A DNA stretch of 64,000 nt, taken from the IMG/VR virus record IMGVR_UViG_3300006117_000001, positions 1,559 through 65,558 of that record. One strand, written 5' to 3'. A program made the position numbers and the translations under genes. How positions within the stretch are numbered: the first letter of the stretch is position 1; every line of letters begins with the position of its first letter. Positions 1-64,000 of this stretch are shown here, piece by piece. The notes under the pieces were generated by a model. That model made no database searches. It worked only from the letters and a program-made list of their open reading frames with translations, and had not been told where the DNA came from. This DNA is from a virus. Its lineage: Duplodnaviria; Caudoviricetes.

Positions 1-1376
1 CAAAGTTGATCTTTGACGTTGTAGATAATAGCATCAGTACATTCTGTTGCTGTACCGCGGGGATAAAAAAACCAAATCTCGTTGTACCTTGGAACCTTAG
101 TAGCCCAAACTTTTTGTCGTTGTTCGTAATTAAGGTTGTTAAATAGCCAGTTTACGTTTTTATCGTTTGGTAATACTTTGACGTTACCATTGTATAAATA
201 GAAACGGTCAACACCCATCCAGAAAAAGATACCGTCCATCTCCACAACTGCATTAGAAGACATGATGGAGATTTGGCTTGAAACAATATCGTAATTCCAA
301 TAAAACTGAGTTGCTTGTGAATTAAAGGAAACACGAATAAGAGAGTCCGTAGCCCAGAACAAGCCAGATGGCGAGGCAGTACCTCCACGCATTGGCAAAC
401 CCTTGACGATTTTAGAGCTTGCCACGTTGACTTGGTTTGCTAATGGACCGTTCCAATCATAAAAGTTTTGATTGGTATACGTAGAATCTACGTTGTTATT
501 TGCAATGAAGCCATGTGAGCCATATACAAAAATAAATGGATACAATACGCACACACCACCATCAACGCTAATGGGTTTGTAGGTGGGGTTTTGGCCCTCA
601 CTATCACAAAGGCCAGTGAAATAATAATCATTATCATTATCTGGCAACACATTACCAACCAATACCTGAGTGGCCACACCATTGTCAATATTAACTAGGT
701 TTAAACCTGGGTGGGCAAAACACGCTAGATTACCGCCTTGTGGACTAAACTGTGCGTCAAACTGCCAATCATTACGATATGGGCCGTTTTGTGGATCGGG
801 TGTAAAAATGCTGCTGTTTAACCAGATTTTACTAATTGTTCCCGCTGGTGCTGCAGGGGTAAATGTAATGGTAGTAGTATTTGTTGGACTACCTGTGTAA
901 ACCGAAGTACTAATTGTGTAGACTGTTGGTGTACCAGTTTGGCTGATAATAAAAGTCTTAGTTGGTGCAAAAGTAGTTGTTGCATTACCGGGGACAACTA
1001 CTTGAGTTGTTGTATTTGATGTTACATTGGCAAATACAGAACCAGGCAAAAAGTTAACAACAAATGGACCACTACCTGCACCATAAGATGTGCCAGTAGT
1101 AAAAACATCTAAAGTTTCTGCGTTACCAGCAAAAATATAGTTAACACCATTATATGGAATGGCAATCATGCCACGGTAGATACCGTTAAATGCTGTAAAA
1201 ATGGCTTTGTAGCCACCAATCTTTTTGGGGTCACCACGCTGAAAACGACACCATACACCATCAGTATATTGGTCGTTTTGAAATACTGTACCGTCGCGTT
1301 TAATCCCAGCCGGTATTGCTAGGCTGTAAATTGATGTATATTGCGAGGTATCTTGTTGCTGATTATCAGCCGGCAT
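1..1376 (-). CDS. Tail nozzle/stabilisation-like virion protein (partial, runs off left edge)
   Basis: ATG at 1376 adjoining the stop of the upstream ORF; reads MPADNQQQ...GIKRDGT...DGVWCRFQRGDPKKIGGY; position after the adaptor genes. Confidence 0.6.
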   Translation of the reverse strand, partial: MPADNQQQDTSQYTSIYSLAIPAGIKRDGTVFQNDQYTDGVWCRFQRGDPKKIGGYKAIFTAFNGIYRGMIAIPYNGVNYIFAGNAETLDVFTTGTSYGAGSGPFVVNFLPGSVFANVTSNTTTQVVVPGNATTTFAPTKTFIISQTGTPTVYTISTSVYTGSPTNTTTITFTPAAPAGTISKIWLNSSIFTPDPQNGPYRNDWQFDAQFSPQGGNLACFAHPGLNLVNIDNGVATQVLVGNVLPDNDNDYYFTGLCDSEGQNPTYKPISVDGGVCVLYPFIFVYGSHGFIANNNVDSTYTNQNFYDWNGPLANQVNVASSKIVKGLPMRGGTASPSGLFWATDSLIRVSFNSQATQFYWNYDIVSSQISIMSSNAVVEMDGIFFWMGVDRFYLYNGNVKVLPNDKNVNWLFNNLNYEQRQKVWATKVPRYNEIWFFYPRGTATECTDAIIYNVKDQL

Positions 1377-2639
1377 TTAGAACGTTCCGCCGTCAATTAG
1401 TTGCGCTACAAGTCTTGCGTTTACTGTGACCAATGGCTGTAATATATTGGAGTTATCAATGTTAATGATCTCCGTGCTATTTGCAGATAAGCCAAGCACA
1501 CTAGTACCAGCAAGGTACATGCCTGTGTGGGTGTCATTGTTAAATGAGAAAGATGGTAACGCTGCAGTACCATTGGCAGCATAGTAAATGCCAGTTGAGC
1601 TTTGAGTTAGTACGTAAAGATTTAAGCCATCACTTAATACAACTACAATAGCCCCAGCAGCTAATACTAAAGGTGGTTGTGAGCTACCAGAAACAGTAAA
1701 GTTAACGTTATAGCCAGTTTGATTGGTGTTGTTAACCAAAACATAAAGCTGGGTAATCGCTGGTAAAGTAACCGTTAATGTGGTTGTACGTGAACCTGTT
1801 TGCGCAATATAGGTTTGGATGATTGGCGCAAAAGATACCAGACTTAATGATGACCCAGGGATATTATCAACGTCGTATGTTGCTGAAGTAAAGGTAAGGT
1901 TTGATGGGGAGGTGTATCCAACCGTAATAAAGTTACCGGTATTGCTGTCGTAAATGACGTACCCAGAATCACCTGGGTTAGCTGTAATGGCAGCTTGTCC
2001 GTTAATTAATGCTGGGGAAACTGGAGTAATGGATAGCGCACCACCACCACTATTTCTAAAACCAATATACCAACCAGTTGAAAGGGTACTTGGTACTGGT
2101 AGGTTTATTACACCAGCACCAGCGTTCCAGTTAAATGTAGAAGCGCGGCTAAGGTCGTTTAGTGTTGGTGTAGCTGTAATGTCAACAACGTTTTGTGTAG
2201 TTGCTAGCTGACCAGATACGGTAGTCAAGCCGGCACCCTGCAATGTTACTGCATCAGCGTATGATGTACCAACTCCAAACGCTATATTTGACCAAGTACC
2301 ACCCAGAGTAGTATTATTAGTAAGATATACGTACTTAGCAGCACCAACAGCAACAGTGATTGACTCAGCACCAGCAGCATCGGTAACAGTAAAGGCATGT
2401 GCTCCCAAATTGCGGAAAAGAATGTCTGAACCAACGGCGCCTTGTGTCGCATCAGGTAATAAAATGATAAGACCATCAACACTAGCAACACAGTCCATAA
2501 TACGGGCTGCAGGAACCTGTGTAGGGTTAACAACAGTAGGCCAGTAGAGCTGAGTGTTGGAGCTAAAGTTGAGAGCATAGTATGAAACGTCGGTGGGCTG
2601 AACGACATTACCAGTGAAGGGGGAAGTAAATGTTGTCAT
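1377..2639 (-). CDS. Virion structural protein (tail-associated)
   Basis: 420 aa, beta-rich T/S/G/N composition, C-terminal IDGGTF motif, tail module context. Confidence 0.6.
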   Translation of the reverse strand: MTTFTSPFTGNVVQPTDVSYYALNFSSNTQLYWPTVVNPTQVPAARIMDCVASVDGLIILLPDATQGAVGSDILFRNLGAHAFTVTDAAGAESITVAVGAAKYVYLTNNTTLGGTWSNIAFGVGTSYADAVTLQGAGLTTVSGQLATTQNVVDITATPTLNDLSRASTFNWNAGAGVINLPVPSTLSTGWYIGFRNSGGGALSITPVSPALINGQAAITANPGDSGYVIYDSNTGNFITVGYTSPSNLTFTSATYDVDNIPGSSLSLVSFAPIIQTYIAQTGSRTTTLTVTLPAITQLYVLVNNTNQTGYNVNFTVSGSSQPPLVLAAGAIVVVLSDGLNLYVLTQSSTGIYYAANGTAALPSFSFNNDTHTGMYLAGTSVLGLSANSTEIINIDNSNILQPLVTVNARLVAQLIDGGTF

Positions 2640-2642
2640 ATA

Positions 2643-3263
2643 TTATGGCTCTTGGACGGTAGTATTTCTATCCACACGACGAGCATTGTCCTCTTTCTTA
2701 AGAGCAGCTAGTGCATCTGTGTAATAAGATTTCCACACAGGCAGCTTGTCAAGAGCCTTTAAGTAGCCCTGTGCTTGGAGTAATGTTCCAAATAACATCG
2801 CCTGCGGCGCTTCTCTAGTAAATAGATTTTGCTGATTGGTTGTATCCAACGGTTGGATTTCGCTGTAGTAAATTATTTCCACTGGAGTTGCTGCAGCGGA
2901 AGCTGGTGCAATTGCCCAGTTGTTGTAGTCGTATTCTGCGTAGTAAAGAGGAACGGCCGGTGTAGACTCAGATTGGTACTGCGCTACATAATCTTGTGAG
3001 CGCATTAAAATAGGTTTGCCATTTGACTTTAACGAAACAGTTTTTCTCCAACGTGCTGGCTTAGCAACAATAACTTGGTTTTGTGCTAGTGTTGTTTCAA
3101 CAACGGTCAACTGCAAGTAAGTTTTAAGTTCAGCAGCAATAGCAGATTCAGCCAAGCCAATCAAGCTAGGAATCTGAGCGACAAATTGCGCGTCATTACG
3201 TTCCATGTAATTTTGCACATCGGATACCAAATTGTCGTACGTCATTACGTATGCGTTGGTCAT
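2643..3263 (-). CDS. Head-tail adaptor / tail tubular A-like protein
   Basis: 206 aa; MTYDNLVSDVQNYMER start and LFGTLLQA helix resemble podovirus adaptor proteins. Confidence 0.55.
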   Translation of the reverse strand: MTNAYVMTYDNLVSDVQNYMERNDAQFVAQIPSLIGLAESAIAAELKTYLQLTVVETTLAQNQVIVAKPARWRKTVSLKSNGKPILMRSQDYVAQYQSESTPAVPLYYAEYDYNNWAIAPASAAATPVEIIYYSEIQPLDTTNQQNLFTREAPQAMLFGTLLQAQGYLKALDKLPVWKSYYTDALAALKKEDNARRVDRNTTVQEP

Positions 3264-4327
3264 CTTGTGTAGTAACTCACGTTAGGGGTCAGCATTATCG
3301 GACTTTTGTCTCTTTCCTCGTTGCTCGCTATCATAAAATGTTTTTCAGCTTGCATCTCTAAATATTGGATACGTGCAAGATCAACGCCGGGTATTTGCAT
3401 AGACAAGCGATGAGACAATGTAGCTTGCACAGAGTTAATCCAGCGGTCTGGCACATAGATTTGGTTTGTCAATGAACCAACGTCTTCCATTTGCTTTTCA
3501 ACAACTAGCTGAAACATCTGAAAATCGTTATTTGCGACAGGCCAGAGGTACATAGATGGCTCAATGGTTCTATCAAACCAATACTGCAATGAGCGCACTG
3601 AGGGAAATTGTTTGTTTGGCAAATTCCAGTAGTCGTCGCGGTTTAGGCGCGCTAGTGGAATGACCTGTTGGCTCGTAGAAAATACAATCTGACGTATTGA
3701 GAACGTGGGCAACACAGTCTCACGCAAACGGTAGTACTGATGATTGGGAGTGGTGCTAATATTAAAATAGGCCCACTGGCGATCAGCCAATGTGGTCGCT
3801 GGGAATTGTTGGATCAGTGTCCAAGTAATTCCGTCATCACTGACCTCATAGGCAAAGTTGTAAGTTGTTGTCGTACCTGGCGCAGCATAACCATTAAAAC
3901 CAACATAAAACACTGGCTGTGGCTGTGGGTATGTCAGACCAAAGTAATTCTCGCCAACGGTTGACGTAGCAACTTGGTTTAAATTCTGATCAAATACTGT
4001 GGGGGATTGTGGATTGTCAACTGGAAGATAACTAGACGCTGCGGAGTTAACGATGTAGACCCAGTTTGCTTCTCTGACGTCAATGGTAGTTTTTGGAAGA
4101 ACTAACTGCTGTTGTGCTGTAACAGCACCGTACAATTGGTTCTCTAGTAACCAGAGATTGACACCTAAATTGGATAGGTTTTGTAGATTGTAGAAAAGGG
4201 CTTGCTTACCAGCGTTAACATATTCTGGCGTTATTTCCTCAGCGGTTTTACCAGCATCACGAAACGCAAAAGAAATTAGTTGGTCAACATTAATTGTTGT
4301 TTGACCAGTCGTCCCAGAGTATGCCAT
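3260..4327 (-). CDS. Head-tail adaptor protein with inserted beta-sandwich domain
   Basis: 355 aa; GVNLW, LNRDDYWNLPNK and EERDKS motifs; central SDDGITW...YYRLR discoidin-like insert. Confidence 0.55.
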   Translation of the reverse strand: MAYSGTTGQTTINVDQLISFAFRDAGKTAEEITPEYVNAGKQALFYNLQNLSNLGVNLWLLENQLYGAVTAQQQLVLPKTTIDVREANWVYIVNSAASSYLPVDNPQSPTVFDQNLNQVATSTVGENYFGLTYPQPQPVFYVGFNGYAAPGTTTTYNFAYEVSDDGITWTLIQQFPATTLADRQWAYFNISTTPNHQYYRLRETVLPTFSIRQIVFSTSQQVIPLARLNRDDYWNLPNKQFPSVRSLQYWFDRTIEPSMYLWPVANNDFQMFQLVVEKQMEDVGSLTNQIYVPDRWINSVQATLSHRLSMQIPGVDLARIQYLEMQAEKHFMIASNEERDKSPIMLTPNVSYYTR

Positions 4328-4328
4328 G

Positions 4329-4496
4329 TTATCGTCCGCGACCAGCGGCCTTTTTCATTACTGTTTTGGGCAAGTTGGGTTTAGCCTTGCCAGCCTTAAT
4401 AAACTCTTTACCAACCTTCTTTGGTATGCCGAGAGTTGATTTGCCGGCAGCTGCGGCGTACATTGCCTTCATTTGCTGTTCGGATTTGATTGGCAT
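4329..4496 (-). CDS. Small basic protein (55 aa)
   Basis: Read manually: [32 protein letters not shown]...; TAATG coupling to the upstream gene. Confidence 0.6.
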
Positions 4497-5185
4497 TATG
4501 AGCAAGTCCCGCCAGTGTTCATCTTTTTAGCTTTACCACCCTTTTTCATTGCAGGTGCGGCTGGCGCAGCAGGAGGCATAGCAGGAGGCATAGCAGCTGG
4601 CGCAGCAGCTGGTGCGGGTGCTGGGTTCATACCACCTTGGTTTACAAACTGAGATTGCTGAGCTGGTCCAAGATACTTCATAGCATTTTTGGCACGTTCC
4701 AGCATACGACGACGTTCCATATCATTGGCAGATCCTTGACCAATTCCACCAGGTAGGGCATTTTGCATAGCAGCTTGTTGTAAACCTGTGCTACCGCCAT
4801 CAGCCATTTTCTTAACAGCTTTGCCACCTTTTTGTAATTTAGTAGCTTTAATATCTTTGGTTTTTTCGATGTTATCTAGATCGCCAGCTTTTTTCTTGGC
4901 GCCATAAACATTATCTACTGAACCACCAGTTTTATATTTACGGACAGTGCCGACTGCCTTTTTGGCACGGCCACCTTTTTTCAAGGTAGACAGATCCGTT
5001 TTCTCACCAGGATGCTCTTGTTTATCGTGAATGGCAATCGCCTTTTTCACTATGGCTTTATCTTGGGCAATGTCAGCAGTATCAGTGACTTTACGATCGC
5101 GCTTAGTGTAATTGCTTACCTGCGTCTGAACCAAGCCGCCTTTTTTAAAACATTGCATTTTTGGTAGTTTTTTAAAATCGTCCAT
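4496..5185 (-). CDS. Lys-rich putative capsid-internal protein with xxGG repeats
   Basis: 229 aa, seven [FLYM]xxGG motifs; directly downstream of a bipartite promoter motif. Confidence 0.55.
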
Positions 5186-5214
5186 TTCTGTCCCTGTAGG
5201 TTATTCCTATATCT

Positions 5215-5247
5215 ACTAATACGCTAAATCAAGCGTTTACGCCCTAA
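5215..5247 (-). promoter_or_regulatory. Putative phage late promoter TTAGGGCG-N15-GCGTATTAGT
   Basis: One of five exact bipartite copies with a 15-nt spacer. Confidence 0.75.
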
Positions 5248-5837
5248 ATTCCGCTTAAAAATAGCGCTCTTTCACGTTTTCTTCTATTTTTTGTGGCTTT
5301 GCTTAAATACTGTTTGCAATTATCAAAATGGTATCTTGTCATATTAGACCCTTTCTTTTTTGTTAATTTGCATTTTGGGCAGGTTATTAATTCAGCATTT
5401 TTCTTTGTTTCTGATTGCTTTTTTGCGTATTCTGGATTAAGCATTGGGGAAATCCATGAACCATTTAAAACAGCAATTTTTTGTATTGATTTTCTTTTTT
5501 GACTATATTCTTTTGTTTGTGTGTGATGAACACCTTTGGTTACCCGTTCTTGTTGCCATTTTGGTAGTTTAGCCCCAGAAATTCCCTCACCACCTAACGT
5601 TTTATTTACCAAAAATCCAAAAACATTAAAATGTTTAATTAAATCAATTTCCTCTTTAAATGCTTCAACTTCTGTTAATTGGTCAGCTAAAATGACAACA
5701 GAATACCCATATTTATTAACAACGTTATGCCAGTGTGGATTTCTTCCCGTTTTTTGATACGCCCTTTTATTGCTACCTTTTCCAATATAAAAAATAGTGC
5801 CGTCTGGTTTAGTATGAGCATAAACGTAATGTTGCAT
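5244..5837 (-). CDS. GIY-YIG homing endonuclease
   Basis: YVYAH...FYIGKG...R...E motif; C-terminus duplicates the endolysin C-terminus. Confidence 0.75.
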   Translation of the reverse strand: MQHYVYAHTKPDGTIFYIGKGSNKRAYQKTGRNPHWHNVVNKYGYSVVILADQLTEVEAFKEEIDLIKHFNVFGFLVNKTLGGEGISGAKLPKWQQERVTKGVHHTQTKEYSQKRKSIQKIAVLNGSWISPMLNPEYAKKQSETKKNAELITCPKCKLTKKKGSNMTRYHFDNCKQYLSKATKNRRKRERALFLSGI

Positions 5838-5838
5838 A

Positions 5839-6360
5839 TTAAATACCACTTAAAAACAATGCTCTTTCACGTTCCCTGCGTTTTTGTAATACAGCAGGTT
5901 TGTTCCACATTAAAAAAGCGTCTGCAGCTCCTTTTAAGTCATTCTCGTTAATTTTTTTAACAACAGTGGATTTTTTAAAATTTGTGGCCCCAAGATTAAA
6001 ACAAAGGCTGTATAGGGCGTCGTATTGGTTCTGGCTAAGGGATACCTTCACCGAGCTCTCTACGGCCTCGCTACACCACTTTAAATCGCTTCTAAGGAGG
6101 TCTTCTACCTGCTCGTCAGTAAGAACGGCGTCTTTTAGGTGAGGCTCGTCTGCCTTGATTAAATGGCCTACACCAATGGTAAGCAGACCCTTAGAGTCTT
6201 TATAGGCTTTATTACGGGAGCCTTCTTCTTTGATGATAAAGTCTAGGGTGGATTTAGCGATTGCCATAATGTTTTCTTCAATCTGGGTAAATCGGTCTGT
6301 AAAGTGAATTATTGCAAAACTACCTAACAGCCATAATGCTACAGCGACTACTTTTTTCAT
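5839..6360 (-). CDS. Endolysin (GH24 lysozyme) with N-terminal hydrophobic anchor
   Basis: EEG..KAYKDSKGLLTIGVGH catalytic E-D-T motif; QNQYDALYSLCFNLG; RRERERALF end. Confidence 0.9.
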   Translation of the reverse strand: MKKVVAVALWLLGSFAIIHFTDRFTQIEENIMAIAKSTLDFIIKEEGSRNKAYKDSKGLLTIGVGHLIKADEPHLKDAVLTDEQVEDLLRSDLKWCSEAVESSVKVSLSQNQYDALYSLCFNLGATNFKKSTVVKKINENDLKGAADAFLMWNKPAVLQKRRERERALFLSGI

Positions 6361-6406
6361 TTTTACTCCTTACTCTGTGCCATTATAACAGGGCTCAAAT
6401 TGGGGT

Positions 6407-6880
6407 TTATTGTGATTCAAATGCCTGTAGTTGGGTCAATTGATCCGCTAGTTTGCGGTATTTTTCGTTGTTTTCGATGGCAATGGAGAGGAGGGTAGCT
6501 GTGTCAATGGTGCTGGCGGTACCATCAAGGCTGCTGGGGGCTGAGGCCTCACCAGTCGCACTGGCGTTGAACACCCGCACAAAGCCGTTGCTAATAGCAC
6601 ACCGATTAGACCCAACAGCCAAAGTGATTTGTTTTTGTAGATCGGCATTGTGATTTGATACTTTGGTAATTTGGTCAATATACTGCACAACCAGCTGGTC
6701 ACCTTTTTGCTCAATGTCATCTTTTTCCTTTAATGCTAGTTCGTTTGCCTTTTCTATTTTAGCAATGTAATAGTCTGAAGTCCAGCTATAACCCACATAG
6801 CCACCTGCCACAATAGACAAGGATGCAATGGTGATGTATAGGTAGACTCCACTAATACCGCTTAGAAGTATTTTCCACAT
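6407..6880 (-). CDS. Inner-membrane spanin (Rz-like)
   Basis: N-terminal TM segment, coiled coil, adjacent to endolysin, contains a nested lipoprotein ORF. Confidence 0.7.
   Translation of the reverse strand: MWKILLSGISGVYLYITIASLSIVAGGYVGYSWTSDYYIAKIEKANELALKEKDDIEQKGDQLVVQYIDQITKVSNHNADLQKQITLAVGSNRCAISNGFVRVFNASATGEASAPSSLDGTASTIDTATLLSIAIENNEKYRKLADQLTQLQAFESQ
6448..6648 (-). CDS. Outer-membrane spanin (Rz1-like lipoprotein) nested in Rz
   Basis: MPIYKNKSLWLLGLIGVLLATALCG-C lipobox followed by a Pro-rich mature part, in an alternate frame inside Rz. Confidence 0.75.
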   Translation of the reverse strand: MPIYKNKSLWLLGLIGVLLATALCGCSTPVRLVRPQPPAALMVPPAPLTQLPSSPLPSKTTKNTAN

Positions 6881-7431
6881 TATCTAAACCCCGAGATACG
6901 TGGTGAGAACACAAAGGTAGCCTGATATGGGCTAGGTTTGGGGCTCACATTCGGATCAACCAATGCACGAATATTCCAGCCGAGATTAAACATAATACAA
7001 CGAGTAGTGCTAGGTATATGCCTAATCCAAACAAACTGAAAGAGTCCGTTAGCGCGGACCAAAAGCCATCCTTCTTTTGCATTGTCATTATCCTTAATTA
7101 GATTGTCACCATTAAAGACGGCAGCATTATTGGGAATAAAATAGTGTAGTGCAAAACTATACGCCGGATTGCGTAATAGCCATTTTACCTGTGAAAGGTA
7201 AGATGGCGGGTTTAACAGGTAAAAAGCTGCATCACCATCTAGGCTATTATCCGGTGTCATAAACCAAGACAGCCAATTAGGCAATCTAGGCCCCATGCCG
7301 TACTGAGAATGATTATCATTCCACCCTTCTTGCTGCGAGGCAAAGAGGGGCAGTATGGGGGCTAGCAATACGGCTAATAGGGTAACAGCCAGGCTGATGG
7401 GTACTAAAATGATGTAAAGAAGGTAGATCAC
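6880..7431 (-). CDS. Membrane protein in lysis cassette
   Basis: 183 aa; N-terminal TM; WFMTPDNSLDGD and WLLRNPAY motifs. Confidence 0.5.
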   Translation of the reverse strand: MIYLLYIILVPISLAVTLLAVLLAPILPLFASQQEGWNDNHSQYGMGPRLPNWLSWFMTPDNSLDGDAAFYLLNPPSYLSQVKWLLRNPAYSFALHYFIPNNAAVFNGDNLIKDNDNAKEGWLLVRANGLFQFVWIRHIPSTTRCIMFNLGWNIRALVDPNVSPKPSPYQATFVFSPRISGFR

Positions 7432-7649
7432 TGCGGCTCTGTCTCTTTTTTGGCCATGATCGAAACACCACTTGCGCCGGACACAATGCCAATAGATTCA
7501 GCTAGTTCACGCAAGCTGACATTGCCGTGTATCATTTCGTAAGCAGCCACGCCGATTACAGCAACCAAACCTATGAGCCAGGCGACACGGCCTAGGTCGT
7601 AGGTCTCGTTGTCCTTGCCGGTGAGTAGCTGTTTGATAATGGTGTTCAT
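7428..7649 (-). CDS. Putative holin
   Basis: 73 aa, one to two hydrophobic segments, lysis cassette context. Confidence 0.45.
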   Translation of the reverse strand: MNTIIKQLLTGKDNETYDLGRVAWLIGLVAVIGVAAYEMIHGNVSLRELAESIGIVSGASGVSIMAKKETEPQ

Positions 7650-7879
7650 TAGTCTCTTAGGTCGTCTAGCTTGTCCTCAATGCGATGGACAGCTTTTAAT
7701 ACTTCTTCCCAGCGGTCAGAGAAATCGTCTTTGTGGACATAGTTCTCAGCAATATGGGTGCGAAGGTCGTGTAGGTCAAGTTTAAGAACCTGAACCGCCG
7801 TCCATAGCTCTTTACAGAACCAACCACACGCGACACAGATAAGGGGTAATATAGTGTTGATAAGAGTTTGTAAATCCAC
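7649..7879 (-). CDS. Small single-TM coiled-coil protein (holin/antiholin-like)
   Basis: 76 aa, N-terminal TM, RIEDKLD end. Confidence 0.4.
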   Translation of the reverse strand: MDLQTLINTILPLICVACGWFCKELWTAVQVLKLDLHDLRTHIAENYVHKDDFSDRWEEVLKAVHRIEDKLDDLRD

Positions 7880-7916
7880 GTTGAGGTCCCGGGTTTATAA
7901 TTATTATGGGTATGGG

Positions 7917-7947
7917 AAGACAGACAGCGGGTTAGGCTGTCTGTCTT
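7917..7947. terminator. Intergenic hairpin between fibre and lysis genes
   Basis: Perfect 12-bp stem AAGACAGACAGC/GCTGTCTGTCTT. Confidence 0.5.
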
Positions 7948-7969
7948 ATTGCGTCACGGGTGTTGCTAT

Positions 7970-8218
7970 TTAGCCAATCAAAGCAGCTACTTCAGCCTGT
8001 GTTAAACCTAGCTTAGCCAGTTTGTCCATAGCAGACTGTTTAGCAGCTACGGCAGCTTCTTGGGCAGCAGTTTCGGCATCTTGTAATTCTACTAGTTTGG
8101 CTTGTGCAGCAGCCATGTCATAAGACACTTCATTTTCGTCTTTGTCATAAGCAACTTCGCCACGAATAGTAACGATTGCTGGGTCAAGTGCATAAATAGC
8201 TGTGTGTAAATTAATCAT
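7970..8218 (-). CDS. Tail fibre assembly/chaperone-like small protein
   Basis: 82 aa following a fibre gene; KLAKLGLT..E..AL end. Confidence 0.45.
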   Translation of the reverse strand: MINLHTAIYALDPAIVTIRGEVAYDKDENEVSYDMAAAQAKLVELQDAETAAQEAAVAAKQSAMDKLAKLGLTQAEVAALIG

Positions 8219-8736
8219 CCTGCAATCTCCATTACTGTAATTATTGAAGTATCGTTATTTATTTGTACTGATGTAGTACCAGCATTGCCGTTTCTAGCAA
8301 AATAAATAGAATATGTAGTTGCTGAAGTAGTTGCTGGAGAATCCAAAGCCATAACTGGTGCAGATGTAATACAAGCATTAGATAAATTTAAATAACTTGT
8401 ATATACGGCATTTTGTTGAATTAATGTTGTATTTCGATAAACAGCAAGACCAACGCCTACTCCGCTTCCTTGATTGTTGTATAGACCATTCATGCCAGCA
8501 ATAACAAGTATTTTGCTAGTGGAAAATTTTGGAGTAATAGAAACGCTTAAACCAGTTGTAATATATCCGCTAGTAGTGGAAGCTGGAGTTGATGTTGTTG
8601 CTTGAACCACTTGCAATACGCTACCAGTGGGCAATACTGAGTATGGTACTGATCCATTTACAACCGCTGCTGTATTCTGAATAGTCCCGTCAGGGAATGT
8701 GACTGCGGGGTTTGTCCCGCCTAATGTTATGCTCAT
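8215..8736 (-). CDS. Short tail fibre / receptor-binding protein
   Basis: GSVLQVVQ...ITPKFSTSKILV...DSPATTSATTY...ITVMEIAG fibre-tip pattern. Confidence 0.65.
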   Translation of the reverse strand: MSITLGGTNPAVTFPDGTIQNTAAVVNGSVPYSVLPTGSVLQVVQATTSTPASTTSGYITTGLSVSITPKFSTSKILVIAGMNGLYNNQGSGVGVGLAVYRNTTLIQQNAVYTSYLNLSNACITSAPVMALDSPATTSATTYSIYFARNGNAGTTSVQINNDTSIITVMEIAG

Positions 8737-8894
8737 TTAAGTTGCTCCGCTGTAGGTTTAGCTAGTGTAGGATGTTCCCATTTAGCAATGTAGTCGCCTT
8801 TGCCGTCTGAATCGTTTTGAAGTGTGATTACAGTCATAAAATCTTTTTGTGTAAGACTAGGATATAAAGCCATAATTTTTTCAAATAATGTCAT
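8733..8894 (-). CDS. XkdW-like fibre chaperone (53 aa)
   Basis: Read manually: MTLFEKIMALYPSL...LQNDSDGKGDYIAKWEHPTLAKPT. Confidence 0.55.
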   Translation of the reverse strand: MTLFEKIMALYPSLTQKDFMTVITLQNDSDGKGDYIAKWEHPTLAKPTAEQLK

Positions 8895-8895
8895 T

Positions 8896-9444
8896 TTATG
8901 CTGTCCTCATTAAAGAACCATTAATCCAAGTATTTGTAGAAGATGCGCCTGTATTTTTTGAGCCACCAGTATATTGAGCCGCATATATTTCTACATAATC
9001 AGTAGAACCATTAAAATAAACTAAAGAACCGCCTGAAAAAGAACCTATGCCACCACCTGTTGTGCTTCCAATGTCTTGTAATCTTTTATATTCAGAACCA
9101 TTTTTATAAATACTAATATATGTTTCATTAGTCAATCCACCAGACCAGCCAACACTTGCACTAATATAATAATAGCCAGCAATTAAAGGTGTAAATCTAT
9201 AATTTGTAGAAGCATCAAAATAAGAATTTGTATCATATTCTTTAGTTTGAAATTGTAATTTTGTTGCTGTTCCTGTTGAAATAGATTGCAATGTGCTTTG
9301 ATAAGCACTAAACGCTGGCATATTACCTGACACCATTACAGTACCAGTAGCAGCAGGAAGGGTTGCGGTGTTGGAACCAGCTACGGCAGGAACAGTTAAG
9401 TTCACTACCCCGCTAGTATCTCCTGAGATTACGATTGAGCTCAT
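8896..9444 (-). CDS. Short fibre with C1q-like tip
   Basis: PAFSAY...YRFTPLIAGYY...NGSTDYVEIY pattern. Confidence 0.65.
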   Translation of the reverse strand: MSSIVISGDTSGVVNLTVPAVAGSNTATLPAATGTVMVSGNMPAFSAYQSTLQSISTGTATKLQFQTKEYDTNSYFDASTNYRFTPLIAGYYYISASVGWSGGLTNETYISIYKNGSEYKRLQDIGSTTGGGIGSFSGGSLVYFNGSTDYVEIYAAQYTGGSKNTGASSTNTWINGSLMRTA

Positions 9445-9445
9445 A

Positions 9446-10330
9446 TTATTTAGTTCCTTTTAATGCTGCAACATCGGCTTGTAATTGAGTGATGATGGCT
9501 TGTTGTTCTTTAATTGATGCTACAAGAAGTGGAATAACATCGGTGTATTGAACACCCAATTTATCTGGGTTGCTATCATCCACAGATTCAGGCAATACTT
9601 TTTGCAAATCTTGAGCAATTAAAAATGCACGACTTTTGCTTTCATCATCAGTTTTATAACGACCTGTAACAGAACGTAATGATGCAACTTTTTCTATTGC
9701 ATTTTCAATAGGTTTCAAATCAGTTTTTAAGCGTTCGTCTGAATACGAAATCCATGATGTTCCACCATAACCAATATAAACACCAGTAGCTGAGTCATTA
9801 AAAACAACAAAATTTCCAGTATTATCAGGACCAATTTGCCATTTTCTAGAAGGTTGTGCTGTGTTTACAAACCCCATACTACCTAAGGCAGTCCCTTGTG
9901 AACTAGAAAGGTTAAACTTTGTATTTGATAAAATTTGACTTGTAGTACCAACCAACAAATTACCACTAGAGTCAATACGCATCCGTTCTGTCGTATATCC
10001 ACCATTGGCAAATATTAAATTACTTCCAGCAACAATATTGGAAATCCAAGCATCGCCTGAACTAGCAGTTGGGGAAAAAGATAACCATGCATTTTGTCCT
10101 GCACCAGTAGTTGCTATTTTAATTTCAGGTTCATTTGCGGTACTAACTTGAAGAACTCTGTTAGAGCCATTTCTTCCTGATGGACTAGCAGTACCAATAC
10201 CTACATTTTGACTAGCGTCTACTGTGACTGCAGTTGTACCAGCAGTCTGGATATTTAAGATTCCGCTATTGTCTGCCGAGGTGATGACTCCACCAGCGCC
10301 AGAAGTTGAAGCGTTAATTGAAGATGCCAT
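9446..10330 (-). CDS. Tail fibre with C-terminal intramolecular chaperone (peptidase S74)
   Basis: ERMRIDSSGN repeat; SDERLKTD autocleavage motif; IAQDLQ..LPE and terminal coiled coil. Confidence 0.8.
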   Translation of the reverse strand: MASSINASTSGAGGVITSADNSGILNIQTAGTTAVTVDASQNVGIGTASPSGRNGSNRVLQVSTANEPEIKIATTGAGQNAWLSFSPTASSGDAWISNIVAGSNLIFANGGYTTERMRIDSSGNLLVGTTSQILSNTKFNLSSSQGTALGSMGFVNTAQPSRKWQIGPDNTGNFVVFNDSATGVYIGYGGTSWISYSDERLKTDLKPIENAIEKVASLRSVTGRYKTDDESKSRAFLIAQDLQKVLPESVDDSNPDKLGVQYTDVIPLLVASIKEQQAIITQLQADVAALKGTK

Positions 10331-10339
10331 GTTGATTCC

Positions 10340-11062
10340 TTATAAAATAACCCAGCGTTGACCGCTGGAAACTGTGACTGACTGTCCACTCGCTACAGAA
10401 ACAGGGCCTACGCTCATTGCGTTATTACCAGAAGCGATAGTATAGCTAGTTGATACAGTAGCAGAGTTTACTACAATACCGTTGCTAGCAACAACTTGGC
10501 TTGCCTGCAAATCGCCTGTAGAAGGCTTGTACAGGTACTTAGCGTTTGATGTGTAGATTGTTGTAGGAGCGCCAGAAGTAGCATTGGAAAACAATGGATA
10601 CAGGTTAGAAGCTGTAGTCGTATCGTTGCTAATAGAAGCACCGCTAGCAGGAGCCGCAGTCCAAGCTGGAACACCAGCAACAACCGACAAAATCTGCCCT
10701 GTTGTGCCAATAGGTAGCTTAGATAGTGTGTTGCTTGCAGAAGCGTAGAGTGTGTCGCCAGTGGTGTATGTGCTAAAACCTGTACCGCCATTAGCTTGCG
10801 CCAATGTGCCAGCTAATGTAACAGCGCCAGTGGTTGCTGTGTTAGGTGTTAATCCAGTCGTGCCGCCTGAGAAGGACGATACGTTGACGCTACCAGCTTT
10901 ACTAGCGATGACCTGTACGTTGCCGCTTGAGTCTTTATAAAAGAGCTTACCATCTGCAGTATTTAACGCCAACTCACCAGCAACCAAATTGGCTGCTAAA
11001 GGTGCATTAGTGGCGGTTGCACTGTAGTACAAGCTTAACGGAGTGTATCCCGATTGTGCCAT
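10340..11062 (-). CDS. Fibre adaptor with Mtd-N-like N-terminus
   Basis: GELALNTADGKLFYKD N-terminal motif; NAMSVGPVSV..GQRWVIL C-terminus. Confidence 0.6.
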   Translation of the reverse strand: MAQSGYTPLSLYYSATATNAPLAANLVAGELALNTADGKLFYKDSSGNVQVIASKAGSVNVSSFSGGTTGLTPNTATTGAVTLAGTLAQANGGTGFSTYTTGDTLYASASNTLSKLPIGTTGQILSVVAGVPAWTAAPASGASISNDTTTASNLYPLFSNATSGAPTTIYTSNAKYLYKPSTGDLQASQVVASNGIVVNSATVSTSYTIASGNNAMSVGPVSVASGQSVTVSSGQRWVIL

Positions 11063-11078
11063 ATTTATTTCCTTCTAA

Positions 11079-13070
11079 TTAAAATGAACCGCCAGATACA
11101 ACTGTAATGCCGTATCCAGATAAGGTTGTGGGTTTACTTGTCAAATCGGCAAAAACTCCGCTAAACAAAGTAGGCTTGCTTGTCAAGTCAGTATACGAGC
11201 CGCTAGTTGCTACTGTAGCTAAAGTTGGCTTTCCTGTCAAGTCAGCATACGCACCTGAGAACAAAGTAGGCTTATTTGTTAAATCGGTATATGAACCGCT
11301 AAACAGGGTTGGCTTGTTAATCAGGTCAGTATATGAACCGCTAGTTGCCACAGTAGCTAATGTGGGTTTGCTTGTCAGATCGGTATATACACCAGAGAAC
11401 AAACTTGGCTTGTTAGACAAATCATTATAAGAACCGCTAGTTGCCACTGTTGCCAAGCTACTGCTGTTTGCTTTAAGAGCTAACGCGCTATCAACCGCAG
11501 TCTTAGTATAAGCATCAGTAACGCCATAACCAGACAATGTAGTAGCTTTATCAGCCTTGCCCGATACAGTATTAGTCAAGGCAGCCGCTGCGGACTCATC
11601 ACTTGCTAACTGAGCATCAATCTTAGCCAATGTGTTCAGAGCAGCAGGAGCAGCTCCTACAACAGCTTGGATTGCAGAGCTTACATCTGTTGGGCTTGTT
11701 GGGGTATACCCTAATGCGTTAGCAATTGATGTAGTTGTTACGCTTGCATCTGTACCAGCTGGACCTGTAGCACCAGTGTCACCTTTAGGACCCTGAATTC
11801 CTTGAGGACCCTGAGCACCTGTGGCACCAGTAGCGCCAGTATCACCTTTTAAGCCCTGCGGTCCAGTTGCACCAGTAGCTCCTGTATCACCTTTAGGGCC
11901 TTGGATACCCTGAGCACCTGTTGCACCAGTATCGCCAGTTGCGCCTGTATCACCCTTTAACCCTTGTGGGCCTTGAGGACCAGTAGCGCCTGTTGCGCCG
12001 TCCATTCCAGCTGCACCTGTATCGCCTTTAGGACCTTGAGGACCAGTTGCTCCTGTGGCACCGGTAGCTCCTGTATCACCCTTCAAGCCTTGAGGGCCCT
12101 GTGGTCCAGTTGCGCCGTCCATGCCGTTTGTGCCATTAGTACCAGCTGCGCCAGTGTCACCCTTTAAGCCCTGAATACCTTGTGCTCCAGTAGCGCCTGT
12201 GGCTCCTGTATCACCCTTAAGTCCTTGGATACCCTGTGGACCTTGAGCGCCCGTATCACCCTTATCGCCTTGAATTCCTTGAGCGCCGGTTGCACCAGTA
12301 TCGCCTTTAGCACCATTGGGACCAGCAGGACCTTGTGCTCCTGTCGAACCAGTGTCACCCTTGTCACCTTTATCGCCTTTGAGCTGAGCAACTACGCCAG
12401 CTGGCAATGTGGTGACGTTAGATAAGTCTTTGTTTGCCTTATTGGAAACAGTTGTTGTCAAACTGGCAACAGCGGACTCATCGTTTGCTAACTGATCCGC
12501 AATTTCTTTTAATGTGTCAAGCGCCATTGGGGCGCCATTTACTAAAGCGGCAATAGAAGCATCAATCTGTGGCTGAATGTCTGCGCCAGTTAATACCTGG
12601 TTGCCGTGAACTTTAACACCATAGTTATCAATTACAACAGAACCATTAGCAACGTCAATAGCTGTTGCGCTAACTTGTGGCACGTCAATCGAATCTGGTG
12701 CTACTACAACTACAGTACCAGTAATTGGTTCTGTAAAATATAGATAGAACGAGTTAATGTCAATGTCTGTCTTACCAGCAGAAACAATGTTTCCGTTGGA
12801 CTGTCTGATTTGGTACCAGACGTTAGTAGTGCCTAAATTGTGCTGCACCAACCACATGGAGGCAGCGCCGCCTTGGTTGTGTACGTATGAATTTGTCTTG
12901 CTAGCGAACGGATACCATGTTGTTAATCCGCCTAGTTGAATATAAGCATAAATAGCTTGATCTTTAATAATGATCGTGCCAATAGCAGGGTTAGCCGGGA
13001 AGCCCGACTCGTCTTTCGACATAACCAATGCGCCGTAAAGCGATAGGTCATTTAGTACTCTTGTTTCCAT
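11079..13070 (-). CDS. Collagen-like fibre protein
   Basis: Long Gly-X-Y tract (GDTGATGAQ), [11 protein letters not shown] motifs, [11 protein letters not shown] repeats, C-terminal GGSF. Confidence 0.8.
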
Positions 13071-13286
13071 TTATAATTCCTTTGGAGGTGTTATGCCACG
13101 CATGTACGCCTGACCAGTGGCAACCATTTTCATCACGCTCAGAGTGTCATAACTCTGCAGTATTCTGTTTAATAGCTCTTCTGTAGTGATGTGACTGCTT
13201 GCGTAGTCAGCTCTTAATTTTTTAATATCATCCGCGACACGATATAACCACTCTGAAATTCTCTCCGCATCAGTCATGCTGCGCAA
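13071..13286 (-). CDS. Hypothetical protein
   Basis: 71 aa ORF coupled to its neighbours. Confidence 0.45.
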   Translation of the reverse strand: MRSMTDAERISEWLYRVADDIKKLRADYASSHITTEELLNRILQSYDTLSVMKMVATGQAYMRGITPPKEL

Positions 13287-13479
13287 TCACCTTCTCGGCA
13301 CGTTCATAATAACGTTTAAGCCAGTCAATGTTTTCCACTAACTGCACTTTGTCATCCTCACTAAATTCTTTGGTATTGTCGATAATCTGGGCTAACTGTC
13401 TAACCTGAGACTCGATCTTCTTTAATGCTTGAGGTACTGTTGTTATTGATGAAAAGTTAAAATTGGGTAATTTTTGCAT
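13270..13479 (-). CDS. Hypothetical protein
   Basis: 69 aa helical ORF. Confidence 0.45.
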   Translation of the reverse strand: MQKLPNFNFSSITTVPQALKKIESQVRQLAQIIDNTKEFSEDDKVQLVENIDWLKRYYERAEKVIAQHD

Positions 13480-13485
13480 GCTAGT

Positions 13486-13507
13486 AGAGGGGGATCGCTC
13501 CCCCTCT
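13486..13507 (-). terminator. GC-rich hairpin after the coiled-coil fibre gene
   Basis: 9-bp stem AGAGGGGGA/TCCCCCTCT immediately after the stop; no clear U-tract. Confidence 0.45.
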
Positions 13508-13513
13508 CCTATA

Positions 13514-15370
13514 TTACAATGTTACTGCGTTACGTACAATTGCCTTAACTTTCAAGGCTGTAGACAAGTATACGCGAACAGTGTTTGCGTCAACTTCTTG
13601 AACGGAAACGATGTCGTTGTAGTACAAGCCATCAGCGCGCTGAACTTTAACAGAAATCTCAGCAAAACTTGTGTTCAAGTTGTGTGAAATTGTGTGAGTT
13701 GTAGCAGCTGAAACAGCTTCAAATGTAAAGATTGTTGCATTGTAGTCGCTACGAATAGCAGCTTCAGCAGCTTCTGCACGTGTTGCTTCAGCAGCTTCAG
13801 CAGCTTGAGCGCGTGTAACTTCAGCAGCCAAGTCGCTTGCAATAGCAGCTTCTGCAGCAGTAGCACGGAGTGCCTCAGATGCAGTAGCAGCAGCGTTAGC
13901 AGCTTCAGCTGTTTGAGCACGTGTTGTCTCAGCAGCGATGTCGCTTGCCAAACCAGCTTCAGCAGCTTGAGCGCGTGTTGTCTCAGCAGAAACAGCAGCA
14001 GCACGAGCAGATGCTTCAGTAGCAATATCACTTGCCAAACCAGCTTCAGCAGCTTGAGCACGAGTAGCTTCTGCAGCAATAGCAGATGCGTTAGTAGCAT
14101 CGCCAGCGATACGTGCAGTAGCTTCTGCAGTTACAGCAGCAGCGCGTGCAGTAGCTTCAGCAGCAATGTCTGATGCCAAACCAGCTTCAGCAGCAGTAGC
14201 ACGTGTTGTCTCAGCAGCAATATCAGATGCTAAGCCAGCTTCAACGCCAGTAGCACGATTGTACTCTGCAGTATCTGCAGCAGCGCGTGTAGCAGCTTCA
14301 GCAGAAATGTCAGATGCTAAACCAGCTTCAGCTGTTTGTGCACGTGACTGCTCAGCAGTAACGGCAGCAGCGCGAGCTGTTGCTTCAGCAGCGATGTCAG
14401 AAGACAAGCCAGCTTCAGCAGCTTGAGCACGTGTTGTCTCAGCAGAGATAGCAGCAGCGTTTGTAGCATCGCCAGCTGCGCGAGCAGTAGCTTCAGCAGA
14501 AATGTCAGATGACAAACCAGCTTCAGCAGCTTGAGCACGTGTTGTTTCAGCAGAAATGTCAGAAGACAGACCAGCTTCAGCAGTTTGTGCACGGCTAACT
14601 TCAGCAGAGATCGCAGCAGCGTTAGATACACCGTCAGCCTTAACTTCGTCGATAGCAGCAACAATAGTTGACTTATCGTTAGTTGTTAGGTCAGAGAGGT
14701 TACCAATCTTACCGTTTGTTTGGCTTTCTAAGCTTGTTACGCGTGTGTCTAATGCACCTTCAGCAGCAGTTGCACGTGTTGTTTCAGCAGAAATAGCTGA
14801 ATTCAATGTGTTGTAGTTGCTTGTTGCTGTTGATGTAATAGCAGCTTCAGCAGCTGTTGCACGGGTTACTTCAGCGTCCAAATTGCTTTGAACTGTGTTA
14901 ACCATACCTTCGATTACGTTAACGATATTGGGATCGTTTTGTAATGCAGAAGCTAATTTGGTGATTGTGTCAAGAACTGAAGGAGGAATACCGCCCAACA
15001 ATTCAGCTTTAGCAGCGTCTGTGTAAGCCTTAGCTGTAACTAAAGCAGCGTCGGTGTAAACACCAGCAGAAGCCAAAGTAGCAGCATCGCCAGCTTGACG
15101 AGCAGAAGCTTCTGCAGAGATGTCAGATGCTAAAGAAGCACGAACAGTCTCAAGAGCAGCAGCAGCAGAGTCAACATCGCTGATTGTCTTAACTACAACA
15201 GCACCAGTGCTATCAAGTGCAGAATACTTTACAACTTTCTCAACTGAATTGAACCAAACACGACCAGCAGCAACCGGTGTTGGGTCTGTTGAGAGGATTT
15301 CGAGATTCAAGTTCTCGACATAGGCATTGGCCGCTAAGGTTATGCCATGAAATACTGGGAAATTCGCCAT
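13514..15370 (-). CDS. Long Ala-rich coiled-coil fibre protein
   Basis: Tandem AETTRAQAAEAGLASDI repeats; C-terminal TISHNLNT domain. Confidence 0.75.
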   Translation of the reverse strand: MANFPVFHGITLAANAYVENLNLEILSTDPTPVAAGRVWFNSVEKVVKYSALDSTGAVVVKTISDVDSAAAALETVRASLASDISAEASARQAGDAATLASAGVYTDAALVTAKAYTDAAKAELLGGIPPSVLDTITKLASALQNDPNIVNVIEGMVNTVQSNLDAEVTRATAAEAAITSTATSNYNTLNSAISAETTRATAAEGALDTRVTSLESQTNGKIGNLSDLTTNDKSTIVAAIDEVKADGVSNAAAISAEVSRAQTAEAGLSSDISAETTRAQAAEAGLSSDISAEATARAAGDATNAAAISAETTRAQAAEAGLSSDIAAEATARAAAVTAEQSRAQTAEAGLASDISAEAATRAAADTAEYNRATGVEAGLASDIAAETTRATAAEAGLASDIAAEATARAAAVTAEATARIAGDATNASAIAAEATRAQAAEAGLASDIATEASARAAAVSAETTRAQAAEAGLASDIAAETTRAQTAEAANAAATASEALRATAAEAAIASDLAAEVTRAQAAEAAEATRAEAAEAAIRSDYNATIFTFEAVSAATTHTISHNLNTSFAEISVKVQRADGLYYNDIVSVQEVDANTVRVYLSTALKVKAIVRNAVTL

Positions 15371-15423
15371 GAGTCATTACTCCAAATAATTGTTATAGAT
15401 TTATCTCGACACGACCCAATTAA

Positions 15424-15630
15424 TTAAACTACAAAACGTCTCAACACTAGTAGTTCCTGATCAACTCTTAATGCATCAGAACTAGCATGTTTTACTCGCC
15501 AATCTACCTCCGGTGTATCGCTGAGGAAATGGAACATATTGTCCTTGTATCCTATTAGCTCGCCACCATTCGCTTTAATATAAGCAGCGAAATGCATCTC
15601 GCGCTTATGAACTGCAATCTTAAATTCCAT
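15424..15630 (-). CDS. Small protein, DUF5659-like
   Basis: 68 aa; HFAAYIKANG...FHF pattern, by-eye resemblance only. Confidence 0.4.
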   Translation of the reverse strand: MEFKIAVHKREMHFAAYIKANGGELIGYKDNMFHFLSDTPEVDWRVKHASSDALRVDQELLVLRRFVV

Positions 15631-15647
15631 AAAGTGTCATTCAATTG

Positions 15648-15923
15648 TTATACAATGAAGATCACGTTAGCGCGACCAGACATTGCCTCGGTTAAATTAA
15701 TGACGATTTCACTCTCCGACGTAGCTTGAGTAGAAGCAAAAAACTTTTTATTGTTAGTGTCAAACAGATCTAACATATAACGAGTAGTGTTTAAATTATG
15801 CTCTATAACCCAAGTGTTATTGGGAACTGAAAATTCGTATGATTCTGCAACAGCTGTAAACCCTGATGCTGTGGGTGTACCATAGACTGAGCCGTAAACT
15901 CTGGCAAAATATTGTTGAGCCAT
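15648..15923 (-). CDS. Small structural protein with W-x-I-x-HNL domain
   Basis: NTWVIEHNLNT motif shared with ORFs 11079 and 13514. Confidence 0.5.
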   Translation of the reverse strand: MAQQYFARVYGSVYGTPTASGFTAVAESYEFSVPNNTWVIEHNLNTTRYMLDLFDTNNKKFFASTQATSESEIVINLTEAMSGRANVIFIV

Positions 15924-15926
15924 TTG

Positions 15927-16247
15927 TTAGATACCAGCTTGAACTACACGTAATGTTGCCGTCCCCGTTGTATATGCTGTAATTCTAAATCGAACCGCCA
16001 CGACAGGATACGCATAAAATCCGTCAGCAGATGTTTGCACGTTTGACAAAAATGGAAACCATGTTGCTGCGTCAATAGATGCTTGGTCTGTGATCTTGTT
16101 GTATGTGTGCTCCACGGTGTATGTCATTACTGCACCGGGTGTTAAAGTTACTGCTAAACCGACGTTAATCGGGGTAATATTTAAGTCCAGCGGAACGACT
16201 GCACTGATTCCTGCTGCACTTAGGGAAGTTGTCATTGGCGTTGCCAT
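15927..16247 (-). CDS. Small beta-sandwich virion protein, paralog of 19254-19559
   Basis: VPLD..ITP.NV...P..AVR...LRVVQAGI matches VVLD..ISP.QV...P.RAIR...LTVIQSGGI. Confidence 0.55.
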   Translation of the reverse strand: MATPMTTSLSAAGISAVVPLDLNITPINVGLAVTLTPGAVMTYTVEHTYNKITDQASIDAATWFPFLSNVQTSADGFYAYPVVAVRFRITAYTTGTATLRVVQAGI

Positions 16248-16256
16248 AATATCCTC

Positions 16257-18908
16257 TTAGAAAGTTCCGCCAAAAATACCGGTAGTTGCAGTCACTGTGG
16301 CCACGGAAACTGTTCCGCCTGTGATGTTCACGTTGTTCGCATTTTGCGTTGACATCGTGCCAAGTCCAGTGATTGCCGTATTTGGTATTGTTGTATTGGC
16401 ACTCATTGGCGACGTGCCGTTACCATAAACATAACCTGTTAAGGTTGATGCTCCTGTACCACCGTTAATAACAGGTAATATTCCTGTAACGCCAGTTGTT
16501 AATGGCAGGCCTGTTGCATTTGTTAATGTTACTGCCGTTGGCGTATCAAGGTTTGGCGCTGTTAATACTGGGTTTGATGCTCTTACAAAAACGCCACTTC
16601 CTGTGCCTGTATACTCTGCATTTGATAAATGGTAATACTCATTTGCAGATCCACCCTGTAAACCACCAAGGCCATCATGCAAAGTTACTAATGGCGTTAA
16701 TACATTAGATGAATACTGTGTGCCGTTATATGCAGCTGTTACTACTGTATTTGCTGTTGAAGTGGTAAATCCAATACCGCCTAAAGAGTCAGTTGCGTTA
16801 ATTGTAAACGCTGGCTGTGTAGTTTGTACTACATACAGACCATAGTTAGGCGTAATATTAGTAATATTTGGTGATGTTATTCCAAACAAATTATGCCAAA
16901 GACTACCATTTACAGATGTCTCGTTTACGTAAGTAATCGGTACGGCGATAGTAACAACTGTGTTAGAAGTCTTAGCCGTAATCTGGTAAAGACCCTGTGG
17001 TGTTTCTAAGTAATCTGCTACAGTGTTAGTGGCAGATGCTACAGCTGTGCTGAAGAAAGAGGCAGATGCCGTTACTGTTCTAGAAGTTCCCGCGCCGCTT
17101 GTTGTTAATGTTACACCTGTTGCAGACGATGGTGTAATTTGATATGTATTTCTAGTAAAGGTGGTGGTTCTTCCACCTGCGGTAGAGTTAACACCAATGT
17201 AAATATCAAACGTCCATTGACCTGCATCTAATACTGTTCTTCCTAATGGTGCAGATTGTAAACCAATTGCAGCAACAGTATTTGCATTAGGATTGGACGA
17301 CGCTGTCTGTGTACCACCTGCGGTTACTGGAGTTGTTGCTAATGTAATGATTGGTAGGGTATTATTTGTTCCCGTACCAGTTATCAGTGGTGTAGCATTC
17401 CAAAAACTAATGCCTTGACCAGCACTACCACTTGGATTATTTGATACGTTTACCCAGTTAGATCCATTCCACCCTAATAGCTGACCCAACACGGGTCCGC
17501 TTACGTTTACATCAGTTAGGTTTGTTAACGGGAATGATCCAGATCCGCCCAAACTGATTGACGTGCCACCAACAGTGATAGCGCTGTTTGTCAATCCACT
17601 ATTTGGGATAGTTGTGTTAATTGCACTAGCAGGAATGCTAATTGTGTCGTTTACTATTGAAGTAATCTGACCCTGTGCATTTACAGTAATCTGTGGAGTT
17701 TGGCTTGGTGATCCGTACGCTCCAGGGGTTACTGCGGTATTTGCTAACGCTATTGTAACTGGTGTAGAACCGTTGTAGCTTGTGCCAGACAGTCCTGTAC
17801 CAATTGTTAATGCGTTTGTTGCTGTGGCTGTAACTGTTGTCGAGCCGCCCAAACTGACACTATTACCGTTAATAGTGATCGAACTGTTTGAAAGTTGGCT
17901 ATTACTGATATTGCTTAATGTGCCGCCTAATGTTAGGCTGCCTGTAGTTGTTACTGTGCCAGTAAGCGTGATACCGTTTACTGAGCCAGTTCCGGATACT
18001 GATGTTACAGAACCGCTACCCTTATTGTTAAAGGTGTTCCAATCTGTGCTTGTCAAATAGCCGTTGACAGAAGCACTTGCAGCGGCCATACTAATTGTCG
18101 GCGTTGCGCCGCCAGATGAAACAACTGGCGCTGTACCAGATACGCTTGTCACTGTACCAACGTTGATCGAGCCGCCTAGGCTGGTTGGTGTGCCATTAAT
18201 TGTGATAGCACTGTTCGCCAACTGGGCATTTGAAATGGTGCCACTGAGATCCGTTGTGGGGATCGTAGCCGAACCAGTAATTGCGCTGGTTCCATTACCT
18301 TTCAAATAACCGGTTAGGGTTACAGCTCCCGTCCCGCCGCTTGCCACACCCAACGTACCAGCCAGGGTTACTGCGCCAGTGGTTGAGGTAGACGGTGTTA
18401 GTCCAGATAAAGATGTTTGAAAAGATGTTACGCCAATTACTGGTACATTTTCCCAGCTGGTGTCGTAATCTGCATTACTTACTTTATACAGAATTTGGCC
18501 AGTTGTTCCACCAATCGGTACACCAGCTCCGGGAATACCTTGAGGGCCTTGTGGGCCTGTAGCACCAGTTGCGCCGGTAGCGCCGGTAGCGCCTGTTGCA
18601 CCTTGGATGCCCTGATCGCCGCGTGGAATGACAAACTCTAAGTAGGCGTCGTTAATCGAGCCTGCGTTGGTGACACTCGCATTCGTCCCGGGTAGGCCTG
18701 TTGTGGTCGAGTAGACCTGAATTGTGGCTGCATAGCCACGTGGGCCTTGGGGGCCAATCGGACCTTGTGGGCCTGCTGGACCGCCTAGATTGGCAATAGC
18801 TTGCAGTTGAGTCTGTTTAGTGACCCCATTTTGCACGATAACCGATAGCTCATTGCCAGTGAGTGGCCCTGTTGCTACTGGTAGTTGTGATATGCTCTGA
18901 TTGGCCAT
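16257..18908 (-). CDS. Long fibre protein
   Basis: 883 aa; ISQLP N-terminus, short collagen tract, L.NS.ITING repeats, C-terminal GGTF. Confidence 0.75.
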   Translation of the reverse strand: MANQSISQLPVATGPLTGNELSVIVQNGVTKQTQLQAIANLGGPAGPQGPIGPQGPRGYAATIQVYSTTTGLPGTNASVTNAGSINDAYLEFVIPRGDQGIQGATGATGATGATGATGPQGPQGIPGAGVPIGGTTGQILYKVSNADYDTSWENVPVIGVTSFQTSLSGLTPSTSTTGAVTLAGTLGVASGGTGAVTLTGYLKGNGTSAITGSATIPTTDLSGTISNAQLANSAITINGTPTSLGGSINVGTVTSVSGTAPVVSSGGATPTISMAAASASVNGYLTSTDWNTFNNKGSGSVTSVSGTGSVNGITLTGTVTTTGSLTLGGTLSNISNSQLSNSSITINGNSVSLGGSTTVTATATNALTIGTGLSGTSYNGSTPVTIALANTAVTPGAYGSPSQTPQITVNAQGQITSIVNDTISIPASAINTTIPNSGLTNSAITVGGTSISLGGSGSFPLTNLTDVNVSGPVLGQLLGWNGSNWVNVSNNPSGSAGQGISFWNATPLITGTGTNNTLPIITLATTPVTAGGTQTASSNPNANTVAAIGLQSAPLGRTVLDAGQWTFDIYIGVNSTAGGRTTTFTRNTYQITPSSATGVTLTTSGAGTSRTVTASASFFSTAVASATNTVADYLETPQGLYQITAKTSNTVVTIAVPITYVNETSVNGSLWHNLFGITSPNITNITPNYGLYVVQTTQPAFTINATDSLGGIGFTTSTANTVVTAAYNGTQYSSNVLTPLVTLHDGLGGLQGGSANEYYHLSNAEYTGTGSGVFVRASNPVLTAPNLDTPTAVTLTNATGLPLTTGVTGILPVINGGTGASTLTGYVYGNGTSPMSANTTIPNTAITGLGTMSTQNANNVNITGGTVSVATVTATTGIFGGTF

Positions 18909-18912
18909 TTTA

Positions 18913-19254
18913 TTATTCTGTTATGTTGCCTGATTCACCAGCGGTTGTGGCCTGCTCTGGAGTCTGAGTAACAAAAAACTCATTACCGTTCAACGGTCCT
19001 GTGTTTAGTAAGTTACCACCAATTGGGCCTGTTGCAACCGATACATCTGGGCGGGGGAAACGCAACGCAATATTCTCTGTTTGACGCGCTGGCAAACGCC
19101 AAGGGTCAAAATTATCCTTATCGTCCTTACAAACCCGCATACCGGGAAAGTTTGGATCGGGCATTAATTCTGTATAGGCAAACTTACGGGAGCATCTGTC
19201 GCATATTGCTACAGATAATACGCTGTTACCCCGAGTATCGAGGTATACTGGCAT
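18913..19254 (-). CDS. Cys-containing morphogenesis protein
   Basis: AICDRC...RVC...DP...LRFPRPD motif. Confidence 0.5.
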   Translation of the reverse strand: MPVYLDTRGNSVLSVAICDRCSRKFAYTELMPDPNFPGMRVCKDDKDNFDPWRLPARQTENIALRFPRPDVSVATGPIGGNLLNTGPLNGNEFFVTQTPEQATTAGESGNITE

Positions 19255-19559
19255 TATATGCCTCCGGATTGGATTACTGTAAGCGTATCACCCTGTGTAG
19301 CACCAGACAGACGAATAGCACGATATGGCTGTGTTAAATATGTTGCTGTGTTTGGTGCTGATGCTGGAGCTGAAATCCAGTTAAACGATGGGGCAATATA
19401 CTGACCCGTTGTGCTAACTGGAAATGGATTGGTTGTGGTAACCTGAACAGTTCCAGAACCCGAGTTTGCATAGTTTACCTGAAACGGGGAAATATATTGG
19501 TCGAGCACAACTGGGGGTGTTGCCCCAGTGTTATCGGCCGTTACAATTATTTCACGCAT
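19254..19559 (-). CDS. Small virion (capsid-associated) protein
   Basis: 101 aa beta-rich, downstream of the capsid genes. Confidence 0.5.
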   Translation of the reverse strand: MREIIVTADNTGATPPVVLDQYISPFQVNYANSGSGTVQVTTTNPFPVSTTGQYIAPSFNWISAPASAPNTATYLTQPYRAIRLSGATQGDTLTVIQSGGI

Positions 19560-19580
19560 GGTTACTCCCTAAGAGTTAAA

Positions 19581-20033
19581 TTAGGAGTTTGTTAAACCAG
19601 AACCGTATGGAGTAATTGTGCCGTTGATGTTACGTGGTGTGTAAGTTACGCTAAATGTACCAACTGCGCTTGCGCCAGCTGTATAGCTAACTGCTACGTC
19701 AGATGTACCAACGTTTGCCAAAAGGGCAACTGCAGCAGAACCTGAAGCAAAAGTGATTGTGTTTACACCAGCAGCGTCGGACAATGTGCCAACTGCTGTA
19801 CCAGCAACGGTAACGTTTGTTGCACTAGGTGTGCCAGCCGCTGTAGTAACATAGTCACGTACGTTAGCGATGATTGAACCAGCTGGTAGTACAACAACTG
19901 TAGCTACGCCACCAACGATAGGGGCTTGTACTGTGCATTCTGCTGCGCCAGTGTTGTCTGGGGCGATTACGCCATTGTTTGTTGGGTTATTGCGCTTGTT
20001 GATGCGAATGGGCGCGGTAAATGTGGTTGACAT
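19581..20033 (-). CDS. Putative capsid decoration/spike protein
   Basis: 150 aa, MSTTFTAP start, LPAGS.I motif, own late promoter and leader. Confidence 0.5.
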   Translation of the reverse strand: MSTTFTAPIRINKRNNPTNNGVIAPDNTGAAECTVQAPIVGGVATVVVLPAGSIIANVRDYVTTAAGTPSATNVTVAGTAVGTLSDAAGVNTITFASGSAAVALLANVGTSDVAVSYTAGASAVGTFSVTYTPRNINGTITPYGSGLTNS

Positions 20034-20132
20034 GTTCTGTTCCTTGGTCTCAGTGGGTATCCCAAGCTGTCTCTGAGTGCGTCCTGCCGGGAAGGGTCGG
20101 CGGTCAGAATGGGATTATTCTTCCTCATACTT

Positions 20133-20165
20133 ACTAATACGCAACGGGCAAAAAATCCGCCCTAA
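20133..20165 (-). promoter_or_regulatory. Putative phage late promoter TTAGGGCG-N15-GCGTATTAGT
   Basis: Exact bipartite motif. Confidence 0.75.
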
Positions 20166-20638
20166 ATTTGGTAGCTATTTGACTTTTTTACGTTATCTGT
20201 GCCAGGGATGACCCGCAGATTAGAAAACACATGTAAACCGGACACTTTTTTGCCTTGTAGGGGAATAATGTGGTCAACATGGTGAATAATGCCAGTCTCG
20301 CGCGTGAGCATGGCTGCTAAAGAGTATTTGGCTTCGATCATACGAAGCTCAGATTCTGTTAGCCATTTTGGAACTCTTTGTAATAATGCAGCTTGACGCT
20401 TACGAGTACGGGCTACTTTTTTATGTGGATTTGCTTTATCGTGTTTATTTAATCTGTTTAAATCTAAAGCTTTTACATCTGGTCTTTGTGATCTTTCATG
20501 TTTTTTAATTAATAAACATTCAACACAAGTTCTATTGCTTAATAATTTTTCTGCAACATGGCCGTGTTTGCATGGTTCACCAGTGTAATATCTGGTTAAC
20601 TTTTGCTCAATTGCCTGTTGTCGTGAAATTAATTTCAT
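20162..20638 (-). CDS. HNH homing endonuclease
   Basis: YYTGEPCKHGH...CVEC zinc motif and HVDHIIPLQG...GLHV..NL...N..KSN; probable ATG at 20638. Confidence 0.85.
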   Translation of the reverse strand: MKLISRQQAIEQKLTRYYTGEPCKHGHVAEKLLSNRTCVECLLIKKHERSQRPDVKALDLNRLNKHDKANPHKKVARTRKRQAALLQRVPKWLTESELRMIEAKYSLAAMLTRETGIIHHVDHIIPLQGKKVSGLHVFSNLRVIPGTDNVKKSNSYQI

Positions 20639-20654
20639 ACCAATATTATACATG

Positions 20655-20685
20655 AAAACAGCCACTCTTGTGAAGTGGCTGTTTT
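20655..20685 (-). terminator. Rho-independent terminator after the major capsid gene
   Basis: AAAACAGCCAC-loop-GTGGCTGTTTT inverted repeat. Confidence 0.7.
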
Positions 20686-20713
20686 ACTATTTTACAACAT
20701 TACTGGATTTGGA

Positions 20714-21631
20714 TTACAAGCCAGCTGTGCCGTAGATGTTGCGTGGATCGTGCCAACCTGTGCTGTAACGCTCAGTTGCTTTGTAGCGCATGCTATCTGT
20801 CTCAAAATCCCCCTCCATACTTTTTTCCATAGGACGACGCATTACGAGCATCAAGCCATTTTCAGCATCAGTCTGAACCCACCAAGCTTTGCTAGAGGAC
20901 AAACGTGTAACCACGTGCGTTCCTTTAGGCAACATGCCTGTTGATTTGATTGGGTTCAAATCATTGTCAGCTGTACCAGAACGGAGAACAGACTTCAGAA
21001 TTACTTCTGACTGGAACTCGAGTGCTGGTGGAACAACTAACTGCTCAGCCTTCAAACGGATACGCTTACCGTTGTTGTCAACTGCTGAACGGATCTGAAT
21101 GAGCATTTGCTCAACAGAAGTTTGGCTTAAAGCTGCAGCTGTTGAGAGCTGGTTGCTGTAAGTTGCGCCGTTAGCGATTGGGTGTGCTGTGTTGATCAAT
21201 GTAACACCATCGCCACCTGTGTAGCCAGCTGTGAACGCAAAGTTCAACAAGTTAGCGCACAATGTTTCTTTGGTTTCAATCATAGATTGAGCCAAGTGCT
21301 TAGCGAATGTGCTACCGATACGGATGTGATCGCCGTCTTCCATCAAAACTTTGGTCAAAGCGTATGCCAAGCCATAGATTTGGTAGATGAAACGGGTGAT
21401 GTACAAAGTACCACCTTGATCGTAGCTAACTGGAGTGCCATCGGGCATTGCAGGAGCTGCGTTCATACCGAAGAGCATTACTTCTTCATGGTAGTTACGT
21501 GGGATACCTTGGATCTGTTCTACGAAACCTTTCCACTCGTCAGAGCGCTGTTCGTATACACCATCAAAGACTTCGTTGATAATCGGTTCGACTACCGCAC
21601 GAAAGTCGGTACTGCGCATTGGGGTTGCCAT
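20714..21631 (-). CDS. Major capsid protein (HK97 fold)
   Basis: 305 aa; GDGVTL...HP, LVVPPALE, YKATERYSTGW.DPR..YG motifs; highly biased codons. Confidence 0.85.
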   Translation of the reverse strand: MATPMRSTDFRAVVEPIINEVFDGVYEQRSDEWKGFVEQIQGIPRNYHEEVMLFGMNAAPAMPDGTPVSYDQGGTLYITRFIYQIYGLAYALTKVLMEDGDHIRIGSTFAKHLAQSMIETKETLCANLLNFAFTAGYTGGDGVTLINTAHPIANGATYSNQLSTAAALSQTSVEQMLIQIRSAVDNNGKRIRLKAEQLVVPPALEFQSEVILKSVLRSGTADNDLNPIKSTGMLPKGTHVVTRLSSSKAWWVQTDAENGLMLVMRRPMEKSMEGDFETDSMRYKATERYSTGWHDPRNIYGTAGL

Positions 21632-21654
21632 GTTTTAGTCCTTTCTTTCGTTAA

Positions 21655-22317
21655 TTAAACCGAGATCGACGGAGCGACGATTTGGCTGTTAGCAATTTGA
21701 ACTTGAACGATTGTGTAAGTGTCGCCCCAGGCATTTGTTTGACCTGTTGGGTAAGCTACTTCACGTCCGAGTCCAACCACTTTAACTTGACCTTGAGCGC
21801 CGAGAGCTACAGATGTAGCTGCCAATGCTGTTGTCGAGAAACCTGCGCCGCCGTTGCCGATTGAATAACCGGTTGTAGCATTGTTGGTTGCGTCAAAGTT
21901 ATACTCTTGACCGATTGCTGTTGGGAGAACAGAACCGTTTACTTGAGCTTCATAAACCATAGCTGGATCTGTGAAGAGCCAGAAAATGATTTGTGTAGAA
22001 GCATCTAATGTTGCTTTAGAAGCCCATTTAGCTACAGAGCGACGACCTTGTGAGTCTGTGAACTCAACGCCATCAAATACGCCGAACATGCGGCCTGTTG
22101 CTGCTAAAGTAGGAGCTGGAATTAACTGACCAGAAGTGTTAATTGCTACTGGTTGGTATTGGTAAAAAGCCTGACCTGTTGTAAGACCGTATGGTGCATT
22201 GTATGTGTTGTCAGTAGCAGCTTGGAAGCTGTTTGTGCCAACAAATTGGGTTGCACGATCTAAACCACTTGGGTGGTAAGCTGGCTTCAGACCAAAAGGT
22301 TGGAATGTCGTAGACAT
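21655..22317 (-). CDS. Capsid-associated (minor capsid/cement) protein
   Basis: PFGLKP start, GVF.GVEFTD and DP..VYE.Q motifs; immediately upstream of MCP. Confidence 0.6.
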   Translation of the reverse strand: MSTTFQPFGLKPAYHPSGLDRATQFVGTNSFQAATDNTYNAPYGLTTGQAFYQYQPVAINTSGQLIPAPTLAATGRMFGVFDGVEFTDSQGRRSVAKWASKATLDASTQIIFWLFTDPAMVYEAQVNGSVLPTAIGQEYNFDATNNATTGYSIGNGGAGFSTTALAATSVALGAQGQVKVVGLGREVAYPTGQTNAWGDTYTIVQVQIANSQIVAPSISV

Positions 22318-22346
22318 CTATTTTATCCTTTGTGTTTTGAAGAATG

Positions 22347-22910
22347 TTAAGAGAAACGAATGTTTTTGTTATTCGCTTTTGCGGTTTCCTTTTCCATCTC
22401 CAAAAGCCCGCCTTCCAAGACTGAACGTCCGCCCTTATTACCCTGCGCAGTATCACGAACTTGTGACGTAATATTGCGTTGGTGCTCGAGAGGATCCTCG
22501 AGATGGAGCATGCGCATCACTTCTTGGTAAACGTCCTCTGGTAATTTGAAGAGAACCATTTCGTTACAACTAACACAGCCTTCAAACTTGCCCGAGCTCA
22601 TCTTGCCTAGTCCTTCAAAGCCTATTCCTAATTCTGAGGCTTTAACTGGCTCATAACCCAATGCCATACGTTTGTCGATACTGTCGTAAGTATTGGTTGT
22701 TGACAACCAACATAAATGGAATCCAGGGATAATCCCGTTTTCCAATTCGGGCAACGCACTATTTGCCCACTTGTCTCTAAACGCTTCAAGGCGTTCACGA
22801 CGTGCGATATCATCGGGAGCTGCAGTTAATGCTCGCTCCATTACTTCTTGTGCTCGATCGGCTAAGCGATCATCTAAGTCACGTTTAATTCTTGTATTTG
22901 CCATTTTCAT
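22347..22910 (-). CDS. Head-module protein
   Basis: PGFHLCW...GYEPV...MVLFKLP pattern; between scaffold and capsid genes. Confidence 0.5.
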   Translation of the reverse strand: MKMANTRIKRDLDDRLADRAQEVMERALTAAPDDIARRERLEAFRDKWANSALPELENGIIPGFHLCWLSTTNTYDSIDKRMALGYEPVKASELGIGFEGLGKMSSGKFEGCVSCNEMVLFKLPEDVYQEVMRMLHLEDPLEHQRNITSQVRDTAQGNKGGRSVLEGGLLEMEKETAKANNKNIRFS

Positions 22911-23914
22911 TAACCTTTATTAGCACGATCGTACGATTGATACGCACGAATCATTTTGTTTCGTTTTTCTACATCATCCCAAGCTCCAGCATCTTTAATT
23001 GCTTGAACACGATCACGACTTAACGTAATGGTGCCAGGCTTTGATGCTGATGCATTTGCCACACGGCTAGAAGCCGATGGGTTTGCACGTTTGCTTGAAG
23101 ACCCTTTTGATGTATACCGATGTGGTAAACGAGTCGTTAAACGACTATCTAGCTCATCCCAATACTCAGGATCAGAAGGATCCCAACCATCGGCTGCTAG
23201 TTCTTGGTCAACTACTTTGGCAATTCTACTATCTGTATCTCGAGCCTGCGGGTCATACCAAGAATTACGTTTTAGCCATTTTGTGGCATTTTGTTGAACC
23301 TCTGTTGTAACAGGATTCGGAACGTTTTGCTTAGGTGACTGTGCAGTCTCAACTTGTTGTTTCTTGTAATGCTGAACTTGTTGCAAACGCTGTTTAGCGT
23401 CTGTCAACTGCTCTAAATACTCTATTTGCGCTGCTGCGTCATTAGCCTGAGCTGCTTTTAGCATCATCATTTTTGCATACTCAACTTTGGTGGCCTCGTC
23501 TTCGATGGCTTTATCAAGTTGTGCAAATTGGTAAGATGAAGCTGTATTTTCTACCGCAGCTAATCGTCTTGCTAATTCTTCATTACGTCGCTCAAGAGCA
23601 CTAATTTTGTTTTTTGCAGAAATCTCACGCTGTCTCTTTAATTCTTTTTTGAGTTTGCGTTCTTCTCTGCGGGCTTCACGGATTTGCTCTCGCTCTTCTT
23701 CCGTTTCGCCTTCGTTTGGCTCATCATCTTGCTCATTGCCGTGTTCATCATCATGATCTTCATCATGGGACTCTACATCGTCTTTAACTTTTTTCTTTTT
23801 GCCGCCGTCTGTTTCTTCATCAGCATCAGCAAGAGGATCTGGTACCATTTCAAGTGCTACCAGCGCACTTCCATCTTCTAGTTCCTTGACAGGAACATCT
23901 TTATTTTCTACCAT
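22910..23914 (-). CDS. Scaffolding protein
   Basis: Acidic N-terminus, long coiled coil, W...NSWY and EYWDELD motifs. Confidence 0.65.
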   Translation of the reverse strand: MVENKDVPVKELEDGSALVALEMVPDPLADADEETDGGKKKKVKDDVESHDEDHDDEHGNEQDDEPNEGETEEEREQIREARREERKLKKELKRQREISAKNKISALERRNEELARRLAAVENTASSYQFAQLDKAIEDEATKVEYAKMMMLKAAQANDAAAQIEYLEQLTDAKQRLQQVQHYKKQQVETAQSPKQNVPNPVTTEVQQNATKWLKRNSWYDPQARDTDSRIAKVVDQELAADGWDPSDPEYWDELDSRLTTRLPHRYTSKGSSSKRANPSASSRVANASASKPGTITLSRDRVQAIKDAGAWDDVEKRNKMIRAYQSYDRANKG

Positions 23915-23931
23915 ATTTACTTTCTACAAAG

Positions 23932-24372
23932 TTAGTCTACAAACGCTTTCATTTTCTGCGCAGCCTCAAAAGACTTAATGCGAGAAATGACTTCACGTGC
24001 TTGGATTGTGATAAACACCACAGGGGCGCCTTCATCATCCGGATTAACAACAAAACGATCACCACCGTACTTAATTGTTCTAACCAAATCGCCTTCTTTA
24101 CACCACGGGCCTTCAATCCAAGGCTCAAGGTTATCTGGCGACTTATATGCTAGAGGGCCAATTTGGCGTACTTTAGCTACAGTCTCATTGAAACGTAACG
24201 TTTGTTTGGTTTCATCTACTAGTATGATGCCACCTTTGCTAGTGTTCTTTTCTCGGCGTAACTGCACCAATACTCGGTCCCCAGCAACATCAATTCCAGG
24301 GTCAATCTCAGGAAAACATTCTAGTTCTGATCTTGTATCTGGCTCGTCCCTACTACTTAAATCAAATGCCAT
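23932..24372 (-). CDS. GroES-like co-chaperonin
   Basis: GDRVLVQ...TSKGGIIL...GP.AY...WCKEGD.V...YGG. Confidence 0.8.
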   Translation of the reverse strand: MAFDLSSRDEPDTRSELECFPEIDPGIDVAGDRVLVQLRREKNTSKGGIILVDETKQTLRFNETVAKVRQIGPLAYKSPDNLEPWIEGPWCKEGDLVRTIKYGGDRFVVNPDDEGAPVVFITIQAREVISRIKSFEAAQKMKAFVD

Positions 24373-24392
24373 CCGGCAATCTCCTATGATCT

Positions 24393-24584
24393 TTACAGAT
24401 CTTCTTCGTCTTCCCTCAAAATTTCGTCAATAATGCCTAATACTTCTTTAAAACCTTCAAATCGACCAACTAAACGCTGGTAATCATCAAAAGAGTTGAC
24501 ATTATTTCCAGCGGTGAGGGTTTCCGCCAATTTTGCCTGCTCATCGCGCGTTCGCGCAATAATTTCAGAAATAAAGTCCTTCAT
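24393..24584 (-). CDS. Small head-module protein
   Basis: 63 aa; DYQRLVGRFEG; ATG 6 nt after the promoter motif. Confidence 0.6.
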   Translation of the reverse strand: MKDFISEIIARTRDEQAKLAETLTAGNNVNSFDDYQRLVGRFEGFKEVLGIIDEILREDEEDL

Positions 24585-24590
24585 GTTTTC

Positions 24591-24623
24591 ACTAATACGC
24601 TAGCAGAAGAAAATCCGCCCTAA
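24591..24623 (-). promoter_or_regulatory. Putative phage late promoter TTAGGGCG-N15-GCGTATTAGT
   Basis: Exact bipartite motif. Confidence 0.75.
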
Positions 24624-24625
24624 AA

Positions 24626-24850
24626 TTAGTAGAAATTTCCGCCGCCGATGTCATTTAAGTTCTTATCTGGTCCAACTTTAGAAGATTTAACCTTGTTTTG
24701 GTTTAAAACTGCGTTATTTGAACGCTTGCTGCCAGATGTTCCTTGGTCAATTGTTTTTTCGCCAGGTCCGCCAGCATTTCCTGGTGTTCCAGTCATTTTG
24801 TATGTCTTACGGAAACCTAATTCGCCGCCGTCTTGTGGGTTTTTTGCCAT
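24626..24850 (-). CDS. Small basic protein
   Basis: 74 aa, coupled to the portal stop. Confidence 0.5.
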   Translation of the reverse strand: MAKNPQDGGELGFRKTYKMTGTPGNAGGPGEKTIDQGTSGSKRSNNAVLNQNKVKSSKVGPDKNLNDIGGGNFY

Positions 24851-27693
24851 TATTGTGCTCCTGTAGGGGGTGTTTGTTGTGATTCTGGTTGTTGAGTTGC
24901 TTGGTTTTGTTCTTGAAACGATTGTTGCTGCATTTGTTGTTCGTGTTGTTGTTGAGCTAGAGCAGCATCATGTTGTTGCTGAGCTTGTTGCGCCACTTGA
25001 TCTGCTTGAGCCTTAAATGTGGCTTGTTGCAACGCAATACCATGCTGGCGGATATCTTGATCGGCTGCTTGAACCGCATCAATTGCAGACAAATTCTGTT
25101 CATGCTCAAGCTGGGCTTGTTGCTGATCCATTTGCGCGCCAGCTGTAATCATAGCCACACGCTCTTTTGCTGCGTTGTTGATATTGGCCATAGCAATATC
25201 GGTAGCATTACGTTGGTTGTCAATGCTGGTTTGTGTTGTGTATTTAGCCTGTAGTTCTGCAACTTTTTGCTGTAATTCTGCAACTTTAAGTTGATAGTTT
25301 TGTTGAGCTTGTTGCAATTCTGCTTGTAATTTAGCTTGGGCTTCTTGTGTTTTGCGTTGTGTTTCGGCCATTTGCGTTTTAATAATTGCAGCAGAGGTTG
25401 GATCGGCCAATGCGGCATTTTGTTGCTGTTGCTGTTGAGCTTGAGCAACTTTTTGTGCCAACGCTTGAATTTGTTGTACATATGGGCCAAGATCTTGTTG
25501 TGAGTCTTGGTTTACCATTTGGGATGCCAAAGCCAAAGCTTGTTGGGCCGCTTGATCCAATGGTTTTTCTTGATGCAATTCCAATGTATCGCGCCCACCA
25601 GCTGCTTGCGCAACATACCCGCGCATAGATTGCAAGTAATGCAGTGTTAAATGTTGTTTAAGGTGTTCTAAAGCATGAGGAGCAAAAGTAGGCCCAATAA
25701 CAGGGTTGCCACCATAAGCTGGGTTATTTGCATATTCGAGGTGAATTTTAATGTGGGCAATATGGTCTTGATCTGGATATGCTGCGGCGGGTCTACCCAT
25801 GGTCATAGAAACGTTTTCTAATGCTGGGTTAGACTCATTAGCACCTAACGGATTTGGCAATATTTCTTCTGCGTCTGGAACTTTAAGTTGTTTTAAAACA
25901 CGTTTGTAAACTGCTTGAACGTTAAACATCCCTGGAGGCGCGGATGTTGCCATTTGTAACAAGGCTTGGTTTTGAGCAAGACGTTGTGTTTCAGAAAAAA
26001 TGTTAGGATCTGATACAGGTCGAATGTCATTGTTATAAGCAAAGTCACGAACTTCAATTTCTTCGCCGGACTGATTGTCCATTTCCTGCAAATACCAATG
26101 ATTGAGTCGCGAAATAATTTTAAGCGACATTGCTTGACTGCGGTGCAGGCGAGCATGAATACTAGAAAATACTTTAGCACCTTGTTCAATAAGGGCTTGG
26201 GTTGTGCCAACAGGCATTTGGCTGTTAGCTTCAGAAATCTTTTCTTCTGCAGTAGTAACAACGCCTTTAGCTGCGTTTGTCAACCAACCAAGCAAATCAA
26301 ACAATACTGATGATGGAGGATTGAACGGCATTGGCATTGCAATCTTGCGAACATCATCGACCCCCGGACCGGCTTCAACTTCGACTACTTGAGTTGGTTC
26401 GATCCTGTCAGATTGCCCACTAACTCGTCCAGTTTTGAGTTTAAGTAATGTCTGAGAGTTGTTGATATGAGCAGCATCAAGCAAAGCACGTAGAGCGCCA
26501 GTGAGAGCAGCAGAGAGACCGCCAATAAGATGGGGCAAGCCAATAGCATAAGCACCGCGCCAAGGAATGAATTTGAATTCAACATACCAATCCAGTTTTT
26601 CGAGTTTCTCATCATTCGCTTCCCAGTTACGATACAAGGCCAACACTTTGTTGCTGGTCTCATCAATAATTAAAATATACGGCGCACGTTTTCCATCGGT
26701 AAGGTCATCATCTTCTAAACGTAAAAAGCAAGTGATTTCGTAAATTCTACGCAAACCGTCAATATTTTTAGAAGGCTCTTCTTTGCCTTCAATTTTTGCG
26801 TTGGCTTTTTCAGATTGTGTTTGGTCTGTTAAAGGAGCATCTGAAGTATATGCTGCGTTTTCCAAATCACGGTAAAATCCAGAATCAATACGTTGTTGAT
26901 ACGTATCTTCTGTAATGTCTTGTTGCTCAGCTACTCGCTGAGATGTGTAAAAGTTTGTTGTGGAATACGGCAGGATAATATTATCAATTGGTACCCATTC
27001 ACAAGTTGGCCTACGCTGTTCGTCATCATAGCGCCATTTTAAAAATTGTGATCCGCCAAGGGGAAGCTGTGTTAACAACTGTTCCATTTCATCGCGGTAT
27101 TCTGGAACTTGTTCTGTCAATTGCCAATTTAAGAAATTAACTTTACGGTTAGAAACTTCTAACTTGCTTAAATTGTCATTACCTTTAATATTTGATTTGA
27201 CAATGCCATCTGATGGCAATAATTCTTTGGTAGAACTTGCGGCAAAATCAACACAAGCTTCTGCCATAACAGGGTGTACTACTTTTGATGCACCGTCAAA
27301 TGTTGCGCCACCAGGGGCGTCTTTTCCAAGTCCTGTACGGCGCAGTCCTTCTTCGTACTGTTTGTCACGCTGACTACGTGCTTCTTTATCAACGTCGATG
27401 TAATCTAAATATTCATTTGCCAAAGAGTCTAAAGTAGATTCGTCTAGCTCTTCTGCCAAATTGGAATAAAATTCTGGATTTTTAAGCGGGCTTTGTTTTT
27501 CTTGGAAATTGACAATTACTGAACCATCTTCAAGTTCAATAACTTCTTGCTCGACATCTTCAGGATCTAACCCTAGGGCTTCCTCATAGGCATCCATTTC
27601 AGCATCTTGCTGTTTAGCCTGGTCGATATCGTCCTCTCGCTCTAAACCTGGCAGATTTGCGCCGTTTTGGATTGGTAATATTGGATTTGCCAT
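24850..27693 (-). CDS. Portal protein with Gln-rich C-terminal coiled coil
   Basis: 947 aa; FYSNLAE, GASKVVHP..AEA, PVGTT.ALIEQG, PVSDPN and QDH.AHI motifs; follows terL. Confidence 0.85.
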   Translation of the reverse strand: MANPILPIQNGANLPGLEREDDIDQAKQQDAEMDAYEEALGLDPEDVEQEVIELEDGSVIVNFQEKQSPLKNPEFYSNLAEELDESTLDSLANEYLDYIDVDKEARSQRDKQYEEGLRRTGLGKDAPGGATFDGASKVVHPVMAEACVDFAASSTKELLPSDGIVKSNIKGNDNLSKLEVSNRKVNFLNWQLTEQVPEYRDEMEQLLTQLPLGGSQFLKWRYDDEQRRPTCEWVPIDNIILPYSTTNFYTSQRVAEQQDITEDTYQQRIDSGFYRDLENAAYTSDAPLTDQTQSEKANAKIEGKEEPSKNIDGLRRIYEITCFLRLEDDDLTDGKRAPYILIIDETSNKVLALYRNWEANDEKLEKLDWYVEFKFIPWRGAYAIGLPHLIGGLSAALTGALRALLDAAHINNSQTLLKLKTGRVSGQSDRIEPTQVVEVEAGPGVDDVRKIAMPMPFNPPSSVLFDLLGWLTNAAKGVVTTAEEKISEANSQMPVGTTQALIEQGAKVFSSIHARLHRSQAMSLKIISRLNHWYLQEMDNQSGEEIEVRDFAYNNDIRPVSDPNIFSETQRLAQNQALLQMATSAPPGMFNVQAVYKRVLKQLKVPDAEEILPNPLGANESNPALENVSMTMGRPAAAYPDQDHIAHIKIHLEYANNPAYGGNPVIGPTFAPHALEHLKQHLTLHYLQSMRGYVAQAAGGRDTLELHQEKPLDQAAQQALALASQMVNQDSQQDLGPYVQQIQALAQKVAQAQQQQQQNAALADPTSAAIIKTQMAETQRKTQEAQAKLQAELQQAQQNYQLKVAELQQKVAELQAKYTTQTSIDNQRNATDIAMANINNAAKERVAMITAGAQMDQQQAQLEHEQNLSAIDAVQAADQDIRQHGIALQQATFKAQADQVAQQAQQQHDAALAQQQHEQQMQQQSFQEQNQATQQPESQQTPPTGAQ

Positions 27694-27732
27694 AAATGAG
27701 ATTAAATAAAAATTGAAAAGGCCCTTATTCTA

Positions 27733-27765
27733 ACTAATACGCTAAAAAGGGATATTCCGCCCTAA
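27733..27765 (-). promoter_or_regulatory. Putative phage late promoter TTAGGGCG-N15-GCGTATTAGT
   Basis: Exact bipartite motif upstream of the portal gene. Confidence 0.75.
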
Positions 27766-27772
27766 TAATTTT

Positions 27773-29218
27773 TTATTGGGCGTAAGGATTTGCAAAACGT
27801 TTACGGGAATCATCATCTGCGTAGTCATAATCCCTTGCTGGCAGGGGGTCAAGTTGTAACCAGCCAGCATCTCTGAGATACCTTAAACCCTGAGAAAGGG
27901 CGTCCACATAGTCATCATGCCCTCCAGCTTCGGGAAAAGAGCACACTTGGCGCAAAAAGCGTTTTGTCCAGCTAGCAAACTCCCCTTTTTGGTTTGGGTC
28001 TTCTGGGATAAACACTTTGCCCTTGGCAACAAGCGGGGCCACAATGTTTAAGCGCTGCACCTTGTCAGCTCTGCCAGGGTTGTATCCTTGGACAGGAACT
28101 CCAGCTCCTCTAAGTTCTTGAATAAGAGAAATACCAGCTGATTTATCTTCCATTAAAATTAAATCAGCTTTTCGCCCCTTGCCAAATTCGTTATCTGCTC
28201 CGTAAACAACTTCTTTAAAGTCGTCAATTACTTTTCGGCGCAATTCTGGATAAGAAAGATGTTCATCCCAGCAATCTAACAAGATGGCGCAGACACCGCC
28301 GTCAATTTGTTCAAAAATTCCCCAAACTTCGCAAGCAGTGGGGTCGTTTATAGTTTTTTCGCTAGTGGCCGGATCATAGGAAGCCAATACATATTCCAAA
28401 GTAGGAGTTGGCTTGTTGGCTGGCCACATCTTAAACATTTTGCGTTTGATAATACCCGCAGCTTCTGGGTCAAGGATCTCACCATAAATCTCTTGGCGGC
28501 CAATATCGGTGCCATCGTAGGTTTCTAGCTGTTTAAAAAATGTTTCGGAGAGGTTCGCCCGATTGTCATACGAGGACGCGTTGGCGACAAAGACGTCTCC
28601 ACCGACTTTGCCTTCGTTAAGGTCAACGATAAGCTCTTTTGGCTTTGGCGTGGTGGTAATGATTTGCTGGACTCGTGGAATCCTAGGATCGCGCAAACGG
28701 AGGGTAAACTGTACTCCATCGTATGCTTCGTCAATATACTCAAAGGCGCACAGCTCGTCAAACCAGGCTCCATGATATTGCTTACCACGATAACGTTCTG
28801 GCTCGGAGGCGGGGATTCCTTGAATAAGGGATCCATTGGTAAGGGTAATCTCAAAGAGGGACTTGTTGTAATCTCTGATAAGGCTTTTGGGTATGATATT
28901 GAGAAGGCCGGAGTCTCCTTCGAAACAAGTTGCACGGATATCATTAGAGGTTGGGGCGGTAACAAGCCAGCGAGTGCGGTCAAAGGTAGCAGCCCGAATG
29001 CCAATCCAATGGCTAGCAGTGTGTGTTTTGCCTGATCCACGACCGGCAAGCATAAGAAACGTATCATACTCCCCATCTTCGGGTTCTTTTTGGTGGTCAA
29101 GTGCTTGGGCTTTCCATTTAGCCATCCAAGCCATTAGTTCAAATTTTTCTTTAGGCCAATGTTTACGTTGCTCTAAATACTTCTGTAAAAGTTTGTGTTT
29201 TTCTTGATCTAAAGACAC
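27773..29218 (-). CDS. terL: Terminase large subunit
   Basis: Walker A GRGSGKT, Walker B WFDE, TTTP coupling motif, RNase H-like nuclease (YDPA, EDK, HDDYVDA). Confidence 0.92.
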   Translation of the reverse strand: MSLDQEKHKLLQKYLEQRKHWPKEKFELMAWMAKWKAQALDHQKEPEDGEYDTFLMLAGRGSGKTHTASHWIGIRAATFDRTRWLVTAPTSNDIRATCFEGDSGLLNIIPKSLIRDYNKSLFEITLTNGSLIQGIPASEPERYRGKQYHGAWFDELCAFEYIDEAYDGVQFTLRLRDPRIPRVQQIITTTPKPKELIVDLNEGKVGGDVFVANASSYDNRANLSETFFKQLETYDGTDIGRQEIYGEILDPEAAGIIKRKMFKMWPANKPTPTLEYVLASYDPATSEKTINDPTACEVWGIFEQIDGGVCAILLDCWDEHLSYPELRRKVIDDFKEVVYGADNEFGKGRKADLILMEDKSAGISLIQELRGAGVPVQGYNPGRADKVQRLNIVAPLVAKGKVFIPEDPNQKGEFASWTKRFLRQVCSFPEAGGHDDYVDALSQGLRYLRDAGWLQLDPLPARDYDYADDDSRKRFANPYAQ

Positions 29219-30180
29219 GGAATAAATCCTTCCCCGACTAAAATTGTGTTGTCTTCGCCATCTGTTTCGATGTGAACACAGTTTTGTGGTTCAATTTCAT
29301 AAATTTCCCGAACTAGTCTCCAAGTTTGTCTAACCTTAATAGGTTCGGGGGTTTGTTCTTGCGTTAATTGTAACTTAGTTTTGATAAACAACGTGTAATA
29401 CTTTTTTGTTCTGTCGTATAACATTTTAGTTTTGCAACCCAAAGACTCAGCTAGGTTTTGAACTTGGGTGACGCTGTGTTTAGTCTTCCAAGTAAACCTA
29501 AAAATTTGGTTTTTCTTATTAAACTGCTTGGCTTTACTATGCAAAATCCCACTTAGCAGTTCTTGACGCTGCTCTGGATCAGAAAACAAATAGTTATTGG
29601 GTATTTTTGTTGGAACCAAAGGGATTAAATGTGAAACTACTGTGGGCGTTGTGGTAAACGCCGCTTTTTTATTGGGGATATACCCATGGCTTTTAAACTT
29701 TTCCCTTACAAATTCATCAAAAATTACAGGCGGTTTCAAAGTCCCGTCTTTTTTGCGATTAAAAAACCAAAATCCAAAAATGAAAGGAGGTACTGGTAAG
29801 GTCTGATGGGGAAATTGAATGGCCCCCGTAGTGGGCACCGAGTACACCATGCGATTGTTTCGGTGGGTGAGGGGCGAGTTTACCAATTCTGAGATTGGTG
29901 TGGGTCGTAATGGTCTTCTAAATTTCCTAACTCCCTTGTATTGCCGAACCCTTGCTCGGTATTTTGGAGTTTCTAATGGAAGCTTTAAATGTATATCACC
30001 CGCTACGGTAAGGTGGTCGTGAAACTGCACCTCGTAACAATTTTTGGCTCGGTATTGTTGAGCCAATTTAACTTTAACTGGTTTTCCAGTTCTATCAAAA
30101 ACTATGTCTCCTGCACGAACATCGCAAGCTAGTTTCCAATAATCAAGGGTTAATACCTTCTCTGTTGCCAAAATTGCCAT
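29209..30180 (-). CDS. Free-standing intein-like protein (Hint plus degenerate LAGLIDADG)
   Basis: Hint N-block (GDIVFDRTGKPVKV), PVPPFIFGFW, IPNNYL...R.ELLSGIL, SLG, C-block LVGEGFIPCL-stop; no exteins, no terminal HN. Confidence 0.7.
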   Translation of the reverse strand: MAILATEKVLTLDYWKLACDVRAGDIVFDRTGKPVKVKLAQQYRAKNCYEVQFHDHLTVAGDIHLKLPLETPKYRARVRQYKGVRKFRRPLRPTPISELVNSPLTHRNNRMVYSVPTTGAIQFPHQTLPVPPFIFGFWFFNRKKDGTLKPPVIFDEFVREKFKSHGYIPNKKAAFTTTPTVVSHLIPLVPTKIPNNYLFSDPEQRQELLSGILHSKAKQFNKKNQIFRFTWKTKHSVTQVQNLAESLGCKTKMLYDRTKKYYTLFIKTKLQLTQEQTPEPIKVRQTWRLVREIYEIEPQNCVHIETDGEDNTILVGEGFIPCL

Positions 30181-30451
30181 AAAAGTTTTTTAGGACCCAA
30201 TAGTCCAGCCATTTCCCTAACGGAACGCGTATTTTGTTTTGGATACCCGCTGGTAAATTTTGAATATTGATGGTGTCTTCTGTAAGCTGCAAACGAAACT
30301 GCAAAAACTTACAAGTGTCTTTATCTAATATTTCAGCGGGAACATCTACTATTTCCAGATTGTTTAAGTCGCATACCACAACCCGCAAGCCTTTAAACTC
30401 ACCGATGGCGTTTTCCAACGCACCTTGGATTTGGTATACATAATCATTCAT
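30143..30451 (-). CDS. Hypothetical protein
   Basis: MNDYVYQIQG...; ATG 6 nt after GCGTATTAGT. Confidence 0.55.
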   Translation of the reverse strand: MNDYVYQIQGALENAIGEFKGLRVVVCDLNNLEIVDVPAEILDKDTCKFLQFRLQLTEDTINIQNLPAGIQNKIRVPLGKWLDYWVLKNFYGNFGNREGINP

Positions 30452-30457
30452 ACATTC

Positions 30458-30467
30458 ACTAATACGC
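30458..30467 (-). promoter_or_regulatory. -10-only phage promoter GCGTATTAGT
   Basis: Exact decamer without upstream TTAGGGCG. Confidence 0.6.
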
Positions 30468-30492
30468 ACAATTTTTCAAAAAAAAAAATTTT

Positions 30493-30805
30493 TGCCACAC
30501 TTTGCCACACTTCTGCCACACTTTAAATCGCATTTTTGGGCAAAGTGTGGCAGTAAAAAACCAGTTTAAAATCAAAAGGTTACAAGCGTTTTGCTTAAAA
30601 ATTAAGCACAAATTGCCACACTTTGTTTCGTTTTTTCCAAGTCGATACTCTACTATTCTTTTTTCTTTTTTAAAAAATAAAAATAAAAATAGAAAATAAG
30701 TGTGGAAGTGTGGCAATTAGGGGTTAAGTCTTTGATATATAAGGCTTATTGCATTGCAGCAAAGTGTGGAAGAAGTGTGGCAGAAGTGTGGCAATTGCCA
30801 CACTT
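30493..30805. repeat. Origin-like element copy 1 (TGCCACACTT iterons, AT-rich core, two IHF sites)
   Basis: About 11 iterons in both orientations; A/T core at ~30655-30700; WATCAANNNNTTR at 30570-30582 (+) and 30725-30737 (-). Confidence 0.75.
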
Positions 30806-30964
30806 TCCACATTGTGAAAAAAAAATACACAAACTCATGGTTGCTCAGGGGCCCGGCCGGCAGGGTAGGGGGTACTTTATTTAGGGGTATCGGTTTTTAG
30901 AAAACCCCCCTATAAGCTAAAAAGGAGGGCCATAGCAAATTACCGACCCAGCAACCTGGCAGCC

Positions 30965-31164
30965 AGCCATAGTGAGTACTCACTAACATAGCCAGCCCAG
31001 CCACTTAGCCATAGTGAGTACTCACTAACATAGCTAAGCGCTGCACTCTAGTGAGTAAGCACTCACCTACTTAGGCCAACGTGGCAGCGTGGTGATGTGA
31101 GTACTTACTAACATAGGCCAGACTATCGCGCTGCCATTGTGGTAAGTAAGTGCCTACTAACATA
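30965..31164. repeat. Array of five SlmA-type palindromic sites
   Basis: GTGAGTACTCAC exact at 30972 and 31014; variants at 31055, 31097 and 31146. Confidence 0.7.
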
Positions 31165-31198
31165 ATGGCAGCGTGGCCAGGTTAGAGTGTTGGCTGCG

Positions 31199-31255
31199 TG
31201 CCCTCGTTTGGTGCACTGGCTGAGTGGCAGTTAAGAAGGGCACTGATTTGGTGCA
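31199..31255. promoter_or_regulatory. Two NtrC/Fis-like boxes
   Basis: TGCCCT-N5-GGTGCA (31199) and GGCACT-N5-GGTGCA (31239) versus consensus TGCACC-N5-GGTGCA. Confidence 0.45.
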
Positions 31256-31340
31256 CTGGCTGCGTGGTGATCTAGGCGCGCGTGAGAAGCCTAGGTGCAA
31301 GGTGCACTTGAATAAACAGATTACCCGATTACCTGGCAAC

Positions 31341-31396
31341 CTATTAGGGTTTACCCTATTAGGGTTTTTAGTTTGCAAACCTAGGGTTTATACCTA
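31341..31396. repeat. TAGGGTTT repeats / palindrome TAGGGTTTACCCTA
   Basis: CTATTAGGGTTT at 31341 and 31356; CTAGGGTTT at 31381. Confidence 0.55.
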
Positions 31397-31475
31397 TGTA
31401 TCTATATAGTATTACCCCGTTATATTGTACACATGGCAGCAATTAAGCGGCCATTATATGAGAGGAATTACCATC

Positions 31476-32126
31476 ATGACTATTAAACTAAGTAAGACAA
31501 GCAAACTAGACGGCATTATGTCTTGGTCTTTACAGGCCTTAGATACATGCCCTGGCAGCAAGGCCAAGGACGGCGGCTTAGTAGACGCGTGTCGCGGCTG
31601 CTATGCCACAACCGGCAATTATCGTTTTAAGAATGTCAAAGCGCCGCGCGAATTTAATCGTGAAGACTGGCAGCGTGGCGAATGGGTTAGTGACATGATC
31701 CAGGCCTTAGACTCATCGCGCTATTTTAGATGGTTTGATAGCGGCGACATGTATTCGATTGATTTGGCTAAGAAAATGTTGCAAGTGATGGAGGCAACAC
31801 CATGGGTAAAACATTGGATGCCTACTAGAATGCATAAGTTTGCTAAATTCGCGCCAGTCATTGCCAAAATGGAGGCGCTGCCGAATGTAGTCGTTCGCCG
31901 CTCTTCAGATAGTATAAGCGGCCAAGTAATACCTGGCGCGACATCGTCCACAATCATAAGCGGCCAGGATCAATTGCCAGCCGGCGCGACATTGTGCCGC
32001 GCTTATGAGCATGGCGGCACTTGTAACGGCTGCCGCGCATGTTATGACAAAGCCGCGACAGTCATCGCCTATATGGCGCATGGCAAGAGCATGGCCAAGG
32101 TAATCCGCATAATGGAGGCCGCATAA
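31476..32126 (+). CDS. GP88-family Cys-rich protein (radical-SAM-like fold)
   Basis: TSKL..WSL.A..TCPGS...C.GCYA...FRWFDSGD...HWMPTR...C.GCRAC. Confidence 0.75.
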   Translation: MTIKLSKTSKLDGIMSWSLQALDTCPGSKAKDGGLVDACRGCYATTGNYRFKNVKAPREFNREDWQRGEWVSDMIQALDSSRYFRWFDSGDMYSIDLAKKMLQVMEATPWVKHWMPTRMHKFAKFAPVIAKMEALPNVVVRRSSDSISGQVIPGATSSTIISGQDQLPAGATLCRAYEHGGTCNGCRACYDKAATVIAYMAHGKSMAKVIRIMEAA

Positions 32127-34863
32127 TGTTTATTGTCTTTTATCGTTATCGCGGCGAAGAGTTAAACGCGACATTTAAAACAATACGCAAGGCGAAGCAA
32201 TTCGCCAGGGTTACCGGCGGCAAAATTGAAAGCCGCCTAACTAGTCATATTTGGGGGGTTTAATTATGAGTACATTGCACAAGATCGCTGCCATTCAATT
32301 AAATAGTAAGCGGCCGCCGTCTCATGCGCTTATTATGAGAATGGCCGGGGTTTACCTGGCAGCCGGGCATAAGGCCATGGATATATCTTGGCGCGGCCAG
32401 TCAATAGAATTAACTTATCATGACGCGCGCGGCCAATGGTACGGCCAGGGCATTATTAATAATGAGTACGGCGACAATATTGCAGATGAATTAAACCATA
32501 TTAAACAATTTGTCCTAGATCATTTTCAGATTGTCACTATGGGGGCAAACCATGCTTAAAATTTTATTGTCATACATTGTGGATCTATTAGGGTATATCC
32601 TAATTGCGCTCATATGGTGCGGCGTTATTCTTGCACTATTCGATTGTTTATAGGAGGTTTGATTATGTACTATTGCAACGGGCATTATTTTGACCAGTAC
32701 CAAGAGGCGCGCCGGTATGCTGATTTTCTGTTACGTCATGCCGGCATATATCGCGCTATTTTTACCCGCGCTGAAATAGAGGCGCATAATTTAGAGGGAG
32801 CATTATTATGACTAGATCTATCCAATCAATAGCCGCTCAGGCGCGGCGCGAGGCGCTCAGCGCCGGCTTACCATGCGGCCAATATACCTATTCTGATCCG
32901 CTCAAGATCGAAAATAGATATCAGAGCGAAGGCGGAGCAATACGCGAGCAATATGGATCTATTGCCAATTGGAATGCATGGGAGCGCGTACATGTAAGAG
33001 AGCGCGCAACAGGCCGAACTGTATTTGATAACGAAGTGGCCAAGATTACCGGCATGACATTACACGCAACACCGGCCGAGGTATTGGCCGTTTTAGATCA
33101 ATCTATTTATGAGGTGAAAGCATGATTACATTAGACGAAATGCATATTATTGAAGGCGATACAACGGCCACAACCCAGCAATATTATGAGGCCATACAGA
33201 AAGCTATTAATACTGGTTTATGGGGTATGCAGGGATCATACGGCCGTACAATGATGGCCGCGATTAACGAGGGTTATTGCATGCTCGGTCAAAATGACGC
33301 GCGCGACTATTGGGGTAATTATATACCATCACGCGACCAGGTACAGGCCGGTACAAAGGGATCATTCGATTTTGTTGCGAAGCAATGCGGCGAAGGATGG
33401 GCAGAATATATGAGCGAGGTGAAATAATGAACGCAGATAAAATTAAAGCAATGGTATCGGATCTTAATTATCAGTACTCTAATTTAGTGGAGGCCTCAGT
33501 AGAAGAGGCTTTAGATGAGCGGCCTAATTATGAATGCGACACCATGTTTGCAGAAATTCAAACATTAGTTAAATTGATATATAAAGAATTGGAGGCATGA
33601 TGAAAACTAATTATTCACATTTAGAAATTGCAATAGAGTGCGCATGGCAAATTGGAGATTCCCTTAAAAATTTACCGCGCGCTGAAAGCCGGTGGCTAGT
33701 GGCCGACATTACCAATCGCATTATTGAGGACGGCCTTATTACACCGGAGAGCGAAGATATAGACGAATTAATTGCAGCATGGATTGAGACTAATCTTAAG
33801 GAGACAGTATGATGACTAGGTTAGACGCATTTTGGATTTTATTGGCATTACTTATTACAACGCAGCTAGTATGGTATTTCACTAAATAGGGAGAATAGCA
33901 TGAGAAAATTTAGCAGACAGACAATTGACTTAATGGGAGCATATGCCAGTGGTTATTCATACGGACGTGCTGGCCTGGAATTAAACCAATTATGGGACGA
34001 AGACGAAGAAGGGCATATGTGGGAAGTACTAGGGCATAGCTATGGCATAGAGGATCTTAAAATGTTTGGAAAACTAGAGGGAAAAGTATATGACGCACAC
34101 CATTAAATTTAACTCAATCCATGAGATGCTATTGTGGATTGTTGAAAACAATATTTATGATGTACCTGTAGATCTAACCTTAAAATTAGGAGAATGAACC
34201 ATGCTGCAAGAAATCACTATGCGTCAAATTGACGATTACTTTCAAAAATCAGGTATTAGTGACATTGACGAACTAGGAGCAGTAGATCGTCAGATCAAAG
34301 ACCTAGAAGCTATCAAGGCCAAGTTAAAAGCTAGGATACTATCTAGAGGTACAGGCTTTCACAAGGGCTCAGAATTTATTGCGGAGGTTCAGGAATACGA
34401 TAGAGCAACGATTAGTCCTATCTTGGTTAAAGAGTTTGGTACTACTGATTTTGTGCAGCAAGTAACTCAGGTGCAACATATTAAAGCAGTATTGGTAAAA
34501 CGAATTGACTAATTATCGCTATGCCGTAGTAGATGAGTTTGGTGGGGTAATGCGTAAGTTTGCTAGTAAGATCGAGGCGCAGCCCTACTTAACCCATGGT
34601 ACTAAGCTTATTGCTTTACCTAAGCAACCAAAAACGCAGCCGTATGAAATAGTAGTGCTTACTTTACCCGAGGCCTTAATATGAAATTGATTGGTGGATT
34701 GATTTGTTTTTTAGCGATGTACGGATTTAGTGTACAGGTTACCTTAACTGGTATACTATGGATGTTGTTTGGTATAGTTTTAATTACCATTCCGGCAGTA
34801 TTGGAAGGTTTTATGCGCACTGAACGATTCATTCATAGGAGCAATAAAAGGAATGTCAAGTAA
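32126..34863 (+). other. Cluster of small, tightly coupled early ORFs
   Basis: ORFs at 32126, 32266, 32808, 33122, 33597, 33900, 34201 and 34681 among others, many with GGAG/GAGG RBS; functions unknown. Confidence 0.6.
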
Positions 34864-35422
34864 CGATTTTTTAACAGACTATCTCAAATCCCTCTATGGC
34901 ATACCAGTTCTTGACTCTAAAGACGAGTACCTTTTAGCACAACGTATCGCACAAGGCGATGATGAAGCACTAGAAACCCTAGTTCGCCATAATCTGCGCT
35001 TTGTGGTCTTTACTGTTCGCAAACTGACTGCCTGGAATCATTCTCGAGTACCACAAGAAGATCTGATTGGAATGGGCAACGTTGCATTACTCAAGGCCGC
35101 ATCACAATGGCAACCAACGAACGGAGCGAAGTTCGCAACGTACGCAAAAGGTTTTATATTGCGTGGTATTGAGCGCGGCCTAGATAATACCGAAAACCTG
35201 ATCCGTATTCCAATAAAAACGAGAGAAGAAATTCGCAAGATGACTTATACTGAAAGAGCACTTACTCAAGCTTTAGGAAGAGTGCCAACAGTAAACGAAT
35301 TGGCCTCGCTGCTAGGCAAAACGACTAAGAGAATAAACCAGCTTAAGTTCTTTTTGCACCAAGAGCCGACCAGTTTAGACGCAATGCAGTTAGACAAAAT
35401 GGAAGAGAACGAGGATGATTGA
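34853..35422 (+). CDS. Sigma70-family factor with regions 1.2, 2 and 3 only
   Basis: YLKSL..IPVL...E..LA (1.2), HNLRFVV / DLI..GN.ALLKAA / KFATYA (2), IRIP...LGRVPT..ELA...SLD (3), then stop. Confidence 0.85.
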   Translation: MSSNDFLTDYLKSLYGIPVLDSKDEYLLAQRIAQGDDEALETLVRHNLRFVVFTVRKLTAWNHSRVPQEDLIGMGNVALLKAASQWQPTNGAKFATYAKGFILRGIERGLDNTENLIRIPIKTREEIRKMTYTERALTQALGRVPTVNELASLLGKTTKRINQLKFFLHQEPTSLDAMQLDKMEENEDD

Positions 35423-35738
35423 TTTAACCGATGAGCAGAAAAAAGCATATCAAAGATTCATTATTGCAAGAGATCGGGTTCGTATTGGTTCGTACGGCAA
35501 AGGTAAAAAGGGAGAGCGAATTCCCCAATCTGACGTAGTGTGTACTGTAGATTTGGCAGGGATGAACCACCCAGTATTTGAACAAAATGATGAATGGCTA
35601 GAATACAAGGCAGCATCATTGGCCTGGTGGGCAATTGAGCCAGATTTTAGAAAGACAGAACGGATGAGTATGATCCGAGGCGATTATGACGACTCAGACC
35701 AATGGAAAGACAAACAGACCGGTGTTAAGGAGATATAG
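35415..35738 (+). CDS. Hypothetical protein
   Basis: 107 aa ORF coupled to the sigma gene. Confidence 0.55.
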   Translation: MIDLTDEQKKAYQRFIIARDRVRIGSYGKGKKGERIPQSDVVCTVDLAGMNHPVFEQNDEWLEYKAASLAWWAIEPDFRKTERMSMIRGDYDDSDQWKDKQTGVKEI

Positions 35739-36335
35739 ATGCGTGTATTAGTAGCGTGTGAATTTAGTGGTACTGTGCGCGATGCTTTTATTAAGGCTGG
35801 GCACGATGCCATGAGCTGTGATTTAGAGCCAACAGATCAGCCAGGGCCTCATTACCAAGGTGATGTATTTGATATTATTGATGATGGGTGGGATTTGATG
35901 ATTGCGCACCCACCATGCACCCACCTTGCCGTATCTGGTGCGGCCCATTTTGCCAAGAAACGAGCAGATGGGAGGCAGCAGCAAGGTATTGATTTTTTTA
36001 TGGCGCTTGCTAACTGCAACATACCAAAATATGCTATTGAAAACCCAATTGGGATTATGAGTAGTAATTGGCGCAAACCAAATCAAATCATACAACCTTG
36101 GCAGTACGGCCACCGCACTACTAAAGCAACCTGTCTTTGGTTAAAAAATTTGCCTTTACTTCAACCCACTAATATTGTAGATAAAGGGGAAGTATGGGTG
36201 GCTAAAAGCGGAAAAAGAATGTCTAAATGGTTTTATGAATCATCTTGCTTGCCGCCGAGAGAGAGAGAGAGAATGCGTAACAAAACATTTCAAGGCATAG
36301 CAGACGCTATGGCAGATCAATGGGGAAAATTATGA
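35739..36335 (+). CDS. Short DNA cytosine-C5 methyltransferase-like protein
   Basis: VLVACEFSG, HPPC (motif IV), IENP (VI), KTFQGIA.AMA.QWG end. Confidence 0.75.
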   Translation: MRVLVACEFSGTVRDAFIKAGHDAMSCDLEPTDQPGPHYQGDVFDIIDDGWDLMIAHPPCTHLAVSGAAHFAKKRADGRQQQGIDFFMALANCNIPKYAIENPIGIMSSNWRKPNQIIQPWQYGHRTTKATCLWLKNLPLLQPTNIVDKGEVWVAKSGKRMSKWFYESSCLPPRERERMRNKTFQGIADAMADQWGKL

Positions 36336-36532
36336 AAAGAGTGGTTCCAACCGATGTATATGACAAAGACGGCAATATGACCAAGATTGAGGTGACTGAT
36401 ACCTCAGGTAACCACATAGCCGATTTTTTGTGGGATGAACGTGATGAGCAGACCAGTGAGAATAGAGTTAAGTTCCGAGAGTGGTGCTATGACTTTTTGC
36501 AGCGCAACAAGCAATTTGAGGTGGCAAGGTAA
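36320..36532 (+). CDS. Hypothetical protein
   Basis: ~66-70 aa ORF ending at the origin-like repeat. Confidence 0.5.
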   Translation: MGKIMKRVVPTDVYDKDGNMTKIEVTDTSGNHIADFLWDERDEQTSENRVKFREWCYDFLQRNKQFEVAR

Positions 36533-36533
36533 C

Positions 36534-36849
36534 TGCCACACTTTGCCACACTTCTGCCACACTTTAAACCGCATTTTTGGGCAAAGTGTGGCAGTGACAA
36601 AAAGCTTTTAGAATCAAAGAGTTACAGAGGTTTTTTGGTCATTTTGGGTCGAAATTGCCACACTTCCAGTGAAAAAACGCAAGTCGCTATGCCACTCTAT
36701 CTTTTTATTTTTTTTTATTTTTAAAACTAAAATAAGAAAAGAGTGTGGAAGGTGTGGCAATAGTACCCTAAGTGCTTGATATATAAGGATTATTGCACTG
36801 CAGCAAAGTGTGGCAGAAGTGTGGCAGAAGTGTGGCAATTGCCACACTT
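36534..36849. repeat. Origin-like element copy 2
   Basis: Same iteron order as copy 1; IHF consensus at 36612-36624 (+) and 36769-36781 (-); directly upstream of the primase-helicase. Confidence 0.8.
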
Positions 36850-36947
36850 GTAGGACAAATACCTACAAGCCGCTAAAAGTATCTTGTAATATGAAATTGG
36901 TGTATTACCGAACTGCGTATCAGTTCAGGTAAGCAAAGAGGAAGAAG

Positions 36948-39272
36948 ATGTTAGAAAAACCAGCAGCACTACCAGTTAGTTTTGAGAATATCCCGGTAGA
37001 TCTAAAGATGATCCCCAGGTTCTGCCTATGGAAATACACCCTTGTTGGTGAGGGAGACACACAGAAATGGTCTAAACTACCAGTCCAGCCTAGTGGTAAA
37101 GCAGCAAAATCAACCGATCCAGCAACCTGGACAGACTTTTTTACAGCCCAAAAGGCCTATGAGAATGGCAACTTCTCAGGCATAGGCTTTGTCTTTACTG
37201 GCGATGATGACCTCATTGGCGTAGACATTGACGATTGCAGAGACCCTATTAGCGGAGATCTGAATGAGCTAGCTACCAACATCATAGCCAACGTCAAGGG
37301 ATATTGCGAAATCAGTCCCTCAGGTACTGGTGTCAAGATATTTACCAGAGCAAACCTGCAAAATGCCCACGTAGACCACGAAATTGGGTTAGAAGTCTAC
37401 GCAAAATCTCGGTATTTTACCCTCACAGGCCATAAAATAGGCGGTGATCTGCCCAGTGAGCCACAAGACCTCACTGCCCATGTGCCCGCCCGCACACTTA
37501 TCCGTACAAGTTCAGATGATGAGTTTGCTAACTACACACCGCCAGTTGAAGGTTGGGATCTAGCTCGCGTTGACAATGAGCTTTTAAGCCAATTAGACCC
37601 CTCTTGTGGCTACGATGACTGGCTAGCTGTGGGGATGGCCTTATCGCACCAATTTGGAGGCGATATAGAGGCTCTGGAGGCTTGGGATAGCTGGTCTTGT
37701 GAGCATGGGCAGAACCCAAAATACGTAGCTAGCGGAATGAACTCTTGCGCTGCAAAATGGCGCACATTTAAAGGCGGAGGCACCACACTGCGCTCACTGA
37801 TCTTCAAGGTGAATCAAAAAAAGCTCAAAGCTGCCCTTGATGCTGGTGAAATTGTGCTCGACATCTCCAATCCACTAGATCATGCCCGCAAATTTCTACA
37901 ATCCTTGTATGCGATTGAGGGTGGCTTTAAATTAGTACACCATGCCCAAGAGTTTTTTGTCTACACTGGGACACATTACAGCTTTATTGAAGAGGCCACA
38001 GTGCGCTCCCAGGTGTATAAGTTTTTGGATCGCTGCCAAAAACAAGACAAAAAGGGCAATTTAGTCCCATTTAACGCAAATCCTGCGGTGGTTAATGCCG
38101 TAATCGACGCATTAAAGTCGATTGTCCACCTTGCTAATGACCCCAACGGAAGGCCACCAGTTTGGCTAGATGGGTATGCTCAAAACAACCCGCCTGCCAA
38201 CCAGCTTATCAGTATGACTAATGGATTGTTTCAGATGGATCAGTTGGTGCTTTATCCGCACTCACTAGGCTTTTTTACTTACAACTCTCTGCCATTTGAA
38301 TACGACCCACAGGCACAGTGTCCTCACTGGCTCGCTTTCTTAGATGATGTGTGGGGTAATGACATCGAGTCTAAAGAGTTGCTGCAAGAGTATTTTGGAT
38401 ACATTTTGTCCGGCGATACAGCCCAGCAGAAATTTTTGAACGTGATTGGTCCGCGTCGTAGCGGCAAGGGCACTATCAACAAAGTGCTCACCGAACTGCT
38501 TGGTCAGCACAATGTGGTCTCGCCTCAGATGGAAGAGCTTTGCGACACGTTTGGTTTGCAACCTTGGATAGGCAAACAGCTAGCATCATTTACAGATGCG
38601 CGGGTAACAACCAAGAATGGCGCTGGTGTTGTGTCTCAGTTGTTACGCATTGTGGGTGGCGACACAGTGACAGTAAACCGCAAGAACAAAGAGGCTTGGA
38701 GTGGTTACCTACCAACCAGGATCATTGTGTACTCCAATGAGATGTTGCGGCTATCAGAAAACAGTAATGCACTCACAGGCAGGATGTTGGTGCTCACCAT
38801 GACAAACAGCTTTTATGGCAAAGAGGACGTTGGCCTTGCAGACCGCCTGATTGCTGAACTAGCTGGCATTTTTAACTGGGCGTTGCAAGGACATAGCCGC
38901 CGCACCAGTAGAGTGGGTCAGCGTTTTGTGCAGCCAGAGTCTAGCAAGAGCATGGTAGAAGAGATGACTAAGCTGTCTAATCCATTGGCAGAGTTTATTG
39001 AAGACGCCGTTGAGTTTGTAGAGGATCATGAAGTCAATAAGGACGATGTGTTTGCTTGTTATAAACATTGGGCGATTAAAAAGAATCTACACCCTGGCAC
39101 AGAGATGTCCTTTAAAACCCGCTTTACTTCTACAACGCAAGAGTTTAAAGTAAAGACTAACCGCAGACGTACTGCCAATGGATCAGAGTGGACTTATGTG
39201 GGAATTAGGCTCAAAGATAAAGCGCAGGCCTTTGTGGATTCAATCAGTGAGTTTGAGCGTGAAATCTTTTAA
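36948..39272 (+). CDS. Primase-polymerase / PriCT-2 / D5-type SF3 helicase
   Basis: GVDIDDC and EISPSGTG prim-pol motifs; YDDWLAVGMAL; Walker A GPRRSGKGT. Confidence 0.88.
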   Translation: MLEKPAALPVSFENIPVDLKMIPRFCLWKYTLVGEGDTQKWSKLPVQPSGKAAKSTDPATWTDFFTAQKAYENGNFSGIGFVFTGDDDLIGVDIDDCRDPISGDLNELATNIIANVKGYCEISPSGTGVKIFTRANLQNAHVDHEIGLEVYAKSRYFTLTGHKIGGDLPSEPQDLTAHVPARTLIRTSSDDEFANYTPPVEGWDLARVDNELLSQLDPSCGYDDWLAVGMALSHQFGGDIEALEAWDSWSCEHGQNPKYVASGMNSCAAKWRTFKGGGTTLRSLIFKVNQKKLKAALDAGEIVLDISNPLDHARKFLQSLYAIEGGFKLVHHAQEFFVYTGTHYSFIEEATVRSQVYKFLDRCQKQDKKGNLVPFNANPAVVNAVIDALKSIVHLANDPNGRPPVWLDGYAQNNPPANQLISMTNGLFQMDQLVLYPHSLGFFTYNSLPFEYDPQAQCPHWLAFLDDVWGNDIESKELLQEYFGYILSGDTAQQKFLNVIGPRRSGKGTINKVLTELLGQHNVVSPQMEELCDTFGLQPWIGKQLASFTDARVTTKNGAGVVSQLLRIVGGDTVTVNRKNKEAWSGYLPTRIIVYSNEMLRLSENSNALTGRMLVLTMTNSFYGKEDVGLADRLIAELAGIFNWALQGHSRRTSRVGQRFVQPESSKSMVEEMTKLSNPLAEFIEDAVEFVEDHEVNKDDVFACYKHWAIKKNLHPGTEMSFKTRFTSTTQEFKVKTNRRRTANGSEWTYVGIRLKDKAQAFVDSISEFEREIF

Positions 39273-42103
39273 CTTTCGTAAACGCATCAAGCGCAACCAC
39301 TTTACTGTTGTTTTTAAGACAGTAGGTAAGCGCAAAGTTATTATACAAAACGAAAAGTGTATAATAACTTTTCGTTTTAAAATGCAAAAGATCAGAAGAG
39401 CGCATCAAGGTCATCGCAATAAGGTATTTGGTAGTCTTACCCAATTGAGAATGAGACGCATTTACGGAATTAGGCCGACAGTACCGCAGTTAAGGAGATA
39501 GTATGGAGTACAAAGACTTAGCAATAAATGGGTTTACATTTAGGTTTATTAAAGAAGATAATGAGTGGGTGTGCAAGATGCCAACGTGGTTGATTACTGC
39601 CGCAGAGGATATGCTTAGTGCAAATTACAAGAGAGAACAACGGCTGCAACAGCTATTAGATGAGGACAGAGAATGACTAACGAGAACCAAAAGCCAGTGA
39701 CCGATGATTATCGCAACAACTGGGAACAAGTGTTTAAGAAGAGCAACACAACCAAAACAACTGAGCTTGAAGACTACCAAAAACTCGCACAAGAGATTTG
39801 GTTCAAGGACGGCTCATGCACAGGAGGAAAAGCAGAATGAACAATGAACCAGTAGCGTGGATGGATAAAGAAAGCAATATCACCATGATTGGTGGTATTT
39901 ACCCAAAAAAGCTAGAGCAATATTTAAGCGTATTAGAATCTAGGATTATTGCTTTGGAATCCCATCCAGCAAAGACACTAACAGATGAGGAAATAGAGCA
40001 AGTGTGGACTGAGGTAACTTGTCAAGAGCTAAATGTTCCGTACAGTTTTGCTAGAGCAATACTAAGAAAGGCAAGCGAGAAATGAACGCACATGAACTAG
40101 CAGACCTTATTGATACTGGGATATTCCCAGAAGGTACATTGGCCCTTGCCACCAAAATGTTACGCAATCAGGCCAAGGAGATCGAGAGCCTACAGGAGCA
40201 CTTTGACAAGGCGCTGGACTTTCTGACACGCCTTAACACTGGAGGCAAACAGTAATGCTCACTGTCAAGCAGTACTTAGAGATATTTAAGTTCTCAAGCG
40301 TTGACAATCTAAAAAACATCAAGCGCGTGTTGTTTATGTCACATAGCACCGAGGACTTAAAGAACCGGTACGACGCAGTAAAGATTGCGCTAGGTGAAGA
40401 ATGAGCCACGACTACCAAGACATCGAGCAGATCGTCGCATACCTGAACAAGCAAAGTGACGGCGTGGCAAACGTCTACGCCAAGACGGCGAGCATGTTAG
40501 ACTCGTTGTCAAAGGATAGGGCGCGTCTTGAGCAAAGAGTGGTAGACTTGGAGGAGCGTATCAGCAACATGGAGCAGTGGGAGAGGCGCTACCTTGACGT
40601 GATAGAATCACTAAGCCAAGACAGCAAGGCGGCGCTTAAGGAGTCACTTCGCACTTATGACGGGAGACTAGAATGAACGCAAATGAACTAGCTGATGAGC
40701 TGGAAAAATGTATTAGAGATGGTTCAACAGATTTAGTATGCGTTGACCAAGCAGCCACCATGCTACGCCAGCAACAAGCTGAAATAGAGGCATTAAACCA
40801 GCGCATTGAGCGCATGATTGAGAACCAAAGTCATCACGAAGGTATTGCACACGCTGGTGGGTTTGAACAAGGCCATGAGGTAGGACGTCAACTTGGCATG
40901 AAGCAAGAGCGAGCAATGTGGGAACTAGCCGCATCGACACAGGAGATAATGAAATGACTACATTTACCACACAAGACCGGCAAGATGCAGAGCGCACCCC
41001 GCTGAGCGACCAAGAGTTACTTAAAATGGCAGCAGATAAGTTTCATTACACCGAGTACAAACTAGCAATCGAGTTCGCCCGCGCCATTGAACGAGCCCAT
41101 GGAATTGGTGATACGTATCACCAGATGGAGGACTAATGAGCTTCACCATCTACCAACACAACGGACTCAAAGTCATCCAGTGGTTTGCCACAGTTGATGA
41201 GCTGATTGCCAGCATGCTGGCCAACCCTAACGACGCATACCATAGGAATGTATGAAAACCAAAATATATGTATGGTGGATTAAACTACAAGCAAACCACA
41301 TACCTTGGACTAAGCTGTACAAGTACCGAGTGCGTGAGTGGGAAAGTATGAAAGAGACCAATAGAATTCTTAATGGCTTTTGGTTTGGTGACCACAAAAA
41401 CAATTTAGAACAAAAAACAGATTGGGATACTATAAAAGAAATGGTGAAAAATCACAATGACTGAGATCGCCCTATCATTCTTCATCGGCTTTTTGGTTGG
41501 CCTTGTGATGCGTCCAAAAAATAAAGACATCAAAGAGCAAACTGACATCTATAATCGCAAGTACCAAGAGTACGAGACTGAAATTAAGTACTACAAAGAC
41601 CTGTGCAAATGGCACGTAGAGCAAAAGGAAAAGAAATGACTGACGACATCCAGTTTACTATGACATTTGAGAGTAACAACGACGATGGTTCAGCAAACTA
41701 CAAGCTTGACCTAAATGAGTACACTACCAGTAAGTTAGTGGAGATTGGTGTGATTGCGTTACTTAAAGAGCACATTGCCCAAGAGCAAGCTAAAAGAGGC
41801 AACATTTACATTAGAGCAAAAATCTTAATAGGAAAGATCATGGACAAATTAAAAGTAATCAAGCCTGCAATTAAAGAAAAGTCTGGTAAGGTAGTGCCAG
41901 CAAAATCAATCAAAGAAAACCACGATGACATTATCAAGCGCGAAGGTAAAGCAGCTAAGGGAGCTAAGCGTGAGTTTGTGCTGTCAGACAAAACCGTAGC
42001 TACTCGCACCAAAGCAGCCAAGGTAGCAAAGGCAGCCGGTGAGGTAAAGAACCCAGGCAAAAAACTACACAGCCATGAACTACGTAAGGCACTCAAAAAA
42101 TAA
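39244..42103 (+). other. Cluster of small accessory ORFs
   Basis: Many coupled short ORFs (e.g. 39837, 40082, 40401, 40673, 40954, 41252, 41457, 41637). Confidence 0.55.
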
Positions 42104-42693
42104 TGAAAAAGCGCCCATATTACATTGCCGACACCGGCTTTTTTGGAGCCAAAGTGTTTATTTGCTTTTCTGATATGTCGTTTCAGCAAGCACTTAAAGA
42201 CAGCAAAATAACAACTCGCCATAATGCTTTAGATTTAGGCATTGCTGAGTCACATTTTATTCAGCAAGAAGGCACCCACAACAGTATGCTAGCGATTGCG
42301 TTTAACTATGATGAGATGGCAAAAACCGACGCGTTAGAACGGATGGGTACTATCTATCATGAGGTCTCGCACACAGTCACTCATATTTTTGAGTACATTG
42401 GTGAAGACGACGCTAAGATTGGTGACGAGGCTCGCTCCTATCTTGGAGAGCATGTATTTAAGCAAGTATTTTCAGCCTACGCAACGGAGGAAGACAGACG
42501 TGAGCGTCTTAGAAAAAGAAATAGAGAAGCACTTATTAACCTCAGTAGTAAAAGCGGGGGGACGCAGCTTCAAGTGGATATCAACAGTGACGGGAGTGCC
42601 GGATCGGATAGTGTTCCTAAACCAAAACGTGTATCTCGTAGAACTAAAGACGCAAACCGGGAAACTGAGCAAGAGACAAGAACTGGTTTTTGA
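42103..42693 (+). CDS. HExxH metallopeptidase-like protein
   Basis: TIYHEVSH...DEARSYL; 3' part overlaps VRR-NUC. Confidence 0.5.
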   Translation: MKKRPYYIADTGFFGAKVFICFSDMSFQQALKDSKITTRHNALDLGIAESHFIQQEGTHNSMLAIAFNYDEMAKTDALERMGTIYHEVSHTVTHIFEYIGEDDAKIGDEARSYLGEHVFKQVFSAYATEEDRRERLRKRNREALINLSSKSGGTQLQVDINSDGSAGSDSVPKPKRVSRRTKDANRETEQETRTGF

Positions 42694-42787
42694 TGATCTG
42701 GGTGAGCAGGGCTTTCCTGTTCACGTTCTACGCAGCAAAGAAGACGTTGAGGATTTTGTAAATGGCACGACAAAAGCTGAGTGTTAA
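42500..42787 (+). CDS. VRR-NUC nuclease
   Basis: LEKEIE...GVPDRIV...VELK...GKLS..Q; GTG start with GGAGG RBS. Confidence 0.85.
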   Translation: MSVLEKEIEKHLLTSVVKAGGRSFKWISTVTGVPDRIVFLNQNVYLVELKTQTGKLSKRQELVFDDLGEQGFPVHVLRSKEDVEDFVNGTTKAEC

Positions 42788-43127
42788 AGATAAGCATATT
42801 GGTAGAGCATTTGAGTGGGCAAAAAGAAGAGCTAGAGTAAAAAATATTCCATTCACAATAACGAGGGAATATTTACGAGCCATTGCTGCAGATGAATGCC
42901 CAATATTTGAAACGCATTTTGAGTGGGGGCACTCTGGCCTTGGTGTCGGCAAATCCAAACCAGATGGGCCACAGTTAGATCGAATTGTCCCTGAACTAGG
43001 ATACGTTGAAGGCAACGTGGCCTTTATTTCACACAGGGCAAACCGCATTAAAAGCGAAGGTACCATGCAAGAACATTACGCTATAGCAGATTGGATTTGG
43101 AACAGCACCCATGTTAGCAAGAAGTAA
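42762..43127 (+). CDS. HNH-like endonuclease
   Basis: CPIF...LDRIVPELGYVEGNV.FIS.RAN.IK. Confidence 0.7.
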   Translation: MARQKLSVKDKHIGRAFEWAKRRARVKNIPFTITREYLRAIAADECPIFETHFEWGHSGLGVGKSKPDGPQLDRIVPELGYVEGNVAFISHRANRIKSEGTMQEHYAIADWIWNSTHVSKK

Positions 43128-44454
43128 CCTTCACCAATATCAAACCGACCTTATTGAGAAAGCAAAATCATGCCAAAACATGGGATTATTCCTGCCACCT
43201 GGACTTGGAAAGACGACCACGACGTTGACGATTATTGCCGAGCAGTTCAAGGGGAAAACGCTTATCGTAGCGCCAAAGAGGGTAGCGGAAACAGTATGGC
43301 AACAAGAAACGCAGAAGTGGAGCCACCTAACCCACTTACGCGTATCGAAGATCATGGGCAATCCGACGCAGAGATTGTCCGCCTTGAATTCGGACGCAGA
43401 TATCTATCTGATAAACCTTGAGAATGTAGTTTGGCTCACCGACGCCCAGCCTAAGTTAGTGTTCACTAACTTAGTAATAGATGAGAGTAGTCGGTTTAAA
43501 GACCCATCAACTAAGCGTTTTAAGGCACTTAAGAAGCATTTAAAGGGCTTTTCTAGGCGTTTAATTCTCACTGGCACACCTACCCCTCAAGGTATGGGTG
43601 ATCTCTGGTCTCAGGTGGGCATATTGGACTTAGGAGAGCGTTTGGAGACTAGCTTGACCCGCTTTAGGGACAAGTACATGATGCCAGACCAAATGAACAG
43701 GCATACACGTGTGGTATATAGCTGGAAGTTAAAGGAAAATGCAGATCAGAGTATTAAAAATAAAATTGCAGATATTTGTTTTAGTCTTAAAGCTGAGGAT
43801 TACCTACAGCTACCGGCTCTTACAACGCTTTATCACCAAGTTGAAATAGATAAAAACGTAAGGAAACAATATGAGCAACTTAGAAAAGAGATGGTTGTGG
43901 ACATCCAAAAAGAACGGATCACAGCTCCAACCGCAGCAACACTGGCGAACAAACTGCTCCAGTTCACATCGGGAGCGATCTACAATGAAGACGGAGAGAC
44001 TCAAGAAATACACCGTTCTAAGTTGGAATATCTTGAGTCGGTCATGGAAGAGACCTCCTCCCCAGCGCTTGTCTTCTATCACTTCAAGCACAGTTTGCAA
44101 AGGATTAGGCAAACTTTCCCGTACGCCATGGTCCTGGACGATGACAACATTGAGGCGTGGCGTCGTGGCAAGATTCGTATGCTACTCGCACACCCACAAT
44201 CAGGGGGCATCGGGCTTAATCTCCAGTGCAACGTTGGAGAGACAGCACAAACCGTGTGGTATGACTTACCGTGGAGCTCAGAAAACTACATCCAAGCCAA
44301 TGCTCGGGTTTACCGCCAAGGGCAAACGGTGCCGGTTATCTTACACCATTTGGTAGTGTCAAAAAGTATTGACGAGCAAGTTGTCAAAGTATTAGAGGGC
44401 AAAATAAATTTACAGCAAGCGTTATTAGATGCCCTAAATTGCGTATTAGTGTGA
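43111..44454 (+). CDS. SNF2-family helicase
   Basis: GLGKT, IDES, LTGTP, GIGLNLQ, QANARVYRQGQ. Confidence 0.9.
   Translation: MLARSNLHQYQTDLIEKAKSCQNMGLFLPPGLGKTTTTLTIIAEQFKGKTLIVAPKRVAETVWQQETQKWSHLTHLRVSKIMGNPTQRLSALNSDADIYLINLENVVWLTDAQPKLVFTNLVIDESSRFKDPSTKRFKALKKHLKGFSRRLILTGTPTPQGMGDLWSQVGILDLGERLETSLTRFRDKYMMPDQMNRHTRVVYSWKLKENADQSIKNKIADICFSLKAEDYLQLPALTTLYHQVEIDKNVRKQYEQLRKEMVVDIQKERITAPTAATLANKLLQFTSGAIYNEDGETQEIHRSKLEYLESVMEETSSPALVFYHFKHSLQRIRQTFPYAMVLDDDNIEAWRRGKIRMLLAHPQSGGIGLNLQCNVGETAQTVWYDLPWSSENYIQANARVYRQGQTVPVILHHLVVSKSIDEQVVKVLEGKINLQQALLDALNCVLV
44441..44450 (+). promoter_or_regulatory. -10-only phage promoter GCGTATTAGT
   Basis: Exact decamer; ATG at 44457, 6 nt downstream. 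Confidence 0.6.
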
Positions 44455-44456
44455 CC

Positions 44457-44762
44457 ATGAAAGCAAAAAATATAATAAAAGCTGCAACACCCAGATTATC
44501 AGATGAAGAGCTAGATCCACTAGAGCAAGACGACAACGACGGCACTTCTGTGGATATGATGGAGGCATACTTTCCATGGAATCCAGAGGACATTGCAGAC
44601 ATTAGAAGATTGATAGATGAGCAGATGCCCAAGAAACAACGCTTTATATTTCAAGCATTTTTGGAAGGTTTGACGCACGAAGATATTATGGTAACTGAAA
44701 AGTACTGGCGGTATCACTTTTCAAAAGGTGTAGATTTTATTAAAGAGGAGCTTGGCCTATGA
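44457..44762 (+). CDS. Sigma region-4-like small protein
   Basis: Acidic linker then IRRLIDEQMPKKQRFIFQAFLEGLTHEDI...YHFSKGVDFIK, resembling sigma4. Confidence 0.55.
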   Translation: MKAKNIIKAATPRLSDEELDPLEQDDNDGTSVDMMEAYFPWNPEDIADIRRLIDEQMPKKQRFIFQAFLEGLTHEDIMVTEKYWRYHFSKGVDFIKEELGL

Positions 44763-45226
44763 GCCACTTTAAAGACTTGTTTGATTATAAAGATGGAAAA
44801 CTATTTAGGAAAACAAAAGTTGCAGGAAATGTAAAAATTGGTGAAGAAGCTGGTTGGTTTGATAACAAAGGATACCGAAAAGTTTCCATTAACAAAAAAA
44901 CATACGGTGTCCATCAAATAATATTTGAAATGCACCATGGGTATATTCCTGAAATGGTAGACCACAGAGACGGAAACCCAAGCAACAATGACATTAATAA
45001 TTTACGTGCGGCAACAAGGGGACAAAATATTAGTAACCAAAAAGCCAGAGGAAAATCCAAAATTAAAAATGTTTATTGGGCTCCAAGACAAAAAAGTTGG
45101 CGTGTAAATATGCGCATAAATGGTAAAAATACACATATTGGCTACTTTAAAGATTTAGAACTGGCTGAACTTGTTGCCGTTGAATCAAGAGAAAAATATC
45201 ATAAGGAGTTTGCTAACCATGTCTAA
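44759..45226 (+). CDS. HNH endonuclease with AP2-like C-terminus
   Basis: VDHRDGNPSNN.INNLR.AT..QN; KNVYW...W...IGYF. Confidence 0.85.
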   Translation: MSHFKDLFDYKDGKLFRKTKVAGNVKIGEEAGWFDNKGYRKVSINKKTYGVHQIIFEMHHGYIPEMVDHRDGNPSNNDINNLRAATRGQNISNQKARGKSKIKNVYWAPRQKSWRVNMRINGKNTHIGYFKDLELAELVAVESREKYHKEFANHV

Positions 45227-45387
45227 TTTTATTGTAGAGCATAACTACAAAGGCAATTATGTTATGGAAACGATTACTGGTGTGGAAGATCTTGACACTA
45301 GCCAGTATAAAGATATATTGGGAATCTGGGTTTGTGACAGCTTTGAAGAGTTACAGATCATGGAAAAAGAATTAAAGGAGATGAGAA

Positions 45388-45627
45388 ATGCAAGACCCCG
45401 TCAACAAGCCTAGTCACTATACGAGTCATCCGTCGGGAATTGATTGTATCCAAATTACCGAGCATATGAGCTTTAACCTTGGTAACGCTATCAAGTATAT
45501 TTGGCGAGCAGATTTAAAGAACGATGCAATTGAAGATTTGCGTAAAGCAGAGTGGTACATTCGCAGAGAGATTGAGAAGCGTACACCAACAATGAAACAA
45601 CGCATAAATGAGGAGTGTGGAAAATGA
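45388..45627 (+). CDS. DUF3310-like protein
   Basis: DPVNKPSHY...GNAIKYIWRA..K...EDLRKAEWY. Confidence 0.75.
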   Translation: MQDPVNKPSHYTSHPSGIDCIQITEHMSFNLGNAIKYIWRADLKNDAIEDLRKAEWYIRREIEKRTPTMKQRINEECGK

Positions 45628-46564
45628 TTTTAGAAATTGATGATGATATGGTTGACACCATTATTCAAAGTGCATTGGTTAAAGACTATGTCCATTTAAC
45701 AGCTGACCTAAAAGCTTACAAGAAAAACCCCAATCATTTGCACGAAGATGACGCAGCAGCTTATGCTGAAGTAGTTAAGGGTATTGAAATTTTGGCTCGC
45801 TGGTATTTTTGCAATGGTGAATTTGAAAAGTCTGTCAAACTTGCTAGGAAGAAAAAATGAAAAAATATACAGCAGGCGATTTAGAACAAGCCATCATGCA
45901 GTGCTGGCAAACCAGCGATGATTTAGAGTTGTTCTTTCGATACCATGGCGACGCGCCAACACCAATGACAGAAGATGAAGTGTCTAATGGATTGTTGGGT
46001 ATTAAATTACTAAATGACATGCGTATTTGGAATGCGCAAGACATACACTGCAGAGTGTTTGAACTAAATCAGTACTGCACTGATCCAGAAAAGTTAACAA
46101 CAAGAGAAGCATTATTCCCCGATTTTCCAATTAAAAAGAAAGGTAGTAAAAAATGAGCGAAGAAAAAGTAATTGACAGTGGTTTAGACAACGAGATTTTG
46201 ACATTCCGTTTTTCTGTAAAAGCAACTAATGGTTTGCTACAGATTTTAGGAAACGCACCCTTTGTCGCATCCGCTGGCTATATCCAAGATTTGCAAACCC
46301 AAGCTGGTCCGCAAATTGAAACATTGGTAGCGAAACAAAATGAATCTGAAACAGCTTCTTAAGCGAGCAGGTGTAAGCAATAACATCATAGCTGAGGTTG
46401 AGCGTAAGGCCAAAATGACCACAGCACAGCAGGAAATTGAGCATCAAGAAAAGGCTGCTGCAATGGCCAAAATGATGCTCAATGATGTTATGCCGCATCT
46501 GCACAGCGCAATGAGTAAAACACCCCCGTCTAAACCCAAAAAGACAATTATCATTCCAGATTAG
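45615..46564 (+). other. Four small hypothetical ORFs (45615, 45857, 46153, 46340)
   Basis: Coupled 69-99 aa ORFs. Confidence 0.5.
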
Positions 46565-46593
46565 GGCGGTTTTTCCCCAAAAAGCGTATTAGT
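46561..46593 (+). promoter_or_regulatory. Putative phage late promoter TTAGGGCG-N15-GCGTATTAGT
   Basis: Exact bipartite motif, the only plus-strand copy seen. Confidence 0.75.
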
Positions 46594-46724
46594 AGATATA
46601 GGGGATAATCTCAGCTCGTCGGGATGACGCCTTTTATCCCTGCGCTGTAAAGAAAGCACAAGGCTGCCGGCTCGCCTTCATAGAAAGCCGGCAATTTCAC
46701 TCACTCACACACAGGAGATTTACC

Positions 46725-46967
46725 ATGAACGCATACGAACTGCGCTTTGCCACATTTTATCAGGCTAAAGAGTTTTTAGAGAACCAGTATAAGGCCAATT
46801 TGGCTACTTGGGATTTGTTGGACAAGGCCAGTAAAGAAGCACTTGACCTTATGCCAAAGTTCCCAACATTGACAGAAGTGATCGACAAGGCAGTTGAGAT
46901 CAATCAGTTTGTTAGTGACGCAAATGTTGCTGAGATTAAAAAGGCAACCAAGCGACTAACAATGTAG
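46725..46967 (+). CDS. Hypothetical protein
   Basis: MNAYELR...FPT..EVI.KA..IN.FVS; strong AGGAG RBS. Confidence 0.6.
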   Translation: MNAYELRFATFYQAKEFLENQYKANLATWDLLDKASKEALDLMPKFPTLTEVIDKAVEINQFVSDANVAEIKKATKRLTM

Positions 46968-46972
46968 TAACA

Positions 46973-47047
46973 GCCCCGTTAGCACAGCGTTAGTGCAGCA
47001 CTTTTGTAAAGTGAAGGTCGGAAGTTAGAATCTTTCACGGGGCACCA
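46973..47047 (+). tRNA. tRNA-Thr(UGU), slightly atypical
   Basis: Acceptor GCCCCGT/ACGGGGC, anticodon loop TTTGTAA, T-loop TTAGAAT, encoded CCA. Confidence 0.75.
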
Positions 47048-47048
47048 A

Positions 47049-47123
47049 GGGGGATTAGTGATAATGGGAGCACATATGCTTTGCAAGCATGAGGTGGGAG
47101 TTCGATTCTCCCATCCTCCACCA
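47049..47123 (+). tRNA. tRNA-Ala(UGC)
   Basis: Acceptor GGGGGAT/ATCCTCC with G3:U70, anticodon loop TTTGCAA, GTTCGA T-loop, encoded CCA. Confidence 0.9.
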
Positions 47124-47141
47124 ATTAATTAGGAGATAATT

Positions 47142-47294
47142 ATGGCAACTAAACCAGGATTGTACGCAAACGTCCATGCTAAACAAGAGCGCATCAAGGC
47201 TGGCTCAGGCGAGAAAATGAGAAAGCCAGGTACTAAAGGCGCGCCCACAGCCAAAGCATTTAAAGAATCAGCAAAGACTGCGAATACAAAATAA
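47142..47294 (+). CDS. Small basic protein (50 aa)
   Basis: Read manually: MATKPGLYANVHAKQERIKAGSGEKMRKPG...; AGGAG RBS. Confidence 0.65.
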   Translation: MATKPGLYANVHAKQERIKAGSGEKMRKPGTKGAPTAKAFKESAKTANTK

Positions 47295-47584
47295 TGGACG
47301 ACTTTAAAAAACTGCCTAAGATGAAAACTGGCGGCAGTGTCTCGTTAGCAGTAGGGCGCGGTGAAAAGTTACCAGTATCCCAAGGTGCTGGACTGACTGC
47401 CAAGGGGAGAGCTAAGTACAATGCAGCAACTGGCTCACATCTCAAAGCGCCGCAACCAGAGGGCGGCCCTCGTAAAAAATCATTTTGCGCTCGTATGTCT
47501 GGCATGCCAGGCCCTATGAAGGACGAGAATGGCAAACCAACACGCAAAGCAGCAAGTCTAAAAAGGTGGAAATGTGGTAGCTAA
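47294..47584 (+). CDS. Basic protein, putative capsid-internal
   Basis: GLTAKGRAKYN...RKKSFCARM; N-terminal 10 aa identical to ORF 4496. Confidence 0.6.
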   Translation: MDDFKKLPKMKTGGSVSLAVGRGEKLPVSQGAGLTAKGRAKYNAATGSHLKAPQPEGGPRKKSFCARMSGMPGPMKDENGKPTRKAASLKRWKCGS

Positions 47585-47969
47585 AAAATCACCCCCAAAT
47601 AAAAAGAAGTTTACCGAGGAAATGGCGCAAATCATTTTGGAACTCGGTAAGCAAGGTGCATCCCAAAAATCCATGTACGCTGCAATACACATTAGTAAGT
47701 CCACTGCGGCTAAGTGGAAAGAAGAGAACCCAAAGTTTGCTGAGACTATGTCTATGGCAACGACTTATGGTCAGTCTTACTGGGAATCATTGATGCTAGC
47801 CAATGTGGAAAACAAAGCGTTTAATTCACGCGTCGCTGAGCTGGCGTTAAAGGGACAATACCCAGAAGACTACGGCCAACAGCGCGTTGACTTAAAAGCA
47901 AACATCAGGCAAGAGGTCACAATTGACTTTGACAAAGAAATAGCTGAACTAATGGAAATGCTAAAGTAG
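47574..47969 (+). CDS. Terminase small subunit candidate
   Basis: N-terminal HTH (GAS......I.IS.ST...W...P.F), QSYWE helix, C-terminal beta strand. Confidence 0.55.
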   Translation: MVAKKSPPNKKKFTEEMAQIILELGKQGASQKSMYAAIHISKSTAAKWKEENPKFAETMSMATTYGQSYWESLMLANVENKAFNSRVAELALKGQYPEDYGQQRVDLKANIRQEVTIDFDKEIAELMEMLK

Positions 47970-48054
47970 TACTAATCAACGGGGAATAGGCTTAGCGGCC
48001 GTGCCAGTGCTCATTCACTGGCTACCCACCAAACAACCAATGAGGGTTATATCA

Positions 48055-48471
48055 ATGAAGCAATGCACTAGTTGCAAAGAAATAAAGCCAAAAGAGCAGT
48101 TTTTAAAAGATAACAAAAATAAAGACGGTTTGCGTTATGAATGTAAACCATGTCATAATTTGCGAAATAGACTTTGGCATAAAAATAATAAAGAACGCGG
48201 AAAAAACAATTATTTAAAACGCTTATATGGCATAACTTTGCAAGAAAAGTTAAAAATGGCAAAACTTCAAAATAATAAATGCGCTATTTGTAATAAAGAA
48301 TTTGTTGAAGAAGTTGATATTTGCGTGGACCACAACCATGATACTGGAGTAATAAGACAACTTCTTTGCAATCCATGTAATCGAGGGCTAGGACAATTTC
48401 AAGATTCCGCGCAAATATTAAAGTCTGCTATAATGTATTTAAACAAACACGCTAAAAAGGAAGCTGCATGA
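48055..48471 (+). CDS. Endonuclease VII-like homing endonuclease
   Basis: YGIT...Q..KCAIC...VDHNHDTG.IR.LLC..CN.GLG. Confidence 0.85.
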   Translation: MKQCTSCKEIKPKEQFLKDNKNKDGLRYECKPCHNLRNRLWHKNNKERGKNNYLKRLYGITLQEKLKMAKLQNNKCAICNKEFVEEVDICVDHNHDTGVIRQLLCNPCNRGLGQFQDSAQILKSAIMYLNKHAKKEAA

Positions 48472-49598
48472 CTTTCCATTCTGTACTATCCCCATCATCT
48501 AGTGCCCGTTGGCTAGCCTGCCCCCCTTCAGTACGACTGTGCGAAAATCTTCCAGATATAGTTAAGCCCGAGGGTTCGTTTGATTATGCCGCTCAAGGTA
48601 CAGCAGCCCATGAACTTGGAGAAGCAAAATTACGTTTGGTTTTTAATCAAATAACACAGGAAGAATATGAAGCAGCTTACGAAGAAATCAAAAAGAGTGA
48701 GTATTACGACGAAGAACTCGAACACTACACAGACACCTATGTCAATTACGTTCGTAGTCAAGTGGGTTCAGAAGACACTGTCTACATTGAAACACGTGTG
48801 GACTACTCAGATTACGTCCCTGAAGGAACGGGTAGCGCTGATTGTATTATCATTGGACCTGCCGAATGTCACGTCCTCGACTACAAGCACGGGATGGTGC
48901 CAGTCAGTGCCATCTCTAACAGTCAAATGCGACTCTACGCCGTTGGAGCAATTAGTAAGTTTGAAGAAAAATACCCAAACATCAAAAACATTAAATACAC
49001 CATTGTCCAGCCAAGAGCAGAAAACATCAGCTTTGAGGAAACCTCGAAAGAAAAGCTCCTCCTCTGGGCAGACACCATTGTCAGAAAAAAAGCCAAGCAA
49101 GCGTGGGTCGGTAGTGGCAATTTCCAAGCCGGCGACCATTGCAAGTACTGCAAAGCCAAAGCCACGTGCAAAACCCGTCAAGAGCAAATTGACGAAATTG
49201 CCAAGTTAGATTTTAGAGATCCTCAATTACTTAGCGATGCAGAAGTGGCAAGTGTTTTAGAAAAAGCAGAGCAATTAAAAACTTGGGTTACGGATGTACA
49301 AGAATATCTGTTAGCCAAAGCAATCAATCAGGGTGAAGTCCCTAACGGTTACAAACTCTCCACCACTGTAACTCACCGCAAGATTAGCGACCATGCTTTG
49401 GCTGCTGTAGTGCTCAAAGAAAAGGGTATGAGCGAAGAGGTAATCTGGGAGCCACGCAAATTAAAGTCTATAGCTGCCTTGGAGAAGCTAGGACCTAAAG
49501 GTCAAATCACCGCTTGGCTAGGTGACTTAGTGTTGCGTCCAGATGGCCAGCCTAAATTAGTTAAAGTCAAAGAGACCGCAGAGGATGATTTTAAATGA
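48468..49598 (+). CDS. DUF2800 Cas4-like PD-(D/E)xK nuclease
   Basis: HSVLSPSSS.RW..CP.S, GT.AH, G.AD, DYK.G, Q.RLYA, C.YC.....C. Confidence 0.85.
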   Translation: MTFHSVLSPSSSARWLACPPSVRLCENLPDIVKPEGSFDYAAQGTAAHELGEAKLRLVFNQITQEEYEAAYEEIKKSEYYDEELEHYTDTYVNYVRSQVGSEDTVYIETRVDYSDYVPEGTGSADCIIIGPAECHVLDYKHGMVPVSAISNSQMRLYAVGAISKFEEKYPNIKNIKYTIVQPRAENISFEETSKEKLLLWADTIVRKKAKQAWVGSGNFQAGDHCKYCKAKATCKTRQEQIDEIAKLDFRDPQLLSDAEVASVLEKAEQLKTWVTDVQEYLLAKAINQGEVPNGYKLSTTVTHRKISDHALAAVVLKEKGMSEEVIWEPRKLKSIAALEKLGPKGQITAWLGDLVLRPDGQPKLVKVKETAEDDFK

Positions 49599-49753
49599 GT
49601 ACTTGGTTAATAGCAGCAATGGGTGTCGTGTATTTTGTCGTGGCGATAGATCAATTTATGAAAGGTGGTATTGGTACCGGCATCATGTTCCTTGGTTACG
49701 CCATGGGTAATGTTGGACTCGTCATGGTAGCAAAATAACAATAAGAGGTACCT

Positions 49754-50011
49754 ATGATGGTGCAATGCTATGGTTCGGAATTTGAAATTCCAGACCAGCT
49801 TATAGATAAGTATTTTAAAGATTTTGATGGATTACCAGGAAGTGGATTACGCGAAAACATTTGCCAAATCAGAGATTCTATTTACGAAATTGTAGATATT
49901 GTTGAAGAGGATCCGGATGTTTTGCACGAAGCAGAATACCTAAAAGACTTTATGCAGGCGCTTGCTATGAAACAAGCATTACAAAATCACGGAATTTTAT
50001 ACGACGCATAA
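49754..50011 (+). CDS. Hypothetical protein
   Basis: 85 aa ORF with GAGG RBS. Confidence 0.5.
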   Translation: MMVQCYGSEFEIPDQLIDKYFKDFDGLPGSGLRENICQIRDSIYEIVDIVEEDPDVLHEAEYLKDFMQALAMKQALQNHGILYDA

Positions 50012-50044
50012 ATCTCACATGGTGGAATAACAAGTAACAAATTT

Positions 50045-50054
50045 GCGTATTAGT
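50045..50054 (+). promoter_or_regulatory. -10-only phage promoter GCGTATTAGT
   Basis: Exact decamer in the intergenic region upstream of SSB. Confidence 0.6.
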
Positions 50055-50122
50055 ACAGTTAGTAAAGGGTAGACGTACTGGCCCCTATTGAAGTCCAGTA
50101 CTTATGTTAAAAAGGTAATATC

Positions 50123-50641
50123 ATGACTCAAACTACTAAAGTAAAAATCGTTACTGGTAAAGTACGTTTCTCTTACGCTAACTTGTTTGCCCCAAAAGCT
50201 TCTGTAGAAGGCGGCACTCCAAAGTATTCAGTATCCATCATTATCCCTAAAACAGACAAAGAGACTATTGCCAAATTGCAAAAAGCATTTGATGATACTA
50301 AGACTGCAGCAGCAGCCTACTTTGGTGGTTCTGTTCCAAAAAATCTAAAAGGTGGTTTGCGTGACGGTGATCTAGAAAAAGACGATCCAGCATACGCAGG
50401 TTGCTATTTCATCAACGCAAACTCAGTGCAAAAGCCTGGTGTTGTTGATGCAGATCTCAATCCTATTTTAGATCAATCAGAGTTTTACAGCGGTTGCTAT
50501 GGTCGTGCATCAATCACGTTTTATCCTTACAACGCTCAAGGCTCAAAAGGTATTGCGTGTGGTTTGAATAATGTCCAAAAAATGGAAGATGGTGAGAAGT
50601 TAGGTGGTTCTACTAACGCAGCAGCAGATTTCGCAGTTTAA
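50123..50641 (+). CDS. DUF2815 ssDNA-binding protein
   Basis: VRFSYANLF.P...KYSVSIIIPK...LRDGD...YSGCYGRAS...GLNNVQK..DGE.LGG. Confidence 0.88.
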   Translation: MTQTTKVKIVTGKVRFSYANLFAPKASVEGGTPKYSVSIIIPKTDKETIAKLQKAFDDTKTAAAAYFGGSVPKNLKGGLRDGDLEKDDPAYAGCYFINANSVQKPGVVDADLNPILDQSEFYSGCYGRASITFYPYNAQGSKGIACGLNNVQKMEDGEKLGGSTNAAADFAV

Positions 50642-50659
50642 TAGTTTTTAGTAGTACAG

Positions 50660-50694
50660 GGGAGTGTCCGTAGAAACTGCGGCCTCCCTTTTTT
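50660..50694 (+). terminator. Rho-independent terminator after SSB
   Basis: GGGAG...CTCCC stem with inner CCGTAG/CTGCGG pairing and T6 tail. Confidence 0.6.
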
Positions 50695-50721
50695 GTCAAC
50701 TCATCATTTAAAGAATAATAA

Positions 50722-51147
50722 ATGGACCAGTATTACGTGTACCAGCACATAGATCCCGACACCGGTGAACTGCTTTACATTGGAATGGGAAGTTATGAAC
50801 GAGCTTGGCTATGCCGAGGTTCTAACAGAAAGAAAAACCACCAAGAAAGATTGAATGAGTTATTTGCGTTAGGCTATACAATGCAAGATGTTGTAAGCAT
50901 AATAGCAAGCGGTTTAAATAAAGCTTCAGCGTTAAACTTAGAGTTGATTAAAATTGAAAAATTTAAACCAAGGTTTAATAATTTAAGTAACCCAGATTGG
51001 AAATATCCATCAAAATTTACCGATGAAGTTGTAACAATGGTGAAAGCGTTAACAAAAATGGGGTATGGATCACAGAACATTGCTTTTTTAATGGGCGGTG
51101 ATAAAAATAAAAATGCAATGACAATTTGGAGATTAAACAATGGTTAA
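50722..51147 (+). CDS. GIY-YIG-like endonuclease
   Basis: YVYQHIDP....LYIGMG...RA...E...I....P.FN. Confidence 0.7.
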   Translation: MDQYYVYQHIDPDTGELLYIGMGSYERAWLCRGSNRKKNHQERLNELFALGYTMQDVVSIIASGLNKASALNLELIKIEKFKPRFNNLSNPDWKYPSKFTDEVVTMVKALTKMGYGSQNIAFLMGGDKNKNAMTIWRLNNG

Positions 51148-53023
51148 GATGGATCAGTACATGGAATATATCGCGGCAAGTCGTTACGCCCGATTCGTTG
51201 ACGAAAAAGGTCGTCGTGAAAACTGGAGTGAGACTGTAGATCGTTACGTTGACTATATTTTTAGCCGTACACCAGCAATACAAGAAAATACCAAATTAAA
51301 AACCGAAATTCGTAGTGCCATTTTTAACTTAGAATTGATGCCTTCCATGCGAGCCATGATGACGGCAGGAAAGAGTGCTGACCGTGATAATACGTGCGTT
51401 TATAACTGCAGTTATCTCCCTGTGGACGACCCCAAAAGCTTTGACGAAAGCATGTTTATTTTGCTCTGCGGAACTGGCGTTGGATTCTCGGTTGAATCCA
51501 AGTACATTAACCGTCTGCCCGAAGTGCCAGAAAAGTTGTTTGATTCAGAGCACACCATCGTCGTACACGACAGCAAAGAAGGCTGGGCAAAGTCATTGCG
51601 TTTACTCCTTGCCCACCTCTGGTCCGGAGAAATCCCCCGATGGAATGTTGAGTCCGTCCGCCCCGCCGGAGCACGACTCAAAACTTTTGGTGGAAGAGCT
51701 TCTGGGCCGCAACCACTAGTAGACCTGTTTGAGTTTGCTGTTGCTATGTTTAAAGGTGCTAAGGGTCGCAAACTAAACTCCCTAGAGTGCCACGATCTAA
51801 TGTGCAAAATTGGTGAGGTAGTTGTGGTCGGTGGTGTTCGCCGTTCTGCTATGATATCATTATCAGACTTAGACGATGAAAGGATTCGATATGCAAAAGC
51901 TGGACCATGGTGGGAAACCGCTCCGCACAGAGCTCTTGCGAACAACAGTGCGGTGTATTCAGAAACACCTACTGTCGGAAAGTTCATGGAAGAATGGCTA
52001 TCACTTTACAACTCCCATTCCGGTGAACGAGGCATTTTTAATCGGGAGGCTGCTAAAAAGACGGTTGAAAAATACGGGCATCGAGATAGTAATTTTGAAT
52101 TCGGAACAAATCCGTGCAGTGAGATCATTCTCCGACCATACCAATTTTGCAATCTTAGTGAATGTGTAGTACGCCATGACGACAACAGAGAAACACTACT
52201 GCGCAAAGTGCGCCTCGCCTCTATCTTGGGTACCATCCAGTCTACCTTCACCAAGTTCCCCTATTTGCGCAAGGTGTGGCAGAGAAATACTGAAGAAGAG
52301 CGGTTATTGGGTGTTTCCCTCACCGGAATCTATGATAATCCCCTTCTCGCAACACAAGGAGACAAATTAAATGAGTTACTTACCGAGCTTCGAGAGGAAG
52401 CTAGACGAGCCAACGAAGAGTTTGCAGAGCTGCTTGGAATACCTAAGAGTGCTGCAATTACTTGCGTTAAGCCCAGTGGAACCGTCAGCCAACTCGTTGA
52501 TAGCGCTTCTGGAATCCACCCTAGACACTCTAAATTCTACATCCGCAGAGTTAGAGGAGATAAGAAAGACCCTCTCACCCAATTCTTAATCCAACAAGGA
52601 ATCCCAAATGAAGCCTGCGTTTACAAACCCGATCAGACTGTCGTATTTAGTTTCCCTCAAAGAGCGCCTGAAGGACTTACTCGGAGTGATGTTACTCCGA
52701 TTAGCCATCTGGAGCTATGGCTTACTTATCAAAGGCACTGGTGCCACCATAAACCTAGTGTTACAATCTCCGTCGAAGAAAAAGACTGGCCGAGCGTCGG
52801 CGCGTGGACATGGGAAAACTTCAGTGAAATCTCCGGTGTTTCCTATCTTCCCTATGACGGAGGAACGTATCGCCAGGCGCCGTACGAAGAGTGTAGCGAA
52901 GAAGACTACAACAAGCTCAAAGCCAACATCCCGCAAATCAACTGGGAAGACTTCAAAGAAAACACCGACAACGTCGAAGGCGCCCAAACTTTAGCTTGTA
53001 GCGCCGGAAGTTGCGAAATATAA
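51140..53023 (+). CDS. nrdJ: Class II (B12-dependent) ribonucleotide reductase
   Basis: MPSMRA, YNCSY, GTGVGFS, GGVRRSA, GTNPCSEI, TCVKPSGT and terminal C...SCEI; no beta subunit seen. Confidence 0.88.
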   Translation: MVKMDQYMEYIAASRYARFVDEKGRRENWSETVDRYVDYIFSRTPAIQENTKLKTEIRSAIFNLELMPSMRAMMTAGKSADRDNTCVYNCSYLPVDDPKSFDESMFILLCGTGVGFSVESKYINRLPEVPEKLFDSEHTIVVHDSKEGWAKSLRLLLAHLWSGEIPRWNVESVRPAGARLKTFGGRASGPQPLVDLFEFAVAMFKGAKGRKLNSLECHDLMCKIGEVVVVGGVRRSAMISLSDLDDERIRYAKAGPWWETAPHRALANNSAVYSETPTVGKFMEEWLSLYNSHSGERGIFNREAAKKTVEKYGHRDSNFEFGTNPCSEIILRPYQFCNLSECVVRHDDNRETLLRKVRLASILGTIQSTFTKFPYLRKVWQRNTEEERLLGVSLTGIYDNPLLATQGDKLNELLTELREEARRANEEFAELLGIPKSAAITCVKPSGTVSQLVDSASGIHPRHSKFYIRRVRGDKKDPLTQFLIQQGIPNEACVYKPDQTVVFSFPQRAPEGLTRSDVTPISHLELWLTYQRHWCHHKPSVTISVEEKDWPSVGAWTWENFSEISGVSYLPYDGGTYRQAPYEECSEEDYNKLKANIPQINWEDFKENTDNVEGAQTLACSAGSCEI

Positions 53024-53163
53024 CCTACTAGAATATAATTTGCACACAAAATGTAGTTTGTTCAGACAGTGCAGTAGTAACAAAGAACACGGAGCGGTTA
53101 CCCCCGTCTGCATAGGTAACCCCATTTAATTACCGACACGTCGGTTTGCCATAGGAGCATAGT

Positions 53164-53619
53164 ATGAAAACCTGTAATAAATGCAGTATCTCAAAACCAC
53201 TAAATTGTTTTTCTATTAGGAAAAGTACATCAGACGGTTTTCAATGGTGGTGCAAAGAATGTAAAAAACATCACGACGCAAAACGATTTTTAGTTCCTAA
53301 AGACAGATCTAAGTTTTTAATAAACTCTGCAAAATCCCGAACAAAACGTTGGGGTGGCTCTGTAACAATATCTGCCGAATGGATAGAATCTAAAATTGCT
53401 AACGGAGTATGTGAAGTAACTGGCATACCGTTTGATTTAAATCCAAGCAACTTTAAAAGGATGAACCCTTTTGCCCCATCGTTAGACAGAATAGACAGCG
53501 GAAACCGCGATTATTCTGAAGCAAATACACGCGTAGTTTTAGCTTCTGTAAACGTCGCATTAGGTGAATGGGGCCTTGAAGTTATGAAACCTATTTTTAA
53601 AAAGTTAGGAGAACTTTGA
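53164..53619 (+). CDS. HNH-like endonuclease with zinc finger
   Basis: MKTCNKC...CKEC; CEVTG...PSLDRIDS...Y...N.R.V...VN. Confidence 0.7.
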   Translation: MKTCNKCSISKPLNCFSIRKSTSDGFQWWCKECKKHHDAKRFLVPKDRSKFLINSAKSRTKRWGGSVTISAEWIESKIANGVCEVTGIPFDLNPSNFKRMNPFAPSLDRIDSGNRDYSEANTRVVLASVNVALGEWGLEVMKPIFKKLGEL

Positions 53620-55508
53620 TGCTAGTTAATCTTGACTTTGAAACGCGGAGCCATATTGACTTGGCAGAGCAGGGTCTTGATGTTTATGCCGCAGATTCAT
53701 CAACCGAAGTGCTTTGCATGGCGTACTCTATTGATGGTGGTTTAGTAAAATTATGGACTCCGACAACGCAATTGCCACAATTTATGTATGACAAAACTAC
53801 CAAGTTTCAAGGGTGGAATGTCATGTTTGAGTGGCATATTATTAAATATGTACTTGGGTTGGATGTAGAAATTGAGCAGTGCATTGACTCTATGGCCATA
53901 GCAGCGGCCAATAACATACCCCAGTCTCTTGGTGACGCGTCTATCTTTATGGATGCCGAGCACAAAAAAGATACCCGTGGTAGATACCTCATTCAGAAGC
54001 TCTGTAAGCCAATGAAAAACGGCACGTTTAATGAAGATCCAGAACTAATGCGGGAGATGTTTAATTACTGCGCAGACGACGTCCGTGCGGAGATGTCAAT
54101 TGTAGCCGATTTAAGGCCCCTTACAGCCTCCGAACAGCAAATTTGGGAGCTTACCCAGCGCATCAATCTCCTTGGAGTGCCGGTGGATCCAAACGAGCTC
54201 CACAATGCCGTCTTAGCAGTTACAAGGGCTCAGGACCAACTAGACAACGAGTGCCTTGCCCTGACTGGTTGTAAGCCCTCTGAGCGGGCTAAATTACTAG
54301 AATGGTTAAATAAGAGAGGCGCTGGATTGGACGATCTGACCGCCGAGACCGTTACAAAAATGCTGCAGTGCAGCAATTTAGACCTACAGATTAAACGCGC
54401 CTTAGAGTTAAGGCAAGAAGGGTCACAGACTTCTGTGGCTAAATATCAAAAGATGATGGAGATACAACGTGAAGGAAAGATTAGGAATACACTGGTATAT
54501 CATGGCGCTAGTACTGGCCGCTGGGCGAGCCGTGGTGGGCTCAATTTGCAGAATATTGCTCGTCCCACAATCTCGGATGAGGCAATTGAGGCGGCAATAC
54601 CAAAAGTCTTTGAGATGGGAGTGGGAACAATGTCAGAGCTATCCTCTCTCGTCCGCTCCGCCATATTGGCACCTAACGGCAAAACCTTCGTTGACGTGGA
54701 TTTTAGCTCAATTGAAAACCGAGTTGGGGTTTGGCTCGCAGGACAAAACGACAAAGTCGAATTGTTCCGGAAAGGATTAGATGAGTATAAAGTATTCGCT
54801 TCAGAAAGCCTGTACCGCATCAGCTATGATGAAGTCACGAAGGAACAACGCCAGATTAGCAAGTCTGCGGTCCTTGGCGCGATGTTTGGTCAAGGAGCTA
54901 AAGGTCTTGTTAAGTATGCTGAGGGGATGGGGGTCAGTCTGACTGAGGCTCAGGCAAAGAATGCTGTAGATAATTACCGAGCGTCGTATGCGAAGGTGAA
55001 GCTTCTTTGGAGTTTATGCGAGACTGCTGCCATCGACGCAGTTCAGAATCCCGGAACTGCTTTCGCGGCTGGTCATAAGATAAAGATGAAATCGGTGAAA
55101 CAGGTTTTATGGATGCAATTACCATCAGGTCGCCTTATCTGCTGGCAAAGGCCAGAGCTCGAGTTGCTCACCACACCATGGGGGCAAGAGAAGTTGGGTA
55201 TTACTGTCCACAGCCAAAACACATTCACTCGGCAGTGGACTCGCAATCAGCTGATTGGTAGCAACATATTTCAATCTGCCGTACAGGGAACGGCACGTGA
55301 TTTTTTGACAGACGCAACACTCAATATTATGAAAGCCGGGTATCAAGTAATCAATTTGATCCATGACGAGTTTCTCCTTTTAGCCGATGAGGCTAATGCA
55401 GAACAGACTTTGGAGGATGTACTGAATTTGGTAACTAAACCACCAGCTTGGGCGCCAGATATGCCGTTAGCCGCAGAGGGCTGGGTCAGTAAACGCTACA
55501 GAAAGTAA
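53616..55508 (+). CDS. DNA polymerase family A
   Basis: DFET exonuclease motif, TGRW, DFSSIE.RV, RQISK...LG..FG, QGTARD, IHDE. Confidence 0.92.
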   Translation: MMLVNLDFETRSHIDLAEQGLDVYAADSSTEVLCMAYSIDGGLVKLWTPTTQLPQFMYDKTTKFQGWNVMFEWHIIKYVLGLDVEIEQCIDSMAIAAANNIPQSLGDASIFMDAEHKKDTRGRYLIQKLCKPMKNGTFNEDPELMREMFNYCADDVRAEMSIVADLRPLTASEQQIWELTQRINLLGVPVDPNELHNAVLAVTRAQDQLDNECLALTGCKPSERAKLLEWLNKRGAGLDDLTAETVTKMLQCSNLDLQIKRALELRQEGSQTSVAKYQKMMEIQREGKIRNTLVYHGASTGRWASRGGLNLQNIARPTISDEAIEAAIPKVFEMGVGTMSELSSLVRSAILAPNGKTFVDVDFSSIENRVGVWLAGQNDKVELFRKGLDEYKVFASESLYRISYDEVTKEQRQISKSAVLGAMFGQGAKGLVKYAEGMGVSLTEAQAKNAVDNYRASYAKVKLLWSLCETAAIDAVQNPGTAFAAGHKIKMKSVKQVLWMQLPSGRLICWQRPELELLTTPWGQEKLGITVHSQNTFTRQWTRNQLIGSNIFQSAVQGTARDFLTDATLNIMKAGYQVINLIHDEFLLLADEANAEQTLEDVLNLVTKPPAWAPDMPLAAEGWVSKRYRK

Positions 55509-56663
55509 TTAGCGGTTAAGTGGGCTATCAGGATTAAAAGGATTCATTGTGCCTGGAGTAAATCCAGCACCACCGGATGCACCTTTTGACGGCGGTGTAT
55601 TTTTGACTATTGGGCTGCCAGGTATGCTTGGGTCTCTGCCCATATCAATTAAACGTTCTGTATAGGTTCTTGGCTGAGCAGGTTGGTTTTTTTGAGCCCA
55701 TTCCCTAAGCTGGCGTTGTATCTCTTCAAGTGTAGGGGGTTGACCACCTGCAGCAAGATACACTAAACCACCTTGTGCGTAGGCATTGCCCATCGCATCA
55801 ACGCGGCTATAATCTTCTGGAGCACCATGCTCAATTTGTCCACGGGCCATAGCGTCACGATATGCGTTAATAGCCTCAGCAGACAAACCAACACCAGTGC
55901 CAATTACTTTAGCAGCAGGGTGTGGTAACAGTGTTGATGCAGTACCTAACGCACCAACGCCGCTAATTACTGCACCTGGGATATCGCCTTGAACAACACC
56001 ACGATTATATGCGTCAGTAGCTTGCATTCCAGCACCAGCACCAACTAAGCCACGACCCAATAAGGATCCAACGCCACCAATAAATGGTAGCTTGTAGTCA
56101 TATACCCCACGTGCAAAGTTGGCAATGTCTGATAATCCACCAGGCATTATCTTAGCAGCAATGCGTTGTGCTGCCGTAGCATTTTCTGGTAAAGCTTTTA
56201 TTGCTGGTTCTGCACCTGCTCTAGTAAATCCAGGGTATTTTTTATGAAGAGCTGATTCTTGACGAACTTTCTTAGCTGCTTCTAATTGGGCTTCATTGTA
56301 ATTTCTCCAATTTTCCAAGCTAGACTCAACACTTCGGCCACGAGGATTAAATGGAGTATGCCCTTCAGGCAACTCACCCACAACAGGTCCGCGACTCAAC
56401 GGTCCGGCCGCTTGTGTCCGACCTTGTTGCACTGCTTTTATTCCAGACTCAACCATTGGGCGAGCTATAGCTCCAGCGCTAGCGCCTACAGCAGCAGGTA
56501 ACACTGGACTAGCTAATTCTCGTGGGTCAAAAGTTTTAATTTCAGGAAATTCTTGAGGTTTAGCAGATTCAAGATACGAACTTAATTTAGAAACATCTTC
56601 TGTTCTGCCTTCTTTATCGGCAACCCTAATAGCTTCGTAAATGTCTGAAAAATCTTGTGCCAT
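55509..56663 (-). CDS. Putative ejection/internal virion protein
   Basis: 384 aa, Gly/Ala-rich hydrophobic helices, YAQGG/LAAGG motifs; last gene of the late operon. Confidence 0.5.
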   Translation of the reverse strand: MAQDFSDIYEAIRVADKEGRTEDVSKLSSYLESAKPQEFPEIKTFDPRELASPVLPAAVGASAGAIARPMVESGIKAVQQGRTQAAGPLSRGPVVGELPEGHTPFNPRGRSVESSLENWRNYNEAQLEAAKKVRQESALHKKYPGFTRAGAEPAIKALPENATAAQRIAAKIMPGGLSDIANFARGVYDYKLPFIGGVGSLLGRGLVGAGAGMQATDAYNRGVVQGDIPGAVISGVGALGTASTLLPHPAAKVIGTGVGLSAEAINAYRDAMARGQIEHGAPEDYSRVDAMGNAYAQGGLVYLAAGGQPPTLEEIQRQLREWAQKNQPAQPRTYTERLIDMGRDPSIPGSPIVKNTPPSKGASGGAGFTPGTMNPFNPDSPLNR

Positions 56664-58651
56664 TATTTAGCCTTGTTTCTGTTAATAATGTCTTGAATAT
56701 CTTGAGGATGCTGTGTTTGAGAGCTTACCGATGCTTTTTGACCGGCAACAGGTCTAGCAAAAGATGGGCTTTCTTTAAGAATATTTTCCAAATCGCCACG
56801 GAATTCTTTATGAATTTTTATAAATTGAGGATCATTTTTAAATTTACGGAAATCAGTAAAGTCTTCACCAGTCCCATAAACTTTGGCTAGCTCTTCGTTC
56901 ATCTTAGTTACGCGCTCAAGAACTTTAGCTTTTTTGTAGATTAACTCAGCTGGATCACTAATACTTGAAGAAGCGCGTTGTAAAATCTCACGTTCTCCTT
57001 CAGTAATTTGTCCTTGACCTTTAATGAGTTTAGCAGTCTGCAATTCAATCTTAGCTAAATAACTAATTAACTCACTACGCTCACCAAGACTCTTTTGTGT
57101 CGTTGTTGGCAATGACTTAAATATAGCGTTTTCTAAATCAGCAACACCAAAGTTACCAATACCTTTTTGCACTACTCCAGCTACTGCAGCAGCAACTCCG
57201 GGTTGGTTGATAACACCAGACAACGTTGGATCTTTTTTAACAATATCTTGAATGCGACGCGATGTAGCATAGGAATCATCTAATGTACCTGGGTCGGTAT
57301 CCGCTTCAAACGCAGTACGCATTGCCTCTCCAGATTTACCTCTAGCTTCACCAGCTGATGTTAATGCTGTTTCAGAAGCTTTACGTTGCGCTAATATGTT
57401 AGCCACATCTGGCATTCCGGTTGAAGCAACTTGAACGCTTGGTGCGCCTGCAATTTGGCTAGACTTACCTTGCCCTGATTCAAACTCTTTAATCGCTTGA
57501 GCAACTGCTGCTCTAGCTTCTGGCGTGCTTGGTATTTTTGCAGTTGGCTCTATGCCTAATTTAGCTGCAATATAAGATCCATAATTCATTGTGGATTCTG
57601 GTGTATTGCCAGCAGCAGTTGATGGAGACCACGCTTCTGCTAACATTGCTGGGCTTACAAAACCACCAGTATCTCCAAAACGCTGTTTTAGCGCTGGACT
57701 TTGACCAGATATTTTTCCTTGTAAATCATCTTCTAAAGCTTTTTGTCCTTCTTCTGGTGTTGTAAATACACGCAACTCGCCAGTTTTAGGATCTTTTAAA
57801 TTTCCAGGGTTATTATTACGAACACTTAATGGTTGCGCTGCCTCAGCACCCAATACGGTTCCAGTCATTGTCCCCGGCAATTTACCCGCTGGTGCTTCGT
57901 AGTATGAAGACGCGTCAAGGATCAAACCTTTTTGTTTTAATTGCTCGTATTCAAAACGGTTAATATCACGAACCTCAGGTTTTTTAGTATTCGGGTTCAT
58001 AATTACTGTAGGCTTACGATCCATTGAAGCCGGATTTAAATTGGCGCTAGCTTCAAGCTCTTGGTTTTTAGCAACAATTTTTTGTAAATATGAATTAGCA
58101 GCTTGTGGTCCTTCAAACTTATTGATACGTAAATATTCAGATTTAGCTGAAGGAGTCAAAAAGTCATAAGGCCCTTTAGCAACACCAGGGGCACCAGGAG
58201 CGCCTACAGCACCGGTAGCAGGGGCAAATATATTTTGATTAGCTTCTTGCATAGCGGCAGCACGTTCTTGCGCTGTTTTAGCTTGTGATAATTGGCTTTT
58301 CATACCAAACAATTCAGCTTGCTGTCTATCACGCTGTTCAGCTCGACGCGCTAATGCTTCACCAGGGCCAGCAGCACCGCCGGACCACCAAGCTGTAGCG
58401 TCTTGTAAAGAAGACATAAGCCCGCTTTGTTCAGCTTCTTTTTGCTTAACTAATTCTTCCATTTTAGCCAAAAGAGATGGATCATATCCAACTCCCCCAG
58501 TGGGAGTAGCTAAAGCATAAGGACCTTTAGCAGGTATGGCTTTTGCTATTGGGGTTGATGGAAGACCACCAGTTTCTTGCGTATCTGCAGTATCTTCAGC
58601 TTGTGAAAAACCACCAGTTTCAAAACTTTTAATATTGTCTAAGCCTGCCAT
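56663..58651 (-). CDS. Ejection protein with RNNNPGNL lysozyme-like domain
   Basis: SVRNNNPGNL...F.TPEEG..AL motif within a helical protein. Confidence 0.6.
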   Translation of the reverse strand: MAGLDNIKSFETGGFSQAEDTADTQETGGLPSTPIAKAIPAKGPYALATPTGGVGYDPSLLAKMEELVKQKEAEQSGLMSSLQDATAWWSGGAAGPGEALARRAEQRDRQQAELFGMKSQLSQAKTAQERAAAMQEANQNIFAPATGAVGAPGAPGVAKGPYDFLTPSAKSEYLRINKFEGPQAANSYLQKIVAKNQELEASANLNPASMDRKPTVIMNPNTKKPEVRDINRFEYEQLKQKGLILDASSYYEAPAGKLPGTMTGTVLGAEAAQPLSVRNNNPGNLKDPKTGELRVFTTPEEGQKALEDDLQGKISGQSPALKQRFGDTGGFVSPAMLAEAWSPSTAAGNTPESTMNYGSYIAAKLGIEPTAKIPSTPEARAAVAQAIKEFESGQGKSSQIAGAPSVQVASTGMPDVANILAQRKASETALTSAGEARGKSGEAMRTAFEADTDPGTLDDSYATSRRIQDIVKKDPTLSGVINQPGVAAAVAGVVQKGIGNFGVADLENAIFKSLPTTTQKSLGERSELISYLAKIELQTAKLIKGQGQITEGEREILQRASSSISDPAELIYKKAKVLERVTKMNEELAKVYGTGEDFTDFRKFKNDPQFIKIHKEFRGDLENILKESPSFARPVAGQKASVSSQTQHPQDIQDIINRNKAK

Positions 58652-58653
58652 GA

Positions 58654-59577
58654 TTATTGATCGCTAATAATAGTTGATGGGTCTGGAGCTGTTGGGTTTG
58701 GATTAGCAGGAGCCATATTAGCAGCTGTAGTTGCGTCAATAGCAGCCTGAGTTTGTGCTGGTGTGTAACCACCCAAATTGTCACTACTACCACCAAAAGC
58801 ACTACCAATACTACTAATTAACCCAGTTAAACCACCAGGGACACCTAATGACCCGAGGATGCCACTTGCACCAGTTTGACCGCCAAGGGCAGATACTAAG
58901 CCAGCGATTTGATTTAATGGTGACAATTGAGTTTGATTAGATACAGTAGTAGGTGCTTGAATGCCACCAACGATTTTACCTAAATTAGAAATATTAGTTA
59001 ATGGCGCAGCTTGTTGATATTGACCAGTTGTCAACAAATTATTAATGTTTTCTTGTGCTGTTGTGCCAGCGCCTTGAGCCGCTGCAACACCAGTTTGTTG
59101 ATTTTGCAATGCAGCTTGCATTTGTTGTGCTTGTAAGCTTGCAAGGGCATTTGCTTTAGCAGTATCTACTGCAGTTTGACCCCGCAAACTACCAAACTGA
59201 CCAGTACCAACAGCGCCAGCTTGTTGCGGCGCAATTGTTGTTGGGAGTACTTGATTTAACTCTTGGTTTTGTGCTTGGAACAAACCACCTAATGCTGTTT
59301 GAGTATTAGGTGTAACATTACCAGATGCATCAGTAATCCAAGGATTAGCAGCGCCGCCAGCAATATTTTGAAGTGTACCAGTAGCTTGTGTGAAAGCGTT
59401 TGTTGGTCCAGACAAAGCATTAACTGCTTGCTGACCTACAGTTTGCTGAGGTGTCGGAGCACCTGATGCAGCTTGTTGTGCTTGGTTAACAATGTTTTGT
59501 TGAGCTGCATCATACCAGCTCGGCATCGTAGTGGTTTGCTGCGATGTATTCGATATGATGTTGTTTAAGCCAGCCAT
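58654..59577 (-). CDS. DNA transfer/pilot-like ejection protein
   Basis: Gln/Ala/Gly-rich, nearly uncharged; GQFGSLRG motif. Confidence 0.55.
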   Translation of the reverse strand: MAGLNNIISNTSQQTTTMPSWYDAAQQNIVNQAQQAASGAPTPQQTVGQQAVNALSGPTNAFTQATGTLQNIAGGAANPWITDASGNVTPNTQTALGGLFQAQNQELNQVLPTTIAPQQAGAVGTGQFGSLRGQTAVDTAKANALASLQAQQMQAALQNQQTGVAAAQGAGTTAQENINNLLTTGQYQQAAPLTNISNLGKIVGGIQAPTTVSNQTQLSPLNQIAGLVSALGGQTGASGILGSLGVPGGLTGLISSIGSAFGGSSDNLGGYTPAQTQAAIDATTAANMAPANPNPTAPDPSTIISDQ

Positions 59578-62500
59578 TATACTTTCACTTTCTTGTTAGC
59601 TTCTAATAAATATCCCAATGGACCTTTACTATCAGGCGGGAGTTCTTTTGCGTCCGCAGCACGTTTATGTTCACGAATTGTTCTCAAAAATTCATCAAGG
59701 ATTTTAGCCCCAGCATCACTACTACCATTACCTAAAGATGATACCACATCTGCAGGTATTACAAACTCAGAATGTGCTAACATGGCAGGTACTTCATCTG
59801 AGGTGCCATCTCCGTTGCCTTTAACATAACGGTTATCAATAGAGCCTAAACCACCTTCAGAAAAGAATGTTGGGTTATGTCCTTCAATCTCACCGCCTTC
59901 AGCATGACCTGCAGGATTAAGTGCTGGTAATCCAGTCAAAATATAATTTAACTGCGCTTTGGTTAAACCAGGGGTAAGTGTAGAAGAAATACCGCTAGTT
60001 GGGGGGTTATCGGGGGCATTTAAATCACTAATGCCTGGAGAGCCACCTGTGGCAAATTGCGGTATGTTTTGTGATAATAGTTCATTAATCATAGGTTCGC
60101 CTGCTAAAGTATAGTTCTGATTTGCTTGTGTTAATCCAGGTGTTAAATTAGTAATTCCGCCAGTTTGGTTTGCAATATTAGCATTAGGACCATATGTAGA
60201 ACTCCAAGTGCTGTAACTCATTCTACTCGGGGTTGTGCCAGTACCTACTCCACCGATGCCAGTGCCTGTACCTACTCCACCGATGCCAGTGCCATCGCCT
60301 ACTCCTGTACCTACTCCTGTACCTGTACCTACTCCTGTACCTACTCCTGTACCTACTCCTGTACCTGTACCTGTACCTACTCCTGTACCTACTCCTGTAC
60401 CTACTCCTGTGCCTGTACCTGTACTTACTCCTGTGCTAGCAGTTGTTGCACCAGTACCTGCAGTGGACGCTATTCCAGTTCCTGTGCCGGTTTTAGTGGG
60501 CACAACTGACTTACTAATTAATTGATTTACATAATCTTGTAAAGTCTGTGTTTGTGCCACATCGCCAGTAATATCTTGGGTTGGCGCTGGTAATGTTGCT
60601 TTTGATAAATATTGATCATACTCAGCTTTAGTAATTTCACCTGCAGCCAAAGCGGTATCTAGCATTGGTTTTGTATATTGTGAAGAAGAACCACTTGCTG
60701 TTGAATCTGCGGTTGTTGTAGCTCCGGTATAAGGAGTCATTGACATGGTTGGCACACCGTTTTGGTCTGCTGTTTTATCTATGACGTACTTAGAACCAGA
60801 TGGCCCCGCGGTGTAGTCCCCCGCCAAAAGCGCACCGGTATTTACAAAACCACCTTTACCATCAGGAATATATTCTCCCCATTTACCTGTTGTAGGATCT
60901 TGGCGATATACACTTTCTACTAAATCTTTACCATCTGGTGTTTTAGTCACAGAAGGTAATTCTCCGGCTTGCGCTGTTCCGCTACCTGTTAATGCACTAA
61001 TAATATTTTCGGCAACTTTTTGACCGGTAATGGGGTCGATACCTTGCGTCACAAAAGCCATTGCTTTATCCGGGGATATACTTGACCCGCCAGCGCCAGA
61101 CACTAATTCTGTATATGCTTGTTTAGCTTCCGGCGTTGTTAACTTAGCTAAATTAGCTGCGTTAACATCTGTTAGTTTAGCGCCAGTGGTATCGCCCAAT
61201 GCTGCAAATGCTGACATTAAATCAGCACCCTCCGGTGTGTATCCTTGCTTAATAGCATTAATTGCTGCTGTTTGTTCTGCAACAGTGTTACCTGCAATGG
61301 TCGGTGCAAGATTCATAGCCGCATCAGCAGACAGCCCGTTTGCTTTAGCATTACTATAACTTAACTGTTGGTCCGGATTTAAACTATTGACCTTATTAGC
61401 AAAAGCAATTGCAGCATCAGTTGTTGTATTACCAGTACTTTTTTGCTCATAAAAAGACTGTAATGCTGTTGTACTCATTTTAGATAAATCTGGTGTGTAC
61501 TTTAAAGCATCTGTAGTAGACAAACCATTGTCAGTATTAAACTGATAAAAATTCTGTTGCTCTGAAGGCAATGTATTAACACCGGCGGCTGTGCTAATCG
61601 CAATTTGATTATCGCCATTATTTTGCTTTAACGCTTCATAATATGAGTTTTTAGCAATATCAGAAGCATTGGTTAGCGTCGGCGCTGCGGCTAAAGCATT
61701 TGTAGTTGATCCGGTCTTACTGTAAATATCTGAGTAAGTAGTTTGCTGATTAGGTGTTAAACCATTAACTCCTGTTGCAGTACTAATTGCTGTTGAAATA
61801 TCCTTATTAGCTGCAAAATCATTATTAAAAGCAGTTTGAGCAATAGGTGATAATCCAGCAACTGTTGAAGCTGTGCTAAATGCAGCCACATTGTTTTGTC
61901 CAGAATCAACCAGATTATTAAAAGCTTTTTGAGCTTCTGGATCCATGTTAGCTACTTGAAGATGAATATCCGTGTTTTGAGCACTTGTAAATGCATCAGC
62001 TCTATTAGTGCCGTTAGCTACAGCGTCAGCGTAGGCTTGCTTAGCTTCAGGCGTAGTTAACTTATCATTATTGGTTTGATCAATAATTTGATTAGTAGCC
62101 ATCTCAGTTGCTTTTTGTAACTGTTCAGCTGCCGCACTTTGTTCTGCTTCAGCAGCTTGACCAACTAAATCGCCCAATGTTTGAGAAGTTGTGTCAATTG
62201 ATTTAGCAACATCTGCTGCTTGATTTTGCAGTGTTGTTAAATCTCTTACATAGCCATCATAAGTTGGTTTAGCAGCATTTACAGCATCTAAACTTTTTTG
62301 GTAAGTATCAGCAGCAGTTTGATATTGTGATGCTACACTGTTTGCTTGATTAGCAATATCATTAATCTGAGGTGCTAAAGCAGTTGCTTTGTCTATCAAA
62401 GATTGTGGTGTTACTGTTTCGTAATCATTAACTGTATAATACGTCCCAGCATCTGCGTCATATTCTTGATGCGTGCCAATAACAAGCGGATTTCGTACTG

Positions 62501-63527
62501 TAGTAGCGGGGGTATAGCTACCAGTTTCTGGATCATAACTAGCTGGCACATCTTGCGGCGGTCCTAACTTAACATACCCTTCTCCTTGGGGTTTCCAATC
62601 TGGGTTATTATCATAGCTTGTAGGATCACCGCTTTGCAAATTAGCATAGTCACTCTTAGCTTGATTAAACTCTGCTAACTTACTAGTGTACTGACTTTGC
62701 AAATCATTAAATTGCGAATACAAACCATTTGCGGTATCAAAATTTGATTTAGCAATATTTTGTGCTGGGTCTAATGTATTTTGAAAAAAGTTTTGTGCTT
62801 CTGATTTTAAACTATTAAACTGGTTGTTTACAGATTGTAATGTATCACTTTGGCTAGACAGATCATTATAAGCAGATTTAATCTGGTCACTAGCACCTTG
62901 TAAAGACCAATTCATTCCAGCAACAATACTAGATTGAGTAATGGCTTCTCCAATGCTCTTACCGCCAATAATTGCTTTTGCTGCGGCATTTGTTGCGTTG
63001 GTAATTAATCCTGTACTTAAGTCTTTTGCATCAAAACCTTGATTTTTTAATTCACCAGCAACCGCACCAGATAATGCTCCAGCAGCGCCTGCAGTTAAAA
63101 TTTGGTCTAAAGGCTTACCACTTAAAGCCGCAGCTAACGCAGAGCCAGAGGAACTAGTAACAGCTTGCTGAATAATAGTCTGTGTAGTTGTATCTAAGTT
63201 TTCTATTCCCGGCACATTACTCCCAATTTGACCGCCAGCATAGTTTCCAGCATAAGCCGCGGCAGCACTTAAAGCAATGTTTTGAATATTGCCACCATTA
63301 GCGGCACTCACTGCAGCTGCAGAAATTGGGTACGGAACACCGGCGGCGGTTAATGCAACAGTTTCAATGGTCGGTAATGGATTTTGTACAATATTTTCTA
63401 CCGTTTTGCCAATCGTAGATACTACTGAGCTAATAGTTTTGCCAATATCATTAAAAATATTGCCAGCCCCAGAGACAACATCTCCAATTGCTTTAAATGG
63501 ATCAAAACCTCCACCACCGCCGCACAT
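59577..63527 (-). CDS. Large ejection/internal virion protein
   Basis: 1316 aa; MCGGGGG start, coiled coil, GT-rich linker, C-terminal GDGTSDEVPAML...EFVIPADVVS. Confidence 0.6.
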   Translation of the reverse strand: MCGGGGGFDPFKAIGDVVSGAGNIFNDIGKTISSVVSTIGKTVENIVQNPLPTIETVALTAAGVPYPISAAAVSAANGGNIQNIALSAAAAYAGNYAGGQIGSNVPGIENLDTTTQTIIQQAVTSSSGSALAAALSGKPLDQILTAGAAGALSGAVAGELKNQGFDAKDLSTGLITNATNAAAKAIIGGKSIGEAITQSSIVAGMNWSLQGASDQIKSAYNDLSSQSDTLQSVNNQFNSLKSEAQNFFQNTLDPAQNIAKSNFDTANGLYSQFNDLQSQYTSKLAEFNQAKSDYANLQSGDPTSYDNNPDWKPQGEGYVKLGPPQDVPASYDPETGSYTPATTVRNPLVIGTHQEYDADAGTYYTVNDYETVTPQSLIDKATALAPQINDIANQANSVASQYQTAADTYQKSLDAVNAAKPTYDGYVRDLTTLQNQAADVAKSIDTTSQTLGDLVGQAAEAEQSAAAEQLQKATEMATNQIIDQTNNDKLTTPEAKQAYADAVANGTNRADAFTSAQNTDIHLQVANMDPEAQKAFNNLVDSGQNNVAAFSTASTVAGLSPIAQTAFNNDFAANKDISTAISTATGVNGLTPNQQTTYSDIYSKTGSTTNALAAAPTLTNASDIAKNSYYEALKQNNGDNQIAISTAAGVNTLPSEQQNFYQFNTDNGLSTTDALKYTPDLSKMSTTALQSFYEQKSTGNTTTDAAIAFANKVNSLNPDQQLSYSNAKANGLSADAAMNLAPTIAGNTVAEQTAAINAIKQGYTPEGADLMSAFAALGDTTGAKLTDVNAANLAKLTTPEAKQAYTELVSGAGGSSISPDKAMAFVTQGIDPITGQKVAENIISALTGSGTAQAGELPSVTKTPDGKDLVESVYRQDPTTGKWGEYIPDGKGGFVNTGALLAGDYTAGPSGSKYVIDKTADQNGVPTMSMTPYTGATTTADSTASGSSSQYTKPMLDTALAAGEITKAEYDQYLSKATLPAPTQDITGDVAQTQTLQDYVNQLISKSVVPTKTGTGTGIASTAGTGATTASTGVSTGTGTGVGTGVGTGVGTGTGTGVGTGVGTGVGTGTGVGTGVGDGTGIGGVGTGTGIGGVGTGTTPSRMSYSTWSSTYGPNANIANQTGGITNLTPGLTQANQNYTLAGEPMINELLSQNIPQFATGGSPGISDLNAPDNPPTSGISSTLTPGLTKAQLNYILTGLPALNPAGHAEGGEIEGHNPTFFSEGGLGSIDNRYVKGNGDGTSDEVPAMLAHSEFVIPADVVSSLGNGSSDAGAKILDEFLRTIREHKRAADAKELPPDSKGPLGYLLEANKKVKV
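60235..60432. repeat. Coding tandem repeat (6/12-bp units such as GTACCTACTCCT) encoding GTGV
   Basis: Directly visible tandem repeat. Confidence 0.85.
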
Positions 63528-63973
63528 TAGACTATTTCCAAATGTTTAACAGTATTAAATCCAACTGTCTTATAACCAAGACGAGCATAAAACTTTTGTG
63601 TTTCTTCAAGCTTAACTTCTGTTGTTTGGCCTAAGCAAACGTCAACAACATTGTTTTTTCTAGCCCAATTTTCCAACGCTTTGATTAACTTAATTGCCGC
63701 AAAAGATCCGCGATGTTCTGGCTGGACAAAAAAGCCCATATCAGTAACGCGTTTTCTTTGGCTAAAAAAGTACGGTTGAATCATCCCGGCTATAAATCCT
63801 ATTAGTTTATTATCTTTTTCGGCAACATAAATAACGCCGTTTGCTATAACCCAAAGATCTTTAATTTTGTCTTTGTCTAAAACAGCGTCTTTAAACTCTG
63901 CTTCAGCGATCATTTGCTCGGCAAGAGCAAACAATTCATCAAATCTATCCGGTGTAAATTCAAGAATTTGCAC
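63527..63973 (-). CDS. GNAT acetyltransferase
   Basis: FFVQPEHRG...A.KLIK and FYARLGY motifs; coupled to the ejection protein gene. Confidence 0.8.
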   Translation of the reverse strand: MQILEFTPDRFDELFALAEQMIAEAEFKDAVLDKDKIKDLWVIANGVIYVAEKDNKLIGFIAGMIQPYFFSQRKRVTDMGFFVQPEHRGSFAAIKLIKALENWARKNNVVDVCLGQTTEVKLEETQKFYARLGYKTVGFNTVKHLEIV

Positions 63974-64000
63974 TGGATAGATCTACAGTAATTTGGTATT

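Follow-up and report, generated by a model that had tools for sequence, protein, structure and literature searches.

Genomic Context of the Array

The window, meaning the whole stretch of 64,000 nucleotides that was analysed, comprises bases 1559-65558 of a 65,558-bp IMG/VR record of an uncultured freshwater phage. It has a G+C content of 43% and is organised in two divergent arms with a lytic-type make-up, the phage encoding its own primase, helicase, PolA and ribonucleotide reductase. The record carries a 90-bp terminal repeat, which is an assembly overlap, and DNA of the window is contained in sequencing runs from 24 metagenomes, freshwater or other.

Approximately 1 kb of non-coding DNA separates the late arm, harboring the terminase and portal genes, from the early arm, and within it lies an array of five palindromes that resemble the binding site (SBS) of the bacterial nucleoid-occlusion protein SlmA (Table 1). 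Beyond the GP88-like gene, the plus-strand early or replication arm encodes a sigma factor, a methyltransferase, a P4-family primase, a helicase, an exonuclease, a ribonucleotide reductase and a PolA-type polymerase. The gene for the large terminase subunit (TerL) seems to be split, with the first ca. 140 residues of the 323-aa ORF matching TerL N-terminal profiles and the 481-aa TerL following next. Caulobacter phage RLK has a similar two-piece TerL annotation, its pieces being without BLAST similarity to the 323-aa ORF. The likely small terminase (TerS) lies inside the replication arm, 19 kb from TerL, and a pair of neighbouring tRNA genes for Thr(TGT) and Ala(TGC) occupies 46973-47123.

Several further repeats accompany the array. 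An iteron element of ca. 320 bp occurs twice in the window at 85% identity, with TGCCACACTT in both orientations around an AT-rich stretch. Its second copy is located directly 5' of the P4-family primase gene (36948-39272), an arrangement of primase and adjoining iterons which we take, by comparison with P4, to resemble an ori/crr pair. Among 80 related contigs, 18 end 1337-1480 nt upstream of TerL, probably because of the iteron element. A DnaA-box pattern is not enriched (9 matches vs 9.9 expected). Between the array and the first early gene, the segment 31190-31370 contains TTTGGTGCACTGGCTG twice, TGGCWGCGTG five times and CCTATTAGGGTTT twice, while several relatives have related GTGCRCGTGCAC palindromes ahead of their arrays.

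TABLE 1. Positions of the array, its five copies and the surrounding features in the window.
Feature	Coordinates	Strand	Basis or remarks
Late operon	24850-30469	-	begins ca. 500 bp from array
Portal	24850-27693	-	late operon
TerL, 481 aa	27773-29218	-	late operon
orf323, 323 aa, N-terminus TerL-like	29209-30180	-	late operon
orf108, 108 aa	30143-30469	-	late operon
Iteron (TGCCACACTT, 11 copies) and AT-rich element, putative origin-like	30493-30810	.	first of two copies
G/C-run spacer between array and AT-rich/iteron element	30836-30935	.	same order of elements in two other loci
Array of five SBS-like palindromes, non-coding	30965-31164	.	no ORF of at least 40 aa over 30901-31156
Copy 1, 20-mer CATAGTGAGTACTCACTAAC	30968-30987	.	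exact consensus core 30972-30983; 2 mismatches to GTNAGTRAGYRCTYACTNAC, both left outer GT
Copy 2, same 20-mer as copy 1	31010-31029	.	exact core 31014-31025
Copy 3, GTGAGTAAGCACTCACCTAC	31051-31070	.	core 31055-31066; left outer half-site kept; 1 mismatch to 20-bp rule
Copy 4, TGATGTGAGTACTTACTAAC	31093-31112	.	core 31097-31108, 1 mismatch to 12-mer; 3 to 20-bp rule, all left outer
Copy 5, GTAAGTAAGTGCCTACTAAC	31142-31161	.	core 31146-31157; both outer half-sites; 1 mismatch to 20-bp rule
GP88-like (PF17338/DUF7227), first early gene	31425-32126	+	ca. 260 bp from array
Second copy of iteron/AT-rich element, 10 TGCCACACTT copies	36534-36850	.	upstream of primase gene
Likely small terminase, 131 aa, N-terminal helix-turn-helix	47574-47969	+	weak Sf6-type/small-terminase Pfam matches, E 0.005 and 0.02, below cut-offs

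Composition of the Array

The five SBS look-alikes span 30968-31161. The 12-mer GTGAGTACTCAC has only two exact copies in the 65,558-bp record, at 30972 and 31014, with the reversed control pattern giving none. Variants of this core are GTAAGCACTCAC at 31055 (two mismatches), GTGAGTACTTAC at 31097 (one mismatch) and GTAAGTGCCTAC at 31146, the last with four mismatches to the exact consensus but only one to the degenerate SBS rule GTRAGYRCTYAC. All of these copies had been listed in the initial annotation and are present as claimed. The sequence likewise bears out its report that TAACATA follows four of the five copies (1, 2, 4 and 5) at start-to-start spacings of 42/41/42/49, and its placing of the array in non-coding DNA, with no ORF of at least 40 aa overlapping 30901-31156. 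It had also read the spacing as about four helical turns; this phasing is not conserved, as the spacing varies among relatives, with peaks at 22-23, 29, 33, 37-39, 41-45 and 57 bp and a minimum near the 20-24-bp size of a single site.

The signal of the array resides in clustering. Over the whole window, 12-mers at three or fewer mismatches are not enriched (13 vs 18.9 expected from shuffles), while every match with two or fewer mismatches is located inside 30972-31108, and the pattern GT.AG..CT.AC has four matches in the whole record, all within the array. Read in a 20-mer frame, all five copies are one to three mismatches from GTNAGTRAGYRCTYACTNAC, with those of copies 1, 2 and 4 all falling in the left outer portion. 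The outer right half-site TAAC is present in copies 1, 2, 4 and 5, and copies 3 and 5 have the outer left half-site 4 bp out (GTGA-GTAAGC..., GTAA-GTAAGT...). The core bases G, T, A and G are kept in 9 of the 10 half-sites; only copy 5 departs from them, in its right half, with a C at position 9.

Match to the Published SlmA-Binding Site

The SBS consensus 5'-GTGAGTACTCAC-3' was obtained by selection (Tonthat 2011, PMC3020112). According to the same source, G, T, A and G are needed at positions 1, 2, 4 and 5, with any purine accepted at position 3 and any pyrimidine at position 6. A consensus oligonucleotide of the 20-bp type, AAGTAAGTGAGCGCTCACTTACGT, is described by Cabre 2015 (PMC4423959), along with the natural site SBS17, which contains GTTAGTGA...TTACTTAC (…GTTAGTGACCATTTACTTAC…). 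SlmA is reported there to bind the SBS as a dimer of dimers, with 300-400 molecules per cell and 24-52 SBSs (PMC4423959). Going by these two accounts (PMC3020112, PMC4423959), the biological SBS is a 20-bp palindrome with outer GTNA/TNAC half-sites.

In relatives of the window phage, the site is a 20-24-bp palindrome matching the 20-bp E. coli SBS consensus. The consensus of 89 distinct phage sites from the TerL family is aTGTTA-GTGAGTACTCAC-TAACAt; in its 20-bp form, GTTAGTGAGTACTCACTAAC, it is the same as the E. coli 20-mer at 16/20 positions, differs only at degenerate positions, and has the same left arm as SBS17. Among 234 distinct phage sites (468 half-sites), gathered by means of a pattern in which positions 1, 2, 4 and 5 are fixed and including loci of which 80 were chosen on a strict 20-mer, 420 half-sites have a purine at position 3 and 461 have a pyrimidine at position 6. 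The outer GTNA is found in 355/468 half-sites, 80 of the loci having been chosen on outer half-sites. The phage sites show the 12-bp core, the purine and pyrimidine tolerance at positions 3 and 6, and the 20-bp form with outer half-sites.

The two halves of a site vary independently. Left/right pairs at position 6 are distributed as TT 67, TC 57, CT 56 and CC 48 in the 234 sites, the central pair is complementary in 116/234, and position 3 is symmetric in 129/234. Hairpin-type covariation is therefore absent and pairing is not kept; going by sequence variation, the pattern is that expected if each half were read separately by one of two protein subunits.

Distribution across Phage Families

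A TerL search of IMG/VR returned 419 relatives, of which the best 80, at ca. 85% identity, were kept. Together with contigs from a metagenome-assembled genome (MAG), 41 TerL-family loci extended 2700 nt or more upstream of TerL (38 from IMG/VR and 3 from the MAG). Two or more sites are found in 19 of these, one site in 5 and none in 17, the sites always being located 1.4-2.7 kb upstream of TerL.

The element extends well beyond this family. The 20-mer GTNAGTGAGYRCTCACTNAC has matches in at least 120 IMG/VR stretches vs 1 for the reversed control. Among these at least 120 stretches, 80 loci were compared, with G+C contents of 0.36-0.66; only 12 of the 80 belong to the TerL family of the window, while 28 belong to a family of ca. 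37 kb with a P22-like portal and a different TerL, and others have a TerL that is only 31-36% identical, or none in view. Across all loci, the sites form 66 distinct clusters, each with 2-6 members, and 54 occur singly; each of five whole genomes compared has exactly one site cluster. A GP88-like gene of 61-65% identity is the first early gene beside arrays in the P22-portal family (L106:4314-5021 and ca. 9 other loci). Its presence beside arrays in an otherwise unrelated family suggests that the control region and the GP88-like gene travel together.

No such array was found in the cultured phages and prophages that were checked (by blastn, and in RLK, the spring-water phage and DSL-LC05). Megablast of 29000-33000 against cultured phages gave no match, blastn of two array copies against them gave chance spacer matches only (E=7), and tblastn of TerL, DNA polymerase and primase detected no close cultured relative. 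No array adjoins the terminase genes of Caulobacter phage RLK (41% TerL identity) or of a spring-water phage (55%). DSL-LC05, which among named phages is nearest to the P22-portal family (portal 76% identical; host only predicted, as Gammaproteobacteria), has no array. Prophage-type TerL relatives of 31-45% identity occur in 18/401 genomes of the phylum, with no SBS nearby in 10 loci, and a contig of genome G506, from the same order as the candidate host described below, has a 72%-identical family-B TerL without an array. Tandem SBS pairs were found in 0/401 phylum and 0/151 family genomes sampled, less than one being expected by chance; their absence from the sampled cellular genomes is consistent with arrays being tolerated only on phage DNA.

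Candidate Host and Its SlmA

In a search of one genome each from 185,579 species, the TerL family was found in a single MAG, designated 'uncultured beta proteobacterium', on three contigs, none of which contains an SBS site. The MAG holds further contigs of the phage family and is contaminated-looking, at 3.1 Mb vs about 2 Mb in its relatives; given this excess of ca. 1 Mb, the presence of the phage contigs probably reflects co-binning and not integration. A prophage in a relative of the MAG (G707:C30:526-6000, L241) shares a 42-nt stretch with window 40750-40791 at 95% identity (E 1.8e-10), the match falling in an 85-aa ORF of the prophage and the ORF 40673-40957 of the window. The same prophage contains an integrase, small ORFs and an SbcC-like ORF. 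The Thr and Ala tRNAs of the window are 74-79% similar to those of the candidate lineage, which is uninformative.

The MAG encodes SlmA, with the NF007015 model scoring 277 bits against a cut-off of 120. Matches above this cut-off are present in 19/21 genomes comprising the MAG and its relatives, in 58/301 phylum genomes sampled and in 1/14 controls, E. coli alone, while the fragmented genome G506 gave no SlmA match, a result too weak to use either way. The candidate-host SlmA aligns with V. cholerae SlmA (PDB 4gct) at E 3.5e-43, with an identical recognition-helix motif, VSEAALYRHF. By alignment reading, the residues corresponding to V. cholerae T31, E43 and F63 are kept, roles for T31 and E43 being described in PMC5519180. 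The same reading places a Leu at the position of E. coli R73 and V. cholerae R71, an arginine reported as needed for FtsZ antagonism (PMC5519180, PMC3573117), and the action of the candidate-host SlmA on FtsZ may therefore differ.

Five genomes of the candidate lineage show no enrichment of SBS-type 12-mers (strict pattern 12 vs 5 for the control, looser pattern 11 vs 27), and the 20-mer at two or fewer mismatches gives only 21 matches vs 9 for the control, orthologous repeats included. Several SBS-type sites of the lineage persist at orthologous positions with altered central bases. The host is probably an SlmA-encoding freshwater betaproteobacterium, the links from sequence being MAG co-binning and one 42-nt match, both of them weak.

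Candidate Ligands of the Array

The array is a real, widespread element and very probably a protein-binding array, with a specificity equal to that of SlmA. Five SBS-bearing phage records, four of them at least 96% complete, were added to the record of the window. The initial annotation had recognised no TetR-family gene in the window, and the profile search agrees: TetR_N (PF00440) is absent at E<=1 from 6/6 SBS-bearing phage records, that of the window included, with the control positive in 14/14 cellular genomes. An operator for a phage repressor of TetR type was rejected as 0/6 phage records encode the domain.

A centromere of the sopC/parS type was also considered, F sopC consisting of tandem 43-bp units, each with an inverted repeat. 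It was rejected, as ParB_N (PF02195) has no match at E<=1 in the record and the phage has a lytic make-up. Common to all five whole SBS-bearing genomes are only a helicase, a VRR-NUC-like protein and an exonuclease, with an SSB-like protein and a polymerase common to four of the five. None of the proteins common to the whole genomes is a sequence-specific duplex binder. With no TetR, ParB or common sequence-specific binder in the phages, a host protein is the simplest common ligand, and SlmA is the host protein whose published specificity fits the sites.

One alternative is a phage-encoded ligand other than SlmA, such as a small terminase, a late-gene regulator or an unrecognised binder, the likeness to the SBS being convergence or coincidence. 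Position counts in its favour. In 56/80 of the GTNAGTGAGYRCTCACTNAC loci compared (among at least 120), the site is located less than 2.6 kb 5' of an ORF of a TerL cluster, at a median of 806 bp, while 17/80 end too near the site to tell and 7/80 show no TerL. Beside the terminase operon is where TerS recognition repeats, pac/cos sites or late-promoter operators are typically located. As to specificity, the pac/cosB pattern is not found. By BLAST, the small ORFs that separate the array from TerL form at least five clusters, of which one is a recognised small terminase (phrog_1482). The putative helix-turn-helix segments of these ORFs, including the recognition helices, differ, so that one 20-mer adjoins at least five unrelated TerS-like clusters. 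The likely TerS of the window has no similarity to the small-terminase-like ORFs of other SBS loci.

Variation within the TerL family is further cited for a phage ligand, beginning with the 17/41 loci that have enough flank and no site. Six of these 17 relatives (L020, L021, L027, L031, L036 and L068) carry a different palindrome, GCGTATATACGC, at the array position (region 4200-4330 in L020), in two copies separated by 92 bp, as would be expected for an exchangeable pair of site and protein. The SBS-negative relatives also have their own early module, with an AAA ATPase and a SprT-like 202-aa ORF (L020:3082-3690), the latter present in 12/17 SBS-negative vs 0/24 SBS-positive loci. The GP88-like gene also adjoins arrays in a second family, but was rejected as ligand since G032, a complete SBS-bearing genome, has no homologue, and orf108 and orf323 were rejected because their identity does not track site presence. 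Coincidence gains some plausibility from scale, as scanning very many windows can yield a 1-in-4096 palindrome match by chance; it would, however, have to cover the outer half-sites and the rules at positions 3 and 6 as well. With no sequence-specific binder shared by the five whole genomes, and neither TetR nor ParB domain among them, a phage-encoded ligand is considered unlikely.

A second alternative retains SlmA as the ligand and gives it a mainly local role, as a repressor or activator of the late (terminase/portal) operon or as an architectural factor in packaging. One variant, for example, is a copy-number timer, in which replication would titrate SlmA off and release late transcription. 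Host factors are known in such settings, IHF being the architectural host factor at lambda cos in packaging initiation. The position of the site upstream of TerL in 56/80 loci speaks for a local role, as do the arrays of the P22-portal family, which lie 120-250 bp upstream of the first late gene, and the recurring order of array, G/C-rich run, AT-rich run and first late gene, seen in the window and two other loci. Action of SlmA at promoters has precedents. In V. cholerae it is reported to activate the chb promoter from an SBS located 167 bp ahead of the start site (Klancher 2017, PMC5519180), while an SBS placed inside a promoter is described as repressing a reporter (PMC5519180, PMC3573117).

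Against this, a simple sigma-70 and terminator scan gave nothing convincing beside the array and was uninformative; some 500 bp, including an origin-like element, separate the window array from the first late ORF; and up to 6 tandem high-affinity sites are more than an operator typically needs. As the main function, a local role of this kind is judged distinctly unlikely, and it is compatible with an effect on division. A pure division-effector model does not predict a site 5' of the terminase operon, and the constant place upstream of the late/terminase operon means that SlmA occupancy may be coupled to late transcription or packaging. With that position unexplained by division and SlmA acting at promoters elsewhere, the array may have a role in late-gene timing or packaging.

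A structural or replication element, be it a cruciform or hairpin in the DNA, a series of RNA hairpins or the iterons of an origin initiator, is highly improbable: perfect palindromes can extrude as hairpins and the array lies ca. 150 bp from the iteron/AT-rich origin-like element, but the half-sites vary independently as described above, the Rfam search gave sub-threshold eukaryotic miRNA look-alikes only and no family over threshold, the second origin-like copy (36534-36850) is without an SBS array, and the separate TGCCACACTT family fits iterons better.

Proposed Mechanism

The palindromes of the array are probably binding sites of the host SlmA, a reading to which we assign a probability of roughly 0.65 from sequence evidence, counting together the two roles that SlmA could have there. 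The initial annotation, which took them for SlmA-binding-site look-alikes, gains from the match to the 20-bp E. coli site, the SlmA-like variation, the spread over several phage families that have no TetR protein of their own, and the candidate host lineage with SlmA.

The main role envisaged for the array is division arrest via SlmA, which is put a little short of even odds. Lytic, self-replicating phage DNA would carry five high-affinity sites for the host nucleoid-occlusion protein SlmA, a member of the TetR family. A single incoming phage genome would have little effect. During phage replication each new genome copy would add five SBSs, and the few hundred SlmA molecules of the cell would load onto phage DNA spread through the cytoplasm. 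SBS-activated SlmA would then break down FtsZ polymers everywhere, division would stop, and no septum would close over the phage DNA. In E. coli, tandem SBSs on a multicopy plasmid are reported to block division lethally and in dependence on SlmA (PMC3573117), and a replicating phage genome with five near-consensus SBSs would be the natural analogue of such a plasmid.

A wider generalisation can be offered more tentatively, with the odds leaning against it: SBS arrays may represent a widespread class of DNA effectors, in phages of bacteria that have SlmA, that capture and activate SlmA, leading to arrest or, by titration of SlmA, to late expression coupled to copy number, and moved as a short non-coding cassette between unrelated families. 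A full-text literature search found no paper connecting SlmA sites with phage genomes, the SlmA papers it found being without the terms 'phage genome' or 'phage DNA'.

Comparison with Known Systems

The chromosomal SBSs of E. coli and V. cholerae share with the phage sites the 12-bp core, the 20-bp layout in which GTNA/TNAC form the outer half-sites, and the tolerance at positions 3 and 6. They are described as single and dispersed, with 24-52 in E. coli and 79 putative ones in V. cholerae (PMC3020112, PMC5519180, PMC4423959), and are mostly imperfect and excluded from the terminus region. Phage DNA, in contrast, has 1-6 near-consensus sites at a pitch of 22-66 bp, whereas tandem pairs are found in 0/552 cellular genomes sampled.

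The closest experimental parallel is pHC534 (pUC-2xSBS, Cho and Bernhardt), which like the phage array places tandem SBSs on a high-copy replicon, and for which a lethal, SlmA-dependent global block of Z-ring assembly is reported (PMC3573117). pHC534 is a synthetic laboratory construct in E. coli with induced SlmA, whereas the phage arrays are natural, contain up to 6 sites at a fixed genomic position and are known from sequence alone.

Short-repeat arrays in non-coding DNA beside terminase genes are also familiar from terminase recognition, as in the lambda cosB R sites with IHF and the pac repeats of SPP1 and P1. Those repeats co-vary with their own TerS, while the SBS palindrome is common to phages with unrelated TerS-like proteins, and the window array differs in having the likely TerS gene 19 kb away. 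Phage protein inhibitors of FtsZ include lambda Kil and T7 gp0.4. The presumed outcome, arrest of host division during infection, would be the same for the array; Kil and gp0.4 are proteins acting on FtsZ or ZipA, while the array, if the proposal is true, would be DNA that activates a host inhibitor.

Implications

Known phage division blocks are proteins, and a cis-acting DNA array that activates a host inhibitor would, if true, be a different takeover device, one that would escape gene-centred annotation. Because the sites match the E. coli consensus, the proposal is directly testable with existing E. coli reagents, namely purified SlmA, slmA deletion strains and ZapA-GFP, and the plasmid experiment showing the principle is already published. 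The distribution raises the question of why the arrays nearly always flank the late/terminase operon. If true, the proposal would extend SlmA biology to the Betaproteobacteria, and for uncultured freshwater phages of a very abundant group it would provide a marker of the host that can be read from sequence.

What the first reader, a model, noticed from the sequence alone, without database searches (positions are those of the whole stretch)
34853..44762. Apparent split sigma factor (sigma1.2-2-3 plus a separate sigma4-like gene) forming a two-step transcription cascade
Seen: the 189-aa sigma70 ORF stops just after the region-3 SLD motif and has no region 4. Nine kb away, ORF 44457-44762 encodes an acidic linker and a region-4-like segment (MPKKQRFIFQAFLEGLTHEDI). 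That gene sits 6 nt behind a GCGTATTAGT site that lacks the upstream box. Known: sigma2/3 reads -10 elements and sigma4 reads -35 elements; T4 gp55/gp33 splits these roles, but gp33 is not a sequence-specific -35 reader. Inference: the truncated sigma alone fires the -10-only (middle) promoters, including the one for sigma4, and the two proteins together then fire the TTAGGGCG-containing late promoters.
Basis: partly seen in the sequence, partly recalled or inferred. Interest (0 to 1): 0.88.

Follow-up and report, generated by a model that had tools for sequence, protein, structure and literature searches.

The report
Two-piece phage sigma factor
This freshwater phage, like its many relatives, encodes a sigma factor that lacks its promoter -35-reading domain and, 9 kb away, a small protein predicted to fold like that missing domain, so the two probably work together to switch the host RNA polymerase from replication genes to virion genes.

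Summary
ORF 34853-35422 is a sigma factor with regions 1.2, 2 and 3 that stops inside region 3.2. All 46 complete homologues in related loci and all 120 listed database relatives are equally short. ORF 44457-44762 folds confidently over residues 41-101. The 25 best of 48,161 solved chains are all sigma region 4 (Z 6.4-8.8). Sequence evidence is weak: Pfam Sigma70_r4_2 is below threshold and the profile-profile probability is 3%. The two genes co-occur wherever flanks allow a judgement, and in distant clades too; no relative has a fused or full-length form.

The decamer GCGTATTAGT marks 8 promoters. Five carry TTAGGGCG exactly 15 nt upstream and drive virion genes. Three lack the box and drive replication genes, the sigma4-like gene and terL. 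A relative with 49% sigma identity has a changed downstream element but the same box at the same distance.

A split sigma is the best reading (about 0.55). The timing cascade is inference. The main rival is a GerE-like activator.

This is a new variant of a known kind (SigO-RsoA, Tn916 Sig7-8, T4 gp55/gp33, SPO1 gp34). This scan has met the same family on other DNA.

The parts
34853..35422 (+). Sigma factor N-terminal piece: regions 1.2, 2, 3 and the start of 3.2, ending in an acidic tail; no region 4
   Evidence: Pfam r1_2/r2/r3 above cut-off; PHROG 351; nearest NCBIfam models are RpoS/RpoD, covering only about the first 64% of each; the same end in 46 of 46 complete homologues
35415..35738 (+). 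Conserved 107-aa ORF overlapping the sigma stop codon; function unknown, possible third component
   Evidence: Adjacent to sigma in 46 of 46 loci and in distant G008 (52% identity); no Pfam, NCBIfam or significant PHROG hit; AF2 pLDDT 75, best fold match only Z 4.8
44457..44762 (+). Stand-alone sigma region-4-like protein (101 aa): disordered acidic N-terminal half with conserved PRLSDEE.DP.E motif, then a three-helix region-4-like domain (res 41-101) with near-invariant TEKYWRYHF helix
   Evidence: AF2 pLDDT 88-98 over res 41-101; VIA-align top 25 of 48,161 chains are all sigma region 4, Z 6.4-8.8; Sigma70_r4_2 hit in 11 of 26 family members, best E 2e-4
44441..44450 (+). Box-less promoter decamer GCGTATTAGT, 6 nt before the sigma4-like ATG (likely leaderless transcript); overlaps the last codons of the helicase gene
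   Evidence: the same arrangement in 37 of 57 unique relatives
36915..36924 (+). One-mismatch decamer GCGTATCAGT upstream of the primase gene (36948); box-less
   Evidence: at the equivalent place relatives have an exact decamer with a TTTCACAnnGTGAAA palindrome upstream
50045..50054 (+). Box-less promoter decamer before the SSB, ribonucleotide reductase and DNA polymerase genes
30458..30467 (-). Box-less promoter decamer, ATG 6 nt downstream; heads the small ORF, Hint-like ORF and terL operon
46561..46593 (+). Bipartite promoter TTAGGGCG-N15-GCGTATTAGT before the terS-like, endonuclease VII and exonuclease genes
27733..27765 (-). Bipartite promoter before the portal gene
24591..24623 (-). Bipartite promoter before the head genes (major head/protease-like ORF 20714-21631 downstream); ATG 6 nt after the decamer
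20133..20165 (-). Bipartite promoter before the tail-region genes (883-aa tail protein downstream)
5215..5247 (-). Bipartite promoter before the distal virion and fibre genes

Best explanation
The phage makes a sigma factor in two separately encoded pieces. The 189-aa piece (regions 1.2-3.2) binds host core RNA polymerase and reads the downstream element GCGTATTAGT, an extended -10-like site (inferred). On its own it should suffice at promoters that lack an upstream box, as E. coli sigma70 without region 4 does at extended -10 promoters (established knowledge, recalled). Those promoters drive the replication genes and the 101-aa sigma4-like gene. The 101-aa protein then sits on the polymerase where region 4 normally sits and reads the TTAGGGCG box 15 nt upstream of the decamer, which turns on the virion genes (inferred). 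Shown here: domain content, fold, conservation, co-occurrence, and the two promoter classes with their gene sets. Inferred: polymerase binding, box recognition, and the order in time.
For: The truncation is a family trait: 46 of 46 complete homologues end at the same acidic tail (30 distinct sequences); 120 of 120 listed database relatives are 171-207 aa with r1.2/r2/r3 domains only; no fused form was found at 332 aa or more. The sigma4-like model is confident over res 41-101. Its 25 best matches among 48,161 chains are all sigma region 4, including sigmaE region 4 on -35 DNA (Z 8.3); LuxR/NarL-type domains follow at Z 5-6.4. The Foldseek top hits are also sigma4, with rmsd about 2 A over 56-62 residues. 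A control model of the neighbouring 107-aa ORF reached only Z 4.8 against unrelated folds. Sigma70_r4_2 is the only recurrent Pfam family, in 11 of 26 members. The piece missing from sigma, judged against full-length relatives, is about 100 aa, the size of the small protein. Co-occurrence is 8 of 8 and 11 of 11 where flanks allow. In records with distant sigma4-like genes, 14 of 22 have a region-2 gene, 13 of them in frames of 191-211 aa and one in a 131-aa frame cut by the contig end, including 2 of 2 complete genomes; 0 of 22 have a region 4 above cut-off. In 1.84 billion representatives the family has 33 relatives and none is part of a full sigma. All 5 boxes lie exactly 15 nt from a decamer. 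In relatives 60 of 190 contexts carry a GGGCG/GGGGC box, 57 of them starting 20-21 nt upstream of the decamer. In G008 (sigma 49% identical) the downstream element has become TGCATAAGTAG while the box and its distance are kept in 6 of 9 sites, and the sigma4-like helix stays TEKHWRYH. Box-less promoters precede primase, helicase, SSB, RNR and DNA polymerase; box promoters precede portal, head, tail and fibre genes. The sigma4-like gene's nearest promoter is box-less in 49 of 57 contexts and never has the box.
Against: Sequence homology to region 4 is not significant: Pfam 14.8 bits against a cut-off of 25.7; hhalign against the C-termini of three full-length phage sigmas gives probability 3.3%, E 0.013; profile searches of PDB sequences gave no sigma, and the best relevant hit was GerE at E 0.18. 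Foldseek E-values are all above 0.1, and Z about 8 is within what small helical domains can reach by chance according to the tool's own note. The first helix of the helix-turn-helix is about 7 residues shorter than canonical and is modelled as a loop. The terL operon is box-less although packaging is usually late. The terS/endoVII/exonuclease group has the box. Nothing shows binding to RNA polymerase or DNA, and the host is unknown. 8 of 22 distant records show no sigma; 7 of these are fragments of 7-24 kb and one is a 40-kb record estimated 63% complete. Many loci come from the same contigs or close relatives, so the counts are not independent.
Confidence: 0.55

Rival explanations
1. ORF 44457 is a free-standing GerE/LuxR-type DNA-binding activator. 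It binds the GGGCG box as an ordinary transcription factor and recruits polymerase carrying the truncated sigma by protein contact, without occupying the region-4 site on the beta flap.
For: The best PDB sequence match of the family profile is GerE (E 0.18), with a plausible alignment of the recognition helix (TEKyWrYH against SEKTVRNH). LuxR/NarL/FixJ domains appear in the fold list at Z 5-6.4. GerE is itself a small stand-alone protein acting at late sigmaK promoters (recalled). Region 4 and LuxR-type domains share a fold, so fold alone cannot separate them.
Against: Sigma4 chains fill ranks 1-25 and LuxR-type chains come after them. Pfam r4_2 is hit by 11 of 26 members, and GerE is not among the families returned at E up to 1. 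The model has an extra N-terminal helix like region 4.1 and ends right after the recognition helix, with no C-terminal dimerisation helix. The box is asymmetric and at one fixed distance from the -10-like element, as for a monomeric -35 reader. The family strictly accompanies a sigma that lacks region 4.
Confidence: 0.2
2. ORF 44457 is a region-4 mimic used for host take-over. It occupies the beta flap, or binds host sigma, to shut off host -35-dependent promoters, while the GGGCG box is read by another phage protein such as the 107-aa ORF coupled to sigma.
For: Phage partners of region-4-less sigmas are known to be flap or polymerase binders without DNA specificity: T4 gp33 (passages of PMC12867686) and SPO1 Gp33, described as an inhibitor contacting beta, beta' and sigmaA region 4 (passages of PMC13401047). 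The shortened helix-turn-helix could mean lost DNA binding. The 107-aa ORF is as strictly linked to sigma as the sigma4-like gene is.
Against: The putative recognition helix is the most conserved part of the protein (W84, R85, Y86, H87, F88 invariant in 44 sequences) and stays nearly constant together with the box across clades. The 107-aa ORF has no DNA-binding fold match.
Confidence: 0.12
3. The small protein has nothing to do with sigma: its fold match and genomic co-occurrence only reflect a shared phage backbone.
For: All relatives found belong to one syntenic phage lineage, so co-occurrence could be inherited linkage. Sequence statistics are weak.
Against: The complementarity of domains and size, the box at the -35 position, the lack of any other region 4 in two complete distant genomes and in the window's own genome, and the homogeneous sigma4 fold list.
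Confidence: 0.08

Closest known systems
B. subtilis SigO-RsoA and Tn916 Sig7-Sig8 two-subunit sigma factors
   Same: Promoter -10 and -35 reading domains lie on two polypeptides that together direct core polymerase (passages of PMC7826278; passages of bioRxiv 10.64898/2026.10.01.756105).
   Different: Those are ECF-like (regions 2 and 4 only), cellular or ICE-borne, and, as I recall, encoded by adjacent genes. Here the large piece is RpoD/RpoS-like with regions 1.2, 2 and 3, the break is in region 3.2, the genes lie 9 kb apart in different transcription units, and there are promoters with and without the -35-like box. Homology to RsoA/SigO was not tested.
T4 gp55 with gp33 (and the gp45 clamp)
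   Same: A phage sigma lacking region 4 plus a small acidic partner; late promoters depend on both (passages of PMC12867686).
   Different: T4 late promoters have no -35 consensus (same passages). From recall, gp55 is essentially region 2 only and gp33 is not a sequence-specific DNA binder. Here sigma keeps regions 1.2 and 3, the partner has a region-4 fold, and the late promoters have a strong fixed-distance upstream box. No PHROG match for ORF 44457. Clamp dependence was not examined.
SPO1 Gp34 (late sigma) with Gp33
   Same: Similar sizes (Gp33 constructs span residues up to 101; Gp34 size recalled). Gp34 is described as lacking the region-4 domain entirely. Both are made from middle promoters and are needed for late genes (passages of PMC13401047; passages of the Tn916 preprint).
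   Different: That paper describes Gp33 as an RNAP-binding inhibitor contacting beta, beta' and sigmaA region 4, not as a region-4 domain. tblastn of ORF 44457 found no match in 50,697 phage records. I did not fetch or fold the SPO1 proteins.
Other candidate split phage sigmas noted by this scan (Mx1-like and jumbo phages)
   Same: An RpoD-like phage sigma lacking its -35 reader plus a small helix-turn-helix protein (AI notes).
   Different: Where those notes give a break point it lies inside domain 4, after region 4.1. Here all of domain 4 is separate and the break is in region 3.2. I did not check those notes.

Membership tests
Sigma-70 family (ORF 34853-35422) | Region 2 (core binding, -10 recognition) | tested here: met
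   PF04542 31.5 bits against cut-off 24; but the Trp pair of region 2.3 is GF in place of WW
Sigma-70 family (ORF 34853-35422) | Region 3 and region 1.2 (groups 1-3) | tested here: met
   PF04539 28.6 bits against 25.3; PF00140 23.5 bits against 22
Sigma-70 family (ORF 34853-35422) | Region 4 (-35 recognition, flap binding) | tested here: not met
   No r4 domain; the protein ends in region 3.2; the same in all relatives
Sigma region 4 domain (ORF 44457-44762) | Sequence match to Sigma70_r4 or r4_2 above the curated cut-off | tested here: not met
   14.8 bits against 25.7; 11 of 26 relatives hit it below cut-off; hhalign probability 3.3%
Sigma region 4 domain (ORF 44457-44762) | Region-4 fold (4.1 helices plus helix-turn-helix) | tested here: met
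   Top 25 VIA-align matches are all sigma region 4, Z 6.4-8.8, 52-74 residues aligned; the first HTH helix is shortened
Sigma region 4 domain (ORF 44457-44762) | Binds the beta-flap tip and reads a -35 element | not testable with these tools
   Host unknown; needs biochemistry
Two-subunit sigma factors (SigO-RsoA, Sig7-Sig8 type) | -10-reading and -35-reading domains on separate polypeptides | tested here: met
   Domain content and fold; no fused form found
Two-subunit sigma factors (SigO-RsoA, Sig7-Sig8 type) | Both subunits associate with RNA polymerase and both are needed at the target promoter | not testable with these tools
Two-subunit sigma factors (SigO-RsoA, Sig7-Sig8 type) | Homology to RsoA or SigO | not tested
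   Sequences were not fetched
T4 gp55/gp33 late system | Sigma reduced to region 2; promoters with -10 only; partner without DNA specificity | tested here: not met
   Regions 1.2 and 3 are present; 5 of 8 promoters have a fixed upstream box; the partner has a region-4-type HTH fold
LuxR/GerE-type HTH regulators (ORF 44457-44762) | Sequence match to the family | tested here: inconclusive
   GerE E 0.18 in the PDB sequence search; GerE is not among the Pfam families returned for 26 members at E up to 1
LuxR/GerE-type HTH regulators (ORF 44457-44762) | Helix after the recognition helix that mediates dimerisation; two-fold symmetric operators (features recalled) | tested here: not met
   The model ends 2 residues after the last helix, H81-99 of 101; the box TTAGGGCG is asymmetric and single

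The most novel reading that the evidence does not exclude
Region 4 has become a diffusible, separately timed specificity module. One sigma core piece gives two holoenzyme forms: alone at box-less promoters (replication genes and the module's own gene), and with the module at box-containing promoters (virion genes). The delay needed to accumulate a 101-aa protein would then be the phage's middle-to-late clock. The second, divergent sigma4-like paralogue found in the early region of one relative (L093) hints that such modules can be swapped or added to create further promoter classes.
Probability: 0.35. Interest if true: 0.8.

Novelty: new variant of a known kind. Interest (0 to 1): 0.62.

Why it matters
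Two-subunit sigma factors are known, but few have been studied. In the phage cases I found in print (T4, SPO1) the partner of the region-4-less sigma is not a region-4 domain. Here a whole region 4 appears to be supplied in trans from another transcription unit, in a widespread lineage of uncultivated phages found mainly in freshwater metagenomes. The promoter grammar is unusually clean: one decamer, with or without one box at one distance. That makes a long-standing question directly testable: how far region 4 must be tethered to the rest of sigma, and whether holding it back can serve as a developmental timer. It would also offer a compact two-input part for synthetic transcription control. 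My searches found no description of this arrangement, but they cover open-access text only.

Tried and rejected
1. Co-folding the 189-aa sigma (alignment A4) with the 101-aa protein (A1) gave no verdict (score 0.00 against a mark of 0.32). It is evidence neither way. The two pieces need not touch each other off the polymerase.

2. Expression evidence: no RNA holder was listed among 24 public runs, all of them DNA metagenome runs.

3. Sequence-profile routes to region 4 were not significant. These were hmmsearch of A1 and A2 against PDB sequences and hhalign of A2 against the C-termini of three full-length cyanophage sigmas.

4. The search for fused or full-length forms found none ('longer' search; 'near' search; exhaustive profile search). 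P0136 (229 aa) matches only through its N-terminal 60 residues and continues into unrelated sequence. P0153 (1376 aa) matches through seven short stretches. I did not follow up either.

5. The 107-aa ORF as a T4-gp33-like partner: no family hit and no fold match above Z 4.8. It remains unexplained.

6. Covariation of box and recognition helix could not be tested. The only locus with a clearly different helix (L114) is an 11.9-kb fragment without late genes. What was found is co-conservation (G008), which is weaker.

7. A 9-mer repeated about 90 times in G008 looked like a dispersed regulatory element. It is a glycine-rich coding tandem repeat.

8. The sigma70-type promoter scan of the early region was at chance level (14 found, 15.4 expected), so nothing can be said about how the sigma gene itself is transcribed.

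9. GenBank phages hold no relative of ORF 44457 and only distant sigma relatives (under 40% identity).

10. Supplementary files of papers were not opened. Those of PMC13401047 (Gp34 and Gp28 alignments) may bear on the SPO1 comparison.
Full report
WHAT IS THERE. The window is positions 1559-65558 of a complete 65,558-bp virus record with direct terminal repeats. Genes run leftward from about 30.4 kb and rightward from about 31 kb. ORF 34853-35422 (189 aa) matches Pfam Sigma70 regions 1.2, 2 and 3, each above its curated cut-off, and no region 4. It also matches the PHROG sigma family 351 at E 2e-28. Its nearest NCBIfam models are RpoS and RpoD, but it covers only about the first 64% of each, for example positions 12-182 of 285. 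Aligned with three full-length cyanophage sigmas of 299-358 aa, it stops about 14 residues after the conserved region-3.2 'SLD' in an acidic tail, where they continue for 85-97 aa through the linker and region 4. In the same alignment the Trp pair of region 2.3 is replaced: YAKGFILRG against YAYWWIRQS. The whole genome, in six frames, has one region-2 match and none to the two region-4 models.

THE TRUNCATION IS A TRAIT, NOT DAMAGE. In IMG/VR loci, all 46 complete homologues end at the same acidic tail, down to about 45-50% identity (47 found, one cut by a contig end). These make 30 distinct sequences, mostly 187-191 aa. In the 5.8-billion-protein collection, 180 relatives scored E 1e-8 or better. 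The 120 listed are 171-207 aa and carry only r1.2, r2 and r3 domains. A search restricted to proteins of 332 aa or more found none.

THE SMALL PROTEIN. ORF 44457-44762 (101 aa) has 305 relatives in IMG/VR (80 kept). An alignment of 44 members shows two invariant blocks: an N-terminal PRLSDE..D..E, and W84-R85-Y86-H87-F88 within 'TEKYWRYHF'. AlphaFold2 on this alignment gives mean pLDDT 78.6. The first 40 residues have low confidence, and residues 41-101 score 88-98 with helices 43-55, 59-69 and 81-99. Foldseek against the PDB gave no E-value below 0.1, yet nearly all top hits are sigma region 4 of ECF and group-3 sigmas, with rmsd about 2 A over 56-62 residues. VIA-align does not rely on Foldseek. 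It compared the model with 48,161 representative chains, and ranks 1-25 are all sigma region 4 (Z 8.8 to 6.4), among them E. coli sigmaE region 4 bound to its -35 DNA (Z 8.3, 61 residues). LuxR/NarL/FixJ-type domains follow at Z 5-6.4. The tool warns that Z near 8 can arise by chance for small helical domains. As an internal control, the neighbouring 107-aa ORF, folded the same way (pLDDT 75), reached only Z 4.8 against a mixture of unrelated folds.

Sequence statistics are weak. The window protein hits Sigma70_r4_2 at 14.8 bits against a cut-off of 25.7. In a broader alignment of 26 members, 11 hit that model (best E 2e-4), and it is the only family hit by more than two members. Profile searches of PDB sequences gave no sigma; the best relevant hit was GerE at E 0.18. 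hhalign against the C-termini of the three full-length sigmas gave probability 3.3%. The alignment was in register from region 4.1 to the recognition helix, with a 7-residue gap in the first helix of the helix-turn-helix.

DO THE TWO BELONG TOGETHER? The missing C-terminal piece of sigma is about 100 aa, and the small protein is 101 aa. In the near clade, 8 of 8 sigma4-like loci with more than 10.2 kb of upstream flank contain the sigma. Likewise 11 of 11 sigma loci with that much downstream flank contain the sigma4-like gene, 6.1-9.6 kb away. Several of these loci come from the same contigs.

An exhaustive HMMER search of 1.84 billion representatives with the family profile found 33 relatives. 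Of these, 31 are stand-alone proteins of 33-129 aa. One is a 229-aa protein matching only through its N-terminus, and one is a 1376-aa protein with seven short matched stretches. None is the C-terminus of a sigma.

Using distant members as queries, I obtained 31 further loci and searched 22 of the records behind them; the other nine were short fragments that I left out. Of the 22, 14 have a region-2 match. Thirteen of those lie in open frames of 191-211 aa and one in a 131-aa frame cut by the contig end. Both complete genomes are among the 14. Seven of the eight records without a match are fragments of 7-24 kb, and one is a 40-kb record estimated 63% complete. None of the 22 has a region-4 match above cut-off. 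The three weak r4_2 matches lie in 101-aa frames; the one I checked by coordinates lies inside the sigma4-like gene. An AT-rich fragment with the most divergent helix (L114) keeps the order sigma, small ORF, primase, helicase, sigma4-like. So the pairing of a region-4-less sigma with this small protein holds as far as the family can be traced.

PROMOTERS. GCGTATTAGT occurs 8 times exactly, always facing the genes. With one mismatch allowed there are 11 sites against 3.5 expected. TTAGGGCG occurs 5 times against 1.3 expected, and no shuffle of 100 reached 5. Each box lies exactly 15 nt upstream of a decamer. The box-containing sites are at 5215, 20133, 24591 and 27733 (minus strand) and 46584 (plus strand). 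The box-less sites are at 30458 (minus) and 44441 and 50045 (plus). A one-mismatch box-less site lies at 36915 before the primase gene.

In relatives I found 190 distinct contexts of the 9-mer GCGTATTAG, the window's own included. Sixty carry a GGGCG/GGGGC box, which starts 20-21 nt upstream of the decamer in 57 of them. Thirty-nine carry a TTTCACAnnGTGAAA palindrome instead. Ninety-one carry neither. My first, stricter classification undercounted the box.

In the complete distant genome G008, sigma is 49%, the sigma4-like protein 53% and the 107-aa ORF 52% identical to the window's. There the downstream element has become TGCATAAGTAG (9 sites). Six of the nine keep a GGGCG or GGGGC box at the same distance, which gives GGGCG-N18-yATwAG in both clades, and three have none. 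Its sigma4-like helix reads TEKHWRYH. So the box is co-conserved with the small protein's helix while the -10-like element changes with a diverged sigma. This is co-conservation, not compensatory covariation.

WHICH GENES. Box-less promoters precede the primase (36948), the SNF2-type helicase and the sigma4-like gene, and the Gp2.5-like SSB, ribonucleotide reductase and DNA polymerase. They also precede the small ORF, Hint-like ORF and terL operon. Box promoters precede the portal, a major head/protease-like gene, an 883-aa tail protein and fibre genes, and on the plus strand a terS-like gene, endonuclease VII and an exonuclease. The split into replication and virion genes is clean apart from terL.

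Across 57 distinct contexts of the sigma4-like gene, a box-less decamer sits immediately upstream in 37 and further upstream in 12. None was seen within the available flank in 8. A box-containing promoter is the nearest one in 0. In G008 the gene has no promoter of its own and overlaps the helicase stop codon, so it is read from the box-less replication operon. An ATG follows the decamer by 6 nt at 44457, 30451 and 24584, and in 53 of the 91 box-less contexts, which suggests leaderless transcripts.

MECHANISM, WITH ITS STATUS. Shown here: domain content, fold, conservation, linkage, and the promoter classes with their gene sets. Inferred: the 189-aa piece binds core and reads the decamer as an extended -10-like element through regions 2 and 3; this suffices at box-less promoters, by analogy with E. 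coli sigma70 lacking region 4 at extended -10 promoters (recalled, not checked here); and the 101-aa protein docks where region 4 docks and reads the box, adding the virion genes once it has accumulated. The conserved N-terminal PRLSDEE.DP.E motif is as well kept as the helix in distant members. It may be the tether to polymerase or to the sigma piece, but this is speculation. I put the split-sigma reading at about 0.55 and the timing cascade, taken alone, somewhat lower.

RIVALS. (i) A GerE/LuxR-type free-standing activator (0.2). It is favoured by the GerE sequence hit and the shared fold. It is disfavoured by the fold ranking, by the recurring Pfam hits to r4_2, by the region-4.1-like extra helix and the lack of a helix after the recognition helix, and by the asymmetric box at one fixed distance. 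(ii) A region-4 mimic for host shut-off, with the box read by something else (0.12). It is suggested by what is in print for T4 gp33 and SPO1 Gp33. It is disfavoured by the extreme conservation of the putative reading helix. (iii) No functional link (0.08).

COMPARISON WITH WHAT IS KNOWN. For each paper below I read the passages returned by term searches, not the whole text. A Tn916 preprint lists SPO1 Gp33/Gp34, T4 gp55/gp33, B. subtilis SigO-RsoA and Tn916 Sig7-Sig8 as two-subunit sigma factors. The ECF re-classification paper says SigO-RsoA carry the sigma2 and sigma4 domains on two polypeptides. A 2026 paper on SPO1 says Gp34 lacks the region-4 domain entirely, and describes Gp33 as an inhibitor that contacts beta, beta' and sigmaA region 4. 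A paper on phage Mu notes that T4 gp33/gp55 promoters have a -10 but no evident -35.

The present case works like a two-subunit sigma. It differs in four ways: the large piece is RpoD/RpoS-like and keeps regions 1.2 and 3; the break is in region 3.2; the two genes are unlinked and differently promoted; and the target promoters come with and without the box. Five literature searches found no description of such a phage arrangement, within open-access text only.

This scan has noted candidate split phage sigmas in at least 55 other genomes. In the eight notes listed, the break point, where stated, lies inside domain 4. The scan has also met this same family on other DNA: e1-6042820 has a follow-up report, and e1-6215897 and e1-6235659 are first-reader notes. 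These are AI notes that I did not verify, except for the Trp-pair remark, which holds in my own alignment.

VERDICT. This is a new variant of a known kind, clean enough to be tested directly. Interest 0.62.

Noticed in passing
window 35415-35738: A 107-aa ORF overlaps the sigma stop codon and follows sigma in 46 of 46 loci and in distant G008. It has no family hit and no fold match above Z 4.8. It is a strictly linked partner of unknown role.
   Followed up: partly
window 44457, 30451, 24584: An ATG lies exactly 6 nt after the decamer at three promoters, and in 53 of 91 box-less contexts in relatives, which suggests leaderless mRNAs that start at the A of the ATG.
   Followed up: partly
L093:9030-9269 (relative): One relative carries a second, divergent sigma4-like paralogue (helix FTEKKWRYNIGRAL, like database protein P0150) in the early region just upstream of sigma. 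The window has no paralogue.
   Followed up: partly
relatives, about 1 kb downstream of sigma (for example L087:2394); window 36915: In 39 contexts the decamer before the primase operon has a TTTCACAnnGTGAAA palindrome at about the -35 position. This is a third promoter class, perhaps an operator for a dimeric regulator. The window's equivalent site has a one-mismatch decamer and no clear palindrome.
   Followed up: no
window 34853-35422, around residues 97-104: The conserved Trp pair of sigma region 2.3 (YAYWWIRQ in full-length relatives) reads YAKGFILR here. This may relate to the unusual downstream element.
   Followed up: partly
window 29209-30180 and 27773-29218: The 322-aa ORF upstream of terL matches terminase-large-subunit PHROGs over its first 80-140 residues, while the 480-aa terL ORF matches mainly over its later part.
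   Followed up: no
window 30468-30512 and 36534-36849: GTGTGGCAAA-type repeats lie just upstream of the 30458 promoter.
   Followed up: no
window 42762-43127, 44759-45226, 48001-48471, 53164-53619: Four HNH or endonuclease VII-type genes are scattered through the replication region. One of them lies directly after the sigma4-like gene.
   Followed up: no
G008 (L163, L166): about 0.8-1.7 kb and 60-67.8 kb: About 90 copies of a 9/18-nt coding repeat on the minus strand encode a glycine-rich Gly-Ile-Ser-Gly-Tyr-type repeat, probably giant fibre-like protein(s), clustered in the two stretches next to the record's ends.
   Followed up: partly
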